Shown here: in pieces, positions 1-64,000 of the stretch
How positions within the stretch are numbered: position 1 is the stretch's first letter
Layout of the letters: each line of letters opens with the position of its first letter
IMG/VR virus record: IMGVR_UViG_3300036790_000223
Source of the DNA: a virus
Lineage: Duplodnaviria > Heunggongvirae > Uroviricota > Caudoviricetes
DNA length: 64,000 bases
Direction: 5' to 3' (one strand)
Made by a program: the position numbers and the translations under genes
Notes under the pieces: generated by a model
What the model was told of the DNA's origin: nothing
Database searches by the model: none
The model's input: the letters and a program-made list of their open reading frames with translations, nothing else

Positions 1-65
1 GAGGGACTCGAACCCCCAGCCGCCTGGTCCGTAGCCAGGTGCTCTATCCGTTGAGCTATGGGCGC
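1..65 (-). tRNA. tRNA-Arg(ACG); 3' acceptor end cut by window edge
   Basis: Revcomp reads GCGCCCATAGCTCAACGGATAGAGC..CTACGGA anticodon loop..GGTTCGAGTCC T-arm. Confidence 0.7.
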
Positions 66-130
66 TAGATTGGCCCCCGACCCCAGGCAGAACGCCGAGG
101 GGGTGAGGTCGGGGGCCTCTCAGGGATGGA

Positions 131-313
131 TCAGTAGCACTCGCGGTCACGCCGGGTGGTGCGGGAGGTGACGGCCTCGGAGACGAAGCTCTTGTCCTCG
201 TCGGTCGTGCCGGTCACCTTGGCGACCAGGGCGTCGGCCTCCTTCTGCGTGTCGAAGGAGCCCCGGACCTGGACCCGGACGTCGTAGCGTGCCTTGTTGC
301 TTCCCTCGGGCAT
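131..313 (-). CDS. hypothetical small protein (60 aa)
   Basis: ORF with non-repetitive composition; no recognisable motif. Confidence 0.3.
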   Translation of the reverse strand: MPEGSNKARYDVRVQVRGSFDTQKEADALVAKVTGTTDEDKSFVSEAVTSRTTRRDRECY

Positions 314-385
314 TTCCTGTTCCTCTTCCTGTTGGGGGTGAGTTGTTTCTCACGTGATACCCAACTATACCTGATTACGGGGCCG

Positions 386-400
386 ATGTAAACGGCTTAT
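386..400. promoter_or_regulatory. GTAAACGG-family motif copy (ATGTAAACGGCTTAT)
   Basis: 15-nt string identical to 10465-10479; intergenic, AT-rich for this genome. Confidence 0.4.
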
Positions 401-403
401 ATG

Positions 404-476
404 TGCCCCCACCTGGAGCCGAACCAGGGACCTCCACCGCGTCATGGTGGCGCTCTGACCACTGAGCTACGGGGGC
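404..476 (-). tRNA. tRNA-Val(GAC)
   Basis: Cloverleaf: GCCCCCG acceptor, GCTCAGTGGTCAGAGC D-arm, CCACC-ATGACGC-GGTGG anticodon arm, GGTTCGGCTCC T-arm. Confidence 0.7.
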
Positions 477-522
477 TAGATCCCCCGGGAGAGCAAACGG
501 GGAAGTCCCTCCCGGGGGACGC

Positions 523-786
523 TCATTTGCCCTTACGGGCCTTACGGGTTGCAGCGTTGGCCTTGCCCATCTCACGGCGGATCTTACGCTGTTCTTCACG
601 CTGGCGCTTCTGCGCGGCCTTCTGGTCTTTGGCTGCCTTGGCGGCGGCGGCCTTTTTCGCTGCTTGCTCCCGCTTGACCCGCTGGACCATCTTGTAGCGG
701 ATCACGTCTGCGTCGTGGGTGGCCTTGTTGCGTTGGTAGCGGGGGTCATTCAGCGCGGCACCTGGCGGCTTCGGCTTGCGGAACAT
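523..786 (-). CDS. highly basic Lys/Arg/Ala-rich small protein
   Basis: 87-aa ORF rich in K/R/A/Q; possible nucleic-acid binding. Confidence 0.45.
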   Translation of the reverse strand: MFRKPKPPGAALNDPRYQRNKATHDADVIRYKMVQRVKREQAAKKAAAAKAAKDQKAAQKRQREEQRKIRREMGKANAATRKARKGK

Positions 787-789
787 GGG

Positions 790-1134
790 CTAGAACCAGC
801 CCGACTTCTTCTTGCCCTGGCTCCGCATCCGCTTCTCGCGGTCCTTGGCTTCCTTGTCGCGCTTGGCCTTCTCCTTGCGCTCCTTGTCGGCCTTGACCTT
901 CTCCGCAGCCCGGGCGCGCTCATCCTTGATGGTCTGCACCCGGCGCTTGGCGACTTCCTTCTCGACCCGGCGGGCTTCCTTCATGTTCCACTTGTGCTGA
1001 TCGATCTCGCGCTGGTGCTTCTCGTCAGCCATGCGCTGCGCACGGGCAGCCGCGATGTCAGCCTTGCGGCCCTTCTGCTGCTTGGCCCGCTCCTTTTCCC
1101 AGGCGGCCTTGTTGTTCGGTCCCCACACTCCCAT
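790..1134 (-). CDS. charged K/E/R-rich coiled-coil-like protein
   Basis: 114-aa ORF, KERAK-type charged repeats; adjacent to the previous basic ORF. Confidence 0.5.
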   Translation of the reverse strand: MGVWGPNNKAAWEKERAKQQKGRKADIAAARAQRMADEKHQREIDQHKWNMKEARRVEKEVAKRRVQTIKDERARAAEKVKADKERKEKAKRDKEAKDREKRMRSQGKKKSGWF

Positions 1135-1165
1135 GGGGTTCTCCCTTCCTCTTCCTGTTCCTGCG

Positions 1166-1238
1166 CGGCCCTGACCGGACTTGAACCGGCACGCTCCACC
1201 TTGACAGGGTGGCGCACTACCAATTGTGCTACAGGGTC
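1166..1238 (-). tRNA. tRNA-Asp(GTC)
   Basis: Anticodon arm CCACC-CTGTCAA-GGTGG, T-arm GCCGGTTCAAGTCCGGT. Confidence 0.75.
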
Positions 1239-1343
1239 ATGTGCGTGAGGCGGCTGCCAGGGTAACCCCTCACGCTGTCCCGCTTGGTGCTCGCGGTGCG
1301 GGCAGACCGCAGGGCTCCTGCCCCTCATGCCCCTGACCCAGCG

Positions 1344-1414
1344 CTCCGGCGCGTGGAATCGAACCACGATAGCCAAGTTAACAGCCTGGTGTCCTGCCGT
1401 TGAACGACACCGGA
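1344..1414 (-). tRNA. tRNA-Asn(GTT)
   Basis: Anticodon loop CTGTTAA, T-arm CGTGGTTCGATTCCACG, acceptor pairs with one G-U. Confidence 0.6.
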
Positions 1415-1466
1415 ATGGTGACCCCTAGGGTCCGCACCCCCCGAGCGGTGCAGACCCTAGGGTCCG

Positions 1467-1540
1467 TAGCGAGGGCGGGATTTGAACCACGCGACCTCCG
1501 GGTTATGAGCCCGGCGAGCTACCGAACTGCTCCACCTCGC
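1467..1540 (-). tRNA. tRNA-Met(CAT), initiator-like anticodon stem
   Basis: GCGAGGTGGAGCAGTTCGGTAGCTCG..CCGGG-CTCATAA-CCCGG (three G-C pairs); T-stem pairing imperfect. Confidence 0.6.
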
Positions 1541-1557
1541 GTAACCAAGTATACCGT

Positions 1558-2130
1558 TTACTGCCTCTCAGCGGTAGCGGCTTTGAAACCAAACGTCATC
1601 AGCATCAGAGCCTCGGCAATAGTGCCCCCCGGGTCGCCGCTGGGCATCATGACGACCTCGCAGTCCCGCTCCTGCTCCACGTGGTAGAACCGGTCAGCGG
1701 TAGTGAAGGCCATGATGTGGCGGGCCTCGATGCGCTCCGGCTGCAGGTAGAGGTCATGCTCGGCTACGGCTCGCTTCAGCCGCTCAGCCACCGCTGGGTC
1801 GTCGTTTTGCTCAGCTGCGGTGATGTTCACGCCCCAGCCCTCAAACCGGAAGGCCATCCCGATCCAGCCGGGTGGCAGCTCGGGCACGGGGGGCTTCGGC
1901 ATCTCCAGGATCGAGTCGGGCAGGCTGTGGTAGTGCATCAGCCCCTCCCCCAGCCGCATCAGCAGCTGCGGTGGCGGGGCCAGATCCCACCACATGCTTG
2001 ACAAGCCCACGGTCACCAGGGCTGCACTGTTGTCACTCTCGGTCAGAAAGTACAGCTCGGGGTGCTCGTCCCATTCGGTGCGGGCGGTCAGCGTTGCGGT
2101 CAGCAGCGCCCCGATCGCTTCGTCGTTCAT
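1558..2130 (-). CDS. hypothetical protein
   Basis: ORF 1558-2181; internal ATG at 2130 (MNDEAIG) taken as start; no motif. Confidence 0.5.
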   Translation of the reverse strand: MNDEAIGALLTATLTARTEWDEHPELYFLTESDNSAALVTVGLSSMWWDLAPPPQLLMRLGEGLMHYHSLPDSILEMPKPPVPELPPGWIGMAFRFEGWGVNITAAEQNDDPAVAERLKRAVAEHDLYLQPERIEARHIMAFTTADRFYHVEQERDCEVVMMPSGDPGGTIAEALMLMTFGFKAATAERQ

Positions 2131-2203
2131 TCCTGTTCCTTTCCCTGCTGAGCCGCCAGCCTGTCCCCGTGACCACCTCACGGGGACAGGCTGGCGGGTC
2201 CCT

Positions 2204-3811
2204 TTAGCGACGCCGGGCGAGGCCGTTCTCGTCCACGACCTTGAACGGGGTGCCGACGCCCTCCAGCACGGTGCGCTGGTTGACCTGCTCCATCTCGGCC
2301 CGCACCTGGCGCCGCAGCAGGGCGTCGATGGTGGCGTCGTCGCTGCCTTCGGCGGCAGCTTCCATCATCTCCTTCTGACGGCGCAGACCCCGGGCTGCCT
2401 CCACCAGGTCAGCGGTGGTGACCTTGGAGGGGCGGCCCTGGTTCTTGGCGATGGAGTAGCGCACTGCCCGGCGGATGGCCTCCACGGCGAACGCTGGCAC
2501 GTAGCCATCGAACGCCTCAACCAGCTCGTCGGTGTACTCGATGTCCGGCCGCAGCGCTGCCGCAATGTGCGACTCCACCAGGTCCTTCAGCTTGGACGGG
2601 GCCACCGCACCCAGGTGGATGACGGCGTCGATCCGGCCTGGCCGCAGCATGCCCTTGTCGATCACGTCGGGGAAGTTGGTGGTGAAGCCCACCATCACCT
2701 CGGTGTTCTTGACGGCTGCGTTGTCCATCGCGTCCAGCACGGTGGAGATACGAGCCCGGGAGTGCTGGGCGTTGGCCAGGTTGTCAGCATCCTCGATCCA
2801 CACGACCGCCGGGGAGTACAGCTGGGCGGTCCTCAGTGCCTCCAGGGGGCTGTCTTCCGGCCGCACCAGGATGAAGGTCCACCCGGCGGCTACGGCGTGC
2901 TGAGCGGTCAGTGCACCGGCCTGGGTCTTGCCCGTGCCGTACGGACCCTCCAGCAGGAACGCCCGCTTGAGTGGCAGGTGGTTCATCCGCATCTGGTCGG
3001 AGTGGTCAATCACCGACCAGATGTTGGCGTGCAGGTCGACCAGGGTGTCGTCGTTGTAGACGCACCGGGTCGGGTCGACCGACTGCTCGTCCCAGAACCC
3101 GGGGTTGTCGCTCCCGTCGATGGCCCGGCCCCGGTAGATGGAGCGCTCCTTCAGCTCCTCCTCCATTGCCCGGAAGAACCCCTCGATGCGGGCCTGGTGC
3201 TTGCGGGGGGCGGTCACGGTGATGTGCGACAGGAAGCCCTTGTTCGGGTCCTTCGCCATCCCGATCTCGAAGTCCGCATCCAGCATCTCAAAGTGGATCT
3301 CGTCCCAGGGCACCTGCATGGACTCGTTCACGCCCACGGGGATGGAGATCAGCTGCGGCCGGTGCTCCTGGCCGAAGAAGTCGAACCAGCTCTTGCCGAT
3401 GCCTGCGGTGCCGAACACCCGCATCATGGCCCGGTTAAAGGCCGCTGCCCCGTCGAAGGGGCGGTAGGGGAACGTGCGGGAGAAGTCGATCTTCTTCTCC
3501 TGCTGCTCCTCGTACTGCCGCAGCGTCTTGCAGGCTCGCTCGATGCCACCGGGTCCCGCCAGGTGCGCGGGGAGACGGATCTTGTCGCCTGCGAACTCGA
3601 TGGAGTCATCCCCTACCGCTGCCCCGCCCAGCTCGCTGAGTACCTCCAGCAGCCGTGCGGTGTCCTTGTCGGCCTGGGTCATGACCCGGCCGGTCTTGGC
3701 GGTTGCGGTTGTCACTTCCTGTTCACCTTCCTGTTCCTTGCGGTCGTCGATGAGCTGGCGCATAAGGCTGTCTAGAGCCGCGCGTAGCTCGGTTTTCTGT
3801 GCGCCACTCAT
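2204..3811 (-). CDS. AAA+ ATPase
   Basis: Walker A LLEGPYGTGKT, Walker B VVWIEDADNL, sensor/Arg-finger-like region; 535 aa. Confidence 0.8.
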   Translation of the reverse strand: MSGAQKTELRAALDSLMRQLIDDRKEQEGEQEVTTATAKTGRVMTQADKDTARLLEVLSELGGAAVGDDSIEFAGDKIRLPAHLAGPGGIERACKTLRQYEEQQEKKIDFSRTFPYRPFDGAAAFNRAMMRVFGTAGIGKSWFDFFGQEHRPQLISIPVGVNESMQVPWDEIHFEMLDADFEIGMAKDPNKGFLSHITVTAPRKHQARIEGFFRAMEEELKERSIYRGRAIDGSDNPGFWDEQSVDPTRCVYNDDTLVDLHANIWSVIDHSDQMRMNHLPLKRAFLLEGPYGTGKTQAGALTAQHAVAAGWTFILVRPEDSPLEALRTAQLYSPAVVWIEDADNLANAQHSRARISTVLDAMDNAAVKNTEVMVGFTTNFPDVIDKGMLRPGRIDAVIHLGAVAPSKLKDLVESHIAAALRPDIEYTDELVEAFDGYVPAFAVEAIRRAVRYSIAKNQGRPSKVTTADLVEAARGLRRQKEMMEAAAEGSDDATIDALLRRQVRAEMEQVNQRTVLEGVGTPFKVVDENGLARRR

Positions 3812-3861
3812 GGGGCGGCTTTCCCTTCCTGAGTTCCTAACCTTACCTGCTGGTACCGCGT

Positions 3862-3932
3862 AGCCCCAACGGGATTTGAACCCGTGCTACTGCCTTGAAA
3901 GGGCGGCGTCCTGGACCGCTAGACGATGGGGC
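3862..3932 (-). tRNA. tRNA-Glu(TTC)
   Basis: Acceptor GCCCCAT, anticodon loop CTTTCAA, T-arm CGGGTTCAAATCCCG. Confidence 0.7.
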
Positions 3933-3982
3933 CTGGGGGGGTGGTGGAGCAGGAGACGAACAAAAACACACCCCACCACCCG

Positions 3983-4057
3983 TACCGGGTACCGGATTCG
4001 AACCGGCGTTACCAACTTGAGAGGCTGGCGTCCTGGGCCTGGCTGGACGAACCCGGC
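3983..4057 (-). tRNA. tRNA-Glu(CTC)
   Basis: Acceptor GCCGGGT/ACCCGGT, anticodon arm CCAGC-CTCTCAA-GTTGG, T-arm GCCGGTTCGAATCCGGT; long D-loop. Confidence 0.55.
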
Positions 4058-4061
4058 ATGC

Positions 4062-4199
4062 TCACTTCTTCTTGCGCTTCTTACGCGCTTCCTTCTCGGC
4101 CTTGCGCTGTTCCCGCTCAGCGCGAGTACAGCTAGCACATAGGCTACCCGCTATTGCGGAGTTCTTACGGCATTTCCAGCAGGTTCCCCATTCGGCCAT
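4062..4199 (-). CDS. small Zn-ribbon protein with basic tail
   Basis: MAEWGTCWKCRKN..CASC..KKRKKK; internal ATG of ORF 4062-4310. Confidence 0.4.
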   Translation of the reverse strand: MAEWGTCWKCRKNSAIAGSLCASCTRAEREQRKAEKEARKKRKKK

Positions 4200-4209
4200 T
4201 TCCTTTTTC

Positions 4210-4416
4210 CTATTCGTAGATCTTGCCGGTGCCCTTGCATCGTGGGCACTGCCCGGCGTCCTTCCAGCCACGGCCCGCTGGTACCCGGACCTGGATCTTG
4301 CCCCGGCCACCGCAGTTCGGGCATTTGGTCTTCCGCTGCACCTTCACCTTTATCTTCATGCGTGCCCCGCCAAGGTACTGACCCCTGTTCCATCGGGTAA
4401 AGGCCGACTGCATCAC
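4210..4416 (-). CDS. DnaJ-type CxxCxGxG zinc-finger minigene (paralog 1)
   Basis: CPNCGGRGK ... CPRCKGTGK; start may be ATG 4359 or 4413. Confidence 0.5.
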   Translation of the reverse strand: MMQSAFTRWNRGQYLGGARMKIKVKVQRKTKCPNCGGRGKIQVRVPAGRGWKDAGQCPRCKGTGKIYE

Positions 4417-4436
4417 CTTAATGCTTGCGGGGCTCG

Positions 4437-4510
4437 TAGGGCGACTGCGACTTGAACGCAGGACCGGCGGATTATGAGTCCGCTGCTCTGACCAGCTGAG
4501 CTACCGCCCC
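4437..4510 (-). tRNA. tRNA-Met(CAT) copy 2
   Basis: GGGGCGGTAGCTCAGCTGGTCAGAGC..GCGGA-CTCATAA-TCCGC..CTGCGTTCAAGTCGCAG. Confidence 0.7.
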
Positions 4511-4516
4511 GCGTCG

Positions 4517-4588
4517 TACCGAGAACGGGGAACGACCCCATGACCTCTGCGTTATGGGCGCAGCGCTCTGCCACTGAGCTACCTCGGC
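4517..4588 (-). tRNA. tRNA(CAT) copy 3, atypical (C33, non-canonical T-loop)
   Basis: GCCGAGGTAGCTCAGTGGCAGAGCG, CTGCG-CCCATAA-CGCAG; T-loop GTCGTTC unusual; may be Ile-lysidine type or a pseudogene. Confidence 0.4.
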
Positions 4589-4592
4589 GTGG

Positions 4593-4667
4593 TGGGCATG
4601 GGAGGAATTGAACCTCCGACCTTCTCCGTATCAGGAAGCTGCTCGAACCGGACTGAGCTGCATGCCC
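4593..4667 (-). tRNA. tRNA-Ile(GAT)
   Basis: Acceptor GGGCATG/CATGCCC, anticodon loop CTGATAC, T-arm GGAGGTTCAATTCCTCC. Confidence 0.6.
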
Positions 4668-4726
4668 CTGTGGATGGGCGCGAGCTGGGCAAGGGAGTGC
4701 AATACAAGCCTCAGCTCGCACCCGTG

Positions 4727-4813
4727 CGGCACCGGTACGATTTGAACGCACGGGACGCTTTCACGCCCTATCGTTTTCGAGACGATTGCCTTAGGCCACT
4801 CGGCCACGGTGCC
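4727..4813 (-). tRNA. tRNA-Ser(CGA), type II
   Basis: GGCACCGTGGCCGAGTGGCCTAAGGC, loop CTCGAAA, long variable arm, T-arm GTGCGTTCAAATCGTAC. Confidence 0.75.
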
Positions 4814-5049
4814 TTGAACCTGTTGTGTGGGGGGAAAATCCCCGTACCCGCCCTCACCGTTCCACGATACCTGATCAGCGTGATGGTAGTGCGCGGTAAT
4901 GCTGCCCTGTTCCATGAGTGCATCGTGCTGGGCTGCCTTGTTAACTGCTGATGCGGCCCGGCGCATCTCCTGGTGGCAGGGGTGCAAACCCTGAAGGGTA
5001 GAATCTCACGCTCGCCTCAGAACCGTGTACCACGGTTACCGACTTCCCC

Positions 5050-5529
5050 CTACGGCTTCAGTTCGCCCATCTCGGTGGCCCAGTTGGCGGCCTGAATGGT
5101 GTCGTCCAGCTGCCGGTACTCCCGGGCCAGCCGGTCAGCTTCGGCTCGCAGGACCGGCACGTCCAGCAGGGTCTCGTCCTTCAGCTCGGATCGAGCCCGG
5201 CGCCCGTACAGGCTGCGCTGGCTGGGGGTGGCGCAGTCGGCCAGGTCACTGATGAACCCGCGTTCGGCGTTCAGCTGGTCCCTCTTGGCTAGCAGCTGGG
5301 TGATGGTGCGGCCATCACTGACCGTGGTGGCCGCGTTGGTCATGTTGATCTCGGCGGCACGGGCACTCAGCCTGACCATCAATGCCCGGACCTGGGTAGC
5401 CAGCTCGTTCGGGTCCTCAACCGGCTGTTCGCCTTCCTGGTGGATGGCGTTGGCCTTAGCCCTGGCCCGCAGCTGGGCTACCTCCTTCTTCATGTCGGAA
5501 AACTCGCTGAGCGCTGTCGCCAGCTTCAT
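5050..5529 (-). CDS. coiled-coil protein of unknown function
   Basis: 159-aa ORF with heptad-like charged repeats. Confidence 0.55.
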   Translation of the reverse strand: MKLATALSEFSDMKKEVAQLRARAKANAIHQEGEQPVEDPNELATQVRALMVRLSARAAEINMTNAATTVSDGRTITQLLAKRDQLNAERGFISDLADCATPSQRSLYGRRARSELKDETLLDVPVLRAEADRLAREYRQLDDTIQAANWATEMGELKP

Positions 5530-5551
5530 CCTCTCTCTCCTTTCGTTAACG

Positions 5552-5640
5552 CGGAGCCTGAGCGATTCGAACGCTCGACAGGGTTGCCCCTGAACCGCCT
5601 TAGCAGGGCGGCGCCATAAACCGGACTAGGCGAAGGCTCC
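5552..5640 (-). tRNA. tRNA-Ser(GCT), type II
   Basis: GGAGCCT acceptor, CCGCC-CTGCTAA-GGCGG, long variable arm, TCGAGCGTTCGAATCGCTC. Confidence 0.75.
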
Positions 5641-5831
5641 ATATTTTGAAGGTGAGGTCTGCTAGGGGTCAACATGCCCGCCTCCTCCGCAGGCTCCCGG
5701 GTGCGCGCTTTTGGGATCGTCCCATTGCCCAGGGCTCGGTACCTCACCGGGGGCTGGCAGGTGCTCCCCCCGGGGGGTGGCCCCTTACGCGGCCTTGCAC
5801 AGGACGTATCGCCCATACCTGCCAGCCTTTG

Positions 5832-5916
5832 TACGCCGGGGGGGACTCGAACCCCCACGTCCTCTCGGACACCTGGGTCTGAGCCAGGCGCGTCTGCCAA
5901 TTCCAGCCACCAGCGC
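5832..5916 (-). tRNA. tRNA-Leu(CAG), type II
   Basis: D-arm TGGCTGGAATTGGCAGACGCG like E. coli Leu, CCTGG-CTCAGAC-CCAGG, variable hairpin GTCCGAGAGGAC, GGGGGTTCGAGTCCCCC. Confidence 0.75.
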
Positions 5917-5999
5917 AAGCAGTTGGGTCACGATCACCGGAATCGGCCGGTACCTTGGCGGCTAGCCGCTGCACCTTGGTTCGCATCGTGACCCAGCCG

Positions 6000-6072
6000 A
6001 GCGGATGACCGGGTTCGAACCGGCGACCTTCACCTTGGCAAGGTGACGCGCTGCCAACTGCGCCACATCCGC
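6000..6072 (-). tRNA. tRNA-Gly(GCC)
   Basis: GCGGATG acceptor, TCACC-TTGCCAA-GGTGA, GCCGGTTCGAACCCGGT. Confidence 0.75.
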
Positions 6073-6129
6073 ATGTGCCACCGCTCTTGGCGACGCGCTG
6101 TGCGCCGTCCAGCAGGAGCGCGGTGGCCA

Positions 6130-6474
6130 CTATCCTGCTGTTTCACCATCGGCTACATGAGCCTCAGGATACCGGCATGAGCGGCAGAGGGTCTTGATCC
6201 AGCCGTGTGCCTTGGTGGCCTGGCATACCCCTGGCTTGCCGCATTGCTCGCATGTCTCACCTGACCTGGCCTCAAACCGGCCCAGGACCCTGGCGATCTC
6301 GATTGGGGCGTGCTCCAGGTAGACCCGCAAGCACCCGAACTTCTCCTTGACCTGGACGGTCTGGTAGGCCGGGTTGATCGCTGACAGTGCTGTGTGCATC
6401 TCGTCCAGCAGACCGTGCCATCCAGGGCCAACATCGTTTTTGTAGTCGGTGACCGGCCCGCCCTGATTGAACAA
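6130..6474 (-). CDS. hypothetical protein with C-terminal Cys4 cluster
   Basis: 114-aa ORF; CEQCGKPG..CRSC. Confidence 0.5.
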   Translation of the reverse strand: MFNQGGPVTDYKNDVGPGWHGLLDEMHTALSAINPAYQTVQVKEKFGCLRVYLEHAPIEIARVLGRFEARSGETCEQCGKPGVCQATKAHGWIKTLCRSCRYPEAHVADGETAG

Positions 6475-6548
6475 CTCGCATCATTCCCTTCCTCGGGGCG
6501 ACCCCCAGGCAGCGCCATGGCCGTATGGGTAAAACCTGGAGGTCACCG

Positions 6549-6621
6549 AGCCCCCTTACGGAATCGAACCGTAGACCTTCTCCTTACCATGGAGACACTC
6601 TGGCCGCTGAGCTAAGGGGGC
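6549..6621 (-). tRNA. tRNA-Thr(GGT)
   Basis: GCCCCCT acceptor, TCTCC-ATGGTAA-GGAGA, TACGGTTCGATTCCGTA. Confidence 0.75.
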
Positions 6622-6646
6622 GTGCGGCCGGTTGCCCGGCCGGTGG

Positions 6647-7003
6647 TCAGGCGGACTCGTCAGCCCGCAGCTTCTCTAGCACGATGCGCACGTCGGCGTA
6701 CCGGGTGTCGGGGTGGTCGTTGAAGGCCGCAATGCCCAGCGGCGTGATGGGGCCGTCCTTCCGCCACCGGCGTTCTGGCCACTGGCTGTTCGCGACCCGC
6801 TGGAACGCCCTGGCGAACCGGTTCCGGTCCCGCTGGGGAATCCCGGCGGCGTCCATGGCTCCTAGCACGCAGTGCCGCTCCATGCCCCGGCCACCGTGGT
6901 AGGTGCTCTTGACCCAGAACCGGCGGCTGGGGATAGCCTCCAGCACCCGGGCTGCCATCTCGCTGGTCTTCATCATGTGCGCTCTTCCGCCATCCTTTCC
7001 CAT
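6647..7003 (-). CDS. hypothetical protein
   Basis: 118-aa ORF. Confidence 0.45.
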   Translation of the reverse strand: MGKDGGRAHMMKTSEMAARVLEAIPSRRFWVKSTYHGGRGMERHCVLGAMDAAGIPQRDRNRFARAFQRVANSQWPERRWRKDGPITPLGIAAFNDHPDTRYADVRIVLEKLRADESA

Positions 7004-7221
7004 TCGGCCACCGTCATGAACCGACGGTGGCGCCCGTCCACCAGGACCATCACCCGCTGGTTAACCCGGGTGGCCTCGTGGGCAGCTGCAACCTGTTCCT
7101 TGGTGCGGACCGGCTTGCTCCTGCTTGCGCCAGAGTTCCCGCCTGCCCTCGCCGGGTTGGAGCCCTTCGGCTTGGGTGCCCGGTACTTCAGCTTCAGGTT
7201 CTGGCCTGTCATCTCCTGCAT
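6973..7221 (-). CDS. hypothetical small protein
   Basis: 82-aa ORF overlapping previous by 31 nt. Confidence 0.4.
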   Translation of the reverse strand: MQEMTGQNLKLKYRAPKPKGSNPARAGGNSGASRSKPVRTKEQVAAAHEATRVNQRVMVLVDGRHRRFMTVAEWERMAEERT

Positions 7222-7244
7222 TGCACTCCCCTGCTTTCCCTTCC

Positions 7245-7394
7245 TTATCCGTACCGGGCTACCCAGCGGTCCAGGAATGCCTGGCCATTGCAGCGCAGAA
7301 TGCGCCGCTTCTTGTTAATCCTACGGTGGTTTTGTGTCCAGTACCGCTGCTTAGACGGCTTGTCCTTGTACTGCTTGCCTTTGTGGGCTCCCAT
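7245..7394 (-). CDS. possible small basic protein (49 aa)
   Basis: MGAHKGKQYKDKPSKQRYW...; below ORF-track cutoff. Confidence 0.25.
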   Translation of the reverse strand: MGAHKGKQYKDKPSKQRYWTQNHRRINKKRRILRCNGQAFLDRWVARYG

Positions 7395-7411
7395 GGTGTG
7401 CTCCCTTTCCG

Positions 7412-7486
7412 AGCCCCCCGCCGGTCTCGAACCGGCAACCTTCGGCTTACAAAGCCACTGCTCTAGTCCACTTGAGCTAGGGAGGC
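7412..7486 (-). tRNA. tRNA-Thr(TGT)
   Basis: GCCTCCC/GGGGGGC acceptor, GTGGC-TTTGTAA-GCCGA, GCCGGTTCGAGACCGGC. Confidence 0.75.
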
Positions 7487-7647
7487 TAGCCTGCGCCGAA
7501 ACTGTGCGCGATGGAGATCAGGCCGCTGGCGACCTCGTTAAAGAGGTCGTAGGCGGTGTGCAAAGCCCAGGCGACAAAAGACGGGGCCTTGATGAGCAGC
7601 CAGATAACGATGGCCCACCCCAGCAGCTTCTTCAAGAACTGAATCAT
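7486..7647 (-). CDS. small transmembrane protein (53 aa)
   Basis: MIQFLKKLLGWAIVIWLLIKAPSFVAWAL..; the longer track ORF runs over tRNAs, so the internal start is used. Confidence 0.4.
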   Translation of the reverse strand: MIQFLKKLLGWAIVIWLLIKAPSFVAWALHTAYDLFNEVASGLISIAHSFGAG

Positions 7648-7667
7648 TCCTTCTCCCTTCCCTAACG

Positions 7668-7742
7668 AGCCTGTGGGCCGGGTTGAACGGCCTGCCTCCG
7701 CTGTACGAGAGCGGCGCTCTGCCTTCCGTGAGCTACACAGGC
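7668..7742 (-). tRNA. tRNA-Thr(CGT)
   Basis: GCCTGTG/CACAGGC, CCGCT-CTCGTAC-AGCGG, GGCCGTTCAACCCGGCC. Confidence 0.75.
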
Positions 7743-7808
7743 ATTGTAGGTGGGCAGGGGGGAGGCGTCGCCCTGGGCTTGCAGCTAAGGGCACCCCCCT
7801 GCCACCCG

Positions 7809-7880
7809 CTCCCCGGCAAGGATTCGAACCTCAAATAACTGGTCCAGGGCCAGTCGTGTTGCCAGTTACACCACCAGGGA
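7809..7880 (-). tRNA. tRNA-Gln(CTG) (C at position 33)
   Basis: TCCCTGG acceptor, ACTGG-CCCTGGA-CCAGT, GAGGTTCGAATCCTTG. Confidence 0.5.
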
Positions 7881-7881
7881 G

Positions 7882-7954
7882 TGCGCCGCCAGGGCCTCGA
7901 ACCCTATATCCCCCGGTTAAGAGCCGGGTGCTTCACCTGTTTAGCTTGCGGCGC
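7882..7954 (-). tRNA. tRNA-Lys(CTT)
   Basis: GCGCCGC/GCGGCGC, CCCGG-CTCTTAA-CCGGG, TAGGGTTCGAGGCCCTG. Confidence 0.7.
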
Positions 7955-7978
7955 TAGCCCGGCCGGAGCCGGGGTTGG

Positions 7979-8074
7979 TCACTTGTCCTTCTTGTCGGTG
8001 CCGGGCTTCTCGTGCGCCCCACCTGCTCCGCCCTTGCCGGTGTTACGGCTGAGCGGCTTCTCGTGCTTTCCCAT
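7979..8074 (-). CDS. possible tiny protein (31 aa)
   Basis: MGKHEKPLSRNTGKGGAGGAHEKPGTDKKDK with GGAGAGGAGGGAACC RBS-like upstream. Confidence 0.25.
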   Translation of the reverse strand: MGKHEKPLSRNTGKGGAGGAHEKPGTDKKDK

Positions 8075-8095
8075 CTGGTTCCCTCCTCTCCTGCG

Positions 8096-8167
8096 AGCCG
8101 CGCCGGGGAGTCGAACCCCGCTTGCCTGCTTGGAAGGCAGGTGCACTAGCCGATGTGCTAGCGCGGC
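8096..8167 (-). tRNA. tRNA-Gly(TCC)
   Basis: GCCGCGC/GCGCGGC, CCTGC-CTTCCAA-GCAGG, CGGGGTTCGACTCCCCG. Confidence 0.75.
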
Positions 8168-8171
8168 ATGC

Positions 8172-8300
8172 TCACTTTCCCACCCAGCCCTTCGGCTTTG
8201 GGTGCTCGCCCTTCCCTTTGCAGTTGGGGCACTTCAGGTCGGGGCGGCCTATGCTGCCGGGGACCGTTCCCTTGCCGCCGCAGGTCTGGCACTTGATCAT
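8172..8300 (-). CDS. DnaJ-type CxxCxGxG zinc-finger minigene (paralog 2)
   Basis: MIKCQTCGGKGTVPGSIGRPDLKCPNCKGKGE..; 42 aa. Confidence 0.5.
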   Translation of the reverse strand: MIKCQTCGGKGTVPGSIGRPDLKCPNCKGKGEHPKPKGWVGK

Positions 8301-8321
8301 GTTGCCACCTTCCCCCGAAAG

Positions 8322-8393
8322 AGACCGTAACCAGGATCGAACTGGTGTGCTCCGCTTTGCAGGCGGACCCCTAAGCCACTCGGGCATACGGTC
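8322..8393 (-). tRNA. tRNA-Cys(GCA)
   Basis: GACCGTA/TACGGTC, TCCGC-CTGCAAA-GCGGA, ACCAGTTCGATCCTGGT. Confidence 0.7.
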
Positions 8394-8411
8394 TAGTGCA
8401 TAACTATGCAG

Positions 8412-8485
8412 TGCTCGCGTCCGGAGCCGAACCGGAGTCCTCCCGGGTTTCAACCGAGCGCTCATTCCAACTGAGCTACACGAGC
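8412..8485 (-). tRNA. tRNA-Phe(GAA)
   Basis: GCTCGTG/CGCGAGC, CTCGG-TTGAAAC-CCGGG, TCCGGTTCGGCTCCGGA. Confidence 0.75.
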
Positions 8486-8687
8486 AAGTTCATGGGGGGC
8501 TGGCCCGCAGCCCGCTTCGACGACCCTGTCGCCTCCGCAGATCCACTACTCGTCTGGCCTGTCGCATTGCCCCGTAAAGGGGGGATGCTGCGGCGCTCAC
8601 TTTCGCAGGTACGCCAGCCCTCCGTTGGCCGTAACTTGATCGTCCCCACGGACCCGGGGGCCTCTGCGGCTAGCGATAGCCAGCCAG

Positions 8688-8761
8688 TCGGGATGACAGG
8701 ATTTGAACCTGCGACCTTCGCGTCCCGAACGCGACGCGCTACCAAGCTGCGCCACATCCCG
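8688..8761 (-). tRNA. tRNA-Pro(CGG)
   Basis: CGGGATG/CATCCCG, TCGCG-TTCGGGA-CGCGA, GCAGGTTCAAATCCTGT. Confidence 0.75.
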
Positions 8762-8868
8762 ATTTGGGGCAGCTAAATCACCCACGTTGACGGATGGGTG
8801 GATGATCCTTCCCCCCGGCTCTGCCGTCTGTTTCTGTCCGGGAGCGCGCCTGCTGCCAAGGCGACTCG

Positions 8869-8942
8869 TCAGCGTGCCCAGATTTGAACTGGGGACTTCC
8901 TGCTCCCAAAGCAGGCGCGCTACCAAGCTGCGCCACACGCTG
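8869..8942 (-). tRNA. tRNA-Pro(TGG)
   Basis: CAGCGTG/CACGCTG, CCTGC-TTTGGGA-GCAGG, CCCAGTTCAAATCTGGG. Confidence 0.75.
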
Positions 8943-9116
8943 TTACCTCAGCCCCGCCCGCTCCGGCCCCCATGAACAAGTGGTACGGGCGAGGCTGGGT
9001 TTGCTGACCCACCACCAGGCTGACTAGCTCCGGTGCGGCTGTCTTACCACCGGAACCAGGCGGCCCTCAGTGGTGGTCAGCAGTAAAACGCCGGGCGTGC
9101 TTGCCACTTAACACCA

Positions 9117-9164
9117 CCGCCCCTTTCGGGGCGGACCGGAATCGAACCGGCGCTTCCCAGCTCG
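9117..9164 (-). pseudogene. tRNA 3'-half fragment (T-arm + acceptor-like hairpin) abutting tRNA-Ala
   Basis: CCGGTTCGATTCCGG T-arm followed by perfect hairpin CCGCCCC-TTTC-GGGGCGG; no room for a 5' half before 9165. Confidence 0.35.
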
Positions 9165-9237
9165 TGGACCGTCGCGGGCTCGAACCGCGCACCCCCTGCT
9201 TGCAAAGCAGGTGCTCTACCAGATGAGCTAACAGCCC
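9165..9237 (-). tRNA. tRNA-Ala(TGC) with G3:U70
   Basis: GGGCTGT/ACGGTCC, CCTGC-TTTGCAA-GCAGG, CGCGGTTCGAGCCCGCG. Confidence 0.75.
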
Positions 9238-9325
9238 TGGAGTGGGGGCGTTCCTGACAGCTTGCTTCCGTCAGGCGAGTGGGACTGCCCTCAGGGGCAT
9301 TTCTCCCCTTCTCCGACTCCCCACG

Positions 9326-9400
9326 TGGTCTGCCCTGGACTTGAACCAGAGAATCTTCCCCTCACGGGGCTGCTCTATGCCGTTGAGCTACTGACCGAGC
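9326..9400 (-). pseudogene. degenerate tRNA-like element
   Basis: Canonical D-arm (GCTCAACGGCATAGAGC) and T-arm (TCTGGTTCAAGTCCAGG) but anticodon arm replaced by CCCC-GTGA-GGGG tetraloop hairpin; acceptor does not pair. Confidence 0.35.
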
Positions 9401-9649
9401 GCCAGGTATCGGCAAGGGGGGCCACCCCTATCCCGCACCTGGCTACCCTCCTGCCCGTCAAGACGGGGGCTATCCCGCTACCCGGTGTGACCCGGGGCGG
9501 CCCGTCAAGGAGCAGGATGCTGGTGGACGGTCCCATTGACCCTCAGCCAGGCTGAGGCGGGTTCTTCCCCGCAGTTTCGCCCGTCGACCGTTCACCTAGG
9601 ATGTCTCCGGTCCCCGCTGCGGGTTTCCAGCCTTTCGGCTTCCGTCCCG

Positions 9650-9722
9650 TGGAGCTAGCGCGACTTGAACGCGCGGCCTCCGCCATGCCATGGCGGCGCT
9701 CTGCCAGCTGAGCTACAGCCCC
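9650..9722 (-). tRNA. tRNA-Ala(GGC) with G3:U70
   Basis: GGGGCTG TA GCTCAGCTGGCAGAGC, CCGCC-ATGGCAT-GGCGG, GCGCGTTCAAGTCGCGC, TAGCTCC 3' acceptor as in E. coli Ala. Confidence 0.75.
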
Positions 9723-9974
9723 TCGCGGTGCCGGTCGGGCCGTTGCAATTCGGTGACCGGTCACCTGCACACTTCTTCCCCCATGGGTTCATCGCCGCCG
9801 TGCGCTATGGCTGCTACCTGCTCTAACCCTCACAGGGGGGCCTTATCTCGCCGGGGGAGGCGGGCTGCTGGCCCTCCCTAGGAGGGCACTGGTGCCCGCC
9901 CGACCCCGGCGAACTTTGGTCTTCAGTTCCAGTTGTCTAGTTGCTAGCACGTCCACCCGCAGGTTGGTGCCGAG

Positions 9975-10046
9975 CACGGGGGCTAGGAGTCGAACCTAGT
10001 TCTCACCGGTTTTGGAGACCGATCGCCTAGCCGTTGGCTCCCCCGC
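9975..10046 (-). tRNA. tRNA-Trp(CCA)
   Basis: TCGGT-CTCCAAA-ACCGG, CTAGGTTCGACTCCTAG; overlaps the last ~17 codons of the HNH ORF. Confidence 0.65.
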
Positions 10047-10430
10047 TCGTCTGCGGTGCTTCCACTCACGGTTGTACTCACGTTTCCGCGCTCGGCACGG
10101 CTCGCAAGGGCAGTTCCGCTTTCCGGAAACCCCGCCACCGTGTTCGACCCCGATCTCTGAACTGGTCTTCTGTCGGTGGCAGAGTCTGCATAGAAGCTGG
10201 CACTTAGCCAGCTCTGCTGCTAGCTCCGCATCTCCCCGGTTCCACCGCACAGTGATCGTGAATTCCTTCAGCGCCCGACTGACGTGGTCGAACTGGAGAT
10301 CTTCAGTTGTGTTGCACTTTGCGCACTTACCACCCAGCAGGCCGATCAGCTTCCGCTTCGCTGCTTCGTAGCGATCCCGGTCGTATTCTGACCGGTCCCA
10401 CTCGGATGCCCACCAGTCCCTGGTTTCCAT
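9996..10430 (-). CDS. HNH endonuclease
   Basis: DHV...LLCRLCH HNH core, Cys-rich C-terminal half; 144 aa. Confidence 0.7.
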   Translation of the reverse strand: METRDWWASEWDRSEYDRDRYEAAKRKLIGLLGGKCAKCNTTEDLQFDHVSRALKEFTITVRWNRGDAELAAELAKCQLLCRLCHRQKTSSEIGVEHGGGVSGKRNCPCEPCRARKREYNREWKHRRRAGEPTARRSVSKTGEN

Positions 10431-10464
10431 CTGCCTGCTAGTAGCTTACCGGATGTGACGCCAT

Positions 10465-10479
10465 ATGTAAACGGCTTAT
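10465..10479. promoter_or_regulatory. GTAAACGG-family motif copy (ATGTAAACGGCTTAT), upstream of the leftward HNH/tRNA block
   Basis: Identical to 386-400; sits between an imperfect long hairpin (10487-10565) and the HNH start. Confidence 0.45.
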
Positions 10480-10611
10480 TTCGGAAGGGGCGGACCTCCG
10501 GCTCCAGCAGACCCCAGCAGGAGTTACTTACGGAAAGGAAAGCGCGGAGCCGGAGGCGGACCCGCCCCACAACCCGAAACCTACCTGACGCGGTCTGGCC
10601 CCGCTACCCGG

Positions 10612-11365
10612 TTAAACTTCCCAGGCCATCGTCTCGGTGTTCAGCAGCAGCAGGTTCCCCGCCATGGTGTCGCACGCTAGCCCGGTGGCCCGCAGCGGGC
10701 CGTAGCTCATGTTCACCGTCTTGTCGTAGCTCATGTGGTAGTGCCCGTGCATCAGGTAGCTGGGTGTCACCTCGCGCACCACCTCATCCAGCAGCTCGCG
10801 GTGTGCCTCGCAGGCAGGCAGCTGAGCCAGCCAGCTCCTGTCGCCCGGCACCGGCAGGTACAGCGGGACGCTGGCTGGGCAGTCGTGGGTCAGCATGATG
10901 TCGGCGTGGCCGCCAGCGATGGCAGCGTCTGCCTGGGCACGGGTGATGGCTGAACCAGTCGATCCCTTCCGTGCGCTCAGCCTTGTCGATGCTGTGGGCG
11001 CCGCCGAGGGCCAGCCAGGTGCGGTCATGCCAGGTCCAGCGGGTGCCCCGGGGCAGCCAGAAGATGTGGTTGCGGATGCGCACTGGCTTGCCCTGCTGAG
11101 CCATCAGAGAGAGCCGGTGGTGATCTTCGTGGTTGCCGTCCAGGAACCACAGCTGGACGCCGAACAGTGCCAGTGCTTCTTCTGCGGTGTCCAGGTAGTA
11201 CCGGCCGGATTTCTCGCCTGGCCAGTACCCAAAGTCACCCAGGTGCACGATGACCTTCTCGTCTTCATCCCCCAGGGCTGACGCGGCCACCTTGATGGAC
11301 TCGATTGCCCACCTGGTGTTGCCGTGCCAGTCACCCGCTATCGCGACCCGCTTGGGTCCTTCCAT
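10612..11365 (-). pseudogene. calcineurin-like metallophosphoesterase, split by a +1 frameshift near 10960
   Basis: N-half (GDWHGN, HLGDFGY, GNHE) in frame of ORF 10784-11617; C-half (GGHADIMLTHDCP, HGHYH) in ORF 10612-11028; frames switch around WFS/ITRAQ. Confidence 0.6.
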
Positions 11366-11447
11366 TTCCCTTTTCCCTTCCTGGTGGGCGCGACCGGGCT
11401 CCCCCCTTTGAAGGGAACCCGGTCGCCCACGTGGACACCCGCGTTGG

Positions 11448-11957
11448 TCAGGGGGTGTCGACTGGCTGCAGCCGGTAGTACCAGCCCGCATGCGGGACGG
11501 TGGTGCGAATCCAGATGTCACCGGCAACGTTGTCCCCGGCGGCTTCGTACCCGCTCCAGTGAACGCTGACCAGGGACCTGGTCCCGTCACCGTTGTCGAT
11601 GGTGGTCCACTGGTCACCGATCACCCCGGAGCAGGCCGTGATGATCAGTGTGAGCGAGTTGCCGGACGGGTTGGGCGAGAGGCAGCGGTTGTTGTCGGGC
11701 TTGTTGGAACCGCACAGCTGCAGTACGCCCGTGGTCCCGGCCTGAGGCGCGCACGTCGTGCGGCCCCCCACCGCCTCCGATACCGCGCTGGTGCCGAAGT
11801 TGAAGTTCGCTGTGTTGATGCACATGTGCTGGCCGTTGGCGGTGCAGATGTGGCCTGTGACCTGGGTGGCGCTGGCTGGAGAGGCGGTCGCCACCAGTGC
11901 GGCCAGAGCTGCCGCCGCCAAGATCGCAAACGCGATCCGTATGCGTGCTCGCACCAT
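11448..11957 (-). CDS. secreted protein, ricin-B-lectin-like (QxW-type repeats)
   Basis: Signal peptide MVRARIRIAFAILAAAALAALVATASPASA; Cys pairs and GDQW/LQLCG repeats. Confidence 0.55.
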   Translation of the reverse strand: MVRARIRIAFAILAAAALAALVATASPASATQVTGHICTANGQHMCINTANFNFGTSAVSEAVGGRTTCAPQAGTTGVLQLCGSNKPDNNRCLSPNPSGNSLTLIITACSGVIGDQWTTIDNGDGTRSLVSVHWSGYEAAGDNVAGDIWIRTTVPHAGWYYRLQPVDTP

Positions 11958-12289
11958 TCGTTTAGACCCTTTCGATTGGGTGTGGTTGGTGCGTGCATTC
12001 TTTCATACGGTAACCCTTCCCGTCCCTGCCCGGCGTTCCCTTCTTTCCCTGGTCTCCCGCCTACAGCGGGCACATAGGTGGCGTACCACTCCAGCACCGC
12101 ATCGAGCGGGAACTGCAACAGCCCGTCCACCCGTACCGGAGCGGGAAAGCCGTTGCTCCCCCGGCGCGTGTACCACGACCACACCTGTTGCCGGGTGAAG
12201 GGCTTGCCCCGGCGGCTGAGCCCATAGCGGCCCGCGAGGGCCAGGGCGACCTTAGTGAACCCGCCGTGGCCCGGAATCTGCTCGCTCAT
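11645..12289 (-). CDS. hypothetical protein; only the N-terminal ~110 aa look real
   Basis: 214-aa ORF whose low-complexity C-terminal half overlaps 11448-11957 in another frame; true 3' end unclear. Confidence 0.35.
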   Translation of the reverse strand: MSEQIPGHGGFTKVALALAGRYGLSRRGKPFTRQQVWSWYTRRGSNGFPAPVRVDGLLQFPLDAVLEWYATYVPAVGGRPGKEGNAGQGREGLPYERMHAPTTPNRKGLNEWCEHAYGSRLRSWRRQLWPHWWRPPLQPAPPRSQATSAPPTASTCASTQRTSTSAPARYRRRWGAARRARLRPGPRAYCSCAVPTSPTTTAASRPTRPATRSH

Positions 12290-12642
12290 CGTGCATGTCG
12301 CGTGCCGGGCAGGGCGTAGTCGTCAGTGGTGCATTGAGGCAGCGCACCATCCAGCCCAAGCACGCCCAGCATCAGCGCCAGGTAAGCGGCGTCGCGGCGG
12401 TGGTTGCGGTCCCAGCATCGAGCCCACGCCCGGCAGCCGTGCTGGTTGGCCATCCGGCGGGCCAGCATCGAGGCCAGCCGCCCGTTAGACAGGTCGACCG
12501 CATCAGGGTGGCCCATCGAGCCCGCCAGCAGGTGAGTATCGTGCAGGAACTCGCCGGTAGCTTTCGACGGCAGGCTCCCGGTGCTAAGCCGCGCGATGCG
12601 GTCAGCACCTACCTGTGCTGCTGTGACGCGATGGGCCACCAT
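12286..12642 (-). CDS. hypothetical protein
   Basis: 118-aa ORF. Confidence 0.4.
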   Translation of the reverse strand: MVAHRVTAAQVGADRIARLSTGSLPSKATGEFLHDTHLLAGSMGHPDAVDLSNGRLASMLARRMANQHGCRAWARCWDRNHRRDAAYLALMLGVLGLDGALPQCTTDDYALPGTRHAR

Positions 12643-12648
12643 GATCTC

Positions 12649-13977
12649 CTAGGTCCCTTCGAAGGCCAGCCGCACCCGCCGCAGCTGGACTGACAGTCGT
12701 GTGTTCTCTTCCTTCAGCCGGGCCACTTCGGTCTCCAGCTCGGCCACCCGCCCGGCATCTGCGCCGGTCAGGTTAGCCCGCAACCAGGTGATCACCTGGT
12801 CGGGGGTGGCCCCGATCATGGCGTCAGCCGGGACCACCACAGCCAGGTCTTCTGGCTCTGGCTCAGGCTCGGGTGCGGGGTGGAAGGCTTCATCCATGAT
12901 CTCCTGGTACAGGTCGTCGGAGGCGGGCAGTTCGTGTGACTTGTCCAGGTGCCGGGCCAGAGCTGCCTTGGAGTACCAGTGCATCTCATCCAGCGGGCAC
13001 CACCATTCGCGGTGCGGGCTTTCGGGATGCATGGTGTCCTCGTGGCGGCGGCGCTCCCCGGCGTCCATCGGCGGACGAGGGCAATCCGGCTCACGGCATG
13101 GGTACAGCTGTGGGCTGGGCTGCGGCTCACCACCGGGGGCGACCGGAGCAGCGGTGTCCGGCGGGACAGGCAGCCAGAACTTCCACTGCCCGCTGGGGGT
13201 CTCACGACCACCAGCCTCCCCTTCCTCCACCATCTCATGCAGGATGCGGCCGGTGTAGGCGGCTGAGCCGGGGTAGCCATGCTTGGTGGCTATGGCGTGG
13301 ATCTGCACGATGAACGCGGGCTCATTCAGCTCTTCCATCGCGGTAGCGATCCAGCTCTCCGCTGTGCAGTGGTCGTCGTAGACGTGCTTGTTCAGCCAGG
13401 ACTGGCTGCCCCGCCGCTCGCCACAGATCCCGCCAGGGCGACCGGGCGCTGCCCAGGTGCAGACAAACGGGGCCAGTGCCGTCTCCACCCGGGCGGGGGA
13501 GCGGTCTTCGCCCGCTTCGGCCTTGGTCAGCTTCTTCTCAGCTGGGCGCGGCGGAATTGGCTTAGGCGCGACAGCCGGGGGCACGTCATTGAAGTCCGCC
13601 CGGACGAACCAGGTGGACGGCGTGACCCGGTTGCCCTGGTTGGTGCACACCAGGTTTCCGCTGGCGCGCAGGTACCAGTTCAGCTCCCGCTTGAACGCCT
13701 TGATGGCCGGTTCCGGCTCATCGAGGGTGTTCCACATCGAGTCGATGATGTAGTTCACGCTGCCCCGCCAGCGGTAGCCACTGGCGTCGCTGTAGTCCAT
13801 CTCCTGAGGGGGCTCACGACGGGCAGCGTCAGCGTTGGTACCGGCCCGCTGCAACACCGCACGGTGCACGGCGGCAGCCGCGAGCGCCATCGTCTCTGGC
13901 ACGGATAGGTCTGGCAGGCCATCGCCTGCCAGATCGGCCAGATCGCGCCCTCCAACTATCACGCGAGGTTCTGACAT
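12649..13977 (-). CDS. large protein with classical C2H2 zinc-finger motif and C-terminal coiled coil
   Basis: YPCREPDCPRPPMDAGERRRHEDTMH fits C-x4-C-x12-H-x4-H; second HxxxxH segment; 442 aa. Confidence 0.6.
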   Translation of the reverse strand: MSEPRVIVGGRDLADLAGDGLPDLSVPETMALAAAAVHRAVLQRAGTNADAARREPPQEMDYSDASGYRWRGSVNYIIDSMWNTLDEPEPAIKAFKRELNWYLRASGNLVCTNQGNRVTPSTWFVRADFNDVPPAVAPKPIPPRPAEKKLTKAEAGEDRSPARVETALAPFVCTWAAPGRPGGICGERRGSQSWLNKHVYDDHCTAESWIATAMEELNEPAFIVQIHAIATKHGYPGSAAYTGRILHEMVEEGEAGGRETPSGQWKFWLPVPPDTAAPVAPGGEPQPSPQLYPCREPDCPRPPMDAGERRRHEDTMHPESPHREWWCPLDEMHWYSKAALARHLDKSHELPASDDLYQEIMDEAFHPAPEPEPEPEDLAVVVPADAMIGATPDQVITWLRANLTGADAGRVAELETEVARLKEENTRLSVQLRRVRLAFEGT

Positions 13978-14012
13978 AGTTTCCTGTTTCCTGTTCCCTA
14001 GTTACGGCTAAT

Positions 14013-14025
14013 CCCGTTTACGCAT
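14013..14025. promoter_or_regulatory. GTAAACGGG motif copy (minus orientation: ATGCGTAAACGGG)
   Basis: Intergenic, upstream of leftward gene starting at 13977. Confidence 0.4.
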
Positions 14026-14050
14026 TATACCTCATGAGCCCCCCTATGGG

Positions 14051-14662
14051 CTATAGCCATTCGACCACGTCGGTAGCGTCAGCGATGCCGTCATCCTTCT
14101 CAGCGGCCAGCTGCAGCAGACGCTGAGCTGGTGCGGACAGACGGTCCACCACTGCCGTGCCCGGCGTGGAGTGCGGGTCTTGCAGCTGGCTCATCACCTG
14201 ACGAGCATCAGCGCAAGCGTAGATGGTAAAGCGGTCTTCCTCCAGGTCTACCAGCTGCTCGGCCAGGTCACGCAGCGCTGGTGGGCGGCAGCGGTCACAG
14301 GGCTTAGCAGTCTCAGGCAGGTCGTCCGGGTGCTCGGGCAGCCCGGTGTTGCAACGGCTGTTATGCAGGTGGTACACCAGCGAGCGCCCGGTCAGGTGCA
14401 GCACGTACCCCTTAGGCCGCAATGGCTCCAGAGGGTCGGCTGCTCCGCCGTTCGCATCGCGGCGCACTTCCCAGTCCCGGTACAGTGCCATCTCAATCCA
14501 GCGACGACGGCGCCGTTCGGTGTCGGTGTTGACTTCTGCCAGCTTTTCCCCGTAGAAGGCTCGCTGGCCCAGCCCCGCCTGCAGCCGGATCTCGCGGACG
14601 TGGCTACTCACCACTAGCTCCCTTCCCTTTCCTTTTCCCTTACCCCCCCGGCACCCTAGCAC
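14051..14662 (-). CDS. hypothetical protein
   Basis: 203-aa ORF; start uncertain. Confidence 0.45.
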   Translation of the reverse strand: MLGCRGGKGKGKGRELVVSSHVREIRLQAGLGQRAFYGEKLAEVNTDTERRRRRWIEMALYRDWEVRRDANGGAADPLEPLRPKGYVLHLTGRSLVYHLHNSRCNTGLPEHPDDLPETAKPCDRCRPPALRDLAEQLVDLEEDRFTIYACADARQVMSQLQDPHSTPGTAVVDRLSAPAQRLLQLAAEKDDGIADATDVVEWL

Positions 14663-14722
14663 CTACCTTACCGCCCTGCGGCCTGCCAGCCAGCCGGGCG
14701 AGCAGCGGGTATTATTGCTGCT

Positions 14723-15259
14723 ATGAACGTAAAGGGTGGAACCGGGGCAGTTATTTCCCGTGACGATGTAGAGAAGGCCCTGTGGCAGGTGACCGGCTGG
14801 CAAGGCGACCAGGCCGCCATCGACGGGGTCATGGTGGTCATTGAAGCCTGGAACGCCAGTGCCACCGAGGCTCTGACGCGCTCCAGTGACAGCTTCCGCA
14901 ACGGCTATTACCACGCCCTGGTCACCATGGCCAGTGCCATTCTGGAAACCGGCGGCAAGATGCGCCTGGTGCCACCGGGGGCTGAGCCAGTGCTGCGCGC
15001 TGGTGACGTGGACGAGCTGGCAGAAGCCATCGTAGCCCGGCTGCGGCCTAATACCGCTGCAGTTGAGGCAGCGGAGCGCATCCGTGAGTTCTACGGCGGG
15101 CCAGCTCCACTGCCCGATGGGGTGGTCCCGGCAGAGAAGACCTGCACCGGGTGCGGGCGCTCTAAGCCGCTGGAAACCGGGTTCTATAAGGACGCCAAGG
15201 GTAAGTTTGGCCGTAAGGCCCGGTGCAAAGAGTGCGAAAAGGGCCGGGAGGCTGCATAA
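14723..15259 (+). CDS. hypothetical protein with C-terminal Zn ribbon
   Basis: CTGCGRSKP...CKECEKG at C-terminus. Confidence 0.5.
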   Translation: MNVKGGTGAVISRDDVEKALWQVTGWQGDQAAIDGVMVVIEAWNASATEALTRSSDSFRNGYYHALVTMASAILETGGKMRLVPPGAEPVLRAGDVDELAEAIVARLRPNTAAVEAAERIREFYGGPAPLPDGVVPAEKTCTGCGRSKPLETGFYKDAKGKFGRKARCKECEKGREAA

Positions 15260-15293
15260 CCTCCTGGCCAAGGCAGGAAAGGGAGCGACGGGA

Positions 15294-15827
15294 ATGATGA
15301 CACCAGCACAGCTGGGGTGGATGGCAGCGGTCATTGACCTCAAGGGCATGATGCTCCGCAAAAAGAACACCCAGAGAGCCACCCCCCAGCTGGTGCTGGT
15401 GGTGGAGAGCCGCAACCTGAACGTGATCCGCCGCCTGGCCGACATGACCGGGGGCAACCCGGAGGCTAAGCGGCTGGTGGACGTCAAGGAGTGGATGCGG
15501 CGGGGCTGCACCGTGCACTGCCCTGAGGCCCACGTGCACGTAGACGACAAGCACATGCCGGTGACCCAGCGCTGGACGGTGACCGGGGTGGCGGCCGGGA
15601 TCGTGTTGCATAACCTGGCGCCGTACCTGGTAGCCGACAAGCCATACCAGGAGTTCCTGGACATGGCGATAGAGAACTCGGCCATGTTTGGCCAGGGATC
15701 GGGGCTGGTGCGGTCAACGGTGACCCGGCTGGTCGTGCTGGGCTGGGGCCTGCCACCGAAGCTGGCCTCTGACCTGGTGGAGATTGCCCGGATAGCCGAG
15801 CAAGCCGCCAAGGCGGTGTCCGCGTGA
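15294..15827 (+). CDS. hypothetical protein, weak LAGLIDADG-like motif
   Basis: LGWMAAVIDLKG near N-terminus; ~177 aa; internal ATG of ORF 15063-15827. Confidence 0.45.
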   Translation: MMTPAQLGWMAAVIDLKGMMLRKKNTQRATPQLVLVVESRNLNVIRRLADMTGGNPEAKRLVDVKEWMRRGCTVHCPEAHVHVDDKHMPVTQRWTVTGVAAGIVLHNLAPYLVADKPYQEFLDMAIENSAMFGQGSGLVRSTVTRLVVLGWGLPPKLASDLVEIARIAEQAAKAVSA

Positions 15828-15867
15828 GCCCGGATAGCTACGCCATGCTGTTCAATGTCTGCCTCTG

Positions 15868-16899
15868 GTGCTTTGCTTGGCAGCTGATGAACGCAGGATG
15901 GTTCGACGGTTACTGGGAGCGGCAGTGGTGAATGAGCGAGGCCAGGCAGTGGAGCTAATGCTCCCGGGGGCAGACGTCGCCCGCCGGGAGGAGTGGCTGG
16001 CGGCTCGCCGCGCTGGCATCACTGCCTCAGAGATCGGCGTCATCCTTGGCTACTCGTCTTACACCTCTCCCTTCTCCCTGTACTGGGAGAAGAAGGGGCT
16101 GCTGGATGACGCATCACCCGACACCCGGATGGCCCTGGGCACCTACCTGGAGCCGTTCATCTGCGACCAGTTCGCTGAAAGGTACCCCGAGTATGCAGTG
16201 GTGCAGGTGGGGCTCTCGTGCCGCCGGGACCGCATGTGGCAGATGGCTACCTTCGACCGGGTAGCCATCCCCGCCGACCCCGCCAGCGATCCGCTGCTGT
16301 CTGATCCGGTGCCGGTGGAGGCTAAGACCTACTCCACCTACGAGGGCTGGGGACCGGAGGGCTCGCTGACCGTGCCCCCGGCCTACTGGTGCCAGGTGCA
16401 GTGGCAGATGGACGTGCTCGGGGCGAGCTACGGCTACCTGGTGTGCTTGTTTCTGCTCAACCAGGAGATCCGGGTCTACGAGCTGCCCCGTGACGACGAA
16501 GACCTGGAGGCCATGCGGAGCGCCGCGCTGGAGTTCCGCCGCCTGCTGGCGGACGACGAGTACCCGCCCATCGACGGCTCTGCCTCCACGGCGGCCACGC
16601 TGCGTGGGCTGTACGACCGCTCCGATGCGGGGGAAGCAACGCTTGGCCCGGCGCTGGTGCGCAGCTACTACGCTGCCCAGCGCAACTACCGGCTAGCTGA
16701 CCGGCGCAAAAAGCTGATCGACAACCGGGTGCGCGCTGCGCTCGGTGAGGCCAGGTTCGGCCGGGACCGCCGAGGCCGCAAGGTTGTCACCCGCAGCAGC
16801 TACAAGGTCGGATCTCACATGGTGAACGCCTTTGCGGTGGACAAGCTGCTGGCTTCTCGTGAGGCTGACCCGTACAGAAAGGAACAGGAAGATGGGTGA
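15868..16899 (+). CDS. YqaJ-like (RecE/lambda-Exo-type) recombination exonuclease
   Basis: GITASEIGVILGYSSYTSPFSLYWEKKG YqaJ signature; start may be internal (ATG ~15958). Confidence 0.8.
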   Translation: MLCLAADERRMVRRLLGAAVVNERGQAVELMLPGADVARREEWLAARRAGITASEIGVILGYSSYTSPFSLYWEKKGLLDDASPDTRMALGTYLEPFICDQFAERYPEYAVVQVGLSCRRDRMWQMATFDRVAIPADPASDPLLSDPVPVEAKTYSTYEGWGPEGSLTVPPAYWCQVQWQMDVLGASYGYLVCLFLLNQEIRVYELPRDDEDLEAMRSAALEFRRLLADDEYPPIDGSASTAATLRGLYDRSDAGEATLGPALVRSYYAAQRNYRLADRRKKLIDNRVRAALGEARFGRDRRGRKVVTRSSYKVGSHMVNAFAVDKLLASREADPYRKEQEDG

Positions 16900-18019
16900 G
16901 ATAGCCCGCCGGGTCTCTGAGAGGGCTGAGGCACCGGCTCAGCTGGTACGGCACTACGCCGGGAACTGGGTGATGCCCCGGCATGTCGGGCAGGAGATGT
17001 TCATCCAGCTGGCAGCGGGCATGCTGGACAACGATCCCCAGCTGGCGAACGCCGCGATGGCTAACCCAGCCTCGTTTCTGGCCGCACTGCGCGAGTGTGC
17101 CCGCCTTGGTCACATGCCCGGCACCGACGCCTACGCCATCGTCCCGTTCCGCAACGGCGGAGCGCCGGGTGGCTGGGAGATCGTCGGGATCGAGCAGTAC
17201 CAGGGCGAGATCGAGCGCATGTACCGGGCAGGCCAGGTCACCACGGTCAAGTGTGAGGTGGTGCGGGAGCACGACACCTTCGCCTGGAACCCGGGCACGA
17301 TGGTGGTGCCGCGTCACGAGTACGACGCCCTGGCTGACGTAGCCGACCGGGGTGAGCTGATAGCGGTCTACGCCTACGCCAAGTTCCGCAATGGTGAGTT
17401 CAGCCAGGTGATCGTGATGGCCAAGTCTGAGGTCATGCTGCACCGGGCTGAGGCAAAGACCAAGAAGATCTGGGACGGCCCGTTTGAGCCAGCCATGTGG
17501 CGTAAGACCGCCGTGCATGAGCTGGAGAAGTGGGTGCCGTCATCCAGTGAATGGCTGGTGCTCCCGCCTGGTTCGGTCATCACAGGCGAACCCGACTCCG
17601 CTGCCCCGAACGACATAGCCCAATCCGTCGCCCCTCCGACCACCCAGGCCAACGCACTGCAGCCCAACGCCGACAGCCCAAGCCTCCCCACTCCAGCCCG
17701 GCGCGACTGGAGCGCCTTTGCCTCCCCGGCGCAGCTCGGTGAGCTGAGCAACCTGCTGGAGGAGCTGGGTCACCCCACTAAGGCAGCCCGGCTGGACGTC
17801 TGTGAGCAGATAGCTGGTCGTGAGCTGACCGGTGAGCGTTACCCCGGGCGCAGCTCAGGTAACCTCAGCCGGGCCGAGGCAGCTACCCTTATAGCCACCC
17901 TGGCCAGCTGTGGTGGTGACCCGGCTAACCTCCGGGCACTGCCGGAGATGGGGGGTGACGATGAGCAGGCTGACGCTAGCGATCACGCTAGCGACGACGC
18001 CAGCGCTCAACCGCACTGA
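16892..18019 (+). CDS. recT: RecT-family ssDNA annealing protein
   Basis: RecT-like core (AYAIVPF..., KSEVMLHRAEAKTKKIWDGPFEPAMWRKTAVHEL); ATG overlaps YqaJ stop (ATGGGTGA). Confidence 0.85.
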   Translation: MGEIARRVSERAEAPAQLVRHYAGNWVMPRHVGQEMFIQLAAGMLDNDPQLANAAMANPASFLAALRECARLGHMPGTDAYAIVPFRNGGAPGGWEIVGIEQYQGEIERMYRAGQVTTVKCEVVREHDTFAWNPGTMVVPRHEYDALADVADRGELIAVYAYAKFRNGEFSQVIVMAKSEVMLHRAEAKTKKIWDGPFEPAMWRKTAVHELEKWVPSSSEWLVLPPGSVITGEPDSAAPNDIAQSVAPPTTQANALQPNADSPSLPTPARRDWSAFASPAQLGELSNLLEELGHPTKAARLDVCEQIAGRELTGERYPGRSSGNLSRAEAATLIATLASCGGDPANLRALPEMGGDDEQADASDHASDDASAQPH

Positions 18020-18242
18020 CGGCTGGTGCAAGGCAGCCGGACTGGCGGTGCTGGCGGCTTGCTGCCTCGGCAACGGGGTAGGTGCCCGGCATGGAATGCC
18101 CTGGTACACCCAGATGCTGATCATTGCCGGAGGGCTGCTGTTCCACACCATGGCAGCGGTCATCGGGGCCATGCTCACCGAGCTGGCCCGCATCAGTAAG
18201 GATATGGAATCAATTCCACAGGAAGGGAAAGCACACCAATGA
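17961..18242 (+). CDS. possible small membrane protein
   Basis: MSRLTLAITLATTPAL..hydrophobic segments; overlaps the RecT 3' end. Confidence 0.35.
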   Translation: MSRLTLAITLATTPALNRTDGWCKAAGLAVLAACCLGNGVGARHGMPWYTQMLIIAGGLLFHTMAAVIGAMLTELARISKDMESIPQEGKAHQ

Positions 18243-18970
18243 CCGACGACAACGAGCTGACCTCACCATTCTCCAGCTACTACGACAAAGCATGGCCGTT
18301 CCGCTACCGGGCCACGCTGCACCTGTTCACCATCGCGGGCGGCACCCCGTCCAACCCGGACGTGGCCTCGGCCTGGATTGCCTCCAAGATGGAGGTCAAA
18401 GACGACCGGCTGGCTGAGATGGTGGCCGAGGCTATGGACGCCCGGGGCATCACCCAGCAGCAAGCCGAAGAGGAAGTCGCCAAGCTGCGCCACCTCAACG
18501 GCTTCAAAAAGGACGACAACGGCCTGTACATCGAGGGGCGCCATGTCAAGGCAGCGCTCAAAGAGATGGCCAACGTCGCCGCTGCGAGCGGCAAGCTGCC
18601 GCTGCAAAAGTGGGGCAAGACCCAGAAGTTCATCCGCTCGTTTGTCGCTGAGCACATCATGGTGCCGGAGACGCGGATCTACCTGGGCACCGATGCCCCC
18701 GACCGGGTAGAGCAGTCGTTCCCGGAGAACAAGCGCGCCGGGGTGCGTGGCATCCAGCTCACCGAGATCGTGGAGGACGCTCAGGTGACCTTCGAGGTCA
18801 TCAGTGACTGGGAGTTCACCGAGGAGCAGTGGGCACTGCTGTGGCTGACCGGCGAGATGCAGGGGCTGGGTGCAGCCCGCAGCCAGGAGTATGGCCGCTA
18901 CAAGGTCATCGGCTGGGAGCGGGTGGCGACCACCGGCAAGACAGCGCCGAAGGCCGGAGGGCCGGAGTAG
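18239..18970 (+). CDS. hypothetical protein (243 aa) downstream of recT
   Basis: Complex composition, no motif recognised. Confidence 0.55.
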   Translation: MTDDNELTSPFSSYYDKAWPFRYRATLHLFTIAGGTPSNPDVASAWIASKMEVKDDRLAEMVAEAMDARGITQQQAEEEVAKLRHLNGFKKDDNGLYIEGRHVKAALKEMANVAAASGKLPLQKWGKTQKFIRSFVAEHIMVPETRIYLGTDAPDRVEQSFPENKRAGVRGIQLTEIVEDAQVTFEVISDWEFTEEQWALLWLTGEMQGLGAARSQEYGRYKVIGWERVATTGKTAPKAGGPE

Positions 18971-18980
18971 AAGCACCAAA

Positions 18981-19027
18981 GAGCCCGCCCGCACCCCCTA
19001 AGGCGGCGAAGGGGTGCGGGCGGGCTC
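18981..19027. terminator. bidirectional hairpin terminator, 17-bp perfect arms
   Basis: GAGCCCGCCCGCACCCC ... GGGGTGCGGGCGGGCTC between convergent genes. Confidence 0.5.
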
Positions 19028-19034
19028 GCTTGCG

Positions 19035-19541
19035 TTACGGGGTGCGACGGTGGTTGAGGTCGTCACGTCCCGCACTGGTGGTGGCCATGAGCTGGCAGTG
19101 CTCCGGGTCGCTCAGGATACGGTCCACCTGATACGACACCTGAGCCAGCTCACTGGCCAGGGACTGCGCCCCAGCCAGCCAGCTTTCGGCTCCCTGGGCG
19201 TGGGCTTCGGCTACTGCATGCGCCAGGGCGTTGCGGTAGTTGATCCCGCGCATGTCCGCCACAAACCCGCGCACCAACCGCAACAGCGGGTCGGTAGCAC
19301 CAGGCTCGGGCGGGGGCTGTGCCCGCCAGTCCACCGGGGCGGGCTCGTCGTCCCGCTTGGTGCGGCGGTTGAGAATCCGCCCCGGGTAGATGGTTTTCAG
19401 GTCCTCGCTCACCGTGGTGGAGCTGGCTACTCCCAGTGCCACGGCGATTTGCTTGATCGAGTACCCGTCCAGGTAGTACCGCAGCGCCGCCTCCCGGCGG
19501 CGCTGCAGCTGGGGAACGGTGGGGCGGGCGAACCCGGTCAC
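19035..19541 (-). CDS. HTH protein (sigma-70 region-4/LuxR-like helix-turn-helix)
   Basis: RRREAALRYYLDGYSIKQIAVALGVASSTTVSEDL; GTG start overlaps upstream stop (GTGA). Confidence 0.55.
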   Translation of the reverse strand: MTGFARPTVPQLQRRREAALRYYLDGYSIKQIAVALGVASSTTVSEDLKTIYPGRILNRRTKRDDEPAPVDWRAQPPPEPGATDPLLRLVRGFVADMRGINYRNALAHAVAEAHAQGAESWLAGAQSLASELAQVSYQVDRILSDPEHCQLMATTSAGRDDLNHRRTP

Positions 19542-20395
19542 GTCAGCCGGGCAGCACGCAGCGCCCGGTTGTAGTCGGCCCGGATGACCTCCTCCACCCC
19601 GCGCCAGGCGGGAGAAGCTGCCCGGCGGAACGCCAGCCACTGGGTGGCGGTGCGCTGGGACAGCTTGGAACCCAGGCGGTTGAGATTGATCTGCTGGTGG
19701 CCTGCGATCAGCGACGCGACCGCCGTGAGGATGGCCGAGTCAAACCGCCGCCCGGCGAACTGACCCTCCTCCGGCACCGAGTCCATGATCACATGCAGCG
19801 TCTTGCGCAGCAGGTCGGCACCTTCGGCTGGGGTCAGCTTGCGGGTGCCGGTGCCGTGGATGATGCGCATCAGCGTGCCCGCTGCAGCGATGGACTTGCC
19901 ACCTCGGCCCTCGGTCACGACCAGACCCATCTCATCCAGCACCTGCTCGGCGGCCAGCTCGTGCGGCAGCTGAGCCGTGACGCGCATGCGCCACTCCTGG
20001 ACCTTGTTGTGCTGGCGGCGGCCCCGGGCGATACCCAGTGCCGCTGCAGCCTCGTCGGCCATCCCGGTGATGTCGGTGGCCAGCACGGCCCACATCTCGA
20101 TGTCCGGGTCGATCTCCTGCAGCGCCAGCAGCCGGTGCTGGCCTTCGGTAGCGACCAGGGTGCCATCGGGGCGCCTGGTAAGCGTGAGCACCTCCGCCAG
20201 CATCCAGTCCCAGTCCCGGGTCAGCCGCTCGACCTTGCCAGGCTCGGTGTTGCGCTGGACCCGCTGGTCGACAACCACGTCGCCAACCCGGACCTTCCCG
20301 ACACTGCGGGGGTCTGACTTTCCGCCTGGACCAGAGATCCATTCGGTTCCCGTCATGGTGTTCCTTTCCTTCTCTGCTGTCACTCGGGGGGCCAT
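19538..20395 (-). CDS. ParB-like nuclease-domain protein
   Basis: DGTLVATEGQHRLLAL resembles the ParB N-terminal GxxR(H)R box; 285 aa. Confidence 0.6.
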   Translation of the reverse strand: MAPRVTAEKERNTMTGTEWISGPGGKSDPRSVGKVRVGDVVVDQRVQRNTEPGKVERLTRDWDWMLAEVLTLTRRPDGTLVATEGQHRLLALQEIDPDIEMWAVLATDITGMADEAAAALGIARGRRQHNKVQEWRMRVTAQLPHELAAEQVLDEMGLVVTEGRGGKSIAAAGTLMRIIHGTGTRKLTPAEGADLLRKTLHVIMDSVPEEGQFAGRRFDSAILTAVASLIAGHQQINLNRLGSKLSQRTATQWLAFRRAASPAWRGVEEVIRADYNRALRAARLT

Positions 20396-20556
20396 TAGTG
20401 CTGGCCCATTGCGATGTTCAGGTGCAGGTTGGGCTGCGGGTTGAGCCGGGCTGTGATGACCCGCCTTAGCCCGTTAGGCAGCAGCTCAGGCGCGGTGTTG
20501 CGTTCGGCCTGGCACTGCTGGTCGCCACAGCCTTCCTGTGGCTGGGGTGCTGCCAT
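20395..20556 (-). CDS. possible small protein (53 aa)
   Basis: MAAPQPQEGCGDQQCQAERNT...; stop overlaps ParB-like start (TAATG); GGAAGGGAAGGGAAACC upstream. Confidence 0.3.
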   Translation of the reverse strand: MAAPQPQEGCGDQQCQAERNTAPELLPNGLRRVITARLNPQPNLHLNIAMGQH

Positions 20557-20636
20557 TTGGTTTCCCTTCCCTTCCTTTAGGTGCCCGGGTTAAGAGGCAC
20601 ACTGCGCGGTAGTATATACGCTGCCAGCGTAAGGAG

Positions 20637-20645
20637 GTAAACGGG
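20637..20645. promoter_or_regulatory. GTAAACGGG copy embedded in RBS region (GGAGGTAAACGGGTATG)
   Basis: In the divergent intergenic region 20557-20646, which also has a TAGTATATAC box. Confidence 0.3.
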
Positions 20646-20646
20646 T

Positions 20647-20880
20647 ATGAATATTTCGTTCACCGGACTGTACGGGGGCAGTGTGCAGCCACGCCACACC
20701 ATCGAGGGCAACGTGGCCCTGAGTGTGTGGACACCGCTCGGGTTCATGGACACGACCCTGTCCCCGGCCGTAGCCCTGGCGCTGGCGGCCGAACTCACCC
20801 GTCTGGCGGGTAGCGGTAAGGAACCGGAATCGGACGGCGCAGGGACGCTCTCAGCGCCAGGGAAGGTGTGGAATGACTAA
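20647..20880 (+). CDS. hypothetical small protein
   Basis: 77-aa ORF. Confidence 0.45.
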   Translation: MNISFTGLYGGSVQPRHTIEGNVALSVWTPLGFMDTTLSPAVALALAAELTRLAGSGKEPESDGAGTLSAPGKVWND

Positions 20881-21196
20881 GTTCCCGGTCACCTGGACAG
20901 ACGGCGACGGCAACACCCAGCACGGCGAAGCTGAGATGGTCTTCTCCACCCTGGGCACCACGGCGCCGTACCTGGCGGCTGTCACCACCCATACCCAGAA
21001 TGTGCAGAACCTGGTGATGGCCGTCAAGAACCTGGAAGCACAGGTGAACCTGGCTGGGGGATGGTTCGCCCCGGCTAGCTCGCCAGCAGCGCCCGTCCCC
21101 AACGCAAACGGGAAGATCTCAGTGGGTGACGGGCTGCGTAAGGCCGCAGCTCACGCCCGGCAGATCGTTACTGACGAACCCACACCCGAGCCCTAG
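20873..21196 (+). CDS. hypothetical small protein
   Basis: 107-aa ORF overlapping previous by 8 nt. Confidence 0.45.
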   Translation: MTKFPVTWTDGDGNTQHGEAEMVFSTLGTTAPYLAAVTTHTQNVQNLVMAVKNLEAQVNLAGGWFAPASSPAAPVPNANGKISVGDGLRKAAAHARQIVTDEPTPEP

Positions 21197-21339
21197 CCCG
21201 GCACCCTGACCCAGGGTTACGCTAAGCGAATCTGAGCCAGGGCAGCGCTAAGGGGACCCGGCTCAGCCACCCACCGTTCGCCAGGCGAGGAGGCTGTTTT
21301 GTCCCATGCTGCCGTTTTGCCCCTCGCTCGGCGGGTCTT

Positions 21340-22155
21340 ATGGGGTGGGCACGTCTGGATGACGACTTCTTCTCCCACCCCAAGATCGGTGCCCTGCTAG
21401 ACGACGAGCGCGGTGCCGCAGCAGTGGGGCTGTGGACCTTGTGCCTGGCCTGGGCACACCGCCACACCCGCCAGCCCGGCAAGGTTCCGGGCGACATCCC
21501 GGCCTACCTCCCGCGCCAGTTCCTGGGACCAGCTGGTCCCGTGCTCGCTGGGCTGCTGGTGAAGGAGGGGCTGTGGGAAGCGCGCCGGGACGAGGGCGGC
21601 ACCCTGCTCACCGATGGCTGGCACATCCACGACTTCCACCTGTACCTGCCGTCTGAGGCCATGTCCCGGAGCCGTTCTGTCGCTGGCCGCAAGGGTGGTC
21701 AGGCCAGCGGCAAGGCCCGAAACGAAGCTAGTAGCTTGCAAAACGAAGCTAGTAGCTCACAAGTCGAAGCTACGGCGAAGCAAACGCGAAGCATGGCCCC
21801 GGGTACGGGTAAAGGTAGTAAGTCTGTTGACGTTGTAAGTGGTTCGGTTAGAGACGATGTCGAGCGCTTGTGCGCTCGACTAGCTGACAAGATCGAAGCC
21901 AACGGAAGCAAGCGGCCGACGATCACCCAGGGCTGGCGTGATTCCTGCCGCCTGCTGCTGGACAAGGACAAGCGCACCGAGGCTCAGGTGACCAAGGCCA
22001 TCGACTGGAGTACAAACGATAGTTTTTGGCGTGTAAACATACTAAGTATGCCTAAGCTACGCGAAAAGTACGACCAGCTCAGGCTGGCCGCCCAGCGTGA
22101 GAACGGCGCTGGCCGCCCAGCGATAGACCCGGCCGACGAGTGGAAGCGGCGCTAA
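21340..22155 (+). CDS. putative replication initiator/organiser-like DNA-binding protein
   Basis: N-terminal MGWARLDDDFFSHPKI domain; mid-gene 21-bp tandem repeats; 3' half AT-rich (lambda O-like ori-in-gene arrangement is inference). Confidence 0.45.
   Translation: MGWARLDDDFFSHPKIGALLDDERGAAAVGLWTLCLAWAHRHTRQPGKVPGDIPAYLPRQFLGPAGPVLAGLLVKEGLWEARRDEGGTLLTDGWHIHDFHLYLPSEAMSRSRSVAGRKGGQASGKARNEASSLQNEASSSQVEATAKQTRSMAPGTGKGSKSVDVVSGSVRDDVERLCARLADKIEANGSKRPTITQGWRDSCRLLLDKDKRTEAQVTKAIDWSTNDSFWRVNILSMPKLREKYDQLRLAAQRENGAGRPAIDPADEWKRR
21721..21783 (+). repeat. 21-bp tandem repeat x3 (AACGAAGCTAGTAGCTNNCAA) inside CDS
   Basis: Encodes NEASSLQ/NEASSSQ/VEATAKQ heptads; seen directly. Confidence 0.7.
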
Positions 22156-22276
22156 AAGGCGCGTGGCCTAAGTAGTATTCCCCGGGTTGACACCCAGTAA
22201 GGTTCCACGTCATACTTGCGCGTGTAAGTTAGACCCGTAAGTTACGTGTTGAACCTCCAGGTCGAAAGGAATCGAG

Positions 22277-23107
22277 TTGGAGATCACCGGAGTTCACCCG
22301 GCTGCGGACATGTTCCCGCGCCTGCCCCAGCACGAGCTGGAAGAACTCGCCAGCGACATCAAGGAGCACGGGCTACGGGAGCCGATCACTCTCACGTCTG
22401 ACGGGCTGATCCTGGACGGCATCAACCGGGAAGCGGCCTGCCAGCTGGCCGGGGTGAAGCCAGAAACGACTGTCTACGAGGGCGACCCGGCAGCGTTCGT
22501 CATCTCCCAGAACATCCGCCGCAGGCACCTGACGGTCGGTCAGCGGGCTGTAGTCGAAGCGAAACTAAAAGTTACGGCGGCGACCGCCGTAACTTTTAGT
22601 AACTGGATAGAAACAGCCGAGGAAAGGACTCAAGCTAAGGAAACGACCCTGAAGCAAGCTCTCTACGTTGTCCGTCACGCTTCTGACCTGGCAGATCAAG
22701 TCCTGGCGGGCCTTCTTGGCTTGGACACCGCCTACCAGGAAGCGCGTAAGCGCAAGCTAGCGGCGGAAGCCGAGGACGCCAAGCTGACGCGCCTTCAGCA
22801 AGCGGCCCCTGACCTCTACGACCGCGTTGTCGAAGACGACAGTCTGAACGTGGACGAAATGCTGGCCGCCGCCGCCGAGCGTGAGCGCAAGGCGAGGGAG
22901 GAGCGGCGCAGGACAACCCAGAGCATCACCGACCTGGTGGACACCACGGCCACGTACAGCGGTCACGAGGAATCCGTCTTCGAGCTGTACGACGAGAAGG
23001 AAGCCCCGCCGGGCCACGCACTGACGGTTGAGCAGATAGACCAGGCAATATCCGTACTCCAGCAGTGGAAAGAGCTGCTGCTGAGCAGCAAGGAAACGAC
23101 CACATGA
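22277..23107 (+). CDS. ParB-like nuclease-domain protein (TTG start)
   Basis: LREPITLTSDGLILDGINREAACQLAG ParB N-terminal box; GAAAGGA RBS. Confidence 0.7.
   Translation: MEITGVHPAADMFPRLPQHELEELASDIKEHGLREPITLTSDGLILDGINREAACQLAGVKPETTVYEGDPAAFVISQNIRRRHLTVGQRAVVEAKLKVTAATAVTFSNWIETAEERTQAKETTLKQALYVVRHASDLADQVLAGLLGLDTAYQEARKRKLAAEAEDAKLTRLQQAAPDLYDRVVEDDSLNVDEMLAAAAERERKAREERRRTTQSITDLVDTTATYSGHEESVFELYDEKEAPPGHALTVEQIDQAISVLQQWKELLLSSKETTT
22565..22598. repeat. palindrome with 16-bp perfect arms inside the ParB-like gene (candidate parS/operator)
   Basis: CTAAAAGTTACGGCGG cg ac CCGCCGTAACTTTTAG; GTAAGTTAC-like half-sites also at 22226-22250. Confidence 0.6.
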
Positions 23108-23646
23108 GTAAAGGCGGTGTCAACATGGCGCGTGTTCGGCTGCACGAAATCGTGGAGCAGGCGGCCCGTAACGTCACGGACGCGGACGGCCGGTTCCACA
23201 AGAAAGACCACATCGACCAGGTAAAGGGAATGCTGGCCACGGTTCAGCTATCCCCGGTCACGCAGGAAGAACTGAAGTATCGGGAGGCGCGGAAGCTGTG
23301 CGAGGATTTCGTCCGCACCCGTACCCCACGTGCGCGGGGTAGCCGCAACTCGGCCATCCCAACGCTCTACAGCGACGGGAGCCTTCTGGTGCTGACTAAC
23401 GGTGATCGCGTCTGGATGCAGGACGCCAACCGCGATGACCTCATCCAGTGGAACCGGTCTGCCTCAGAGCGGGTGCAGAACGCAATGGCCCGCCAGGATG
23501 ACCGCAGGCAGTACGTGGAGCAGCGGTTGCAGTTCTGGAAGGGGCGTGACGACATCAAGCACTTGGGTGAACTGGAGCGGCATTTCTTCAACTACACACC
23601 CGACGCCGGAGAAGAGGGCTTCGGCGAAGAGGAAGAAGACGAATAA
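23104..23646 (+). CDS. hypothetical protein, acidic C-terminus
   Basis: ATG overlaps upstream stop (ATGA); ends FGEEEEDE. Confidence 0.5.
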   Translation: MSKGGVNMARVRLHEIVEQAARNVTDADGRFHKKDHIDQVKGMLATVQLSPVTQEELKYREARKLCEDFVRTRTPRARGSRNSAIPTLYSDGSLLVLTNGDRVWMQDANRDDLIQWNRSASERVQNAMARQDDRRQYVEQRLQFWKGRDDIKHLGELERHFFNYTPDAGEEGFGEEEEDE

Positions 23647-23672
23647 CAAAGCCGGGGGGTAAGTTTGTTGCC

Positions 23673-23849
23673 GTGAGGGCTCACCGTGTGCGCCGCGTCC
23701 GCCGCCGCTTCATCTGCGCATTGTGCAGGCGCGACGTCACGGTGGGCGTGTACGCTGGCTTGCTCCTGGAGGACGGCTGGCGCAGGTGGGCACACACTTC
23801 CTGCATCGTAGAGCGGCAGCAGGAGAGCCAGCGTAGGGTACCGGCATGA
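23673..23849 (+). CDS. possible small Zn-finger protein (58 aa)
   Basis: FICALCRRDV...HTSCI; stop overlaps next ATG. Confidence 0.3.
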   Translation: MRAHRVRRVRRRFICALCRRDVTVGVYAGLLLEDGWRRWAHTSCIVERQQESQRRVPA

Positions 23850-24478
23850 TAAAGAAATTCCTGATCATGGGCGCCCTCTTGCTCGGCGCCCTCGCTTTTG
23901 CTATCCCCGCTCAGGCTGCCACGGCGTCGCCTGTCGTTTACGGATTCGGCACGACTGGTGCTGCCACCGGCTGGACGCACCCACTGACCCAGCCTCGCAT
24001 CCTGTACCTGGGCCAGGGTGGTGCCCCCATCGTCACCATCCGCAGCTGGCCTGCCGCGTGGAAGGCCGGATCACCTACAGCGACCAGCGCTGATGCGATC
24101 TGGCTCAACAGCTGTCGCCCGACCTGTGCCCAGGCACCGTATGTGCGTCACTCGGCCACGCTGCTGCTCTGGGGTCAGCTGCGGCACAACGGTCAGCCGT
24201 ACTACTCCCGGCTCAACATCCGCTGGGCGGGCGGTCGGATGCTGCTGGCGTTCGGTGTCCACGGCGGAACCGTTGCGGCCTGGTACACGCTGAGTGCGGT
24301 CGTCACCCCACCGCCGCCGCCGCCGGTTATGTGCCACCCCAAGACCCCGTCCGACGGCTGCTATGAGCCAGGGGAGTTCTGCTCCAAGGCTCAGCACAAC
24401 ACGACCGGCCTGGCTGGTGACGGCAAGACCATCGCCTGCAGGGACGACAACGGCACCTGGCGCTGGCTGGCCACGTAA
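23846..24478 (+). CDS. secreted protein (signal peptide, poly-Pro linker)
   Basis: MIKKFLIMGALLLGALAFAIPAQAATA; PPPPPP; 210 aa. Confidence 0.55.
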   Translation: MIKKFLIMGALLLGALAFAIPAQAATASPVVYGFGTTGAATGWTHPLTQPRILYLGQGGAPIVTIRSWPAAWKAGSPTATSADAIWLNSCRPTCAQAPYVRHSATLLLWGQLRHNGQPYYSRLNIRWAGGRMLLAFGVHGGTVAAWYTLSAVVTPPPPPPVMCHPKTPSDGCYEPGEFCSKAQHNTTGLAGDGKTIACRDDNGTWRWLAT

Positions 24479-24483
24479 CCCTC

Positions 24484-25719
24484 ATGGACCTGCCCCCCAA
24501 CGACCTCCAAGCCGAGCAGGCCACCCTGGGCTCGATGCTGCTGTCCGCCAACGCCCTGGAGACGGTGCGGCAGACCCTGTCCTCACCCGACTTCTTCCGC
24601 CCTGCCCACCAGATCGTGTTCGAACACATCACCGAGATGCACAAGCAGTCCATCCCGGTGGATGCGGTCACCCTGAACGAGCGGCTGGTGGCGTCGGCCC
24701 AGATCGCCAAGGTGGGCGGTGCCCCCTACCTGCACACCCTGCTCGCCAGCGTCCCGACTGCCGCCAACGCAGGCCACTACGCCCGGATTGTGCGGGCCAA
24801 GGCGGTGCGCCGCCGCCTGATCGAGGCTGGTACCCGCATTGCCCAGATCGGCCGGGAGGGTGAAGACGAAGCGCAGGGTGCGACCGAGCGTGCCCTGCGT
24901 GAGGTGGAAGCCGTCCGGGACTCCGGCCTGGGTGACGGGCTGACAGCGGTCACCTACCAGGAGTTCCTGGACGCAGGGTACGAAGGTGACCCCTACGACT
25001 GGGTGGTGCCGAACCTGCTGGAGCGGGGCGACCGGATGATCCTGACCGGCACCCCCGGCATCGGGAAGTCCACCTTGTTCCGGCAGATTGCGGTCTGTGC
25101 TGCGGCTGGCATCCACCCGTTCACCTACGAGGCCATCCCGGCGCAGCGGGTGTTCATCCTGGACTGCGAGAACGGCCCAGCCCACATCCGCCGTAAGCTG
25201 CGCCCCCTGGTGCATCAGGCTGCCGCCACCCAGAAGCCAGTGCCGGAGGCCAACTTGTGGATCGAGTCCCGCATGGACGGGATCGACCTGGCTCTGGACA
25301 AAGACGTCAGCTGGCTGCTGCGCCAGGTGGCCAGCCTGAACCCGGACATCCTGGCCATCGGCCCGCTGTACCGGCTGGCCCCCAGGGCGCTGAACGACGA
25401 CGACGACGTGGCCCCGATCCTGACCGTGCTCAACCTGATCCGGGCACGGGGGGCGTGCGTGCTGATGGAGGCCCACCACGGGCACACCTCCGACATGCGG
25501 CCCAGGGGCAGCTCGGCCTTGATGGGCTTCCCGGAGTTCGGGTTCGGGCTGCGCTGGCCCCGCGAAGACAACCCCGGAGCCCGGACGGCAGAGATTGTGC
25601 ACTGGCGAGGAGACCGGGATGAACGGCAATGGCCCCGGGCACTAATTGCCGGGGGCCGCTGGCCGTGGTCGGCATATAATGTACCCCAGAACCAACAAGG
25701 GAATGGATGGGGAACATGA
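24484..25719 (+). CDS. DnaB-like replicative helicase (DnaB N-domain + RecA-like P-loop core)
   Basis: DLQAEQATLGSMLL..FFRPAHQIVFEHI N-domain; ILTGTPGIGKST Walker A; FILDCENG. Confidence 0.8.
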   Translation: MDLPPNDLQAEQATLGSMLLSANALETVRQTLSSPDFFRPAHQIVFEHITEMHKQSIPVDAVTLNERLVASAQIAKVGGAPYLHTLLASVPTAANAGHYARIVRAKAVRRRLIEAGTRIAQIGREGEDEAQGATERALREVEAVRDSGLGDGLTAVTYQEFLDAGYEGDPYDWVVPNLLERGDRMILTGTPGIGKSTLFRQIAVCAAAGIHPFTYEAIPAQRVFILDCENGPAHIRRKLRPLVHQAAATQKPVPEANLWIESRMDGIDLALDKDVSWLLRQVASLNPDILAIGPLYRLAPRALNDDDDVAPILTVLNLIRARGACVLMEAHHGHTSDMRPRGSSALMGFPEFGFGLRWPREDNPGARTAEIVHWRGDRDERQWPRALIAGGRWPWSAYNVPQNQQGNGWGT

Positions 25720-26006
25720 ATGAGCAGCCAAAGATTCCGCCCAGTCCGCCTGAATACCGTTACGAGAATGCGCTGAAGTGGATCCACCTGGTCGCTGGCC
25801 TGCATTACTTTGGCGGAGCCTTCGACCCGGAGCACATGCGAACACTGGCGAATGTGGCCGCCGACGCGCTGGCCGGGTCGAAGGAGCTGCCCGACTTCGA
25901 CGAGTCGCAGGAGCGCAGCAGGCGGAAGGCCAGCGAGTGGGCTGAGGCTCTCGGGCTGAGTCTGGTGGACGAGGATGACGAGGCTGAGACGACCGCCGCA
26001 AGGTGA
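25707..26006 (+). CDS. hypothetical protein
   Basis: 99-aa ORF. Confidence 0.45.
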   Translation: MGNMNEQPKIPPSPPEYRYENALKWIHLVAGLHYFGGAFDPEHMRTLANVAADALAGSKELPDFDESQERSRRKASEWAEALGLSLVDEDDEAETTAAR

Positions 26007-26320
26007 GCGCAGCTGAGGAGGTCTCCCGTGCGGTAGCCCGGTTCCGGGCACAGAACAACGCTGAGCCTGGCCAGGTCTGGGACCCGGGCACTGGCCGCTA
26101 CCGCACGGGAACGCTGGAGGCATTCGCAGGCAGCGACGTCGGCACCAGCTACAAGAGCGGGATCAAGTGCCAGGCGGTAGCCTCAGCACCATACGTACCG
26201 AACGTGCGCGGGGACCAGCCACTGGCCCGTGAGGCGTGTGGTTGCCGCACATGCAGTGCCGAACTGGAGGACCTCAGTGAAAGGCGCAATCGCTTACCTC
26301 CGGCAGCTGATAGGGCGTAG
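26003..26320 (+). CDS. hypothetical protein
   Basis: 105-aa ORF. Confidence 0.45.
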   Translation: MSAAEEVSRAVARFRAQNNAEPGQVWDPGTGRYRTGTLEAFAGSDVGTSYKSGIKCQAVASAPYVPNVRGDQPLAREACGCRTCSAELEDLSERRNRLPPAADRA

Positions 26321-26357
26321 GCTAACGCCCAAACAGGAAAAGGAAGAGGAAAACGTG

Positions 26358-26918
26358 ATGGACAGAGAAAAGATGCGTCACCGTTATGTGCAGGGCGAGG
26401 GCCGCAATTGCTCCAAGTGCAACCTGGTGCACACCATCGTGCCCCGCAGCGAGGTGCTGGATGAGCTGGCGGCGGTGTGGAACGCCGGTACCCACTGGTT
26501 CACCCCGGCCACCGGGCAGATGCTGCTGACCGCTGCGGAGTACATGGAGAACGTGGCCGACATGCTTTACCTGGATGCACCGGAGAGCTGCCTGGTGATC
26601 AGCCCGCCGCTGATGGACTACTACGTCTGCCAGCTGCCCGAGGTGCTGCCGCCGGATCTGGCGTCGGGCATCTTCACCGTCCCGGTCACCACCCCGCGTG
26701 AGAAGATGGCCCTGGCCTTCCCGGGTCACTTCGGTGATGACGGGGAGGGTCTGGAGGCCATGCCTGAGGACGCCAAGGTCCTGGTGCCCATCGGGGAGGG
26801 GGAGACCAAGGCCGGGTTCTCGCCCCTGATGCTGGACGTGATGGCCTGGGCTGACCCAGGCATGGCGATGGAGGTGGCCGAGTGGCTGGCCGCCAACCGT
26901 GTGGAACCACCCGAGTAA
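26358..26918 (+). CDS. hypothetical protein
   Basis: ATG after AAAAGGAAGAGGAAAACGTG RBS-like stretch; 186 aa. Confidence 0.5.
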   Translation: MDREKMRHRYVQGEGRNCSKCNLVHTIVPRSEVLDELAAVWNAGTHWFTPATGQMLLTAAEYMENVADMLYLDAPESCLVISPPLMDYYVCQLPEVLPPDLASGIFTVPVTTPREKMALAFPGHFGDDGEGLEAMPEDAKVLVPIGEGETKAGFSPLMLDVMAWADPGMAMEVAEWLAANRVEPPE

Positions 26919-26927
26919 CCCGTTTAC
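26915..26927. promoter_or_regulatory. GTAAACGGGTTAC motif copy (minus orientation)
   Basis: Intergenic between 26918 and 26988. Confidence 0.4.
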
Positions 26928-26987
26928 AAAAGGGCGGTCAGCGAGTACGCTTACCGCAGGGAAGGGAACTACGGAAGGGAAACCACC

Positions 26988-27311
26988 ATGGCTGCTGAGC
27001 ACAAGATCCTCAACACCCAGCAGGTTCTGGAAATGGCAGCCGCTGCCATCGACCACGACTTCAACCGTCAGCTGCCCACCGAGGTCATGCTGAAGCTGGA
27101 CGTCGATAAGTACCACATCGCGGTGCCCCGGCTGTTTGACCACACCCGCAACCGCGAAGGCGACCCCATGCACCACCGGGTCGAGCTGTTGCTCGGGCTG
27201 AAGGACCGCCGCGAGCCCGCACGTGTCTACCTGGACATTGCTGACGAGGACTGGGCCGGGTTCCCCTCGGCGGAAGAGGTCCTGGAGCGTGTCCGCGCAG
27301 AGGGGACGTGA
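26988..27311 (+). CDS. hypothetical protein
   Basis: 107-aa ORF. Confidence 0.45.
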   Translation: MAAEHKILNTQQVLEMAAAAIDHDFNRQLPTEVMLKLDVDKYHIAVPRLFDHTRNREGDPMHHRVELLLGLKDRREPARVYLDIADEDWAGFPSAEEVLERVRAEGT

Positions 27312-27317
27312 ACCTCC

Positions 27318-27749
27318 GTGCGCTTTGATGACGACGAGTCCGGTGGGGTTAGCTTCACCGGAACTCAGGCAGGGATGACCAACCAGCAGCGGGCAAAGGT
27401 ACGCGAGCTGCTGGTCGGCCTCGACCCGATGTGGGTTCACGCAGGTGACTGCCTGGGGGCCGACGCCCAGTTCATCGAAATCGTGGAAGAGGCCCTGCCG
27501 TCTGCCCAGACGTGCGGTCACCCGCCAGACGACGGGTCCAAGCGCGCCTTCTGCCGGTATGACTTCACGCAGCCGGAGGCGCCGTACCTGGAGCGGAACT
27601 GGGACATCGCGGTTCACGGCCGGGTCCTTATCGCGACCCCCAAGGAGCCGCAGGAGGTTCTGCGCTCTGGAACGTGGTCCACGGTCCGCTACGCCCGCAA
27701 GCTGGGCAAGGAAATCTTCATCGTCCGCCCCGACGGGACGCTGGCATGA
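27318..27749 (+). CDS. hypothetical protein (possible SLOG/Rossmann-like)
   Basis: VHAGDCLGADAQFIEIVEE...; assignment weak. Confidence 0.4.
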   Translation: MRFDDDESGGVSFTGTQAGMTNQQRAKVRELLVGLDPMWVHAGDCLGADAQFIEIVEEALPSAQTCGHPPDDGSKRAFCRYDFTQPEAPYLERNWDIAVHGRVLIATPKEPQEVLRSGTWSTVRYARKLGKEIFIVRPDGTLA

Positions 27750-27940
27750 AGACCATGGGCAGTTCGGTCCCGGCCTTCTGGAAGGGATTCACCGAAGGCT
27801 GGGCTGGCCGCCTGAACCACGAGCAGGTGGCGGTCAACCGCCGCGACCTGGAGCTGGTGATGCACTCGGTGAGCGTGGCACCCTGGGAAGACCCAGCGCT
27901 GCGCGGTGCGGTCAGGCGACTGCGGGAGGCACTCAAATGA
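27746..27940 (+). CDS. hypothetical small protein
   Basis: ATGA-overlapped chain of small genes. Confidence 0.4.
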   Translation: MKTMGSSVPAFWKGFTEGWAGRLNHEQVAVNRRDLELVMHSVSVAPWEDPALRGAVRRLREALK

Positions 27941-28272
27941 GGGGCCACCTGGTTGACGTGGGAACCGTGTACGGCTCGGCGGAGGAAGACATGGCTTACG
28001 CAAGGATCGGCTGGGACTCTGATGTCTACGTCTTCTCCGATGGCAAGATGCTGGGCTGCTACGGCTGCTGCCTCCACGGGCAGGCCATCAACGGCTACTT
28101 CGTGGACCACGCTTACCCCGATGCTCCGGTGCTCATGGCAGCGCACCTGACCCACCACCGCGAACATGGCGACAAAGTGCCAGACCACACATTTGAACGA
28201 CTGAGCGAAGAGGCTCTCCACCCCAGACAGGAACAGGAACAGGAAGAATCGGACCATGCCAAACCAGACTGA
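27937..28272 (+). CDS. hypothetical protein
   Basis: 111 aa; ATGA overlap. Confidence 0.45.
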   Translation: MRGHLVDVGTVYGSAEEDMAYARIGWDSDVYVFSDGKMLGCYGCCLHGQAINGYFVDHAYPDAPVLMAAHLTHHREHGDKVPDHTFERLSEEALHPRQEQEQEESDHAKPD

Positions 28273-29437
28273 ATTCCAGTGGTTTCAGCCACGAGCCCCC
28301 GACGACGACCAGGAGACCCTGGTCCTGCCTAAGGGCTGGCTGGCCGCACCGCACCGCCGCATCGTAGCGCTGGTGCCTGCCCACAACGAGGCAGCAGACA
28401 TCGCCGCGACCATCGAGTCGCTGCTGCATCAGACCCGCAAGATCGACGACATCGTGGTGGTGTCGGACAACTCGACCGACGCCACGGTGGACATCGCCTG
28501 CATGTATGACGTGACCGTGCTGGAGACGGTGGACAACACCCGCCGTAAGTCTGGTGCGCTCAACTACGCCTGGCACACCCGTGCCCGTGAGGCCGACATC
28601 GTGGTCTGCATCGACGGCGACACCCAGCTGCCAAAGCACGCGGTGGCCGACTGGGAGCGCGAGTTCGCCATGAACCCGCAACTGGGTGGCTCATCCAGCC
28701 AGCCCATCATGACCGGGTACGGATTCCTGCCCCGGTTGCAGCGGTTCGAGTTCTCCAAGAGCGTGCAGATGTCCCTGGCTCGTGGCTGGTGCCGCGTGGT
28801 CTCCGGGACTGGCTGTGCCTACCGGGGTGCTGCGCTGGCCGAGGCAGCCCGGCGCCCGGGGCAAGTTGGCCCGTGGACGTATGAGTCGGTGGTGGAGGAC
28901 TACCACCTGACCTACCGCATGCGCCAGGCCGGGTGGCATTGCGAGATGTCACCCACCGTGTGGTGCTGGACCGGCTCGATGACCTCGATCAAGGCCCTGT
29001 GGTACCAGCGCATCAAGTGGCAAGCCGGTACCTGTGCTGACTTGCTCACCTTTGGCTTCAACCGGCTGAACTGGCGCGAGTGGATGCAGCAGGGGTTCAT
29101 GCTGCTGTGCATTGCGTTCTGGGTGGTGTGGCTGTCGCTCAACGGCACCCAGGTAGCGACCGGCGGCTTCCACTTCAACCCGTTCTGGCAGTGCATCCCG
29201 CTGATCTTCGCGGCTATGGAGGTGATCCACGTCCGCATGATGCCGGAGCGCGACTGGAAGGACTACCTGCTCGCTGGCTGCCTGGTGCAGATGACGGTGT
29301 ACGCGATCCTGTCGACGGCGTGGGGCTCGGCCAGCTGGGTCAAGGTGCTGCGGGCCAAGATGGGCGACCTGTGGGCGCCGCAGTACCGCGCTGAGGGCAT
29401 GGCGGCTGAGGACATGAAGATCGGGGTGGGAGCATGA
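28256..29437 (+). CDS. processive family-2 glycosyltransferase (membrane-embedded synthase type)
   Basis: LVPAHNEA..SLL; VVSDNSTD; VVCIDGDTQL (DxD); QRIKW (QxxRW variant); 4-5 C-terminal TM helices. Confidence 0.8.
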   Translation: MPNQTEFQWFQPRAPDDDQETLVLPKGWLAAPHRRIVALVPAHNEAADIAATIESLLHQTRKIDDIVVVSDNSTDATVDIACMYDVTVLETVDNTRRKSGALNYAWHTRAREADIVVCIDGDTQLPKHAVADWEREFAMNPQLGGSSSQPIMTGYGFLPRLQRFEFSKSVQMSLARGWCRVVSGTGCAYRGAALAEAARRPGQVGPWTYESVVEDYHLTYRMRQAGWHCEMSPTVWCWTGSMTSIKALWYQRIKWQAGTCADLLTFGFNRLNWREWMQQGFMLLCIAFWVVWLSLNGTQVATGGFHFNPFWQCIPLIFAAMEVIHVRMMPERDWKDYLLAGCLVQMTVYAILSTAWGSASWVKVLRAKMGDLWAPQYRAEGMAAEDMKIGVGA

Positions 29438-30507
29438 CCCCGAACGTGACCTTCCGGCGGCGCATGCTGATCGCTGCCATGGCGGCCTTCGCGGTGGTGA
29501 TGATCGGCGTGGCTGCGGCGGTAACGAGTGCGGTGATCTCACAGCGCCCGGCCCCGCTGCCCGCTGCGCACGCACTGGCCAGCTACTCCCGGGTGCCCAT
29601 GCACTACATCGCGCACGCTCCGGCTGACGCGGTGCCGGTGCTGGTCTACCACGAGATGAACAACGGCTGCGCTGCCACCGCACCCACCTGCAAGACCGCC
29701 AAGGACTACGAGACGGTCTCCACGGCGCAGTTCCGGGCTGAGATGGCCTGGATGTATGCCCACGGGTACCACACCGTCACCGTGAGCCAGTACCTGGCCT
29801 GGGTGGCTAACCGGGATACCCCGCTGCCCACCCGTCCGTTCCTGATCACGGTGGACAACGGGATTGCAAACTTCCTGGAGGGCGCACAGCCCATCTTGTG
29901 GCACTACCGCTACACCGCGACGGCGTTCTTGGTCACCGGGTTTGCCGATGCGGCCTCAGGCCAGTGCGCACCGCACATCATGGGCGTGAACGTCCAGCCT
30001 GGCTGCCCCGTATCCAGCAGTTACTGGGATGCAACCTGGCAGCAGCTGGAGGCCCTGAGCCCGGCGGTGTATAACTTCGGCATCGAGGCCGGGGCATCGG
30101 GCCACTACGTGCAGAACTACAACCACCACTGCCCGGCCTTCAACGCTTGCCTGCTGCCGGGTGAGACCTTCGCCCACTATGTGGCACGGGTCAAGCACGA
30201 GTATGCCGCTGGCATGGAGCAGATCCGCTCGCACCTGGGGAACCGCTTTGACCCGGGAGCCTGGGTGGTGCCGTACTCCGATCTCGGCTACCCCTGCCGC
30301 CCGGTTAGCTGCGCACTGGAAGCACACAACGACCATGGCTGGCTGATGGGGTTCGCGGCCCGGTGGTTCAAGGTCGCCTTTGTGCAGGACGCCTACCGCA
30401 ACGGCATCCGCCACGAGCGTTACCGCTACGAGGTGCATGCCACCACCACCTTGCGCGCATTCCGCGCAGCCCTTAACCGAGAAATGGGGGCCTTCAGATG
30501 GGCGTAA
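29434..30507 (+). CDS. polysaccharide deacetylase-like (CE4/NodB-type) with N-terminal TM anchor
   Basis: VLVYHEMNN, FLITVDNGIANFLE resembling TFDDG; His-rich; ATGA-coupled to the GT2. Confidence 0.6.
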   Translation: MTPNVTFRRRMLIAAMAAFAVVMIGVAAAVTSAVISQRPAPLPAAHALASYSRVPMHYIAHAPADAVPVLVYHEMNNGCAATAPTCKTAKDYETVSTAQFRAEMAWMYAHGYHTVTVSQYLAWVANRDTPLPTRPFLITVDNGIANFLEGAQPILWHYRYTATAFLVTGFADAASGQCAPHIMGVNVQPGCPVSSSYWDATWQQLEALSPAVYNFGIEAGASGHYVQNYNHHCPAFNACLLPGETFAHYVARVKHEYAAGMEQIRSHLGNRFDPGAWVVPYSDLGYPCRPVSCALEAHNDHGWLMGFAARWFKVAFVQDAYRNGIRHERYRYEVHATTTLRAFRAALNREMGAFRWA

Positions 30508-30691
30508 TCGAATGCGCACGCATCTTTCTGTACGCAACCACGATCCTGACGTTCGCCCTGGCGCTGACGACGATGCCCCGGCCGCGTGCACTCCGCAAGA
30601 GAAGTCGGTAGGGCGCCGCAAGGCCCTGGGCCTGTTGTTCGGGGCGGCGGCTAGTACACTGCTCGCGTCAGACACGAGAGGATTGGATTGC

Positions 30692-31498
30692 ATGGCAGCA
30701 CGTACCCGTACGGCGGCTGGCACCGCAGCAGCCGCAGCCACCCAGCCCGTTTGCAGCTGGGGGTCGCCCGCATCCACGCACCAGCCCCCGGCGGTCACTC
30801 CTCCGCCTGCCCCACCGTCTACCACGTTCACGTTCTTTGACGAGTTCAACGGTGCAGCCGGTTCACTGCCCGACGCCACTAAGTGGCTCTGGGATACCGG
30901 CCCCGGCCAGACCGTAGGCGGCAACAACGAGACCGAGGTCTACGTCAAGTCGGCCGCCAACTCCTACCTGGACGGCAACGGCCACCTGGTGATCGCGGCT
31001 ACGGCCTCAGGCACCACGCTCAACTCCGCCCGGATGAAGAGCAACTTCCATCAGCTGTTCGGCCACTGGGAGGCCAGCATCGCGGTCCCCAACGTGCCGG
31101 GCTGCTGGCCCGCGTTCTGGTTCCTGGGTCAGGGATCGTGGCCGGGCAGTGGCGAGATCGACGTGATGGAGAACTACGGCACCGGCTTCACCGAGGGCAC
31201 GATCTGGAACAGCACCGCCAGCGCCAGTAAGAGTGGCCGGGCGTCGAACCAGATGGACGGCGGGTTCCACACCTACCGGATGGACTGGGCGAAGGGGTCG
31301 GTGCAGTTGTTCTTCGACGGCACCCTCTACGCCTCAGCCACCTCCAGCAGCCTGACCCCGTGGCCGTTTGACACCAACGGGGGCAGCTACTGCCTGCTGA
31401 ACATCGCCACCAACGGCACCGGTACCGGCGGAGTGAGCCCGAATAAGGCTCTGCTGCCCGCGAAGATGCTGGTTGATTACGTGCACTGCTGGACGTAG
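30692..31498 (+). CDS. GH16-family beta-glucanase-like protein
   Basis: GSGEIDVMENYG catalytic motif (ExDxxE); start uncertain (ORF opens at 30380). Confidence 0.75.
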   Translation: MAARTRTAAGTAAAAATQPVCSWGSPASTHQPPAVTPPPAPPSTTFTFFDEFNGAAGSLPDATKWLWDTGPGQTVGGNNETEVYVKSAANSYLDGNGHLVIAATASGTTLNSARMKSNFHQLFGHWEASIAVPNVPGCWPAFWFLGQGSWPGSGEIDVMENYGTGFTEGTIWNSTASASKSGRASNQMDGGFHTYRMDWAKGSVQLFFDGTLYASATSSSLTPWPFDTNGGSYCLLNIATNGTGTGGVSPNKALLPAKMLVDYVHCWT

Positions 31499-31507
31499 AG
31501 AAAAGCG

Positions 31508-31553
31508 CCGCATAGCTTACCGCACTGCATCCCCTGCGCGGTAAGCTATGCGG
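31508..31553 (+). terminator. hairpin with 16-bp perfect arms after GH16 gene
   Basis: CCGCATAGCTTACCGC ... GCGGTAAGCTATGCGG. Confidence 0.45.
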
Positions 31554-31606
31554 GTAGGACCCCCGCCATAGGGGGAAGGAAGGGAATCAAGGGAAAGGAA
31601 GCAGGA

Positions 31607-32506
31607 ATGGTTTGGTTCGTTATTGCGATCATCCTCGCCGTGGTGGCTATCTGCGCCCTGATCTACGGGCTCGCTGCGGACGAGAAGGCCGGTGGCATTG
31701 CGCTGGCGGTCCTGTGTGGCGTCCTGGCGTTCGGGGTGTTCCTCATTTCCATTTCACGCGAGGTGCCTACCCGCTCTGTGGGTGTGCCGACCGCGTTTGG
31801 CAAGGTGGAGCCCCCGCTGCGTCCTGGTGTGCACTTTGGGGTGGCCCCGTGGACGAAGGTGAACATCCTGGATGAGACCATCCAGACCACCACGTTCGAG
31901 GGTAAGGACTGCCTGGACGTGCGCATCGGTGGCCAGCAGACCGCCTGCCTGGACGCAACCATTCAGTGGCGCGTGCTGGATTCAGGTGCCTCCGGCCTGT
32001 TCAACGACTACAACGGTGATGGCCCCTCGATCATGAGTGCCATCACCGACGCTGTGGTCATCCGGGAGCTGAAGCAGACCGTCAACAACGTTCTGGGGGA
32101 CTACAACCCCATCCAGGACGTAGCGGCCAACGCCACAGCAGGCAACAGCCAGTTCTCCACCTTTGGTCCTGTGGTCCTGCGCGACATGCGCACGGACCTG
32201 ACGGGCCGGGTGCAGGTGCTGAATGTGCTGATGCCATTGCTGCGCTACGACAACGCCACCCAGCAGCGGCTGAACCAGATTCAGCAGCAGTACGGGGAGA
32301 CGGCCATCGCCAAGCAGCAGATCATCACCAACGAGGCGCAGAACGAGGCCAACTCCAAGATCTCGGCCTCGCTGTCGCATGATCCGGGAGTGCTGCAGTA
32401 CCAGTGCCTGCAGATCGCCCAGACCGCCATCAAGGCTGGGGACAGTTCGGTGCAGCCGGGCTGGTGCTTCGGCTCCTCCGGTGTGATCGCCAACACCGGC
32501 AAGTAG
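31607..32506 (+). CDS. SPFH/band-7 (prohibitin/HflK-like) membrane protein
   Basis: N-terminal TM then SPFH core and coiled-coil tail; 299 aa. Confidence 0.75.
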   Translation: MVWFVIAIILAVVAICALIYGLAADEKAGGIALAVLCGVLAFGVFLISISREVPTRSVGVPTAFGKVEPPLRPGVHFGVAPWTKVNILDETIQTTTFEGKDCLDVRIGGQQTACLDATIQWRVLDSGASGLFNDYNGDGPSIMSAITDAVVIRELKQTVNNVLGDYNPIQDVAANATAGNSQFSTFGPVVLRDMRTDLTGRVQVLNVLMPLLRYDNATQQRLNQIQQQYGETAIAKQQIITNEAQNEANSKISASLSHDPGVLQYQCLQIAQTAIKAGDSSVQPGWCFGSSGVIANTGK

Positions 32507-32607
32507 GGCGCCACAAAGACCGCTCAGGGGGGTGGCTGGTGATCTGGAATAGGGGGGCGCCAGCCACCTCCATGAGCGTAGGATAAGGAAAAGGAAGGGA
32601 AATTGAG

Positions 32608-34029
32608 TTGAACGCCGCAGAGATCATCGCGGCCATGGGCGAGTTCGTCCCGCCAGGCCGCATCCAGCTGGACCCGTCGCAGCAGGCAGGCTTGCTGGCC
32701 TACACCGCTGACCTGTGTGATGCCAGCCCGAACGCCGAAAGTGAACGCCAGCGTTACCGCAGCGTGATCAGCCGCCAGATCCCCATGGACGAGGTCATGC
32801 TGCGGCACTGGCTGGCCGGTAAGACCATCCTGGTCACCGGGGGCACCGGCTGCATCGGTTCGGCGCTGGTGGGCCAGCTGACCCGCTATGGCGCCGCCCG
32901 GATCGTCAGCGTGAGCCGGGGGCTGACTAGCTGCTGGACCCGCTACAGCTCGGTGGATTACCTGAATGCCGACGTGCGTGACAGCAGCGGGTTGCTGCAG
33001 GTCTTCCGGAAGGTCCAGCCCGACATTGTGTTTCACCTGGCGGCTCAGCGTGAACCCGGTCTGGCCGAGCGTGAGGTGCACCGCACCGTGAGCACCAACG
33101 TGCTCGGTACGGCCAACGTGGCCGACCTGGCCGACTACTTTGGGGTGGCTGAGCTGATCCATGCCTCCACCGGCAAGGCGGTGCGCCCCTACTCCCGTGA
33201 GGTCTACACCGCGTCTAAGCGGGTAGCTGAGTGGGTCCTGGCGCAGACCGCAGCACGGTCGGAGGTGGCCATCGCCGCTGCCCGGTTCACCCACGTGGTA
33301 GACAACGCCGTGGTCTACCGCAACATCCAGCGCGCCGCTGCGGACAACACCACGCTGCGCATTCACGACCCGGGTATCGCCTTCTACGTGCAGTCCGCGC
33401 TGGAGAGCGCTCAGCTGCTGCTGCGGGCGGGGCTCGGGGCTATGTCCGGTGCGCTGAGCATCCTGGCCATCACCGACCTTGGCTGGCCGGTGAGCCTGCT
33501 GGATCTCACGCTCGGCACGCTGACCCACATGGGCACTGCGGCCCCGGTCTACTTCAGCGGGTACGACGCCGGGTATGAGGCGGTGCCGTTCCCGGGCCTG
33601 TATGACCCGCGCACCGCCGGAGACGTCAGTCCGCTGCTGAACTGCTTTGAGGCGCTGACCGTTGCTGAGTACGCCGGAGTGGACACCGCGCTGGCCCGCT
33701 ATGCAGCCTCATCAACGGAGGCAGGGGAGGCCGCCCTGCAGGAGCTGAGGGAGCTGTGTGCCGACACCGAAGACGGCCATGACCTGCGGGTCGGGCTCGA
33801 TATGCTGTTGTGGATAACCCTGGGGGCCACGCTGCGTGCAGCGCCGGAGCGGGCACTGCGGCGCGTGGAGGCCATCGCTGCACCGTTCAAGCAGACCATG
33901 AGCCGGGACTGCCGCCGGATTCTGTCGGCAGTGGAGTACTACGCGCAGAACGGAGAAGGGCGCGGTGCAGGGGCAGCAGGAGTTCACGTGGGCAGTTCCG
34001 TCGATGGAGCGGCTCGTCATCCCTACTGA
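32608..34029 (+). CDS. CapD-like NAD-dependent sugar epimerase/dehydratase (extended SDR)
   Basis: ILVTGGTGCIGSAL Rossmann motif; YTASK catalytic YxxxK; 473 aa. Confidence 0.75.
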   Translation: MNAAEIIAAMGEFVPPGRIQLDPSQQAGLLAYTADLCDASPNAESERQRYRSVISRQIPMDEVMLRHWLAGKTILVTGGTGCIGSALVGQLTRYGAARIVSVSRGLTSCWTRYSSVDYLNADVRDSSGLLQVFRKVQPDIVFHLAAQREPGLAEREVHRTVSTNVLGTANVADLADYFGVAELIHASTGKAVRPYSREVYTASKRVAEWVLAQTAARSEVAIAAARFTHVVDNAVVYRNIQRAAADNTTLRIHDPGIAFYVQSALESAQLLLRAGLGAMSGALSILAITDLGWPVSLLDLTLGTLTHMGTAAPVYFSGYDAGYEAVPFPGLYDPRTAGDVSPLLNCFEALTVAEYAGVDTALARYAASSTEAGEAALQELRELCADTEDGHDLRVGLDMLLWITLGATLRAAPERALRRVEAIAAPFKQTMSRDCRRILSAVEYYAQNGEGRGAGAAGVHVGSSVDGAARHPY

Positions 34030-34058
34030 CGTCCGGGAACCAGAAAGGAGGCAGGTCC

Positions 34059-34514
34059 GTGCGCATCGGTTCGGTGTCGTATTCCCGCGATGGCTACAGC
34101 CTGGAGGTCACCGAGATCCCGCTGCGGGTCCTGGTGATCCGCCGCCTGGGCGGCTGGGCACTGACGGCGACGGGGCACCTGTTCTGCTGCCATCTGCCTG
34201 AGTGGACCTACCGGGTTGGCTGGGGCTGGGACGCCGATTACGAGATCCTGGACCACAACCTGGGATCGTGGCTGTGGAACCGGATGACCAAGCTGGAGTG
34301 CTACGGCTACCGGCAGGAGAAGCAGCTGGCTGCTGTGCCTATCACCCGTGAGGTGGTGCTGGAGAACTTCCCCGAGTGGCGCAACAGCTGGCCGAACGAC
34401 GGTGAGGGCGACATGACCGATGAGGCTGCACCGGCCCTGCCCGATGAACCCACCCACGATGCCATGACCGTCAAGAAGAAGGACTACAGGGACCGGGACA
34501 GGCTGGTTCTGTAG
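34059..34514 (+). CDS. hypothetical protein
   Basis: GTG after AAAGGAGG RBS; 151 aa. Confidence 0.45.
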   Translation: MRIGSVSYSRDGYSLEVTEIPLRVLVIRRLGGWALTATGHLFCCHLPEWTYRVGWGWDADYEILDHNLGSWLWNRMTKLECYGYRQEKQLAAVPITREVVLENFPEWRNSWPNDGEGDMTDEAAPALPDEPTHDAMTVKKKDYRDRDRLVL

Positions 34515-34549
34515 CGGGAATATATCCAAGGGAAAGAGGGAACAGGAAA

Positions 34550-35146
34550 ATGCCAAAGGACAGATACACCGATTACGAGGGTGGCTACTCACCCACCCGC
34601 ACGGGCAACTCGGGCGCCACCATCACTGGCCGGGTTGAGCCCGATCCGCGCCCCCTGCCCGGTAACGTCACCATCATCAAGGGCCACCGCCGGGCCAGCG
34701 AGGTGTCGCGGCAGCGCTACATCTCCCACCTCAACACCCTGCATGCGCAGGGCCACATGAGCGAGCCGGAGTGGCATGCCCGGACCGACGCCGCACAGCA
34801 TGCTGAGGTCGAGGCTGACCTGGGTATGCTGCTGGGCGACCTGCCCCCGCTGCCCATGCCAGAGGAGCAGAAGGAAGCCAAGGCAAGCGCCAAGGCTGCA
34901 AAGAAAGCAGCGAAGGCATCCCTGCCCGGCCGCTGGAAGAGGTGGCCCATCTTGCGGGTGGCGGTCTACATCGCCACGATGGCGACCGGGTGGACCATCG
35001 CGTTCGGCCCGATGTCCTACATCCTCAACCTGAAGCACAACGTGCCGTGGGGGCCGGTTGTCATCACCCCGACGCTGCTCGGTGGCTGGGCCATAGCCAT
35101 CTTCGGGATTGTGCTGATCCTGCACGACTTTGGTGCGGACTGGTAA
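34550..35146 (+). CDS. DUF1707-like membrane protein
   Basis: N-terminal RASE..R..L..L....G.L...E region then 2 TM helices. Confidence 0.55.
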   Translation: MPKDRYTDYEGGYSPTRTGNSGATITGRVEPDPRPLPGNVTIIKGHRRASEVSRQRYISHLNTLHAQGHMSEPEWHARTDAAQHAEVEADLGMLLGDLPPLPMPEEQKEAKASAKAAKKAAKASLPGRWKRWPILRVAVYIATMATGWTIAFGPMSYILNLKHNVPWGPVVITPTLLGGWAIAIFGIVLILHDFGADW

Positions 35147-35158
35147 TACCGTGGCGGG

Positions 35159-35509
35159 GTGGACATCCCCGCAGCGGTGCGCCAGGCGGTCTATGAGCGC
35201 GACAACCGCCAGTGCGTCGGCTGCGGGGTGTCTATCTCGGGTGGCTGGTATTCCATCCAGCACCGGATGGCCCGGGGGACCGGTGGCACTAACGCCTTGT
35301 CCAACCTGGTGCTGCTGTGCGGCTCGGCCACCTCGCCGGGCTGCCACCGCCAGTGTGAAGACCGGCTGACTACCATGCGTGAGCGCGGACTATGGGTACC
35401 CAGCTGGGGCAATCCGGTGGAAACACCTATTACCGCCTGGGATGGGCGCGTAATATACCTCGCAGATGACGGCAGCTGGTCATTCACCATCAGGGAGGAA
35501 CAGGAATGA
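35159..35509 (+). CDS. HNH endonuclease
   Basis: CVGCGV...IQHRMARGTGGTNALSNLVLLC...CH. Confidence 0.7.
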   Translation: MDIPAAVRQAVYERDNRQCVGCGVSISGGWYSIQHRMARGTGGTNALSNLVLLCGSATSPGCHRQCEDRLTTMRERGLWVPSWGNPVETPITAWDGRVIYLADDGSWSFTIREEQE

Positions 35510-36162
35510 GCAAGAAGAAGGAGCCGCAGCCGGTACTGGTGGTGGCATTGCTGGACCGCACCGGATCAATGCAGAGCTGCAAGACCGATATCGAGGGTGC
35601 CTGGACCGCGCTGATCAATGACCAGCGTAAGGAGCCCGGCGAGCTGCGGGTCTCCTTGTATCAGTTTGATCACCACCTGGGCACGATGTGCCTGGACGTG
35701 GTGTATGAGGACAAAGACGTACACGAGGACGGCACTGAGCACCTGGTGCTTACCCCGCGTGGCATGACCCCGCTGTGGGATGCGGTAGGGGTCACCATCG
35801 CCCGCACCGATGCCATCGTGGCCAAGGCCAAGCCCAAGCCCAAAGTCGTACTCGTGGTGATGACGGACGGCCTCAACAACATGTCCCGCGAGTACACCCT
35901 GGCGCAGGTCCGCGCCCTGGTGGAGGCTCGGCAGGGGCAGGGCTGGACGGTGACCTTCTTGGCGGCTGGGCTGGGTGCGGCTGCGCAGGGCGCCGACATG
36001 GGCGTGGCTGGGGCAGCGGTGGTGGACTACGCCGAGGTCGGGCAGGCCGTGAACTCGGCGTCGGCCTACATCTCCCGGGGCCGGGCTGGAGGCCAGTCGG
36101 TGTGGGCGGCGGGCTATACAACCCAGGAGCGCGAAGCGGCGCAGGGAAAGGACGAGGAATGA
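35506..36162 (+). CDS. von Willebrand factor A (vWA) domain protein
   Basis: MIDAS DRTGS ... MTDG; 218 aa. Confidence 0.7.
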   Translation: MSKKKEPQPVLVVALLDRTGSMQSCKTDIEGAWTALINDQRKEPGELRVSLYQFDHHLGTMCLDVVYEDKDVHEDGTEHLVLTPRGMTPLWDAVGVTIARTDAIVAKAKPKPKVVLVVMTDGLNNMSREYTLAQVRALVEARQGQGWTVTFLAAGLGAAAQGADMGVAGAAVVDYAEVGQAVNSASAYISRGRAGGQSVWAAGYTTQEREAAQGKDEE

Positions 36163-36485
36163 GTGTGGAGGCCCGCTGGTTTGCGGGCGCGGTGATCGTG
36201 CGGGACAGTAAGGACCCCGCTGGCCCGCTGCTGGCGTTCAACCCGCAGGAGTGGGATGGCGGACGCGGAATGGCCTTTACCCCGGTGACTAACGTCCCGG
36301 CGAAGCTGGCCTCGGTATCGGCCCAGCGCCACCTGGATGCCTGGCAGCAGGCCGGTGAGCCCACCGCTCCCGGTGCCTGGTACGCCCTGGCCGACGACAA
36401 CAGCAATAAGCTTTACTTTGACCAGGGCGAGGTTGACGCCTTCCGTAAGGGGGTGGCGGAAGGGAAATTCCTCCTGGGCAAGTAA
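36159..36485 (+). CDS. hypothetical protein
   Basis: ATGA overlap with vWA gene; 108 aa. Confidence 0.45.
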   Translation: MSVEARWFAGAVIVRDSKDPAGPLLAFNPQEWDGGRGMAFTPVTNVPAKLASVSAQRHLDAWQQAGEPTAPGAWYALADDNSNKLYFDQGEVDAFRKGVAEGKFLLGK

Positions 36486-36578
36486 GACGAGGCAGCGCGC
36501 AGCGCACCGATACCCCTCGGCCCCCGCCTGCGCGCTGCCTCCCCCTTCCCTGAGGTGCGGCGAGGTATATTACCCCCC

Positions 36579-37232
36579 ATGGCAGACAGTTTCCATGCCC
36601 GGCTGGAGATAGCTGCGGCGGAGTTGGCAGAGCTGCTGCTGGAGTTGGAGACCGTGCTGCCGTACCGGCCGCGAGCCGGGTACCGACCCGCCGGAGCCTC
36701 AGGGAGCCAGGGCAAACCTGGTTCGGGCATGACCAGCTGGAACCCTATCGTCGCTATGGTGATCATGGACGTACACGCCGGAGCCCGTGAGCTGGAGCAG
36801 AACCTGCGCTACCGCAGCTCGGGTGTCCTGCGTACCCGAGGTGGCAGCGACGGCAACACCCACGCGGCCCTGGGTGCCATCGTGTCGCTGGCGGCGGGAG
36901 CCGGTGACGCCGAGCTGCGTGATGCCAGCCGCCAGGTACAGCGCTGGGTCTGGCGGGCACGGCTGGCCCTCGGTGAGCTAGAGCCCTGGGTCCACGTACC
37001 CCGCCTGCCGGGCCGTCCGGTGGCCCGCTGCCCCTACTGCAGCTATCAGACCCTGAGGATGAAGGCCATGTCTGGCCTGCTGCGGTGCATCAACCCGGGC
37101 TGCGCCGACGCCGATGGCCACCGGCCCCAGGGGCGCGTCATCGTTGGCCCGGCCTTTGGGGAGCCCATCCTCGCCTGGTCAGACGACACGATGGGCCTGG
37201 TATCAGAACAGGAAACGGAAGGAATCGCGTGA
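36579..37232 (+). CDS. hypothetical protein with Zn-ribbon (CPYC..C..C)
   Basis: 217 aa. Confidence 0.45.
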   Translation: MADSFHARLEIAAAELAELLLELETVLPYRPRAGYRPAGASGSQGKPGSGMTSWNPIVAMVIMDVHAGARELEQNLRYRSSGVLRTRGGSDGNTHAALGAIVSLAAGAGDAELRDASRQVQRWVWRARLALGELEPWVHVPRLPGRPVARCPYCSYQTLRMKAMSGLLRCINPGCADADGHRPQGRVIVGPAFGEPILAWSDDTMGLVSEQETEGIA

Positions 37233-37269
37233 GGGAGGAGGGTTGCCGCGCGGATGGTCATCAGCCAGC

Positions 37270-37509
37270 TTGCCCCTGCTAGGGGACGACAAACGGTTCT
37301 GGACAGCCGAGGAGGCAGCCGCCCTCCTAGGCCCACCCAACCTCAGCCCAGCCCAGGTGCGGCGGCTGGTGGCGATGGCAGGTCTGGAGGCTATCGGCCG
37401 CCGCCGGGTTAAGTATTCCGGGGCGGGGCGTGAGGCCCGCTGCTACAAGGCTATCGACCTGATACGCCTGTACGACGCGCTAGGGAAAGTGAGGGAGGAA
37501 GAAGAATGA
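37270..37509 (+). CDS. possible small HTH (MerR/excisionase-like) protein
   Basis: FWTAEEAAALLG...PAQVRRLV; start uncertain. Confidence 0.35.
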   Translation: MPLLGDDKRFWTAEEAAALLGPPNLSPAQVRRLVAMAGLEAIGRRRVKYSGAGREARCYKAIDLIRLYDALGKVREEEE

Positions 37510-37844
37510 CCAAAGACCAGATGGACAACATGCAGCTCGATGTGGCTAAATCGGCCATCATGCTGGACGAGAAGCTGCCCGGCTGGTATCGCCGGGTCAA
37601 GCTGACCACCCTGGAGATGACCAGCTGCATTACCTGCGTTCTGGGTCAGCTCAGCCCGGATACCATCCCGAACCCGTACACCTACATGCTCAGGCAGCTG
37701 GAACTGGACGAAAGCGGAGGTCGTGATTACGCCTTTGACCTGCCAACCGAACTGCAACTGAACACCCGTAGCTGGCACCAGCTCGGCGCCTACTGGAAGG
37801 CCGAGATCCGCCAGCGCAGGAGGTTTGACAATGAGCAAGCATGA
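37506..37844 (+). CDS. hypothetical protein
   Basis: 112-aa ORF. Confidence 0.5.
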   Translation: MTKDQMDNMQLDVAKSAIMLDEKLPGWYRRVKLTTLEMTSCITCVLGQLSPDTIPNPYTYMLRQLELDESGGRDYAFDLPTELQLNTRSWHQLGAYWKAEIRQRRRFDNEQA

Positions 37845-38193
37845 CATCGCCATCGGGCTGCTGGTCATCGCGGGCATCCTGGGGTTCTGGACCCTGACCG
37901 CCATCGCGCTCGGCAACCGGCGTCAGCGCACCGAGGCTGATAACGTGCGCAGCTACGGCCGCGAGCCCGACGAGAACTGGGCACGTGACCTGAAGACCGA
38001 GATGAACGAGTTCCCGGTGCTTCCGGAGTTCCAGCGCCGCGACACCGCGCCCCTGCCCGTCTTCCGGGACAGCGAAGATTCCGCTGACTGGGCAGAGACC
38101 CTGCTGATGGACTTCCGGCGGCAGATCGCACCGCTAGCCCATGAGATGTCTAACCTGCGGCGCGAGCTGGTCTACGCGCCCATCCCGGACTGA
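37831..38193 (+). CDS. membrane protein (single N-terminal TM)
   Basis: AGGAGG RBS 8 nt upstream of ATG; MSKHDIAIGLLVIAGILGFWTLTAIAL. Confidence 0.5.
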   Translation: MSKHDIAIGLLVIAGILGFWTLTAIALGNRRQRTEADNVRSYGREPDENWARDLKTEMNEFPVLPEFQRRDTAPLPVFRDSEDSADWAETLLMDFRRQIAPLAHEMSNLRRELVYAPIPD

Positions 38194-38195
38194 CG

Positions 38196-38498
38196 ATGAA
38201 CCTGGAATCGGTGGCGGAGCGGCTGCAGTTCTCGTCTGGACCGGCGGTCACCTTCACGGCTCGGGGTGGTTCCATGACCCCGCTGGTGACCGATGGCCAG
38301 GAGGTCAGCGTCTACCCCATGCCACGCCCGGAGTTCCTGGTGCCGGGTGATGTGGTGGTGGCTCGCGTGGAAGGTCGGGTGTACCTGCACAAGGTGCTCG
38401 CTGTCGATCAGGGGCGCCACCGGGTGCAGATCGGTAACAACCACGGCCGGGTCAACGGCTGGACCGGATTCGCCAAGGTCTACGGGGTGATGCGCTGA
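38196..38498 (+). CDS. hypothetical protein
   Basis: 100-aa ORF. Confidence 0.5.
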   Translation: MNLESVAERLQFSSGPAVTFTARGGSMTPLVTDGQEVSVYPMPRPEFLVPGDVVVARVEGRVYLHKVLAVDQGRHRVQIGNNHGRVNGWTGFAKVYGVMR

Positions 38499-38741
38499 CC
38501 ACGTTCCCCCTGTACACAGCAGGTTTTTACGGTATATAGTATTGAGACCAGGAGAAGTGTGCCCTGGCTCAGGCCCAGCGCCTCATGCGCGTGGAGCGGC
38601 TATCCCTGCTGATTACTCGCGGTAGCTTCAGCGCAGCCCAGACCCCGTTGCGCTGGTTCCACGTGCGTGCCTGCCCGAACGCTAAGCAGGAGACGGCGAC
38701 GAACAGCCCCTAGGGGCTGGCCCGAGAAAGCGACCTTCACC

Positions 38742-39491
38742 GTGCTCAAGACACGGACCATCCCTGCAGCCCTGGGTGGGCTGCTGGCAGCTACGGCGGG
38801 TGTTCTGCTTGCCTGGCCATCTTCCGCTGCCAATTCCGCAATCCCTGCCGCTGCTGCGGCATCCCGCTCGCAGATTGTTTGGCCTGCGGCTCCCCGGCGT
38901 GCTCTCCGCCGTCCTGCACGGCTGGTGGTTACCCGCGTGAGCGAGGTCCAAACCAAGGCGGGAGATTCCCTCTCAGCCCTCTCAGCGCGCTACCTGGGCA
39001 GTGCAAAGGACTGGCCTGCGCTGTACATGGCGAATGCCAAGGTGATCGGCCCCGACCCGGCCGCCTTGCCCAAGGGGATCACGCTGCGCATCCCGGTGCA
39101 CGTCGGGAGGTGGCTGGCTGCCTGGAAGGCGCATGAGGCCGCAGTGTTCAAGGCTGCGGCACCTGCCCCTGATCCGGCTCCGGCCGCTCCGGCTCCGGCT
39201 CCAGCCCCGGCGCAGCTGACTGCCCGGGTACTGAGTGCAGCCCAGATCGGGCAGCTGTGGCTCTCAGCGGGCGGATCGGCCGGTACTGAGCAGACCGCCA
39301 TCTGCATTGCGGAGCACGAGTCGAGCGGCAACACCCAGGCCGTCAGCCCGAGCGACGACTTCGGGGTGTGGCAGATCCACGCCGACCCGGCAGCGCTCAA
39401 CCCCATGGTGAACGCCAAGACGGCAGTGCAGATGTCGGACGACGGCACCAACTGGAGTGCCTGGACAACCGCAGGGGACTGCGGGGTGTAG
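38742..39491 (+). CDS. secreted LysM + Rpf-like lytic transglycosylase
   Basis: Signal peptide; LysM (KAGDSLSALSARYLG..ITLRIPV); Ala/Pro linker; transglycosylase core AICIAEHESSGN..GVWQI..WSAWTT. Confidence 0.75.
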   Translation: MLKTRTIPAALGGLLAATAGVLLAWPSSAANSAIPAAAAASRSQIVWPAAPRRALRRPARLVVTRVSEVQTKAGDSLSALSARYLGSAKDWPALYMANAKVIGPDPAALPKGITLRIPVHVGRWLAAWKAHEAAVFKAAAPAPDPAPAAPAPAPAPAQLTARVLSAAQIGQLWLSAGGSAGTEQTAICIAEHESSGNTQAVSPSDDFGVWQIHADPAALNPMVNAKTAVQMSDDGTNWSAWTTAGDCGV

Positions 39492-39556
39492 GTTTTCTAC
39501 AAGGCAGAAAGGGCCACTGGGTAACCGGTGGCCCTTTCTCATGCCCGGAGGCGGCA

Positions 39557-39865
39557 GTGTGGTTCACCCTGTTGCACTTGTTTGGCGTTGAGCCCCGCAA
39601 CACCTCCACCGCCTACAACTTCTGGTCAGGAATTGGCTCTGACCTGGGCGAGCTGGGCATCATTACTGGCCTGGTGACGGTGTACCGTAAGCACAACTGC
39701 CACGTGTACCGCTGCTGGCGGGTGGGCAAGATGGCAGTGCCCGGCACGCCGTACGTGGTGTGTCACCGTCACCACCCGGCGGTTGACGCCCCGATCACCA
39801 GCCAGGTCGTGCTGGACGCCCACGAAGTAGCAAGGGAGCAGGCCGATGGAGCAGAGTTCGCGTGA
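39557..39865 (+). CDS. hypothetical Cys/His-rich protein
   Basis: KHNCHVYRCWRVGK...VVCHRHHP. Confidence 0.4.
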   Translation: MWFTLLHLFGVEPRNTSTAYNFWSGIGSDLGELGIITGLVTVYRKHNCHVYRCWRVGKMAVPGTPYVVCHRHHPAVDAPITSQVVLDAHEVAREQADGAEFA

Positions 39866-40070
39866 TTACCTGGACGCGGATGCGACCGACCGCCGCGTGG
39901 CCCTGACCGAAGCGGTCGCCCTTGCCGATGCCGCGCTCGAAGCGCACAAGATGGCCCGGCCGGTGCTGGCTATTGCCGATGAGTTCTACTGGTGGCTGCG
40001 AGACCGTGACTCGCTGCGGGTATCGAAGCTGGTCATCACCCATGGCCCGGTCACCGAGCAAGGCTCCTAG
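39846..40070 (+). CDS. hypothetical small protein
   Basis: 74-aa ORF. Confidence 0.4.
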   Translation: MEQSSRDYLDADATDRRVALTEAVALADAALEAHKMARPVLAIADEFYWWLRDRDSLRVSKLVITHGPVTEQGS

Positions 40071-40131
40071 CTGCTAACCTGTCTCCCGTGCCCCCAGGTA
40101 CCGGGGGCACAACAGCGAAGGGAGACCCATC

Positions 40132-40458
40132 TTGACCACTCCAGCCCCGCCCGCCGCACTTCAGCTCACCGACAACCAGCAGGTCACCCTGTCGGTTGAG
40201 GCTGAAGACAGCAAGGGCAATGAGGTAGCCGACACGTTCACCTGGACGGTGGACAACGGCGACGTGATCGTGCTGACGGTGTCGGACGACACCATGAGCG
40301 CGCTGTGTGTGGCTGGTGCCGTGGGCGCCGCCAACGTCACCGTGACCGACTCCTCGGCTACGCCGCTGTCCGCTACTCAGAGCTTCACCGTGACCGCTGG
40401 CGAGGCCAGCCAGCTGGTGATCACTCCGGGTGCCATTGAGGCACAGCCGACTGCCTGA
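40132..40458 (+). CDS. Ig-like (Big_2-type) domain protein, virion-associated candidate
   Basis: TTG start; beta-rich VTLSVEAED..VTVTD..SFTVTAGEASQLVITPG. Confidence 0.6.
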   Translation: MTTPAPPAALQLTDNQQVTLSVEAEDSKGNEVADTFTWTVDNGDVIVLTVSDDTMSALCVAGAVGAANVTVTDSSATPLSATQSFTVTAGEASQLVITPGAIEAQPTA

Positions 40459-40545
40459 TCTACCCAGCACCACCAAAAGCCCAGTCCCATCCCGGGACTG
40501 GGCTTTTGTTATCAGTTGATCCCTTCACCAACCCGGGAGTAAGAC

Positions 40546-41034
40546 ATGGCCCTCGGCCGCACCTACAGCTCGACAACCGCACTGGTGGCCTACACTGCTA
40601 CGTCGGCCACCCCGATCATGTGGGGGGCAACCACCTCCAGCTCCACCATGGACATCCAGGCCATCCGCGTGGCCTCCTACGCCGGTTCTGGGGTGTCTTA
40701 CCCGTCCAACGGCACCGTGCTGGTGCAGCTCTCGCGGGTGACCGGTACCGCTGCTGGTGGCACGGCACTGACCCCGAGCCCGCACAACCCAGGCGACATC
40801 GCGGCAGTGTCCACCTGGAAGGACGCCTCCACTGCTGCGGTCACCTCCCTGACTCAGGGTGTGACGCTCTGGGAGCAGGCACTGCCGTTCACCGCAGGCG
40901 CGAACTGGGCCGAGTGGGTGACCCCGGGTGCTGAGTGGCGCGTCGGTGCGACCGGTACCATCGCGGTCTACCTGACTGCCAGCTCCGCAGGCACGGCTAC
41001 CGACTTCGAGGCGTCCATCGTGTTTGTTGAGTAA
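40546..41034 (+). CDS. probable tail-associated protein
   Basis: T/S/A/G-rich 162 aa. Confidence 0.5.
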   Translation: MALGRTYSSTTALVAYTATSATPIMWGATTSSSTMDIQAIRVASYAGSGVSYPSNGTVLVQLSRVTGTAAGGTALTPSPHNPGDIAAVSTWKDASTAAVTSLTQGVTLWEQALPFTAGANWAEWVTPGAEWRVGATGTIAVYLTASSAGTATDFEASIVFVE

Positions 41035-41727
41035 GTGGCGTCGCTCACCGTCACCGCCACCAGCGTCGGACCCAACACCCACGCGGGGATGTACCTGCTG
41101 GTGCGGGTGTTCACCGGGGCTACCGAAAGCGGAGGGGCGACCGCCTCCGGTACCCCGGTGGGCTCGACCGGCACCGTCAGCCTGACCCCCAACGGCACCA
41201 ACTCGCTGGTCTTTGCGTCGGTGTGCAGCGGGCTGGTCGCCGGTTCGTTCTCCGCCGCATCCAACAACACCACCTACTTCAACGTTAACGACGGCACCAA
41301 CACCGCCACCGCTAACTGGGCACACTTCACCGGGGCCGTCACCTCCGGTACCCCGGTTGCGGTCGGGGCTACGCTGGCGGGGTCGTCCACCATCGCCAAC
41401 GGTGCCTACGAGATCCTGTCCACTACCGGGTCTACGCCTTCGCTGGCTACGTCGCCCACCGGGGCTCAGTCCCCGTCCACCAACACCGTCACCTCAGCGT
41501 CGTTCACGGCTGTGCCCGGGGCGGTGCTGTGCGTGGGCGTGGGGTGCACGTCCCCGTCAGGCACTGGGGTGTCGTCGTTCACGGTGAGCGACAGCCTGGG
41601 TGTGGTCTGGACGTCACGGGTGTTCCAGACCGGGTCACCCGATGCCGCCGTGGGGGTCTTCACCGCCACCGTTCCGCCACCCCCGCCAGCGCCGACAACC
41701 TTGTACCAGATGCGGTCCTTCGGGTAA
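41035..41727 (+). CDS. probable minor tail protein
   Basis: T/S/G-rich 230 aa. Confidence 0.5.
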   Translation: MASLTVTATSVGPNTHAGMYLLVRVFTGATESGGATASGTPVGSTGTVSLTPNGTNSLVFASVCSGLVAGSFSAASNNTTYFNVNDGTNTATANWAHFTGAVTSGTPVAVGATLAGSSTIANGAYEILSTTGSTPSLATSPTGAQSPSTNTVTSASFTAVPGAVLCVGVGCTSPSGTGVSSFTVSDSLGVVWTSRVFQTGSPDAAVGVFTATVPPPPPAPTTLYQMRSFG

Positions 41728-41741
41728 AAAGGAGTTCCACT

Positions 41742-42386
41742 TTGACCCTTCCGGCCTTCGGCATTCAGATGCAACAGCAACCTGACTACCCCCTCACGCT
41801 GGACGGGGACGTGGTGAATGCCGCTCCCGCTTTCCAGGCTCCTGACGGTTACGGAATCTTGTGTTACACCTGGAGCGCCTTCTACGACAACGGATTCTTG
41901 CCTATGTCGCCGGGTGAAGGGCAACTCCAGTTCACTGGAGGCGCTAACCCGCCACAGGACCGGGCAGAAGGCCCCTACCCTTCCAAGCTGACCCTCAACT
42001 TCTGGGGACCCACCCCAGGTGACTTCAGCTACGGTTCACTTCGCGTGTGGCTCTACTTCGTCCCCGCTCAGGCGCTGGAAACGACGCCCTCTGTGGCTAA
42101 CTTCACTGCCGGGGCAACTAACGCCATCACTTTCGACTCCGACTCAGCTACCAACTCAGCGGCAGTCCACACCCTCGCAGACGGAAGCAACCTGACCAGC
42201 GTCACTCCGCTTCCCACGCTCAGCGTGGTCGAGACGCTGGCGTCGGGCGTCACCTTCACGGACAACGAAGACGGTACTGCCACGTTGGCCGGAGACATGC
42301 CAGCGGCGGGGAACTACTCGCTTACCATCCAGTCAATCAACAGCGTGGGCGAGGTGGATCAGGCGCTCACGCTCACCATTACCTGA
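41742..42386 (+). CDS. probable minor tail protein
   Basis: TTG after AAAAGGAG RBS; 214 aa. Confidence 0.5.
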   Translation: MTLPAFGIQMQQQPDYPLTLDGDVVNAAPAFQAPDGYGILCYTWSAFYDNGFLPMSPGEGQLQFTGGANPPQDRAEGPYPSKLTLNFWGPTPGDFSYGSLRVWLYFVPAQALETTPSVANFTAGATNAITFDSDSATNSAAVHTLADGSNLTSVTPLPTLSVVETLASGVTFTDNEDGTATLAGDMPAAGNYSLTIQSINSVGEVDQALTLTIT

Positions 42387-42433
42387 CTGACTCCCCTCTT
42401 CCGGGAGGTCCCCGGTTACAGGAGGCAGGTTAC

Positions 42434-45400
42434 GTGACCGTCTCCTCCAACGGCACCCCGACTGTCATCGCCGGTATCACTGGCTCAGCAAGCATCAGCG
42501 TCACTGGCCAGTGGCCGACCAACCCGACTGCCCCGGCCGCTGGAGACCTGCTGGTGGCGGTCATCGGCGGGTACGGCACCACTAGCTGCACCGTCCCTAC
42601 AGCTCCGTCTGGGTGGACGCTGTGGAACTGGTGCTACGGCATCACCGCCGGGACCGGCGCCAGGTCCCTGACCACCGTTACCGCCTACTACATCAAGAAC
42701 TCCACCGGGTCCGACACGGTCCCGACGTTTAGCGCCACAACGGCGGGCACTGCAGCCGACAACGGCCTGCGCTGCGTCATCTACGACCTGTCCGACTCCG
42801 GCGGTAGCACCCCGGTTCTGTGGACGGACGGCATCACCGCACTGCCGGTTGCCGGGACTGCGACCGTGTTCACTGGTCCGGTCCCCGCTGGTTCGCTCGG
42901 GATCGCCTCGGCCACGATCTCCCAGGGCACCACTGCAGCCACGAACACGTGGACCACGCCGTCCGGCTTCACCGCAGCCACCGGTAACGAAACCGCGTCG
43001 CTGCGGTCCCAGTTCGGCTCGTTCTATACCTCTTCCGCACCGACCACCGGCAACGGCATGTCTGTGGCCATCGTGCACTCCCGGACTTCCACCGAGCAGC
43101 CCGCGATTGCGCTGGTGGCGGCACCGCCGTCCTCTTCGGGGGTCAGGCGGTTTCAGGCGTCGCCGTACCAGGCACCCACCACCGCCGCTGCAGTGCTCAC
43201 CAGCCATACGTTCGCCGCACAGCCCGACGAGCTGATCGTCGCCTCGGCAGGCGTAGGCAATGGCGTTGGCACCGCGCCGACCAGCCTGGTTGCCGTCGAC
43301 AACACCAGCGCCACCCTGACGGCGCTGGTCACCGAGCTAGCTGGCGCCGACTTCGGCCTGGCGGGGGTCTTCGCCGAAGACGCAGGTGCCACCCCGGCTG
43401 TGACGTCGGTCACGGTTACCGCCGCCCCGTCCACGGTGCACGACCCGTGCCTGGTGGTATACCGGTTCGCCGGGGCGGCGGTAACTGCAGACCAGACCGG
43501 CACCACCGCCCACGGCACCACTGCCACTTTGTCGATTACCCCGGCCCAGACCGGCTCGGTGATCGTCGGTGCGTCCGGTGACGACGGCTCCACGGCACTG
43601 ACCCCGAACGCCAGCAGCCTCGGCTACACCTCCACCACTGGTGGCGCCGGGGACCGCATCAACGCCTACATGGGCCTGGCCTACACCACGGCCTCCAGTG
43701 CGGTCACGGTCGGCTGGTCTACCGCTCCTACCGCGCTCGGCAATGCAGCGGCGGAGATCATCCCCGCTCCTCCCGCAGCTAACCCGGCACCGCTGTACCC
43801 ATTGCGGAGGCCGGTCCGGGCGCAGGCTTTGCCCCGGCGGGGCGGCCGGGTCTACCGGAGCGGTCTGCCTAACCGGATTCTCACCAACAACTTTGAGGGT
43901 GGGTCCTCCGGCACCACCATCACCACCACTAACTCCAACGGGATTAGTGGCGCTGCGTTCGACGTGGTGTCCATCGGCACCAGCGCCACCCTGGCGTTCG
44001 ACAACACTGAGGCTGCGCACGGCCTGCTGTCGATGAAGGTGGCCACGGGCGGCACCTCCACCACGTCCCTGGCTGAGTGGACCTTCTCCGAAGGTCCCCA
44101 GCTGACGATCTACTTCCGGCTGTACCTGTTCCTGTCCGCCACACCGACAGCGGCCATCAGCCCGTTCATGGTCCGCTCCGGCGCGTCTGTGGCAGCCTCG
44201 CTGCTGCTGACCACGCCGGGCACCCTCCAGCTGCGCGACGGCACCAACACCACCCAGGTGACCTTCACCACCCACCCGCCAACTGGGTCCTGGTACCGGA
44301 TCGAGGGTTACGTCACTGGTGCCAGTGGCACTGGTGGCGCGATCTCGGCCAGCCTGTACTCGCCGCTGGACTCGCTGACCCCGGTTGAGACCCACACCGT
44401 CACCGGGATCAACACCACCGGGGCGATCAGCGCCTACTGGTTCGGCCAGGCCAACACCGTCGCCAGCAGTGGTCCGTTCTGGATCGACGACATCGGGATC
44501 TCCCCGGTCGGGTTCCTCGGCCCGGCGGCGTTCCCGCCCGTCACCTCCGGGCCACCGCTGACCGCACTGGACGGTCCGGTCCGCGCACCTGTCCCGGCCC
44601 GCCGTAAGGGTGGCATCGCACGGGCCATGAGCCCGCTGGCGATCTCCTACGCCGGGCCACCGCTGACCGCACTGGCCAGCCCGGTCCAGGGACGCCGCAG
44701 GCCCACCCCACGCGGCCGGGTCTATGGCATCAGCCGCCCCGCAGTCACCGTCGCGCCACCGACCCCAGCGCCGCTGTACCCACTGAGCAAGCCGGTCCGT
44801 GCGGTCATCCCAGCCCGCACCCGGGGTGGCCGGGTCTACCAGACGACAGCCCCTACGGTCCCCGCCATCCAGACCGGCGCAGCGCCGTGGTACCTGTTCC
44901 CCACGTTCCCGCAGTGGACGGTGCTGGAGTCGTCTACCGGGCTGCTGCCTGCCGTAGCCATCATGAACAACGGCAACGGCGACGTTGTCTGGGATTCGAC
45001 CTGGGGTGCTCTCGCTACTGCCCTGCATGCCAAGGGCATCAAGCTCCTCGGTTACGTCTACACGCAGTTCGGCACCCGGCCCGAGGGTGACGTTGAGACC
45101 GCCATCGGCAACTACCTCCAGCCTGGGTTCACCCCTGGCCTGGACACCGTTGACGGTATCTTCTTTGACCAGTTCAACAACCTGACCGGCAGCGAGTCCT
45201 ACTACAACGACCTCTGCATCTCGGTCAAGAGCCAGTTCGAGGCGGTCGGCTCCGGCGCGAACAGCCCTCTGATCTGGGGCAACCCGGGCACGGCTATCGC
45301 TGCGTCCTACCTGACGCTGCCCATCGACGTGTTTGTCACGTTCGAGGGTCCGATCACCGCCTACCAGAACTTCACCCCGTTCAACGTCAACGCCTCGGGG

Positions 45401-47068
45401 TTCATCTCTGGCGCTGGGCAATGGCCCCGGCAGCGGTTCGCGCACATCGTCTTCGAGGTCGTTCGCGACCAGGTGGACGGGGTCGTAGACCGGGCCTGGC
45501 TCAACTACGCCGGTTGGGTCTACACCACCAACGGACCCGGCGACACCAACCCGTACGCCTTCATCCCCGGCAACGACTACCTGAACGACCTGGTAGCCCG
45601 GGGAGCCAGCGAGCCTCCGCTGCTGCCGCAGGGCATCCCGCCCTGGATCTACCCGCAGACCTCACCGGTCAGCGCACCGAAGCAGCGCCCCGCCCGGGGT
45701 GGGCGCGTCTACAGCCGCAGCGGTTCTCACGGTGGACTCGGCCCGGCCCTCACCGCATTGCGCGGCCCGGTTGCAGCTGCCCGGCGCAAGCTGCCACCCC
45801 GGGGCAGGGTCTACTCGGCCCGGGGCACGTTCTCCGGCAGCGGACCCGTGCTCAAGGCGCTGGCCAAGCCGCTGGCTGCCGCCCTGCGCATCCTGCCGCC
45901 GCAGGGGCGGGCACTGTCTCGCCGGGGTTTGCTCAGCGGCACTGGAGCGGTTCTCAAGGCGCTAAGTGCCCCGGTCCGTGCCCGGCCTAAGCTGCCACCC
46001 CGTGGGCAGGTAACCTCCCGGGCGGGCATCCCGTTCACCGGGTTCGGCCCGCCGCTCACCCTGCTGCGCTCCCCGGTCAAAGCAGCGCCGAAGCTCCCAC
46101 CACGGGGCAGGTCCGCAGCGAACACCGGCACGTTCGGTGGTCAGGGTGCAGCGGTCTACCCGATCCACCAGCCGGTCTCGGTTCACCATCCGCTGCCGCC
46201 ACGTGGACGCGTCTACAGCAACCCCGGTGGCCCGGTTGTTGCTCCGCCGCCACCGGGGTTCGGTCCTGCGCTCACGCCGCTGCACATGCCGGTGCGTGCC
46301 AGCTGGCCTAAGCAGGTCAGTGGTGGCACTGGCCATGGACTGCGCGGTACCCGCAATGGCGTTGGCCCGGCGCTCTACCCGCTGCACCTGCCGGTCAAGG
46401 CGGCACCGAAGCTACCACCCCGGGGCCGGGTCTACCTGCTGCCGGTGCGGGCGGTGCAGAGCCCAGCGGCACCTCCGCTGCATGTTCCAGTCCGGGCGGC
46501 CTGGCCTCAGCGCATCAGCGGTGGCACTGCTCACGGCTTGCGAGGCTTCCGTGGCGGCGCAGGACCAGCACTGGTTCCGCTGCGCACCCCGGTCAAGGCT
46601 GTTCCTAAGCTGCCGCCACGTGGCCGGATCTTCCAGTTCCTGACTCGGGCGTTCCAGTCACCACCGGTTCCTCCGCTGCATGCTCCAGTGCGGGCAGCAC
46701 CGCACAAGGCACCTGCCCGGGGCCGGATCATCACCAGCGCCGTGCGGCTGGTCCCGTTCATTCCCACGTCGGGACCGGCACTCACCCCGCTGCGGATGCC
46801 AGTCCGTGCCCGGCCGAAGCTCCCGCCGCGAGGCTGGTGCTACACCACCCCGCCGTACGTGGCACCGGGTCCGCCATCGGGTCACGCCACCGGCTGGAGC
46901 GTGGGCACCCCGCAGTCTGCCTGGATCACTGGCCTGCTGCAGGGTGCCTGGGAAAGCGGCCTGCCCGCTAGCCCCATTGCCTGGAACCCGAGCGGCCCGC
47001 AGGCCGCATGGCAGAGTGGCCCGCTGACTTCTGCCTGGGAAAACGTGTCGCCAATGACCGGAGGGTGA
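42434..47068 (+). CDS. giant tail fibre / receptor-binding protein (1544 aa) with central glycosidase-like domain and C-terminal Arg-rich modular repeats
   Basis: Long T/S/G/A-rich N-part; central W/aromatic-rich domain (IDVFVTFEG, GIFFDQF); ~20 copies of P-V-R-A-x-P-K-L-P-P-R-G-R-V-Y. Confidence 0.8.
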   Translation: MTVSSNGTPTVIAGITGSASISVTGQWPTNPTAPAAGDLLVAVIGGYGTTSCTVPTAPSGWTLWNWCYGITAGTGARSLTTVTAYYIKNSTGSDTVPTFSATTAGTAADNGLRCVIYDLSDSGGSTPVLWTDGITALPVAGTATVFTGPVPAGSLGIASATISQGTTAATNTWTTPSGFTAATGNETASLRSQFGSFYTSSAPTTGNGMSVAIVHSRTSTEQPAIALVAAPPSSSGVRRFQASPYQAPTTAAAVLTSHTFAAQPDELIVASAGVGNGVGTAPTSLVAVDNTSATLTALVTELAGADFGLAGVFAEDAGATPAVTSVTVTAAPSTVHDPCLVVYRFAGAAVTADQTGTTAHGTTATLSITPAQTGSVIVGASGDDGSTALTPNASSLGYTSTTGGAGDRINAYMGLAYTTASSAVTVGWSTAPTALGNAAAEIIPAPPAANPAPLYPLRRPVRAQALPRRGGRVYRSGLPNRILTNNFEGGSSGTTITTTNSNGISGAAFDVVSIGTSATLAFDNTEAAHGLLSMKVATGGTSTTSLAEWTFSEGPQLTIYFRLYLFLSATPTAAISPFMVRSGASVAASLLLTTPGTLQLRDGTNTTQVTFTTHPPTGSWYRIEGYVTGASGTGGAISASLYSPLDSLTPVETHTVTGINTTGAISAYWFGQANTVASSGPFWIDDIGISPVGFLGPAAFPPVTSGPPLTALDGPVRAPVPARRKGGIARAMSPLAISYAGPPLTALASPVQGRRRPTPRGRVYGISRPAVTVAPPTPAPLYPLSKPVRAVIPARTRGGRVYQTTAPTVPAIQTGAAPWYLFPTFPQWTVLESSTGLLPAVAIMNNGNGDVVWDSTWGALATALHAKGIKLLGYVYTQFGTRPEGDVETAIGNYLQPGFTPGLDTVDGIFFDQFNNLTGSESYYNDLCISVKSQFEAVGSGANSPLIWGNPGTAIAASYLTLPIDVFVTFEGPITAYQNFTPFNVNASGFISGAGQWPRQRFAHIVFEVVRDQVDGVVDRAWLNYAGWVYTTNGPGDTNPYAFIPGNDYLNDLVARGASEPPLLPQGIPPWIYPQTSPVSAPKQRPARGGRVYSRSGSHGGLGPALTALRGPVAAARRKLPPRGRVYSARGTFSGSGPVLKALAKPLAAALRILPPQGRALSRRGLLSGTGAVLKALSAPVRARPKLPPRGQVTSRAGIPFTGFGPPLTLLRSPVKAAPKLPPRGRSAANTGTFGGQGAAVYPIHQPVSVHHPLPPRGRVYSNPGGPVVAPPPPGFGPALTPLHMPVRASWPKQVSGGTGHGLRGTRNGVGPALYPLHLPVKAAPKLPPRGRVYLLPVRAVQSPAAPPLHVPVRAAWPQRISGGTAHGLRGFRGGAGPALVPLRTPVKAVPKLPPRGRIFQFLTRAFQSPPVPPLHAPVRAAPHKAPARGRIITSAVRLVPFIPTSGPALTPLRMPVRARPKLPPRGWCYTTPPYVAPGPPSGHATGWSVGTPQSAWITGLLQGAWESGLPASPIAWNPSGPQAAWQSGPLTSAWENVSPMTGG
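45650..46900 (+). repeat. intragenic array of ~26-34-aa modules (GPALTxLxxPVRAxPKLPPRGRVY)
   Basis: At least 14 consecutive modules here; further copies near 43790, 44560-44830. Confidence 0.7.
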
Positions 47069-47069
47069 G

Positions 47070-47387
47070 ATGCCTGCAGACCTGACCCTGCCGTCGCTGA
47101 CCACCCAGCTGGTCCAGGTCCCCATCCAGGTCACCTTTGAAGGTGCCCCGTATGACCCCACCGCTGACGTGGTGGCCTTCGCCTTCGTGAACGGCAACGC
47201 CTACCCGGCGACCTGGTACACCGGCAGCTGGCAGACCACAGTCCAGGGCAACTACCTCGCTCAGTGCCTGATCGGGCCGGTGGGCGGGGTGGTCGCCCTG
47301 GCTCCGGCGACCTACACCGTCTGGGTCAAGATCACCGACGACCCCGAGGTGCCCGTCCTGTCCACCGGAAGCCTGCAGATCACATGA
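47070..47387 (+). CDS. hypothetical tail-associated protein
   Basis: 105-aa ORF right after fibre gene. Confidence 0.5.
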   Translation: MPADLTLPSLTTQLVQVPIQVTFEGAPYDPTADVVAFAFVNGNAYPATWYTGSWQTTVQGNYLAQCLIGPVGGVVALAPATYTVWVKITDDPEVPVLSTGSLQIT

Positions 47388-47398
47388 CGGAGACCTAG

Positions 47399-48040
47399 AT
47401 GGCGCTGCCGGTTGACCTGACCACCATCGAGGTGACGGGCTCCTTTGACGACGCCTCCGGCGCAGCGCAATCTGGTGCGGTGCTGTTCACCCCGACCACC
47501 CCGCTGGTCGACTCCACGGGCCAGGTCGTCGTGACGCAGACCGCCATGACCCGAGCCGTAACCAGCGGCACCATGGCCGCGATCACCCTGGCCACCACCG
47601 ACAACGCCAACCTGTTCCCGCAGAGCGCCGGATCGAGCTGGGCCTACACCGTCACCATTGCGGTGCCTGGTGCGATGGCTACGTTTGACACCTACCTGCC
47701 GTCTGGCTACGGCTCCACGGTGGACTTGACCCAGCTGATCCCGGCGGCTACCCCACCTGCGCTGAGCGGCCCCTACGTCCAGTCCATCAACGGCATGAGC
47801 GGCACGGTGGTGCTCGCTGGCACCATCCTCGCGTCGGGGACGGCTACCTTGATCAGCCCGGGCACCGTCATCATCACCGACATTGCCATCCCTGCCAGCG
47901 CGATCCCCTACGCCATCGCCAGCACGGTGCACGGCACGCAGGGCATCTTGTCCGCTACGGCCTCGGCTGGTTCGATCACGGTCACCTCGTCAAACTCCGG
48001 CGACACCTCCGCTATCTACTGGGCGGCTTTCGCCGCCTGA
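47399..48040 (+). CDS. hypothetical tail-associated protein
   Basis: A/T/S/G-rich 213 aa. Confidence 0.5.
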   Translation: MALPVDLTTIEVTGSFDDASGAAQSGAVLFTPTTPLVDSTGQVVVTQTAMTRAVTSGTMAAITLATTDNANLFPQSAGSSWAYTVTIAVPGAMATFDTYLPSGYGSTVDLTQLIPAATPPALSGPYVQSINGMSGTVVLAGTILASGTATLISPGTVIITDIAIPASAIPYAIASTVHGTQGILSATASAGSITVTSSNSGDTSAIYWAAFAA

Positions 48041-48052
48041 GAGGAACCACCC

Positions 48053-48331
48053 ATGCTGGCGATGTACCAGGTGGTATCCGGCACCACGGCTACGATGGTG
48101 GGCGTGGTGCCTCCGGGGGGCGCTGCGGTCTTTCAGCCACCGCCGAGCGGAAGCTCAGCGGTGGCCATCGGCGTAGGCACCCTGGTGACCACCACCAACG
48201 GGTTCCCGCTGTACGCGGGGGGTGCTCCGGTCTTCATCAACATGCCAATCACCTCCGCACCAGCGACGATCTATGCCATCTCGACATCAACCACAGCGGC
48301 CATCGGGGTGGCGTTCATCAACGGTTCGTAG
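48053..48331 (+). CDS. hypothetical protein
   Basis: 92-aa G/A/V-rich ORF. Confidence 0.45.
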   Translation: MLAMYQVVSGTTATMVGVVPPGGAAVFQPPPSGSSAVAIGVGTLVTTTNGFPLYAGGAPVFINMPITSAPATIYAISTSTTAAIGVAFINGS

Positions 48332-48399
48332 GTAGGCTGAACAAGCGAAAGGCCCCCGTGCCTGCTTGCGCCGGGGGCTGGGATGTGGTTGGGGTGATG

Positions 48400-48433
48400 C
48401 CCTGCCCCGGCGGGTTGCAGCGCCGGGGCAGGG
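48400..48433. terminator. hairpin, 13-bp perfect arms, between convergent blocks (a second hairpin lies at 48351-48379)
   Basis: CCCTGCCCCGGCG ggttgcag CGCCGGGGCAGGG. Confidence 0.45.
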
Positions 48434-48462
48434 GTGTCACCTGGTGATATCGCGCAGTTCCC

Positions 48463-49074
48463 TCACTCGCCCAGCTCCTTGAGGATGCGCTCGGCCAGTG
48501 CGACCGACTCCGACCGGACCTTCTCCAGCATCCGGTCGCTGCCACCACCCCAGTTGCGCAGGTAGGTGGTGGTGTAGCGGCCATCGGTGCAGCCCAGTGC
48601 CGCAGTCACCAGCCCGGCCGTGGACTCCGCGATCAGCTCCTCCTGCGGAGGCGTCCGGCCCATGAACGCCGCTGTCATTGCGAACATCATGGTGTCTTGC
48701 GGGGTGCGCTCGATGGCACGGATGGCGTGTGCCACCTCGTGACACATGGTCCGGAAGGTGGACGCCGGGCTCATGTTCTGGACGTGGATCTTGCGCCCGT
48801 TCGTTTCCAGCTCGATGGTTTCCTTGTTGAGGGGGGCTTCGGTCTCCCCCAGCACCATGGGCTTGTCCGGGTAGCTGGGCAGAGTGGGCATCGGGTGCAA
48901 CAGCACCGCGAAGCCCAGCCGCCCGGCCAGTGCCTGCAGTGCAGGCAGCAGGTGCGCAGCCACCGGGGTGGGGTCGTCCTTTGCCCCGTCAGCGTGATCT
49001 TCCGGCGTCTCGCTGAGGGTGCTGGCGATGGCACACATCCCCTCGTGGGCACGGGTTAGTTCCTGGGTGTCCAT
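48463..49074 (-). CDS. HExxH metallopeptidase-like protein (ImmA/ArdC-C-like)
   Basis: MCHEVAHAI motif; 203 aa. Confidence 0.55.
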   Translation of the reverse strand: MDTQELTRAHEGMCAIASTLSETPEDHADGAKDDPTPVAAHLLPALQALAGRLGFAVLLHPMPTLPSYPDKPMVLGETEAPLNKETIELETNGRKIHVQNMSPASTFRTMCHEVAHAIRAIERTPQDTMMFAMTAAFMGRTPPQEELIAESTAGLVTAALGCTDGRYTTTYLRNWGGGSDRMLEKVRSESVALAERILKELGE

Positions 49075-49157
49075 TCTTCTCCCTTTTTCCTGTTTCCCTA
49101 CGATTGGGCTGAGCAGCCCCGGCCGTCCCCAGGTGAACTGGGGACGACGGCGGCGGC

Positions 49158-50198
49158 TCAGACCGTGGCGACCTCCTGCGCCAGCTTGAACGCACGAGCC
49201 TTCTGGGCCTCAGGCGTGAGCAGGGTGCGGTTGAGGTAGGTCTCCTCGCTGCGGTAGGCCCGCACGTGGTCCAGGTACTCACCCGCGCACTGCACCAGCC
49301 CGTAGGCGGTGCCCTTCACGTGAGCGCCCGTGGGCGAGGCGAACAGCGCCTTCAGCTTGCCGCGAGCCTCGCTGACGTTGTTCATCACGCGCTCGCTGGC
49401 CATGCCAACTGGCGGCTCGGGCAGGAACTGGTCGATGAACAACTGCCGCTGCTTCGCGGTCACCTTGATCTTCATCAGTGTCTCCATCAGCTCCAGGTAG
49501 TGCGCGAACTCCTGGCGCGTCGCGGTCACCGCAGCCTTCGCGTCTTCGACCCGGTCACGCCAGTCGCCCTTGTGGACGAACCGGTAGGTCGCTCCGGTGC
49601 GGTCGCCTTCCAGCTCCGCAGCGCGGAAGGTGTTGGCGCAGACGATCCGCACGGCGGTGGCGCGAGCGGCGCACGCCGCGTAGCCATCGTGACGGTTGGT
49701 CAGGCCCAGGTAGGGCATCGTGTAGGTGCCCTTGTCACCGGGGATGGTAACCGGCTCATCGAGGCGGGCCAGTGCCCAGACCGCCCGGCCGCCTTCGAGG
49801 CTTCCGGCGGTCTCGTAACGGACACCCTTCTCCTGGTCCAGGATGGCCTCCATGATCTCGCCCATCTCGGTGTTGGTGATCAGCGAGTAGGTCCCCTGGT
49901 CCTTGTGGTACAGGGTGGTGTTGTTGTCGCTGCGGACGATGCGCCCCCAGTTGTCGTCGGGCTCGAACTGGCCCTCGATCACATGGCCGTCGCTGTCGCG
50001 CACCTTGCGGTAGCTGGCCTCGTACTCCGGGTCCCAGTCCAGGCCAGCGAGAACGCGGGCCTCTTCCCATCCACCTTCGGGATAGTCGTCCAGGACCTTG
50101 CCTTCGCGGTGCCAGGGCACCTCGCGGACGCTGAACATGTCGTCAACGTTGGCTGGCATGGGTGATGTGCCTTCCTTTCCTGTTCCTATTGGGCTCAT
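49158..50198 (-). CDS. DUF932 phage/plasmid-related protein
   Basis: Length and conserved blocks (TNRHDGYAA..., GLVQCAGEYLDH) typical of the DUF932/TIGR03299 family. Confidence 0.65.
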   Translation of the reverse strand: MSPIGTGKEGTSPMPANVDDMFSVREVPWHREGKVLDDYPEGGWEEARVLAGLDWDPEYEASYRKVRDSDGHVIEGQFEPDDNWGRIVRSDNNTTLYHKDQGTYSLITNTEMGEIMEAILDQEKGVRYETAGSLEGGRAVWALARLDEPVTIPGDKGTYTMPYLGLTNRHDGYAACAARATAVRIVCANTFRAAELEGDRTGATYRFVHKGDWRDRVEDAKAAVTATRQEFAHYLELMETLMKIKVTAKQRQLFIDQFLPEPPVGMASERVMNNVSEARGKLKALFASPTGAHVKGTAYGLVQCAGEYLDHVRAYRSEETYLNRTLLTPEAQKARAFKLAQEVATV

Positions 50199-50433
50199 CA
50201 GTGCGGGATCTGCCCGCAGACCCGGTTGCCCGGGTTTCGCCCTTTACTTCCCCATTGCCCACGGGCATGGGGGGCGGTGTGCCTCACCGGCTGGCTGGCA
50301 GATGCACCCGGTGAGCCGGGGCCGCAGGTCAAACCTGCGGTCCAGCTCTGCGTGCAGCTGGGCTTCCATCGTGAGCCACTGGGGGACGCTGATGTTCACT
50401 GGTTTCCTTTCCGTTTCCCGTCCTGTAGTAGTG

Positions 50434-50464
50434 TAAACGGGTTTACCCTGTGCTTTATTTCCCC
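50434..50464. repeat. 31-bp direct repeat copy A (GTAAACGGGTTTACCCTGTGCTTTATTTCCC); contains palindrome GTAAAC-GG-GTTTAC
   Basis: Identical to 51793-51823; intergenic. Confidence 0.8.
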
Positions 50465-50465
50465 C

Positions 50466-50825
50466 TCAGGTACCCAGAACCCGGCAGTTCGGGTGACCGC
50501 AGCGCTTGAGGCAGCTGCAGATCCTGAACTGGCCGCCACCTGAGCAGCGGGGGCAGTCCTGACGGGGCACCCGGGGGGTCTCCTCACGCCGGTTCCGGTG
50601 CACCATCAGGTCCTCCTCCACAGCGACGGTCACCTTCACGTGGCGGCCATCCCCGGTGGTCATGCGGAACACCGACTCGCCTGGTTCCACGGTGGGGGCT
50701 ACTCCGCCTTCCACCATGAACTCAGCCGCATCAAAGCCGTCCCTTTCGTAGGCCCACCCGTCCAGCGCGAGCACCATGCGCTCGGCTATCTCCCGGGCGT
50801 CGTCGTCCGTGTCGTGCATGTTCAT
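50466..50825 (-). CDS. hypothetical protein with C-terminal Cys cluster
   Basis: MNMHDTDDDAREIAER...CPRCSGGGQFRICSCLKRCGHPNC. Confidence 0.45.
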   Translation of the reverse strand: MNMHDTDDDAREIAERMVLALDGWAYERDGFDAAEFMVEGGVAPTVEPGESVFRMTTGDGRHVKVTVAVEEDLMVHRNRREETPRVPRQDCPRCSGGGQFRICSCLKRCGHPNCRVLGT

Positions 50826-51028
50826 GACTCCTCGTGTTCGATGCGATCTAGCGAGTTGGTGGCCCCGCTCTTGGCAACGAGCCGCTTGTGCTTGCGAATG
50901 ATCCGCTGAGCCCCCCAGCGCGTCCGTGCTATGCCGAGACCCTCTCCCCAGGGGGAGGGCCGCCCGTAGCTGACTGAGCGGTACCGGTCCAGCGGGTGAT
51001 AGGTCACCTGGTAGTAGGTGGGGTTCAC
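50822..51028 (-). CDS. hypothetical small protein
   Basis: 68-aa ORF, overlap-coupled. Confidence 0.4.
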   Translation of the reverse strand: MNPTYYQVTYHPLDRYRSVSYGRPSPWGEGLGIARTRWGAQRIIRKHKRLVAKSGATNSLDRIEHEES

Positions 51029-51372
51029 GGTGCCATCTCCTCTTCCAGCGCGCCCTGTGCACCATTCACCAGGGCGTGCAGCGCGGCCTCGCGGTAGACA
51101 TCCTGCAGGTGCTGCGGGACTCCAGTCCGTGCGCGGTGGTCAATCTGGCGCTTGAAGGTATCCAGCGCCATAGCTACTGCACCGTCCAGGGATTCGAGCG
51201 CCTGGGCGTCCAGCTGCTGGGGCTCTGCAGCGTCCTCGTTGTAGCCCTCCGCAAAGGCGGCAGCTAGCGGCCACTGGTCTGGCCCGTAGGTCTTCACGGT
51301 GCCGTAACCGGGGACGATGACGTGCTGCTGGCCGGTCACGGTGTTGCGGTAGACGTAGGCTCTCTTACTCAT
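51025..51372 (-). CDS. hypothetical protein
   Basis: 115-aa ORF. Confidence 0.45.
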   Translation of the reverse strand: MSKRAYVYRNTVTGQQHVIVPGYGTVKTYGPDQWPLAAAFAEGYNEDAAEPQQLDAQALESLDGAVAMALDTFKRQIDHRARTGVPQHLQDVYREAALHALVNGAQGALEEEMAP

Positions 51373-51385
51373 GCTTTTCCCTTCC

Positions 51386-51754
51386 TTAGAAATACTCGGC
51401 GTAGCGCTTGCTGCTGATGAAGGTGGTCTTGGAGCGGGTACCGGCGCGCTGCTCGTAGCGCTCCAGCTCGCGCTCCAGTTCCTGCTCGTAGGTCAGCGCA
51501 CCAATCTTCCGGGGGTGCTCCCCGGCGTCGGTGTCGCATTCCTTCCAGGTCTTGTCCCAGATCGGGGCGGTCAGGCCACCCCGGGCCTCGGCATCGGCCC
51601 AGTAGTCAAGGATTCGCTGCTGCGTCTCCTCGTCTGCCGGGAGGTACTCGATGATCCAGGTGCCGGGCTCGCCCTTGACCTTCTCGATCAGCTTGTACTG
51701 ACCGCCGTAGATGTCCGACTGAAAGTCGCTACGGTAGACGTCGCCTGCCTTCAA
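51386..51754 (-). CDS. hypothetical protein (TTG start)
   Basis: 122-aa ORF. Confidence 0.5.
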   Translation of the reverse strand: MKAGDVYRSDFQSDIYGGQYKLIEKVKGEPGTWIIEYLPADEETQQRILDYWADAEARGGLTAPIWDKTWKECDTDAGEHPRKIGALTYEQELERELERYEQRAGTRSKTTFISSKRYAEYF

Positions 51755-51792
51755 CTTCCTGTTCCTTTCCTAGTCCTTACCCTTGCACTATC

Positions 51793-51823
51793 GTAAACGG
51801 GTTTACCCTGTGCTTTATTTCCC
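51793..51823. repeat. 31-bp direct repeat copy B
   Basis: Identical to 50434-50464; in the divergent region between the 51754 (-) and 51838 (+) gene starts. Confidence 0.8.
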
Positions 51824-51837
51824 TGGGGGGAATCAAG

Positions 51838-52512
51838 TTGGAAACCGAGATGGTCGGTCTTGACCAGCTGACGTTGCACCCGGAGAACCCACGTCGCTCC
51901 AGTGTGTTTGAGCTGGAGAGCGGGATCACCCGGTGGGGTCAGTACCGGCCGGTGGTGGTGCAGCGCTCCACCGGCTACATCGCAGTCGGCAACCACATGG
52001 TCCAGGCCATGCGCAACCTGGGCTGGGCTAAGGCTGCCGTGCACTGGATGGACCTGAGCGACGACGACACCCGGCGGCTGCTGCTGTGGGACAACAAGAG
52101 CACCGACAGCTCTGCCTACGACGAGGAAGCCCTGGCGGAGCTGCTGGCTTCCATCGACGACCTCGAAGGCACCGGCTACACCCCTGACGACGTGGACGAC
52201 TTCCTCGCTGCTGGTGGTGGGCTGCCGATCCTGGACCCAGAGGACACCGGAGCGGCCTACGGGGAGAGCGCCGAGCAGACCCAGGCCCGGCGGGATTACT
52301 TTGCTGATGCTGCGCCCCGGGGCAGCGGTGGCGTGCGGGAGGCCATTCTGGTCCTGTCCCAGGAGGGCTTTGATGAGTACCAGCGTGGCATCAACGCGCT
52401 GCGCGCTGGCCGGGAGATGACCGGTGGTGAGGTGGGACTGCTGGCGGTGCAGGTGGCCCTGCGGGCACAGGCCCGCTGCAACGGCAGTGATGGGTGCGCC
52501 TGGTGCGGGTAG
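51838..52512 (+). CDS. ParB-like nuclease-domain protein (third in window), first gene of modification cluster
   Basis: LTLHPENPRR...STGYIAVGNHMVQAMRNLGW (ParB/Srx-like GxxR box); TTG start. Confidence 0.6.
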   Translation: METEMVGLDQLTLHPENPRRSSVFELESGITRWGQYRPVVVQRSTGYIAVGNHMVQAMRNLGWAKAAVHWMDLSDDDTRRLLLWDNKSTDSSAYDEEALAELLASIDDLEGTGYTPDDVDDFLAAGGGLPILDPEDTGAAYGESAEQTQARRDYFADAAPRGSGGVREAILVLSQEGFDEYQRGINALRAGREMTGGEVGLLAVQVALRAQARCNGSDGCAWCG

Positions 52513-52523
52513 GCTTACCTGGC

Positions 52524-52661
52524 ATGGCGGAAAAGGTAAAGGAAACGTGCACCCGGTGCGAGGGGATGGGCATTCTCCAGAAGCCCGGTAGCAAGAAGAT
52601 TGTCCCGTGCCCTAAGTGCAGTGGCATGGGTTACCGGTGGGTTCCCCGTCGTGGGTTGTGA
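52524..52661 (+). CDS. DnaJ-type CxxCxGxG zinc-finger minigene (paralog 3)
   Basis: MAEKVKETCTRCEGMGILQKPGSKKIVPCPKCSGMGYRWV; below ORF-track cutoff. Confidence 0.45.
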   Translation: MAEKVKETCTRCEGMGILQKPGSKKIVPCPKCSGMGYRWVPRRGL

Positions 52662-53721
52662 CTGGCGTCTGCCGGATAACCGGCGTGAGGCATTCCAGCG
52701 GGCATACTCATTCATGCTCCGGTACAGAAATGCGCCTGGCTGTGTCTACTTCGCCTTGCCTTACCTGGCGCACGAGCTGGACTGGGACACCGAGGAGCGG
52801 TACTGGGCAGCCTGGCTGAACGCCAACACCCAGAACCCAGTCACCACGATGCTGCTGATGGAGGCCGGAAGCGTTCCCGGCTACCACGAGCGCGTGGCCC
52901 GCTACCAGGAGCGCAACTGGAAAACCCTGCAGTGGGACTCCGACAGAAAGTGGCAGAAGAGCAGCGAGGTGTTTGGCCGGGCACTGCGCGGATACGCCGA
53001 ACTCATGGAGCAGGCAGGCAGCCAGAGCGCCTACTGGGCCGGTGTGGCTGACTGGGACGATGCCTGGCGCAGGATGACCGCCTTGCCCTACATGGGACGG
53101 CTGAGTGCCTGGAGCGGGCTGGAGTACATGCGGCTGCTCGGTGATCAGCCCATCCCCGACGCGGAGACCTTGCTGCTGGGTGACGCATCCGGGTCCCGCA
53201 GCCACCGTAACGGGCTGGCCCTGGTGACGGGGCACGACGACCTGCTGCAGGACCGGCAGCTGAACCCCGGTGGCTACACCACCAAGTGGGAGCCAGACTT
53301 CCTCACCGAGATGGAGACCGAGGGTTACTGGCTGCTAGCGCAGGCCCGGGAGCGCAATCCTGGCGAGCCAGACGTCGGGTACCTGACCCTGGAGTCGTGC
53401 TTGTGCAACTGGAAGAGCTGGCACAAGCGCAACCGCCGCTACCCGAACGTGTACGCCGACATGCTGCATGAGCGCATCCGCTGGGCTGAGGCACGGCATG
53501 GACTGCGGTTCGGTGTGCTGTGGGACGCCCGCAAGGCCGCCTTGCCGGATTACCTGCGGCTGGAAGACACCACCGGTGACCCGGGGCTGTGTGGCGTGAA
53601 GCAGAACCACTACAACGAGACCGGCGAGGTCATCTTGCTGGGGCACGAACCGGAATGGAAAGACATGTGGTCGGCGTTCGATACCGGCGTTGCCGACCGG
53701 AGATACGGGGTGTGCAGGTGA
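52651..53721 (+). CDS. large conserved-looking protein of unknown function; candidate base-modifying transferase (aGPT-pyrophosphorylase-like role is inference)
   Basis: ~357 aa, Trp/Tyr-rich, no P-loop or common cofactor motif recognised; sits between ParB-like gene and PLP enzyme; start may be TTG 52600 or ATG 52714. Confidence 0.5.
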   Translation: MGCDWRLPDNRREAFQRAYSFMLRYRNAPGCVYFALPYLAHELDWDTEERYWAAWLNANTQNPVTTMLLMEAGSVPGYHERVARYQERNWKTLQWDSDRKWQKSSEVFGRALRGYAELMEQAGSQSAYWAGVADWDDAWRRMTALPYMGRLSAWSGLEYMRLLGDQPIPDAETLLLGDASGSRSHRNGLALVTGHDDLLQDRQLNPGGYTTKWEPDFLTEMETEGYWLLAQARERNPGEPDVGYLTLESCLCNWKSWHKRNRRYPNVYADMLHERIRWAEARHGLRFGVLWDARKAALPDYLRLEDTTGDPGLCGVKQNHYNETGEVILLGHEPEWKDMWSAFDTGVADRRYGVCR

Positions 53722-53822
53722 AGCTGAGGGATGCGGAGTTCCGCCAGAGCCTGGCGATGGGTGCGGTCGTGGTGGCTGCGCTGGCCTTGCTGATTGTGTT
53801 GCTGGCTAAGGGGATCAAGTGA
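53712..53822 (+). CDS. possible 36-aa transmembrane peptide
   Basis: VQVKLRDAEFRQSLAMGAVVVAALALLIVLLAKGIK; GTGA-coupled to next gene. Confidence 0.25.
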   Translation: MQVKLRDAEFRQSLAMGAVVVAALALLIVLLAKGIK

Positions 53823-54280
53823 CTGACGAACGCTTCTACGCTGACCCGGTGGCTAACCGGCTAGCCCTGCACAAACGGTTCAACCCGGCAGAGCTGCGTG
53901 GCGGACATGGGCAGTGGATTGCTGGTTTGGGGTCCCTGGGTGACAAGCTGAACGACGCCGGGTACAACATGGCAGCCGGTGCCGTGGGCAGGGCAGCGCA
54001 GCATGCCAGCGCCGGGGACATGGAAGCAGCGCACCGGTCGCTGGATCACGCCCGTGATGCCGTGCGCGGCAAGCACCAGGAGATGGCCCGCAGTGCCCCC
54101 AGGGCTGGTGAGGTGCGCCCGGATGCTTACGCCCGTGATGATGCGCTGCGCTCCATCGAACAAGCACGCAGCAGCCAGCCTGACCCGGCCACCAGCCGCA
54201 CCACCTTCGGCAGTAACTTCCGTTACGGTGCCGCGATCTCACCCCAGAGCGATGTGGAGCCGAGGCGCAACACCGGATGA
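53819..54280 (+). CDS. hypothetical protein (Ala/Arg-rich, 153 aa)
   Basis: Overlap-coupled within cluster. Confidence 0.5.
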   Translation: MTDERFYADPVANRLALHKRFNPAELRGGHGQWIAGLGSLGDKLNDAGYNMAAGAVGRAAQHASAGDMEAAHRSLDHARDAVRGKHQEMARSAPRAGEVRPDAYARDDALRSIEQARSSQPDPATSRTTFGSNFRYGAAISPQSDVEPRRNTG

Positions 54281-55125
54281 GCCTGACCCCGGTTGAGCGC
54301 CACGATGGCCTCTGGCTCAAGCTGGAGGAGCGTCACCGGCTGCCCAGCGGGGTCAACGGCTCCAAGCTGCGTGCCTGTCAGTACCTGATCGGGGCAGCGA
54401 AGGCCGCCGGTAAGACCCGGGTGATCTCAGCTGCGTCGGTGCTGAGCCCGCAGAACGCCATGGCCGCGAACGTAGCAGCGGACCTGGGCATGGAGTGCAC
54501 CGTCATCCTCGGTGGCACTAAGCCATCCACTGCCGGGCGCCACCGCGCGGTGCAGATCGCCAGCGACTACGGTGCTGACTTCCGGTATATCCCGGTTGGC
54601 TACAACCCGGCCCTCCAGCGCGCCGCCCGCGCCGAAGCCACCGATCCGGCCGCTTACCACCTGCAGTACGGCATCACCACCCCGCCCGATGCCAGCGCAG
54701 TGGAGTTGCGCGCGTTCCATAACGTAGGCGCAGACCAGGTGGCCAACCTGCCTGCTGAGGTGAAGACCCTGGTGATCCCGTTCGGATCCGGCAACACTGC
54801 CGCTGGAGTACTCCTGGGGCTCAGCCAGCAGCCCCCTGAGGCCCTGGAGCGGGTCATCCTCATGGGTATCGGGCCAGACCGTCAAGAATGGCTCTGGAGC
54901 CGTCTGGCCGTCCTGGACGCTAAGGTTCCGGTGCCGGTGACCCACATCGCCTTGCACCCGGACTTTGCCACCTACGGGGACAAGATGAAGGCGTCCATCG
55001 GCCCCATCACGATGCACCCGACCTACGAGGGCAAGATCGTCCGGTGGGCAGATGAGAACCGTCCCCCCTGGTGGACCAGGAGGGACGGTTCAACGGCGAT
55101 GTGGATCGTTGGCGGGCCGATCTAG
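54277..55125 (+). CDS. PLP-dependent enzyme of the ACC-deaminase/D-cysteine-desulfhydrase (Trp-synthase-beta fold) family
   Basis: NGSKLRA matches the PLP-lysine N-K-x-R-K box; Gly-rich FGSGNTAAG loop; 282 aa. Confidence 0.65.
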   Translation: MSLTPVERHDGLWLKLEERHRLPSGVNGSKLRACQYLIGAAKAAGKTRVISAASVLSPQNAMAANVAADLGMECTVILGGTKPSTAGRHRAVQIASDYGADFRYIPVGYNPALQRAARAEATDPAAYHLQYGITTPPDASAVELRAFHNVGADQVANLPAEVKTLVIPFGSGNTAAGVLLGLSQQPPEALERVILMGIGPDRQEWLWSRLAVLDAKVPVPVTHIALHPDFATYGDKMKASIGPITMHPTYEGKIVRWADENRPPWWTRRDGSTAMWIVGGPI

Positions 55126-55643
55126 GCGGCGACCTCCCACCGCAGCTGGTAAGCGGAGGTGACCAGCAGGTGCGCCTCAGCAGCGGCGCCGCACTCAATG
55201 CGGCATTCGCCGCACTCAATGCGGCATTCGCCGCAGTCGATGACCGCATGTAGCCATGCAATTAGGCCACTGCCGGGCCAGAACCATTCCTGGCCAATGC
55301 GGTAGGGCGCGAACATCTTCTGCAGGCGCCGCTCCTGCAACTCCTCGCCGGGGACAGAGAGGATCATCTTCACCCTCAGCTCACCCCCACGCCGCCGCGT
55401 GTTGGCCGAGGTGCCGATCTTCAGATGTGCGCCCCCATCCCAGGCCACGTAAACTCGTTGACCGCTGGCTGCAGTGCGGGTGCGAACGATGGGCGCGACG
55501 CGGGGGACTAGCCTCCGCGCTTCTGTTGTAGTACCATTGTGCACAGAAGTAGTCACCGTTTCTGGTCCTCTTTCCGTTACGGTTTTTACAGATGAAGCTT
55601 GGGCAGCCACCCAAGCTTCATCGCTTTTCCCTGAGAATACCAC
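55122..55643 (-). CDS. T5orf172/GIY-YIG-like domain protein (homing-endonuclease-like), antisense insertion in cluster
   Basis: VYVAWDGGAHLKIGTSANTRRRGGEL ... RIGQEWF core; C-terminal ECGECRI repeats. Confidence 0.65.
   Translation of the reverse strand: MVFSGKSDEAWVAAQASSVKTVTERGPETVTTSVHNGTTTEARRLVPRVAPIVRTRTAASGQRVYVAWDGGAHLKIGTSANTRRRGGELRVKMILSVPGEELQERRLQKMFAPYRIGQEWFWPGSGLIAWLHAVIDCGECRIECGECRIECGAAAEAHLLVTSAYQLRWEVAA
55189..55242. repeat. 21-bp tandem repeat x2.6 (CCGCACTCAATGCGGCATTCG)
   Basis: Two perfect copies plus diverged partial; in-frame within T5orf172 gene. Confidence 0.8.
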
Positions 55644-55864
55644 CAGACGCGCCCACGATCAAGCCTGCGTGCGATGGGTACCGCCCACCCCCGTCAGGCC
55701 CTCGCGGGCCGTCACGGGCCAGCTCAGCGCCAGGTGTAGCACGCTGTAGCTTGCCCAAGCGCTAAGCAAACGGCAGCGTGGCGCAGGTTGGCGCAAATTG
55801 ATGCAGGCTGAGCTGTCGGCGCCGATGGAAAGGGCGTTAAGCCCGGCGTTTAGGCTAGGCGGTC

Positions 55865-56452
55865 ATGGACCTCATCTACATCACCGGAGCCCCGGCCACT
55901 GGCAAGTCAACCCTGATGGCGCAGATTACTAAGGGATGCGAGCGCCAGCCCCGCAGCGGTCCGCCTGCTCACGATGTACTGACCACCCACGGCGGGATCG
56001 TTGGCGCTGAGCTAGGGGTCCGACGTGAGCGTTACAGCGGGACCGACGCCCTGCCACTGAACATCCAGCCTCGCGCGCTCACCTGGCTAGCTCAGATGCC
56101 CTACCGCGTCGTGCTGGGTGAAGGCCAGCGCCTGGGCAACTACGGCTTTCTGTCCGAAGCCATGAACACTGGCTACCGCGTCACCTTGATCCACCTGGTT
56201 GCTGATGAGGTCACGCTCGATGCCCGCCGGGCGGAGCGGGGCAGTGCTCAAGATCCCCGCTGGATGAAAGGCGCGAGCACCCAAGCAGCCAACCTGGCCC
56301 GCCAGTGCAGCGGGGACGGCCGGATCACGGTGGTGGAGCTGGACGCGGCACTGCCGCTGGAGACACTGCTGGAGCAGCTGAACGTCTACCTGCCTGTGCT
56401 GGCGAAACTGGGGGATCATGAAACTTACGGCAGCAGCTCCGGTGCGGCATAA
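55865..56452 (+). CDS. small P-loop kinase (candidate DNA 5-hmU/nucleotide kinase)
   Basis: ITGAPATGKSTL Walker A; 195 aa, size of nucleoside/nucleotide kinases. Confidence 0.65.
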   Translation: MDLIYITGAPATGKSTLMAQITKGCERQPRSGPPAHDVLTTHGGIVGAELGVRRERYSGTDALPLNIQPRALTWLAQMPYRVVLGEGQRLGNYGFLSEAMNTGYRVTLIHLVADEVTLDARRAERGSAQDPRWMKGASTQAANLARQCSGDGRITVVELDAALPLETLLEQLNVYLPVLAKLGDHETYGSSSGAA

Positions 56453-56609
56453 GTGCTGGATTTGCGATGGCACCGGCAGCCGTCAAGCCTATGTCGAAGG
56501 CAACAACAAGTTCCGGATCATCCAGTGTGCGGCCTGCGTCGGGAAGGGGTGGCGCGTCTACCATGACTGGTGCGATGTGGGAATACCGCATCCGGGCAGC
56601 ACGAGCTGA
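56418..56609 (+). CDS. DnaJ-type CxxCxGxG zinc-finger minigene (paralog 4)
   Basis: CWICDGTGS ... CAACVGKGW. Confidence 0.45.
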   Translation: MKLTAAAPVRHKCWICDGTGSRQAYVEGNNKFRIIQCAACVGKGWRVYHDWCDVGIPHPGSTS

Positions 56610-57690
56610 AGCTCAGTTCCGCAACCCGGCCTGCAAGGATGAAGATCACGTAGCGTGCGGCTGCATGTGGGGCAAGAACGTCCCGCAGACCTTCCGTGGT
56701 ATCACCATCGGCCCGCAGGCCGTCAAGCTGCTGAAGCCCAGCGGCAAGCCGCTGGCGATCTACCTGCCTGGCTACATGGCACGGCACACCAGTGACGAAG
56801 CCACCTACGCCATCCTCGACGCGATGGGGCGTACCGGTAAGACCGGCAACCGGGGAGCAGCCGGAGCCACCCCGCAGCTACCCCGAGGCAAGCAGCTGCG
56901 CAGCTACGCGGTACCTATCCACTCCAACATCATGGGTGCGTTCGAGCCGAGCGGGCTGTACAAGACCTGCCGCCTGACCGTCTACACCGCAGCCCACATG
57001 GAAGACTGGAAGGCCCTGGAGCCTGCCCTGCAGGACGTCGCAGCCGCCCTGCAGGAGCACGTGCCGGATCGTTACGCTAAGCAGGCCGAGCAGGCTGCCC
57101 GTACGCTACCGGAGTGGGTGATCCCCGGTACCCCGTTCACCACCGTGACGGTGAACCACTCCTACCCCACCGGAGTCCACACCGACAAAGGTGACCTTGA
57201 TGCTGGGTTCAGCGCTATCTTCGCCGCCCGGCGTGGTCACTACACCGGAGGCGAGCTGTGCTTCCCGCAATACGGGGTGGCGGTAGACCTGCAAGACGGT
57301 GACCTGATCCTGATGGACGCCCACGACTACCACGGCAACACCGCCATGACCTGCGCGTGTGGTAACGACATCCGCAAGCCGTGCAAAGTCTGCGGAGCTG
57401 GCCGGGTCTCGGTGGTCACGTACTTCCGCACTAAGATGCCTGAATGTGGCAGTGCCGAGGCTGAAGTAGCTAAGGCCGCTGCCCGGGCAGAGCGCCGGAT
57501 GCTCACCGATGCACAGCTGCTCGCAGAGCTGAACGGAGCCCCGCTCACGGTGAACGCTATTCAGCGCACCCTGAAGCTAGGTGACCTGCGTGCCGCGCGG
57601 GTGCTGCAGCTGGCAGCGGAGACCGGCCGTGAGGTAGCACCTGAAGAACTAGCCAAGGCCCACGCCATCTGGGCTAAGAACGCGGGGTAG
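56563..57690 (+). CDS. 2OG-Fe(II) dioxygenase (candidate TET/JBP-like thymine hydroxylase) with Zn-ribbon and C-terminal winged-helix-like tail
   Basis: HTD (HxD) ... DAHDYHGN distal His ... RVSVVTYFR; CACGN..CKVCG; start could be a few codons later. Confidence 0.6.
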   Translation: MTGAMWEYRIRAARAEAQFRNPACKDEDHVACGCMWGKNVPQTFRGITIGPQAVKLLKPSGKPLAIYLPGYMARHTSDEATYAILDAMGRTGKTGNRGAAGATPQLPRGKQLRSYAVPIHSNIMGAFEPSGLYKTCRLTVYTAAHMEDWKALEPALQDVAAALQEHVPDRYAKQAEQAARTLPEWVIPGTPFTTVTVNHSYPTGVHTDKGDLDAGFSAIFAARRGHYTGGELCFPQYGVAVDLQDGDLILMDAHDYHGNTAMTCACGNDIRKPCKVCGAGRVSVVTYFRTKMPECGSAEAEVAKAAARAERRMLTDAQLLAELNGAPLTVNAIQRTLKLGDLRAARVLQLAAETGREVAPEELAKAHAIWAKNAG

Positions 57691-57694
57691 AGAA

Positions 57695-57841
57695 ATGGCC
57701 CGGACCTCCTACACCAAGCCCCGCACCTGCCCAGCGTGCAAAGGTGCAGGCCGCTACATCAGCTACAAAGACGTCCGTGGTGTCCCGAAGCGGGAGACTA
57801 AGGCGTGCAAACGCTGCAAAGGCACCGGCAAGGTAAGCTAG
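57695..57841 (+). CDS. DnaJ-type CxxCxGxG zinc-finger minigene (paralog 5)
   Basis: CPACKGAGR ... CKRCKGTGK. Confidence 0.45.
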   Translation: MARTSYTKPRTCPACKGAGRYISYKDVRGVPKRETKACKRCKGTGKVS

Positions 57842-58607
57842 GTGATCACCCAGGGTCCTGGCTACGGCTGGTTGCAGCACCGGGTCTGACTACTCCCACT
57901 ATCCCGACTTCCCGTGGTTTCGCGCTCCTTCTCCGCGCGACAATCCTGCGCTCCCCCGACATCCCAGCCCAGCGCCGCACCACGCATTGCTGACTACCCA
58001 GCCCAGCACCGCGCCAGCCGACTATCCATCCAGCTCCCGCCCGGTGCAGCCGACTATCCAGCACCCGCCCGTGCCAGACCCGACAAACCGAGCCACCGCT
58101 GGACCCGTCCGACTCACCTAGTCAGGTCTACTCGTTTGCCGACAAGCCGAGCCAGTTCACTGCTGCCCCACCGCACCGCGACATGCCATGTCGCGCCCAA
58201 GCCTGCCTGACGTGCCTATCCGCTGCCGCTCCTCCTCTGACCTAGCCGGTCCTTTCTGACACACCTGTCCGACTCCGACATGCCGACCCGGCGCGTGTTC
58301 CTGACATGCCGCTTCGTTGCGCACCCGACATGCCTCGCCGTCCCCAGTCTTTTCCGACGACCCTGCCCTGCACACCACCCGGCCCATCCGACATAGCTAA
58401 CCAGTCCCTGCTCCGACATCCCTGTCCGACCTAGCCCATGGCATGCCCTGACTAACCCATCCGGACCAGCCTCCGACTTGCCTGGCCGAGCCAAACCCGA
58501 CATCCCATGCCGCCTCATACCACCGCGACAAGTCCAGCCGTGTCTGTCCGCAGCGAATCCAAATCCGACATTCCGGGCCAGAACCTTCTTGCGCTATCCT
58601 GACCCAC
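57842..58607. repeat. C-rich, G-poor non-coding region with at least 10 same-orientation CCGACAT(G/C)C repeats and a CGACATG-C-CATGTCG palindrome
   Basis: Seen directly; ORF-track ORFs here are all short, overlapping and on the G-rich strand. Confidence 0.7.
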
Positions 58608-58859
58608 ATGACAGCCCGTACCAACGCTGAGTTCGCCATCGCACTGATCAAGGCCCGGCGTGAGCAGAACGTGAAGGCAGGACTGTGTCCACGCTGTGGC
58701 AGCGCGATGGTGGGCGGGGACTACATCCGCTTTGCCTGGCGCTGTGTAGCCTGTGAGCAGGACCGGAAGAAAGCAGAAAACGCCCGGCAGATGTTCGCTC
58801 AGCTCCAGGCCCTCGATGGAACGCACCAGCCAAACGCTGTTCGCAAGCCGGGTGCTTGA
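58608..58859 (+). CDS. small Zn-ribbon protein
   Basis: CPRCGSAMVGG...CVACEQ; 83 aa. Confidence 0.45.
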   Translation: MTARTNAEFAIALIKARREQNVKAGLCPRCGSAMVGGDYIRFAWRCVACEQDRKKAENARQMFAQLQALDGTHQPNAVRKPGA

Positions 58860-58875
58860 CAGCGGGTCACGGCGG

Positions 58876-58936
58876 GTTTAAAACTTGAACTGGCTTCAGT
58901 TAATCCTCTCACCAGGGGAAACTTAAAAAATGTGTC
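58876..58936. promoter_or_regulatory. AT-rich island (GGTTTAAAACTTGAACTGGCTTCAGTTAATCC..AAACTTAAAAAATG) upstream of terS
   Basis: Strong local GC drop with TTGAAC and TTAATC boxes. Confidence 0.35.
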
Positions 58937-58952
58937 CGGGGGGAGGGTTTAG

Positions 58953-59504
58953 GTGGTCAGTCGGAGGAGCGCAGAGACCCGAACCCGGGATGCGTACTGC
59001 TACAAGTTGCGCCAGCAGGGGTTCGGCTATCAGCAGATAGCTGACCAGATTCAGCGGGGCTTCAATGAGGCAGCCGCCCTGACCGGCGGCACTCCCCGCA
59101 CGTATTCGTCCATGGCCGCCTGGAAGGCTGTTCAGCGGCACCAGGCAGAGATGCCAGTCGAAGACCGGCAGATGCAGCGCCAGCTCGGCGCAGACCGACT
59201 CGAAGAGCTGTATCAGGCCGCCAAGCGCATCTACGTGTCCCGGCACTACGTGGTCTCCACGACCGGCCGGGTGGTCACTGGTCCTGACGGCACCACCCCG
59301 CTAGAAGACCACGGACCCAAGCTGGCAGCTGTGCGTGAGATGCGGGCACTCGAAGAGTCCCGTCGTAAGCTGTTTGCGCTGGACGCCAAGCCGTCCCTCA
59401 ACACCTTCAGCGAGGACGACGCCGATACGCTGCTGGCTGCCCTGCAGCAGGCAGATGCCACGGTCCTGGAGATAGCCGATGCCGACGAAGACGCCACCGT
59501 CTGA
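58953..59504 (+). CDS. terS: terminase small subunit (N-terminal HTH)
   Basis: RTRDAYCYKLRQQGFGYQQIADQIQRGF HTH; directly upstream of and overlapping terL. Confidence 0.6.
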   Translation: MVSRRSAETRTRDAYCYKLRQQGFGYQQIADQIQRGFNEAAALTGGTPRTYSSMAAWKAVQRHQAEMPVEDRQMQRQLGADRLEELYQAAKRIYVSRHYVVSTTGRVVTGPDGTTPLEDHGPKLAAVREMRALEESRRKLFALDAKPSLNTFSEDDADTLLAALQQADATVLEIADADEDATV

Positions 59505-61023
59505 GCTGGTTCTCGACCTCTCCCCAGCCAAGCGTGCTGCCCTCACCGCCGCTCTGCAACGGCATAAGGCCCGCCAGGCACAAGCAGCAGCGCAGCGGCT
59601 GGCTAACCGTGAGTGGCTGACCATGGCCCGGCCTAAGCAGCTGCCCCCGCACAACCCACGTCACCACTTGCCAGATGAGAACGGCAACGTCTGCGGCTGT
59701 GATGGCGTGGACACCGACTACGAAGTGTGGATGATGTGCGCCGGGCGCGGCCTGGGCAAGACCATGGCCGGAGCCAGCAACCTGGTTATTGATGCCCTGG
59801 CGGGCTGCACGGTCAACCCAGGTGGACACTGCAGGCAGTGTCCGCACACCTGGGGAGTGATCGGGCCAACCCGTGAGGCTGTCCAGGAGATTTGCTTCCA
59901 GGGCGTCAGCGGCATCCTGGCTGCGCTGGAGCCCGAGGAGATTGCCAGCTACAACAAGTCCCTGCTGATGGTGACACTGACCAACGGCAACCAGATCCGG
60001 GGCTTCTCGGCTCAGATTGGCGACCGCCAGCGTGGGCTGAACCTGTCTGGTGTGTGGGTGGACGAGCTGGCGAACTTCCAGTACGAGGACGTCTGGCACC
60101 AGATGCGGTTTGCGCTGCGGATTGGCAAGAACCCGCGCATCTACGTGACCACCACCCCGTACTCCACCCGCTTGATGCGCCAGCTGTTCAAGGATGCGGC
60201 TGAGACCGGCAAGGTGCACATCACCACCGGGCACACCTTCGAGAACAAGGCCAACCTGGGTGCCTCGGCCCTGGAGGCGCTGGAGAAGCGCTACGGCGGC
60301 ACCCGGATGGGACGCCAGGAGCTGGCCGGGGAGCTGCTGGAGGACGTTGAGGGTGCGCTGTGGTGGCGTGCGCTGTTTGACGATCACCGGGTCAAAGCAC
60401 CACCCCGGACCCTGAAGCGCTGCGTGGTGGCGGTGGACCCCGCCATGACCAGCGGCGAGAACAGCGACGAGACCGGGATCATCGTGGCTGGCGTCGGTGA
60501 CGACGACGAAGCGTACGTGCTGGCTGACTTGTCCGGCCGGTTCAGCCCTGGTGAGGGCATGGAGCGCGTGGTCAGGGCGTTCAACGACTTTGAGGCTGAC
60601 TGCATCGTCGCTGAGCAGAACAACGGTGGCGACTTTGTCCGGGACTTGGTGCATACTGTCGACCCGAACGTGCCCTACCGCCAGGTCTACGCCAGCCGGG
60701 GTAAGGCCACCCGTGCTCAGCCTGTCTCAGCGCTGTATGAACAGGGCCGCGTTCACCACGTCGGTACCTTCGCTGAGCTGGAAGACCAGTGCTGCATGTG
60801 GATGCAGGACGACCTCAACTCACCTGACCGGATGGACGCCCTGGTCTGGGCCATCATCTGGCTGCGGGACCTGTATGCCGGGTCGATCACGGGCGCCTAC
60901 GGCTACGGGCACTGCCCGCATTGCGAGTCGTTCATCCGCATGGAGGGCATGAGTTCCTGCGACAAGTGTGGCTCGCCGCTGCGGCTGAGCACCACCAACG
61001 GCAAGAACCCAGCCCTGGTCTAG
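59479..61023 (+). CDS. terL: terminase large subunit
   Basis: ATPase core (MCAGRGLGKT Walker A, VWVDELANF Walker B), RNaseH-like nuclease half (VVAVDPAM...GIIVAG), C-terminal Zn ribbon. Confidence 0.9.
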   Translation: MPTKTPPSELVLDLSPAKRAALTAALQRHKARQAQAAAQRLANREWLTMARPKQLPPHNPRHHLPDENGNVCGCDGVDTDYEVWMMCAGRGLGKTMAGASNLVIDALAGCTVNPGGHCRQCPHTWGVIGPTREAVQEICFQGVSGILAALEPEEIASYNKSLLMVTLTNGNQIRGFSAQIGDRQRGLNLSGVWVDELANFQYEDVWHQMRFALRIGKNPRIYVTTTPYSTRLMRQLFKDAAETGKVHITTGHTFENKANLGASALEALEKRYGGTRMGRQELAGELLEDVEGALWWRALFDDHRVKAPPRTLKRCVVAVDPAMTSGENSDETGIIVAGVGDDDEAYVLADLSGRFSPGEGMERVVRAFNDFEADCIVAEQNNGGDFVRDLVHTVDPNVPYRQVYASRGKATRAQPVSALYEQGRVHHVGTFAELEDQCCMWMQDDLNSPDRMDALVWAIIWLRDLYAGSITGAYGYGHCPHCESFIRMEGMSSCDKCGSPLRLSTTNGKNPALV

Positions 61024-61280
61024 ACCGCGTACTGCAGCCGGAACTGCTCATCAGAGCAGGTGAAGACCAACCCGCCGCGCACGTACAGCCAGCTGCCGTT
61101 CGGGACACCAATCAGCACCCCAGGCACCAGGGCACTGAGTTCGGCGTCGTTGGTGCCGTCGTAGCGGACCGCCGAGCAGGACCCGGCAATGGTGTTGTAG
61201 CTGGTCACCTGATTTTCCATGCCGCCATTCTGCCCTGAGTCGAGGTCCCCCATGCGCAAGATGCTGCTGCTGGTGGGCAC
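61020..61280 (-). CDS. hypothetical protein
   Basis: 86-aa ORF. Confidence 0.4.
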   Translation of the reverse strand: MPTSSSILRMGDLDSGQNGGMENQVTSYNTIAGSCSAVRYDGTNDAELSALVPGVLIGVPNGSWLYVRGGLVFTCSDEQFRLQYAV

Positions 61281-61364
61281 GGGGTTCGTGGCCGGGTGGA
61301 GCGCGAAGATCCTGGCCGAGTACGGGCTGAAGACCGCGCTGGTGCGTACTGGCGAGCGGATGGC

Positions 61365-61682
61365 TCAGGACTGCCCGGTGTGCCCGCCACCTTGAGTCCG
61401 CTGGACCTGCTCGGCGGCAGCGTCCTGCATGGAGTGCAGAAAGTCCTCCATCGGGCCGGGGAAGACAAAGTCGCCCAGGCCAGCCACGATCTGCTGCTTC
61501 ACCTCGGCGGCGCTGTGCTCCGGGTTGTCAGTGACGAACACCTTGAGGGTGCGGCCTTCGTCTTGCTTGCTCAGCATGACCGACACCCCGTACAGGGTGA
61601 GGACCTTGCCCCGTACGTTGCCGTCCTCTAGCTTCCGGTGGTCGATGACCTCAAACCGGGTGACTTTCTCCGTCCCGTCCAT
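61365..61682 (-). CDS. hypothetical protein
   Basis: 105-aa ORF. Confidence 0.45.
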   Translation of the reverse strand: MDGTEKVTRFEVIDHRKLEDGNVRGKVLTLYGVSVMLSKQDEGRTLKVFVTDNPEHSAAEVKQQIVAGLGDFVFPGPMEDFLHSMQDAAAEQVQRTQGGGHTGQS

Positions 61683-61780
61683 GGGCCAACCTTACCCTGT
61701 GTAGCCACAGGAAGATCATTCTTGCCTGATCCACCGGGCTGGTACCCGTACTCACCGGTAACCTACTACTCTGAGTAACC

Positions 61781-61966
61781 ATGCCACGAAAGCCGTCACC
61801 CCACGCAGGCCACGATGTCCACCCGCACACCCACGTGAAGGGCGACGGAGGCAAGCGGAAGCCCTGCAGCGGCCGGTACTGGTGTTGCGGTTGCGGCGAG
61901 TGGTTTGGTGCTCCGCCGTGCCACGGCACCGTGCCTGCACTGGTTAAACCTGTTGCCCGAGGGTAG
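61781..61966 (+). CDS. small Cys/His-rich protein
   Basis: CSGRYWCCGCGEWFGAPPCHG. Confidence 0.35.
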   Translation: MPRKPSPHAGHDVHPHTHVKGDGGKRKPCSGRYWCCGCGEWFGAPPCHGTVPALVKPVARG

Positions 61967-61975
61967 GTGGTCGCT

Positions 61976-62107
61976 ATGGTCCCCGCGCTGTGGGTCTTGG
62001 TTAGTGCTGCTTTCGTCCTTCTAGCGGGGTTCCTGCTCTGGCTGCTGCGAGCTACCGGAGCTGTCATGTCAGATAACCGCCGCTTTGAGCGGCGGCGCCG
62101 GAGGTGA
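61976..62107 (+). CDS. 43-aa transmembrane peptide
   Basis: MVPALWVLVSAAFVLLAGFLLWLLRA...RRRRR. Confidence 0.3.
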   Translation: MVPALWVLVSAAFVLLAGFLLWLLRATGAVMSDNRRFERRRRR

Positions 62108-62110
62108 GCC

Positions 62111-62281
62111 GTGTTCGGTGTCCTGGCTATCGTCGCGTTCATCATCGCTGAGGTCTTTCACCGGGCAGGTGGAAGCGTCACGCAGTATCAGTGGGACGCA
62201 GTATTCTTCGGCTTTATCTTCCTGGCTATCCACCTGGCCTGGCCGTGGTATCCATGGCGCGGTGCCCCTCCCCCGCCCTAA
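62111..62281 (+). CDS. 56-aa two-TM protein
   Basis: VFGVLAIVAFIIAEVF...FFGFIFLAIHLAWPWYPW. Confidence 0.3.
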   Translation: MFGVLAIVAFIIAEVFHRAGGSVTQYQWDAVFFGFIFLAIHLAWPWYPWRGAPPPP

Positions 62282-62290
62282 ACTTCTAGC

Positions 62291-62331
62291 GAATGCAGCC
62301 CCCCTGAAGTGGAAGCAGGGGGGCTGCATTC
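62291..62331 (+). terminator. hairpin with 16-bp perfect arms (GAATGCAGCCCCCCTG)
   Basis: Immediately after the small TM genes. Confidence 0.5.
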
Positions 62332-62438
62332 ATGTCGGGCCATCGTTGTGGGTAAGGATCTGTATTGCCGCATTGGGCAATGTGCTAAGTGCCCAAACCG
62401 GGGGTGCTCGTGCTGGTGCCATACGATCCGTAAGGCAC

Positions 62439-62738
62439 TCAGTGGGCCAGCCAGGCGGCGTAAGCGCGCCAGCTCCTAGCGGCTGCGTCTTCTGGAGTGG
62501 CCACCCATCCGGGTGGCAGGGCCGGGTGAGCGCGAGCCTTTTTCAGCTTCGCCCACGTTCTGGCGTTCTTGCGGGTGGTGGTGTTCTGCGGTGTGTCGTT
62601 CCACATGGCCTGCCACAGTCGCTGTTCGTCAGCGACCCATCCTGGCGGCCTCAACGCTCCCAAATGGTAGACATGGGGTCTTAGCGTAGCTGACCGCTTA
62701 GGCTGGCCAGTATGACGGTTGAGGAGATGGCCGCTCAC
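62439..62738 (-). CDS. hypothetical protein
   Basis: 99-aa ORF. Confidence 0.35.
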   Translation of the reverse strand: MSGHLLNRHTGQPKRSATLRPHVYHLGALRPPGWVADEQRLWQAMWNDTPQNTTTRKNARTWAKLKKARAHPALPPGWVATPEDAAARSWRAYAAWLAH

Positions 62739-63212
62739 CTGGTGCGGCTGAGTGCGACCAACTCAGGCTCAGGCAAGACCCTGGAGACGGTGTTCCGCGA
62801 GGAGCTGGCGGCCTGGAAGCCAGTGTTCGGGCCTCAGATCTCCTACGGCACCACGACGAGCAACAGCTGGCCGACTACCTGGACCACGAGCCCTCCGCCC
62901 GTCGTGGAGCCGCTGAGCGCTGAGGAGCGGGCAGGCTACCGAGAGCAGTTTGAGGCCAAGGCGCAGTGCATCCACTGCGGTGGGCTGCACCTGCGGGCGT
63001 GCCCCCGGGTCAAGCGGATCGTCATGCGCAACTCGGAGGAGATCTCCGAGGTGGAGTTCTGGCCGAGCTGGCCTACCGAGCACATCATTTTCCCCGAAGA
63101 CGTGTACGAGGAGGCAGCCGATGGCACGGAAGATGCGCCCGGCCGACCGGCGGGGGATGGGCAAGGACCTCACGACCGAGTGGCTGAAGAACCGCCGTCA
63201 GGGCTGGCGTGA
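62712..63212 (+). CDS. hypothetical protein with CxxC..C
   Basis: 166-aa ORF. Confidence 0.45.
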   Translation: MTVEEMAAHLVRLSATNSGSGKTLETVFREELAAWKPVFGPQISYGTTTSNSWPTTWTTSPPPVVEPLSAEERAGYREQFEAKAQCIHCGGLHLRACPRVKRIVMRNSEEISEVEFWPSWPTEHIIFPEDVYEEAADGTEDAPGRPAGDGQGPHDRVAEEPPSGLA

Positions 63213-63912
63213 TCACCACACCGCCCTAGACGAAGACAAAGCCATCCGCCAGGTTGCCTACGACAAGCACGTCCAGGCCCGGGAAGCCGAATACTCCGAC
63301 TGGCACGCGGACGAGGCGCACCGGGTTGCCATCCGGGACATGTTCCCCAGTGGGCTCGACATGGCCAAGGAGGGCCGGACTCGCGCCTCTGAAGACCGCC
63401 AGCTGCAGATGGAAGACCGTGAGCGCGGCCTGCTAGAGCACAACCAGGATCGGGGCCTGGCACTGGAAGATCGCGACCGGGCGATGAGCGAACAAGGTGA
63501 AGACCGCGATGTGGGCCAGGCGGATCACGATGAAGATCGTCAGGTAGCTCGTGAAGACCGGGCCATCGCTACCGGTGCCTACCGGGAGCAGGTTCTGGAC
63601 GAGGCATCCCACCCTAAGCGGCTGCAGAAGCCGAAGAAGGCCGACAAGGGTATGGCCTGGACCCATGAGGTCCGTGATCCGCACGGCGAGTGGAGTCCCA
63701 CCTCGCTGGGCAACTGGATGCGGGCCATCCCAGCGGACTGGGAGCGACAGCAGCGCGCCTCCGGCATTTGGGGAGGCCACACCTACGAAGAACACTCTGA
63801 TGCTGTGGCACGGCTCGACCATGACGGTCAGCAGCGCTATGTGCAGGCCACCATAGCCGGGATGTCACCCGGGGATGCACTCGCCCATGCGAAGGGAACC
63901 CCCCGTGCCTGA
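63121..63912 (+). CDS. hypothetical protein with ExDR heptad-like repeats
   Basis: MEDRERGLLEHNQDRGLALEDRDRAMSEQGEDRD...; 263 aa. Confidence 0.45.
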   Translation: MARKMRPADRRGMGKDLTTEWLKNRRQGWRDHHTALDEDKAIRQVAYDKHVQAREAEYSDWHADEAHRVAIRDMFPSGLDMAKEGRTRASEDRQLQMEDRERGLLEHNQDRGLALEDRDRAMSEQGEDRDVGQADHDEDRQVAREDRAIATGAYREQVLDEASHPKRLQKPKKADKGMAWTHEVRDPHGEWSPTSLGNWMRAIPADWERQQRASGIWGGHTYEEHSDAVARLDHDGQQRYVQATIAGMSPGDALAHAKGTPRA

Positions 63913-64000
63913 CTTCTACGCTGATGAAGTCTGCCGCAGGCTGAACAAGGAGCTAGCCGAGCAGGCGTTCAAGTGGGGCGACAGCTGGATGCACCAGCCC

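Follow-up and report, generated by a model that had tools for sequence, protein, structure and literature searches.

A predicted post-replicative thymidine hypermodification cassette beside the terminase genes of an uncultivated phage

The window, a 64-kb stretch of an uncultivated phage genome of ~117 kb, carries just 5′ of its terminase genes five core genes in the order ParB-like protein, amino-acid:DNA transferase (AADT), PLP enzyme, P-loop kinase, and TET/JBP dioxygenase, interspersed with non-core ORFs (Table 1). The host of the source phage is probably an actinomycete. All of the ORFs of the original prediction were found within a few codons of where it had placed them, its domain calls were correct, and the rightward genes are indeed overlap-coupled, with overlaps of 19 nt for ParB/Zn1, 11 nt for Zn1/AADT (given an AADT start at GTG 52651), 35 nt for kinase/Zn2, and 47 nt for Zn2/TET. 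The p153 and PLP genes have an ATGA in common, and 4 nt separate the TET stop from the Zn3 start. The AADT start is uncertain, since GTG 52651 fits homology, TTG 52600 gives the longest ORF, and the gene call in the Logan assembly begins at ATG 52714. Four of the five core proteins score above curated Pfam cut-offs (Tet_JBP, ADDT, PALP, and Ploopntkinase3).

Table 1. Genes and ORFs of the cassette, with positions in the window
Feature	Length (aa)	Position	Strand	Remarks
ParB-like protein	224	51838..52512	+	core
Zn1 minigene	55	52494..52661	+	two CxxCxGxG; non-core
AADT (formerly aGPT-Pplase clade 2, aGPT-Pplase2)	356	52651..53721	+	core
p153 ORF	153	53819..54280	+	translationally coupled to PLP gene; non-core
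Fold-type-II PLP-dependent enzyme	282	54277..55125	+	core
Antisense T5orf172/GIY-YIG-like ORF	173 (144 from GTG 55556)	55122..55643	-	non-core
P-loop kinase	195	55865..56452	+	core
Zn2 minigene	63	56418..56609	+	two CxxCxGxG; overlaps kinase end and TET start; non-core
TET/JBP-family Fe(II)/2-oxoglutarate dioxygenase (5mYOX)	375	56563..57690	+	core
Zn3 minigene	48	57695..57841	+	two CxxCxGxG; non-core

The dioxygenase matches Tet_JBP at 70.6 bits (cut-off, 34.9; E = 1.2e-19) and no other 2OG family in Pfam, as anticipated for a TET/JBP oxygenase, and also matches PHROG 24024 (E = 4e-47). The HxD...H and distal Arg that had been noted correspond to H206-T-D208 (HTD), H257 (HGNT), and R281 (RVSVVTYFR) in the 375-aa numbering, and all are invariant in its relatives. 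The protein further contains a CxC...CxxC insert, a conserved C295, and a tail following C295. There are 80 homologues in IMG/VR, at 35 to 56% identity, all lacking the ~55-aa additional tail and the N-terminal insert of the window enzyme; contigs in Streptomyces africanus and Microbispora genome assemblies also carry homologues.

In the ParB-like protein, an acidic linker joins the N-terminal ParB/Srx domain to a short C-terminal domain, and no HTH was detected. Its original assignment is borne out by a strong match to phrog_723, “ParB-like partition protein” (E = 2.1e-32), although Pfam ParB_N stays below threshold (E = 0.024); it is 31% identical to the “ParB-like nuclease domain protein” gp1 of Coopervirus. 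In 67 of the 80 IMG/VR loci, the TET homologue is preceded by a ParB homologue, and in 40 it has a kinase immediately upstream.

Experiments have shown ParB-associated clade C1 5mYOXs to be T-dioxygenases, and P-loop kinases and AADTs are consistently found in linkage with them (PMC13229309). The cassette is reminiscent of these ParB-dependent pathways (O’Toole et al. 2026, PMC13229309) in that the TET/JBP-family dioxygenase has a short ParB-like gene without HTH beside it, extends C-terminally past the last conserved Cys, lacks a C5-methyltransferase neighbor, and is linked to both a P-loop kinase and an AADT, often with terminase genes near; its enzyme differs by the ~55-aa tail and the N-terminal insert. 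Based on context and architecture rather than on a tree, we would place the enzyme in clade C1; it is predicted to be a ParB-associated dioxygenase that acts on thymine after replication and is activated by the ParB-like protein.

It is very improbable that the dioxygenase acts on 5-methylcytosine and that the cassette hypermodifies cytosine, as in phage C5-methyltransferase/TET systems. Clade A and clade B TETs of phages do oxidize 5mC (PMC8256090), the characterized phage enzymes 5mYOX97 and 5mYOX176 are about as active in vitro on 5mC as on T (PMC13229309), and ~43 kb of the genome lie outside the stretch examined. However, neither C5-methyltransferase motif IV (PCQxFS) or motif I nor a thymidylate-synthase motif occurs in any of the six frames of the 64-kb window, and Pfam found no C5-methyltransferase or dUMP hydroxymethylase among the ~50 scanned ORFs or in another 10 kb outside the window; thymine is therefore the likely substrate. 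To our knowledge, the characterized AADTs all act on 5hmU derivatives. Moreover, the cassette has the ParB partner, kinase, and AADT that mark the T-dioxygenases of clade C1 (PMC13229309).

The kinase matches Ploopntkinase3 (PF18751) at 127.8 bits (cut-off, 27; E = 4.7e-37), is 44% identical to Coopervirus gp4, and carries the P-loop ITGAPATGKST, which is invariant in relatives. The original prediction proposed a comparison with 5-HMUDK profiles. The outcome agrees with the prediction insofar as the protein belongs to a phage DNA-modification-associated P-loop family with remote homology to M6 gp54 and PaMx11 gp49 (hhalign, 93.8%, E = 1.7e-7, 129 columns), but the protein falls outside both validated 5-HMUDK families, those of the proven 5-hmdU DNA kinases M6 gp54 (PF18748) and ViI gp243 (PF18747); the ViI comparison took in gp243 and left out gp67. 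We predict, by analogy, that it is a 5-hydroxymethyl-dU DNA kinase.

The kinase family is labeled “terminase small subunit” in PHROGs. This label, the adjoining terminase genes, and the five nonconserved ORFs interleaved with the five core genes could be read as signs of a packaging set (a ParB nuclease and a “kinase” that is the small terminase) or of a decaying, inactive remnant split by mobile insertions. We regard both as highly unlikely. Since the proven kinases M6 gp54 and PaMx11 gp49 carry the same label, it is a propagated misannotation. A separate 183-aa ORF lies directly 5′ of the large terminase gene, which it overlaps. It matches ORFs that, in seven related loci, lie just 3′ of TET; in two of these loci (L018 and L035), the matching ORF starts with a TerS-like sequence. 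None of the five core ORFs is disrupted; their GC3 is high (0.76 to 0.84), every catalytic residue is present, and the insertions fall between core genes, never inside one.

For the transfer step, a Trp-rich ~357-aa protein of unknown family had been put forward, and this protein proved to be an AADT. It matches ADDT (PF18724) at 52.6 bits (cut-off, 26.2; E = 6.9e-14) and PHROG 3271 (E = 5e-67), and is 53% identical to Coopervirus gp3, 46% to the “aGPT-Pplase clade 2” protein of Glutamicibacter phage Montesquieu, and 26% to the serine:DNA transferase gp247 of ViI (E = 7e-12). The enzyme belongs to the gp247 lineage; the glycine transferases M6 gp51 and PaMx11 gp46 show no significant similarity to it in pairwise comparison. 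Profile alignment connects it with the M6/PaMx11 clade (hhalign, 97.9%, E = 4e-13): the catalytic Cys and the metal motif are kept, E248-S249 and C252 aligning with E243-T244 and C247 of PaMx11 (residue roles from PMC11472151 and PMC13458397). Y264 aligns with the donor-carboxylate-binding Tyr (YuA Y257), where diamine transferases have Asp, which favors an amino-acid donor. Directly after the catalytic Cys, at the position of the carboxylate-binding K248 of YuA, the window protein has Asn, relatives have Thr, ViI has Trp, and the glycine enzymes have Lys. Since, in addition, two pocket residues suffice to switch the donor in this family (PMC13458397) and identity to gp247 is only 26%, serine as the donor is a guess.

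The PLP enzyme had been assigned an ACC-deaminase fold; it matches PALP (51.8 bits; cut-off, 35; E = 9.6e-14), and its nearest solved structures are ACC deaminase and D-cysteine desulfhydrase. It is 31% identical to ViI gp226 over residues 24 to 279, that is, full-length (E = 8e-49), whereas M6 gp52 reaches only E = 3e-5. Its GSGNT phosphate loop is present, and the Schiff-base/catalytic Lys, K30 (GVNGSKLR), aligns with K92 of gp226 (GINGSKLR), a biochemically proven decarboxylase (PMC8989533). We predict that the PLP enzyme decarboxylates an amino-acid–thymine adduct.

Taken together, the region is likely to be a post-replicative thymidine hypermodification cassette with a four-step pathway, modeled on its homologues. 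The dioxygenase, aided by its ParB-like neighbor, would oxidize a subset of the thymines in double-stranded phage DNA to 5-hydroxymethyluracil; the kinase would phosphorylate the hydroxymethyl to give 5-phosphomethyl-dU; the conserved Cys of the AADT would attack C6, so that the phosphate is expelled and a free amino acid is joined to the exocyclic methylene; and the gp226-like enzyme would decarboxylate the adduct, leaving a primary-amine side chain. The modification may serve in resisting restriction. Since the transferase and the PLP enzyme are both of ViI lineages and the cassette holds no radical-SAM isomerase, the donor would have to be joined via its side chain, with the alpha-amine left free for the PLP step, and such a linkage is probable. 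The original prediction considered the appended group unreadable from the sequence; this combination points instead to ViI-type chemistry, and the simplest product may be 5-(2-aminoethoxy)methyl-dU from serine.

There is nevertheless a considerable, if not preponderant, possibility that the same pathway logic yields a thymine hypermodification not yet described, either because a non-serine amino acid (threonine, cysteine, ornithine, or lysine) is joined via its side chain or because the PLP enzyme does not decarboxylate. Fold-type-II PLP enzymes also catalyze eliminations and replacements, and the nearest solved relatives are deaminases and desulfhydrases. The low identity to gp247 and the Asn after the catalytic Cys would fit another donor, in a family where very few pocket residues set the donor and many sequence clusters are uncharacterized (PMC13458397). 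Against this, many residues are invariant between the window AADT clade and gp247 (e.g., GSxSxRNG), and the PLP enzyme is homologous over its full length to gp226, whose decarboxylase activity is proven, and the catalytic Lys residues of the two align.

In IMG/VR, 22 independent contigs carry the five core genes in the order seen here, at 35 to 61% identity, so the arrangement is not due to chance; the PLP homologues are 55 to 61% identical in 20 of these loci and ~40% in the other 2. In sister contigs, ParB, kinase, and TET are kept, while the middle genes are swapped for an M6/PaMx11-type AADT and a gp47-like FAD enzyme, and an M6/PaMx11-type cassette stands behind ParB in L010, L018, L035, and L041. 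The tailoring-enzyme slot between ParB and kinase thus appears swappable. Absent from the window are a conserved ~180-aa gene between PLP and kinase (13 relatives) and a 267-aa gene between AADT and PLP (6 relatives); the product of the cassette may therefore differ from theirs.

The original prediction had taken a TET/JBP oxygenase to be part of the published logic in M6, ViI, phiW-14, and SP10. This is wrong: in these phages, 5hmdU is made before replication by a dUMP hydroxymethylase, and M6 and PaMx11 have thymidylate-synthase-like genes. The TET-initiated route comes from other work (Lee 2021, PMC8989533; O’Toole 2026, PMC13229309), the latter characterizing the oxidation step alone and not a complete pathway or end product. 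The cassette shares with the ViI 5-(2-aminoethoxy)methyl-dU pathway (Lee et al. 2018, 2021; PMC5889632, PMC8989533) the gp247-lineage transferase, the gp226-homologous PLP enzyme, the lack of a radical-SAM isomerase, and the order kinase, transferase, decarboxylase. Transferase and PLP identities to ViI are only 26 to 31%, however, the kinases differ in family (PF18747 versus PF18751), and the ViI genes are scattered over the genome rather than gathered in one cassette; according to the literature, 5hmdU arises before replication in ViI through a dUMP hydroxymethylase, whereas TET/JBP and ParB are predicted to act on finished DNA here. Pseudomonas phages M6 and PaMx11 (glycine-derived 5-NedU and 5-AcNmdU) also have a cassette of kinase, transferase, and tailoring enzyme, with an AADT-superfamily protein of identical catalytic Cys and metal motif, but their transferases are of the glycine-type clade with Lys after that Cys, tailoring is by radical SAM plus PLP or FAD lyase plus acetyltransferase, and a thymidylate-synthase-like hydroxymethylase replaces TET.

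Nor would an actinophage version be new, as had been suggested. The left end of Coopervirus (Mycobacterium phages, cluster B4, with actinobacterial hosts) encodes a ParB-like protein, a hydroxylase, an AADT, and a kinase (AADT and kinase with the identities given above), directly followed by the terminase. It differs in that the hydroxylase is a divergent TET/JBP protein (26 bits, below the Pfam cut-off; 24% identity) located between ParB and AADT rather than after the kinase, and in that most of these phages are missing the PLP gene; AlanGrant has a PLP gene, a kinase, and a ParB-methyltransferase fusion but no AADT. The annotation of Rhodococcus phage Tonitrus includes the system (PMC11955845). 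We found no literature report of a modified base for Coopervirus phages or Tonitrus. Montesquieu has an adjacent AADT and PLP enzyme (36% identity) and Ploopntkinase3-family kinases, but uses a thymidylate synthase/pyrimidine hydroxymethylase, also has a clade-1 Pplase, and has neither TET nor ParB. Linkage of ParB-dependent phage T-dioxygenases to kinases and AADTs was already published in 2026 (PMC13229309), and annotated actinophage versions already existed.

The three zinc minigenes, p153, and the antisense ORF are lineage-specific insertions and passengers. The minigenes had been described as DnaJ-type, and each has two exact CxxCxGxG motifs, with DnaJ_CXXCXGXG scores of 32.3, 22.3, and 20.9 bits, below the cut-off of 32.7; Zn3 gives E = 1.2e-7 (32.3 bits). 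Zn1 reaches neither the Anti-TRAP (E = 6.6e-6) nor the DnaJ_CXXCXGXG (E = 1.6e-4) cut-off; it has four paralogous minigenes in the window and no counterpart in 65 related loci. Zn2 is preceded by a Shine-Dalgarno-like GGGGGA. p153 has no Pfam or PHROG family, and none of the related loci has it, AADT and PLP there being neighbors or flanking a different gene; among 1.84 billion representative proteins, its only matches beyond its own sequence are one relative (64% identity) and two marginal ones. Its GC3 is 0.73, versus 0.82 to 0.84 in its neighbors. The antisense ORF, proposed as a T5orf172 HEG-like gene, is present and matches PHROG 8604 (E = 2e-5), with a visible KIGTS...R...EWF motif, but the T5orf172 call itself is weak and below threshold (16.5 to 17 bits; cut-off, 20; E = 0.009 to 0.013), as is MUG113 (E = 0.01). 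Absent from all relatives, this ORF sits in a 740-bp insertion between the PLP and kinase genes that contains a 21-bp tandem repeat (55187-55242) and a 13-bp perfect hairpin (55591-55622).

All the ORFs named in the original prediction were found in the window, with the rightward genes overlapping or abutting as it had stated, and its reading of the locus as a thymidine hypermodification cluster was correct and well made. The core genes encode a ParB-like protein, an amino-acid:DNA transferase (AADT), a pyridoxal phosphate (PLP) enzyme, a P-loop kinase and a TET/JBP dioxygenase (see the table); we consider it likely that they constitute a pathway of this class, all of whose activities are predicted. 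The profile comparisons came out essentially as anticipated, except that the kinase belongs to a family other than those of the proven 5-hydroxymethyl-dU DNA kinases (5-HMUDKs). The GC3 of the core genes (0.76-0.84) is usual for coding sequence in this window (65% G+C). The 6-kb region had no megablast match among 50,697 phage records, and a sigma-70 promoter scan of the cassette region found none.

Features of the predicted modification cassette and of other parts of the window (Pfam scores in bits, cut-off in brackets)
Feature	Position	Strand	Match or remark
tRNA array	403-10046	-	26 tRNA genes
CxxCxGxG minigene	4213-4416
CxxCxGxG minigene	8175-8330
Family-2 glycosyltransferase	28256-29437
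GH16 domain protein	30380-31498
CapD/Polysacc_synt_2-like dehydratase	32608-34029
Spherulin4-domain ORF, 1544 aa	42434-47068
DUF932 gene	49158-50198	-
Hammerhead-like element	50187-50242	-	RF02276, 33.6 bits (gathering score 37)
ParB-like ORF	51838-52512	+	ParB_N 15.1 (26.3), E 0.024
Zn1, CxxCxGxG minigene	52494-52661	+
AADT (Trp-rich protein)	52600 or 52651 to 53721	+	ADDT 52.6 (26.2), E 6.9e-14
p153, 153-aa ORF	53819-54280	+
PLP enzyme	54277-55125	+	PALP 51.8 (35), E 9.6e-14
Antisense ORF	55122-55643	-	T5orf172-like, below cut-off
Tandem repeat, 21 bp	55187-55242		2.7 copies
Hairpin	55591-55622		13-bp stem
P-loop kinase	55865-56452	+	Ploopntkinase3 127.8 (27), E 4.7e-37
Zn2, CxxCxGxG minigene	56418-56609	+
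TET/JBP dioxygenase	56467 or 56563 to 57690	+	Tet_JBP 70.6 (34.9), E 1.2e-19
N-terminal insert of dioxygenase	56640-56720
C-terminal tail of dioxygenase	57520-57690
Zn3, CxxCxGxG minigene	57695-57841	+
CCGAC array	57850-58610	+	non-coding
Terminase large subunit	59479-61023		downstream of cassette
CxxCxGxG family, fetched locus L093	12511-13835 (of L093)

The oxygenase was expected to be of the TET/JBP type, and Tet_JBP (PF12851) is indeed the sole family that it matches at E values up to 0.1. Its iron triad (H206-T-D208 and H257) and distal 2-oxoglutarate arginine (R281) are invariant in 13 homologues. Searches of the PDB by sequence and by profile returned no match, and the relatives in cultured phages, among which actinophages are absent, are distant (37% identity at most). 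The gene lies in the same neighborhood as that of the ParB-like protein, for which the PHROG match is strong (E 2e-32) despite the weak Pfam score and in which the N-terminal domain is the sole one detectable with Pfam. This arrangement fits clade C1 of the TET/JBP-family dioxygenases (5mYOX), which is recognized by a neighboring ParB gene with N- and C-terminal domains and no DNA-binding domain, and whose members make 5-hydroxymethyluracil (5hmU) on double-stranded DNA only when their ParB is present (PMC13229309). P-loop kinases and AADTs are described as "consistently linked" to clade C1, which is also marked by a C-terminal extension past the last conserved cysteine (C280 of 5mYOX176) (PMC13229309). 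The window enzyme has such an extension, with 80 residues following the invariant C295, compared with about 10 to 40 in most relatives. Furthermore, neither C5-methyltransferase nor thymidylate-synthase motifs occur in any of the six frames of the 64-kb window, and neither enzyme was found by Pfam among about 50 ORFs or in the precomputed annotation of the next 10 kb. By its ParB partner, the AADT, the absence of a methyltransferase from the sequence searched and the C-terminal extension, the predicted enzyme thus fits the thymine dioxygenases of clade C1. The helical-looking C-terminal tail of about 55 aa (LTDAQLLAELNG...AIWAKNAG) and a Cys/His-containing N-terminal insert are not in the aligned relatives, and neither has a family match.

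The Trp-rich protein that had been left as an enzyme of unknown family, and put forward for the pyrophosphorylase-like transfer step, proved to be an AADT (PF18724, former aGPT-Pplase2), scoring above the cut-off, and the same ADDT model is matched by ViI gp247 and M6 gp51. Since searches of the PDB with the AADT gave no match by sequence or by profile, we relied, for this protein and for the kinase, on profile-profile comparison with characterized phage enzymes; the genomes of phages ViI, M6 and PaMx11 were fetched and their proteins compared with those of the window. The closest characterized enzyme is the serine:DNA transferase ViI gp247 (E 7e-12, 26% identity). Pairwise similarity to the glycine transferases of M6 and PaMx11 is not significant, yet alignment of the two clades by hhalign gives a probability of 97.9% (E 4e-13). 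In that alignment, E248-S249 and C252, of which all three residues are invariant in 16 sequences, fall on E243-T244 and C247 of PaMx11, the structurally defined metal ligands and catalytic cysteine (PMC11472151, PMC13458397). The tyrosine that contacts the donor carboxylate (Y257 in YuA) is kept as Y264, its position being taken by Asp in the diamine transferases, and the residue after the catalytic cysteine, a Lys in YuA (K248), is Asn in the window AADT, Thr in its relatives and Trp in ViI. Together, these features of the pocket suggest an amino-acid donor, although which one is not readable from the sequence.

The PLP-dependent assignment was borne out by a PALP score above the cut-off, with ACC deaminase, named at the outset, and D-cysteine desulfhydrase as the closest solved relatives. 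Among phage enzymes, residues 24-279, almost the full length, align with ViI gp226 (31% identity, E 8e-49), which decarboxylates O-seryl-thymidine in DNA (Lee et al., PMC8989533), and the match to M6 gp52 is far weaker (E 3e-5). The predicted Schiff-base lysine of gp226, K92, has its counterpart in K30 (GVNGSKLR; shared pattern GxNGSKLR), and the window enzyme also has the GSGNT loop. We infer that the enzyme is a decarboxylase of the gp226/gp52 type, acting on an amino-acid-thymine adduct.

The kinase is the least secure step of the pathway. It had been proposed as a 5-HMUDK, and it falls outside both families that hold biochemically proven kinases: it belongs to PF18751 (Ploopntkinase3), and M6 gp54 and ViI gp243 belong to PF18748 (HMUDK_HMUD1) and PF18747 (HMUD2), respectively. 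Comparison with M6 gp54/PaMx11 gp49 by hhalign gives a probability of 93.8% (E 1.7e-7, 129 columns), with pairwise BLAST not significant and with profile matches in the PDB confined to P-loop segments. In the 22 syntenic loci as well as in the window, its gene adjoins the AADT and the predicted 5hmU source. A small-terminase identity, the label that such proteins can carry, was rejected because proven 5-HMUDKs bear that label too.

The predicted pathway would begin with the oxidation of T to 5hmU by the TET enzyme with its ParB partner, after which the kinase would convert 5hmU to 5-phosphomethyl-dU, the AADT would add an amino acid to give an amino-acid-thymine adduct, and the PLP enzyme would decarboxylate this adduct, leaving an amine. 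The PLP step requires that the alpha-amine be free, and there is no radical-SAM isomerase; attachment of the donor by its side chain, as for serine in ViI, is therefore probable. Taking that analogy to its end, the product could be 5-(2-aminoethoxy)methyl-dU, a proposal we make tentatively and would not favor over its negation. We give a similarly guarded standing to an undescribed product, in which ParB-assisted formation of 5hmU and activation by Ploopntkinase3 would be followed by the addition and decarboxylation of an amino acid that is neither serine nor glycine. If true, a TET-initiated thymidine hypermodification pathway would for the first time be complete and have a defined end product, its source would be an actinomycete phage, and Ploopntkinase3 would be a third family of DNA kinases.

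Scanning IMG/VR with the dioxygenase yielded 80 loci (35-56% identity), which were then searched by local tblastn with all the window proteins. In 67 of the 80, a ParB homologue is encoded upstream of the TET homologue; in half of them (40/80), the kinase gene is the immediate upstream neighbor of the TET gene; and 22/80 have the full set of ParB, AADT, PLP enzyme, kinase and TET in this order, the PLP homologues being those recovered by tblastn within loci fetched with the TET query. In some loci, L008 and L009 among them, the five core genes are contiguous, with no other gene between. ParB, kinase and TET are kept, around different middle genes, in another group (L010, L018, L035, L041 and L088, the last on a Microbispora contig): the first four have an M6/PaMx11-type transferase and a gp47-like FAD oxidoreductase, and L088 has the same type of transferase with a second ORF for which no significant match was found. 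The tailoring slot is therefore interchangeable, as already proposed by Lee et al. for the metavirome. Two further conserved genes, both absent from the window and without a Pfam family, may encode additional tailoring enzymes: one of about 180 aa between the PLP and kinase genes in 13 loci (L007 3584-4174, L013 6776-7312 and 11 others), and one of 267 aa between the AADT and PLP genes in 6 loci (L016 1655-2458 and 5 others). As a separate observation, L004 (1-1440, Mycobacterium phage AlanGrant gp1) and L010 (3554-4969) encode a fusion of a ParB-like N-terminal domain with a DNA methyltransferase domain of the N6/N4 type. The fusion occupies the left-end position at which other Coopervirus phages have ParB and hydroxylase, and AlanGrant lacks the AADT but retains the PLP and kinase genes.

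The ORFs that interrupt the window cassette (Zn1 to Zn3, p153 and the antisense ORF) have no counterpart in any related locus. The three minigenes were described as DnaJ-type; each has two exact CxxCxGxG repeats, but their PF00684 scores (32.3, 22.3 and 20.9 bits) stay below the cut-off of 32.7. They are nonetheless real genes, as 10 of the 11 CxxCxGxG motifs of the window fall pairwise in five short paralogous ORFs of a family of 48-68 aa with two motifs each. This family is expanded genome-wide, with five members in the window, two of which lie in the tRNA array, and three or four more annotated just beyond. A role for the minigenes as pathway accessory factors was rejected, since 65 related loci (790 kb) contain none of them. 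Similarly, p153 was rejected as a tailoring enzyme because it is an ORFan without Pfam or PHROG family; among 1.84 billion representative proteins, it has a single relative besides its own sequence.

The claim of an antisense homing endonuclease gene of the T5orf172 kind fared less well: the KIG(T/S)...R...EWF motif can be recognized by eye, but the PF10544 score of 16.5-17.0 bits (E about 0.01) does not reach the cut-off of 20, so that "T5orf172-like" is a lead, and the ORF at most a candidate homing endonuclease. It fills a 740-bp insertion at the PLP-kinase junction, which is tight in minimal relatives, and L022 carries a GIY-YIG-like ORF at a different junction; invasion of the cassette by mobile elements is therefore plausible. 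The same insertion contains a 21-bp tandem repeat, which encodes the CGECRIE repeats of the antisense ORF, and a perfect hairpin followed by a T-rich run.

None of the exact window proteins is in NCBI; their only occurrences are in a 116,795-bp JGI/IMG contig, an IMG contig of 36 kb and Logan assemblies. The host is likely an actinomycete: the contigs that bear relatives of the dioxygenase include some assembled together with genomes of Streptomyces africanus and Microbispora, and the best cultured-phage relatives of the transferase are in Mycobacterium phages and in Montesquieu, whose host, judging by name, is presumably Glutamicibacter. The suggestion that an actinophage version would be new does not hold, as the left end of the Coopervirus mycobacteriophages has genes for ParB, hydroxylase, AADT, kinase and terminase, and a five-gene system is annotated in Rhodococcus phage Tonitrus (PMC11955845). 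The kind of system is likewise already known, contigs in which TET_JBP replaces the hydroxymethylase having been noted by Lee 2021 (PMC8989533), and the ParB-dependent subclass and its gene neighborhoods having been defined by O'Toole 2026 (PMC13229309).

The window cassette adds an instance and no principle. As far as we found, every hypermodified-thymine pathway with a determined end product begins with 5hmdU made before replication, and the TET/ParB-initiated pathways are considered a large unexplored landscape (O'Toole 2026, PMC13229309). The cassette is among the compact forms, with five genes in about 6 kb and 22 syntenic relatives, and it is therefore a practical candidate for full reconstitution. 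This would tell whether Ploopntkinase3 phosphorylates 5hmU in DNA, which amino acid serves as donor for this clade of transferases, and whether chemistry of the ViI type has been joined to a 5hmU source that is post-replicative and sequence-selective. Resistance to restriction enzymes is possible for the DNA of such phages, as is poor performance in sequencing or amplification.

Several features lie outside the core genes. Between Zn3 and the packaging genes, a non-coding region with 43.6% C on the + strand has 18 CCGAC on that strand and 0 on the - strand; of the 21 CCGACAT in the window, 7 fall in this region (binomial about 3e-11). The array consists of repeats resembling CCGAC(A/T)T(G/C)CC, missed by an 8-mer repeat scan, which was too strict, and found by a degenerate search; it may serve for binding by the small terminase (pac) or by a protein of the ParB type. 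The type II hammerhead ribozyme model has a match close to threshold at the 5' end of the DUF932 gene, in which both cores (CUGAUGAG and CGAAAC) are intact and the two stems are clean. Small ORFs are interleaved in the tRNA array. Finally, a sugar-related set (28256-34029) comprises the glycosyltransferase, GH16 and dehydratase genes, and the Spherulin4-domain ORF stands separately.

What the first reader, a model, noticed from the sequence alone, without database searches (positions are those of the whole stretch)
57842..58607. 766-bp C-rich non-coding CCGACAT repeat array immediately upstream of terS/terL
The plus strand is strongly C-rich and G-poor, a skew atypical of coding DNA here. It carries at least 10 same-orientation copies of CCGACAT(G/C)C, related CCGACT(A/C) copies and one CGACATG-C-CATGTCG palindrome. 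All predicted ORFs in it are short and lie on the G-rich strand. Its position just before the small-terminase gene makes it a candidate packaging-initiation (pac/cos-flanking TerS-binding) region, or alternatively a replication origin or non-coding RNA locus.
Basis: seen in the sequence. Interest (0 to 1): 0.7.

Follow-up and report, generated by a model that had tools for sequence, protein, structure and literature searches.

The report
Phage VIPR-like pentamer-repeat guide array
The C-rich repeat block in front of the terminase genes is probably not a DNA-packaging site: the same kind of array sits beside a Cas7-like (Vipr-type) gene in dozens of related actinobacterial phages, and this phage carries that gene 40 kb away, which fits the recently described VIPR RNA-guided system.

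Summary
Window 57842-58607 is non-coding and is the only strong C>G skew island in the 64 kb. It carries 26 C[CT]GAC sites on the + strand and 1 on the - strand.

The array is a degenerate 5-nt lattice (NN-S-CC on +, GG-S-NN on -), interrupted every ~30-45 nt by a 3-nt GAC insertion.

This matches VIPR systems (bioRxiv 10.64898/2026.04.26.720920): a minimal RAMP plus pentanucleotide-repeat guide RNAs.

The closest TerS/TerL relatives lack the array, and most arrays are not shown to lie near a terminase, so the pac/TerS reading is not supported.

Three points differ here: the array is unlinked from vipr, the window has no vap-like gene, and the GG lattice is antisense to the genes. Expression and targets are untested.

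The parts
57842..58607 (+). C-rich non-coding repeat array, proposed to be a VIPR-type vrRNA array. It has 26 C[CT]GAC punctuation sites (first 57886, last 58599-58603) on a degenerate pentamer lattice: NN-S-CC on +, GG-S-NN on -.
   Evidence: Skew. Motif statistics. No coding signal. 4.9-nt periodicity. Same motif and skew beside Vipr-like genes elsewhere. Pentamer lattice on pooled arrays.
58026..58625 (+). Sub-region with the strongest ~5-nt C periodicity, i.e. the best-preserved part of the lattice.
   Evidence: The top 14 of all 150-nt windows in the 64 kb lie within this span. The second half of the array alone gives power 6.25 at a 4.9-nt period.
58177..58195 (.). Perfect 9+9 palindrome CGCGACATG-C-CATGTCGCG inside the array. 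It comprises one motif copy and its inverted copy, the only minus-strand site.
   Evidence: I10; single minus-strand C[CT]GAC.
18239..18970 (+). Vipr-like minimal RAMP (Cas7-fold) protein of 243 aa, the proposed protein partner of the array. It lies 40 kb away, next to a RecT gene (16832-18019). No array lies next to it.
57695..57841 (+). Context: 48-aa CXXC...CXXC zinc-ribbon ORF ending 1 nt before the array.
   Evidence: Pfam DnaJ_CXXCXGXG, 32.3 bits, just below the 32.7 cut-off.
58608..58859 (+). Context: 83-aa zinc-ribbon ORF. Its ATG lies 5 nt after the last CTGAC of the array, so the array abuts its start codon, much as canonical arrays end at the vipr ribosome-binding site ~15-30 nt upstream of the start codon.
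   Evidence: Gene called in all related contigs.
58953..59504 (+). Context: putative small terminase of 183 aa, overlapping the terL start. The assignment rests on position and on conserved placement in relatives, not on a family hit.
   Evidence: No Pfam or NCBIfam hit. Homologues lie upstream of terL in L007-L010.
59479..61023 (+). Context: large terminase (Terminase_6N/6C).

Best explanation
The block is a VIPR-type repeat array. It is a long run of degenerate pentanucleotide units with two to three conserved positions (CC plus a preceding S on the + strand, equal to GG-S on the - strand) and two variable positions. A conserved 3-nt GAC (GTC) insertion, seen as CCGAC-WW-S-CC, breaks the run every 5-9 units.

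By analogy with the published VIPR systems, I propose the following. The array is transcribed and cut into short repeat RNAs (vrRNAs). These are bound by the phage's own minimal RAMP protein, the Vipr-like gene at 18239-18970. The variable dinucleotides spell a gapped recognition code for double-stranded DNA of competing phages or prophages, whose transcription the complex represses.

Shown here:
- the lattice;
- its strand specificity;
- its tight, co-oriented linkage to this RAMP gene family in many actinobacterial (pro)phages;
- the RAMP fold of the protein and its remote homology to a validated Vipr.

Inferred, not shown: transcription, the strand transcribed, processing at the GAC punctuation, RNP formation, DNA targeting and anti-phage function.

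In this phage the array has become separated from vipr. It now fills the gap between the DNA-modification operon and the zinc-ribbon/terS/terL genes, so the two parts would have to act in trans.
For: 1. Lattice.
- The pooled weight matrix of 632 C[CT]GAC sites from 29 arrays shows C at 68-86% at positions -10/-9, -5/-4 and 8/9, and 61%/84% at 13/14. Positions 0/1 are fixed by the anchor motif. The positions between are near-random.
- Site-to-site spacings cluster at 8+5k (8, 13, 28, 33, 38, 43, 48). Spacing mod 5 gives chi-square p = 2e-31.
- The window array shows the same ~4.9-nt period, with power 5.99 against a shuffle 99th percentile of 2.33, and nowhere else in the 64 kb does so.

2. Linkage.
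- A motif scan of IMG/VR recovered 12 or more viral contigs with 0.7-1.7 kb arrays. Their conserved neighbour is a ~225-250 aa protein family.
- Loci chosen by that protein alone carry an array in 31/46 IMG/VR contigs and 8/13 actinobacterial genomes. Every array is on the gene's strand. Nearly all lie directly upstream of the gene, and where read they end at its ribosome-binding site.
- Examples are prophages of Streptomyces sp. NBC_01485 and Nocardiopsis and phage Mae-JY09.

3. Protein.
- It carries the motif EGRxxKAAxKE and a C-terminal glycine-rich loop GxGxxRSQGxGR[FY].
- A profile-profile alignment to the SUSP1 Vipr family gives E 4e-5, probability 70%, over 163 columns.
- 39 of 120 family members score sub-threshold against the SUSP1-type HMM.

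4. Published description.
- It also reports NNNGG, YNNNG and NNNNG variants, contiguous 'staggered' arrays, long intergenic regions flanking vipr, and a mostly phage or prophage distribution.
Against: - In the window the array is 40 kb from the Vipr-like gene, and no vap-like (~180 aa) gene is detectable.
- The window lattice is less regular than canonical ones. Spacing mod 5 gives p = 0.11 with n = 25, and only 3 units are in strict register.
- In SUSP1 the GG lattice is on the same strand as vipr. In all 39 arrays here, and in the window relative to its flanking genes, the GG lattice is on the opposite strand.
- Canonical arrays fill the whole vap-stop to vipr-RBS gap, which argues that the C-rich strand is the one transcribed. 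So either this clade reads a CC lattice or the guides are made antisense. Neither is described in the preprint text.
- Homology to a validated Vipr is remote (probability 70%).
- A search with the published 1-nt-skip code, and with 0, 2 and 3 skips, found no excess of matches over shuffled controls in 5 Mb of held phage DNA. There were no self-targets in the window either.
- No expression data exist. I could not check whether this protein family is among the preprint's 667 systems, because no supplement is held.
Confidence: 0.7

Rival explanations
1. Packaging-initiation region. The repeated CCGAC motifs are TerS binding sites flanking a pac or cos cleavage site just upstream of terS/terL.
For: Position. 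The array ends 345 bp upstream of the TerS-like gene. L010 has a 1.6-kb array directly upstream of its TerS homologue. In L113/L128 an array lies ~1.1 kb from terL. In Mae-JY09 the array sits at the end of the deposited linear record. The TerS-like proteins look, from their sequence, to have an N-terminal helix-turn-helix.
Against: The closest relatives (TerL 63-67%, TerS 44-54% identical, same flanking modification genes) have no array. The motif does not change while TerS diverges to 29% identity. Most arrays sit in early or recombination regions beside the RAMP gene, with no terminase shown nearby. Strict strand asymmetry and a 5-nt lattice spanning up to 2.3 kb are not features of known TerS sites. 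A survey of 80 TerL relatives found no arrays, but only 5 of those loci were high-GC.
Confidence: 0.05
2. Cis-acting transcript element. It would be a long, unstructured, C-rich, G-poor untranslated RNA acting as a Rho loading (rut-like) or RNase E-sensitive gate between the middle (DNA-modification) and late (terS/terL) genes, possibly relieved by an RNA-binding protein. This could coexist with the VIPR reading.
For: The C-rich strand is the sense strand of both flanking operons here and of the adjacent genes in all 39 surveyed arrays. The predicted folding energy of the + RNA is about half that of the flanking mRNAs, -31 against -57 kcal/mol per 150 nt. No sigma-70-type promoter lies inside it, and the single weak terminator-like hit is within the shuffle expectation. 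Mycobacterial RNase E prefers C-rich single-stranded RNA and cleaves 5' of cytidines (PMC10641625).
Against: Plain C-richness does not explain the 5-nt quantised lattice, the conserved GAC punctuation, or the specific linkage to a RAMP gene. rut sites are ~60-90 nt by established knowledge, not 0.4-2.3 kb. Nothing tested here shows termination.
Confidence: 0.1
3. Decaying orphan. A former vrRNA array was moved away from its vipr gene by recombination and now persists as non-functional spacer DNA.
For: It is unlinked from vipr and no vap-like gene is present. The lattice register is poorer than in canonical arrays, with strong periodicity mainly in the second half. The array is sporadically absent in close relatives.
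Against: 26 punctuation sites keep one orientation. The skew and periodicity remain the strongest in the 64 kb. An intact Vipr-like gene is retained in the same genome. L010 keeps a 1.6-kb array in the equivalent pre-terS position, though there it is also adjacent to vipr. The four near-identical contigs are too similar to measure constraint.
Confidence: 0.1
4. Replication origin or other DNA-level element. The array would act as iterons, or through the G-rich strand forming two-tetrad G-quadruplexes (GGNNN)n.
For: Many same-orientation repeats are present. Canonical cassettes lie in the replication/recombination modules of prophages, near Rad52, RusA and IstB-like loader genes. On the G-rich strand the motif contains GTC. 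The (GGNNN)n pattern matches a minimal G4 motif by inspection.
Against: No replication initiator is linked to the array. The window shows no GC-skew switch other than the island itself. The 5-bp lattice with variable dinucleotides is exactly the published vrRNA architecture. Iteron origins are tens to a few hundred bp long.
Confidence: 0.03

Closest known systems
VIPR systems (Viral Interference Programmable Repeat; bioRxiv 10.64898/2026.04.26.720920, 2026), type II exemplar Escherichia phage SUSP1
   Same: - A stand-alone minimal RAMP protein encoded by a phage, outside any cas operon.
- Intergenic arrays of tandem pentanucleotide units with conserved and variable positions.
- Variant NNNGG lattices and contiguous ('staggered') arrays are described.
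- A small accessory gene (vap) is usually adjacent, as is the ~180-aa gene in relatives of this phage.
- The distribution is mainly prophage or phage.
- The SUSP1 locus was re-derived here: vipr at KT454805.2 28474-29061 (-), with YNNGG runs at 29170-29229 and 27802-27949 (-).
   Different: - Here the GG lattice is antisense to vipr and the neighbouring genes. In SUSP1 it is on the sense strand.
- Units are 5-9 pentamers separated by a 3-nt GAC/GTC insertion. SUSP1 has 9-16 pentamers plus a ~40-nt structured tail, and each vrRNA follows a TTGACA-type promoter-like sequence (my reading).
- Arrays run to 2.3 kb.
- In this window the array is 40 kb from vipr and no vap-like gene is present.
- The protein is 243 aa against 195 aa for SUSP1 Vipr, has a longer helical segment after the first strand, and is only remotely similar (hhalign E 4e-5).
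CRISPR arrays with class 1 Cas7 backbones, including type IV-B Csf2 filaments on non-CRISPR RNA (PMC7937560)
   Same: A Cas7-fold RNA-binding protein is paired with a repetitive non-coding locus. The array shows periodic conserved and variable positions along its sequence.
   Different: There are no 23-50-bp repeats with unique spacers, and no cas1/cas2, Cas5, Cas6 or Cas11 genes. The period is 5 nt rather than 6 nt. The 'spacers' are compositionally constrained.
Terminase recognition sites (lambda cosB R-elements, SPP1 pacL/pacR boxes, P1 pac hexamers)
   Same: Short repeats lie close to the small-terminase gene in this phage and in L010.
   Different: From established knowledge, known sites span about 100-300 bp with a handful of repeats, are not strand-skewed, and track their TerS. 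Here the array is absent from the nearest TerS relatives, and elsewhere it lies next to a RAMP gene.
Rho utilisation (rut) regions
   Same: The sense transcript would be C-rich, G-poor and weakly structured.
   Different: The array is ten-fold longer, with a quantised 5-nt lattice, a conserved punctuation motif and a dedicated linked protein family.

Membership tests
VIPR system | Vipr protein: a stand-alone minimal RAMP (RRM core, thumb, glycine-rich loop) outside a cas operon | tested here: met
VIPR system | Sequence homology to an experimentally validated Vipr (SUSP1) | tested here: inconclusive
   Profile-profile hhalign of A3 against the SUSP1-family alignment A6 gives probability 70%, E 4e-5, 163 collinear columns including helix alpha1 and the G-loop. 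HMM-against-sequence hits are only sub-threshold, 13-17 bits. BLAST finds nothing.
VIPR system | vrRNA locus made of tandem pentanucleotide repeats with conserved GG(Y) and variable NN (or NNNGG, YNNNG, NNNNG variants), at least 4 units | tested here: met
   CC/GG falls every 5 nt in the pooled matrix, and spacings are quantised at 8+5k with p = 2e-31. The window array has a 4.9-nt period with power 5.99 against a 2.33 shuffle 99th percentile, and this is unique in the 64 kb. The window lattice is degenerate, with frequent phase slips.
VIPR system | Array lies in the intergenic DNA flanking vipr | tested here: not met
   In the window the array is 40 kb from vipr, and the gaps flanking vipr have no lattice. 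The feature is met in relatives: 31/46 IMG/VR loci and 8/13 genome loci have the array adjoining the gene.
VIPR system | GG-lattice strand is the same strand as vipr, as in the validated SUSP1 locus | tested here: not met
   SUSP1 has its YNNGG runs and vipr/vap all on the minus strand. In this family, all 39 arrays have CC on the vipr strand and GG on the opposite strand. The preprint text does not state orientation as a rule, so this may be a clade difference rather than an exclusion.
VIPR system | Conserved non-repeat element capping each vrRNA (3' tail or handle) | tested here: inconclusive
   A conserved CCGAC-WW-S-CC punctuation recurs every 5-9 pentamers. There is no ~40-nt structured tail per unit. 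L088/L122/L126 have one conserved ~60-nt block plus a hairpin at one end of the array. The preprint's 'staggered' arrays lack separate tails.
VIPR system | Adjacent accessory gene (vap) | tested here: not met
   tblastn finds no homologue in the window of the ~180-aa gene that precedes the array in relatives. That gene is present in L010, L056, L057, L103, L113/L128, L131, L133 and Mae-JY09. Its fold and function were not tested.
VIPR system | vrRNAs are expressed and co-purify with Vipr | not testable with these tools
   No transcriptome or biochemistry is available.
VIPR system | Variable dinucleotides match DNA of competing phages under the 1-nt-skip rule | tested here: inconclusive
   84 clean units were searched against 5 Mb of held (pro)phage DNA with skips 0-3. 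Perfect matches numbered 15, 15, 11 and 11, against shuffled controls of 4-19, so there was no enrichment. The database is small and not host-matched.
Terminase pac/cos recognition region | Conserved next to terS in related phages and co-varying with TerS | tested here: not met
   Absent in L007/L008/L009, where TerS is 44-54% identical. Present in L010 (TerS 29% identical) with the same motif. Most arrays lie beside the RAMP gene, with no terminase shown nearby.
Terminase pac/cos recognition region | Virion DNA ends or first headful cut map to the region | not testable with these tools
   This needs raw reads (for example SRR11833918) or virion DNA.
CRISPR array | Near-identical 23-50-bp direct repeats separated by unique spacers of similar length, usually with cas genes | tested here: not met
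   Repeat finders report only 7-15-nt degenerate motifs and one 26-bp tandem. No cas genes lie near the array.
Known RNA families (Rfam 15) | Match to a curated covariance model | tested here: not met
   No hit at E<=1 in 56500-60000 on either strand.

The most novel reading that the evidence does not exclude
This actinobacterial clade may be a mirror-image VIPR. Its guide RNAs would be the C-rich sense strand, (NN-S-CC)n, transcribed as the intercistronic part of a vap-array-vipr operon. Host RNase E, which cuts 5' of C in C-rich single-stranded RNA, would cleave them at the GA|C punctuation. The Vipr-like RAMP would then read a CC rather than a GG scaffold. In this phage a detached copy placed directly in front of the zinc-ribbon/terS/terL genes would also work in cis, coupling late-gene expression to the early-made RAMP protein.
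Probability: 0.2. Interest if true: 0.8.

Novelty: new member of a known kind. Interest (0 to 1): 0.5.

Why it matters
VIPR was described only in 2026 and validated in E. coli and Pseudomonas phages. This result has four consequences.

- **Annotation.** A feature that looks like a packaging signal is better read as part of an RNA-guided inter-phage conflict system. That would change how this ~117-kb actinophage is annotated.
- **Scale of the family.** It points to a large, unannotated actinobacterial family, with more than 665 proteins matching at E<=1e-5. None has a Pfam, PHROG, NCBIfam or PADLOC match. Its arrays are up to 2.3 kb long and easy to find by C/G skew plus 5-nt periodicity.
- **Open questions about the code.** Which strand is the guide? 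Can a CC scaffold replace GG? Can arrays act in trans when 40 kb from vipr?
- **Testable material.** The isolate genomes that carry the cassette (Streptomyces sp. NBC_01485 and Nocardiopsis strains, including N. tropica JCM 10877) could be used to test these points, if the strains are obtainable.

Tried and rejected
**Similarity searches that found nothing**
- Nucleotide searches of the array and of 24 kb around it against 50,697 phage records gave no match.
- Rfam gave no hit.
- The sigma-70 promoter scan found nothing in the array, and the one weak terminator-like hit was within the shuffle expectation.
- An exact-peptide search for TerL relatives in IMG/VR gave nothing.

**Comparisons that could not inform**
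- Near-identical contigs L001-L005 are 99.7-100% identical throughout, so they say nothing about constraint.
- The TerL-profile survey of IMG/VR returned 80 loci, mostly low-GC aquatic phages, with no arrays. It says little about actinophages, since only 5 loci exceeded 60% GC.

**Family and structure searches for the 243-aa protein and the ~180-aa neighbour**
- Pfam, PHROG, NCBIfam, PADLOC and PDB-sequence searches gave nothing usable.

**Ideas considered and set aside**
- CRISPR-like array: the repeats are too short and too degenerate.
- DnaA boxes, AdpA boxes, parS or sopC-type centromeres, T7-type primase GTC sites and an R-loop origin. These rested on motif resemblance recalled from memory and were not supported by context.
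- TRAP-like or Rho-only explanations do not account for the RAMP linkage.

**Target searches**
- Self-targets in the window showed no excess over shuffles.
- The gapped NN code with 0-3 skipped bases showed no excess over shuffled controls in 5 Mb of held DNA.

**Other**
- Strict register parsing of the window array yields only 3 clean units, so no window-specific guide list could be produced.
- Two literature searches on C-rich repeats in actinophages were unproductive. The VIPR preprint surfaced with Cas7/RAMP/phage terms.

Full report
**Observation**

Window 57842-58607 is strongly C-rich on the + strand. GC skew is -0.32 to -0.38, against a window mean of -0.01 (sd 0.09), and it is the only |skew|>0.25 island in the 64 kb.

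The region is non-coding:
- GC content is flat at ~0.65 at all three codon positions in all six frames. Neighbouring genes show GC2 0.43-0.61 and GC3 0.69-0.88.
- There is no period-3 signal.
- One 1-nt T-run indel at 58135 separates otherwise 99.7-100% identical metagenomic contigs.

The motif is real but was over-counted:
- There are 7 exact CCGACAT and 5 CCGACAT[GC]C copies.
- The underlying unit C[CT]GAC occurs 26 times on + and once on -, against 3-6 expected.
- The palindrome at 58177-58195 is confirmed.
- Short ORFs occur on both strands, not only on the G-rich one.

**Context**

The window comes from a ~117-kb, 65%-GC phage known only from metagenomes. It has no nucleotide match among deposited phages.

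- Upstream of the array lie a PALP enzyme, a P-loop nucleotide kinase 3, a Tet/JBP dioxygenase and a 48-aa zinc ribbon.
- Downstream lie an 83-aa zinc-ribbon ORF whose ATG is 5 nt past the last motif, a TerS-like gene and TerL.

**Testing the packaging idea**

- Relatives with 63-67% identical TerL and the same modification cluster (L007/L008, L009) have no array near terS.
- A more distant relative (L010, TerL 56% over the aligned region, TerS 29%) has a 1.6-kb array with the same motif.

So the array is sporadic with respect to the terminase, and its motif does not co-vary with TerS.

**Finding the true partner**

A motif-pair scan of IMG/VR returned a dozen or more contigs with 0.7-1.7-kb arrays of the same kind.

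Clustering their flanking ORFs revealed one conserved neighbour. It is a ~225-250-aa protein with no Pfam, PHROG, NCBIfam, PADLOC or PDB-sequence match, often preceded by a ~180-aa protein.

The window encodes a homologue at 18239-18970, next to RecT, with no array beside it.

I then selected loci by this protein alone:
- 31 of 46 IMG/VR contigs have an array.
- 8 of 13 genomes have an array. All 13 are Actinomycetota, including Streptomyces, Nocardiopsis, Streptosporangium and Actinomadura.
- Every array is on the gene's strand, and nearly all lie directly upstream of the gene.
- Where I read the sequences, the array fills the gap from the upstream gene's stop codon to the ribosome-binding site.

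The same holds for prophages of Streptomyces sp. NBC_01485 and Nocardiopsis. It also holds, with the array downstream of the gene, for 'Microcystis phage Mae-JY09'.

**What the protein is**

The sequence carries an EGRxxKAAxKE helix motif and a C-terminal glycine-rich loop.

**What the array is**

Pooling 632 motif sites from 29 arrays showed C at 68-86% at positions -10/-9, -5/-4 and 8/9, and 61%/84% at 13/14, relative to CCGAC. Positions 0/1 are fixed by the anchor. The positions in between are near-random.

Spacings are quantised at 8+5k nt, with mod-5 chi-square p = 2e-31.

The array is therefore a lattice of pentamers, NN-S-CC on the sense strand and GG-S-NN on the other. A 3-nt GAC insertion interrupts it every 5-9 units.

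The window array shows the same ~4.9-nt period. Power is 5.99 against a shuffle 99th percentile of 2.33, and all 14 top-scoring windows in the 64 kb lie inside it. Its register is less regular than in canonical arrays.

**Comparison with the literature**

A 2026 preprint (10.64898/2026.04.26.720920) describes VIPR systems:
- a vap accessory gene;
- vrRNAs made of tandem YNNGG pentamers, with NNNGG, YNNNG and NNNNG variants, and with contiguous 'staggered' arrays;
- variable dinucleotides that pair with double-stranded DNA with a 1-nt skip and repress competing phages.

I re-derived the SUSP1 locus. vipr lies at 28474-29061 (-), with YNNGG runs at 29170-29229 and 27802-27949 (-).

I then aligned the SUSP1 Vipr family to the window's family. 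The result was hhalign E 4e-5, probability 70%, over 163 collinear columns including the G-loop. Sub-threshold HMM hits reach 39 of 120 family members.

**Differences and open points**

1. In SUSP1 the GG lattice is on the vipr strand. In this family it is always on the opposite strand. The operon-like layout implies that the C-rich strand is transcribed.
2. In the window the array is 40 kb from vipr, and there is no vap-like gene.
3. A gapped-code target search found no excess of matches in the 5 Mb of DNA I hold.
4. I could not check whether this clade is in the preprint's set, because no supplement is held.

The sense transcript would be unusually unstructured. Actinobacterial RNase E cuts 5' of C in C-rich single-stranded RNA (PMC10641625). 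That gives a lead for processing at GA|C, nothing more.

**Verdict**

The pac/TerS interpretation is not supported. The 'non-coding RNA locus' alternative is closest to what the evidence favours.

The best-supported reading, at confidence ~0.7, is a VIPR-type repeat array whose protein partner is the Vipr-like RAMP at 18239-18970. It is a new member of a very recently described kind, possibly a strand-reversed variant. Transcription, processing, binding and targets are inferred by analogy and remain to be shown.

Noticed in passing
window 403-10046 (- strand): A cluster of 26 tRNA genes, including three tRNA-Met and several isoacceptor pairs, all on the minus strand. It fits a large phage with its own translation supplement.
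   Followed up: no
window 49158-57690 (ADDT ~52756-53721, PALP 54277-55125, kinase 55865-56452, Tet_JBP 56467-57690, DUF932 ~49158-50138 on -): A DNA base-hypermodification gene cluster (PF18724 ADDT, PLP-dependent enzyme, P-loop nucleotide kinase 3, Tet/JBP 2OG-Fe dioxygenase) lies directly upstream of the array. It is conserved in relatives L007-L009, which lack the array.
   Followed up: partly
window 15868-18019: A RecT-family recombinase (16832-18019) and an overlapping upstream ORF (15868-16899, possibly an exonuclease, not tested) immediately precede the Vipr-like gene. In prophages the vap-array-vipr cassette also lies in the recombination/replication module, near Rad52, RusA and IstB-like genes.
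   Followed up: partly
PP395641.1 (L135 5461-5977; record 38460-38976): 'Microcystis phage Mae-JY09' is 73% GC over the two stretches read and carries the actinophage-type vap/vipr-like/array cassette at the end of its record. The stated cyanobacterial host looks doubtful.
   Followed up: no
L104 9197-10896 (- strand): A 1.7-kb, near-perfect tandem repeat in which CCGGACA, GACATGC and ACATGCC each recur ~34 times. It is related to the motif but far more regular than the other arrays. It may be a recent amplification or a different element.
   Followed up: no
L088 4405-4560, L122, L126 (alignment A4): A conserved GC-rich hairpin (GGGGCCCCAGC...GCTGGGGCCCC) plus a ~60-nt conserved block separates the vipr-like gene from a downstream array that leads into a YspA/SLOG-family gene. 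It could be a terminator plus promoter, or a shared vrRNA tail.
   Followed up: partly
window 42131-42896 and 42786-42800: A mild same-strand cluster of 9 YYGACW sites and a 15-nt exact match to array positions 58263-58277. It is probably coding and probably chance (E 0.04).
   Followed up: no
L009 8001-10265; P0006, P0007, P0063 and others: Several TerL relatives carry Hint/intein domains inside the terminase gene.
   Followed up: no
window 57695-57841, 58608-58859; L001 16551-17268: Many very small CXXC...CXXC zinc-ribbon ORFs (DnaJ-central-domain-like or anti-TRAP-like hits) are scattered through this phage, and two of them bracket the array. Their function is unknown.
   Followed up: no
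L043 1779-2418 (-) and 3681-4600 (+); L103 215-1914 and 2175-3474 (-): Some phages carry two arrays. In L043 they diverge from the vipr-like gene on both sides. In L103 they flank the ~180-aa gene in tandem.
   Followed up: partly
P0295, P0300, P0325: SUSP1-type (type II) Vipr homologues at ~40% identity also occur in Gordonia, Rhodococcus and Streptomyces. Actinobacteria therefore appear to host two distant Vipr lineages.
   Followed up: no
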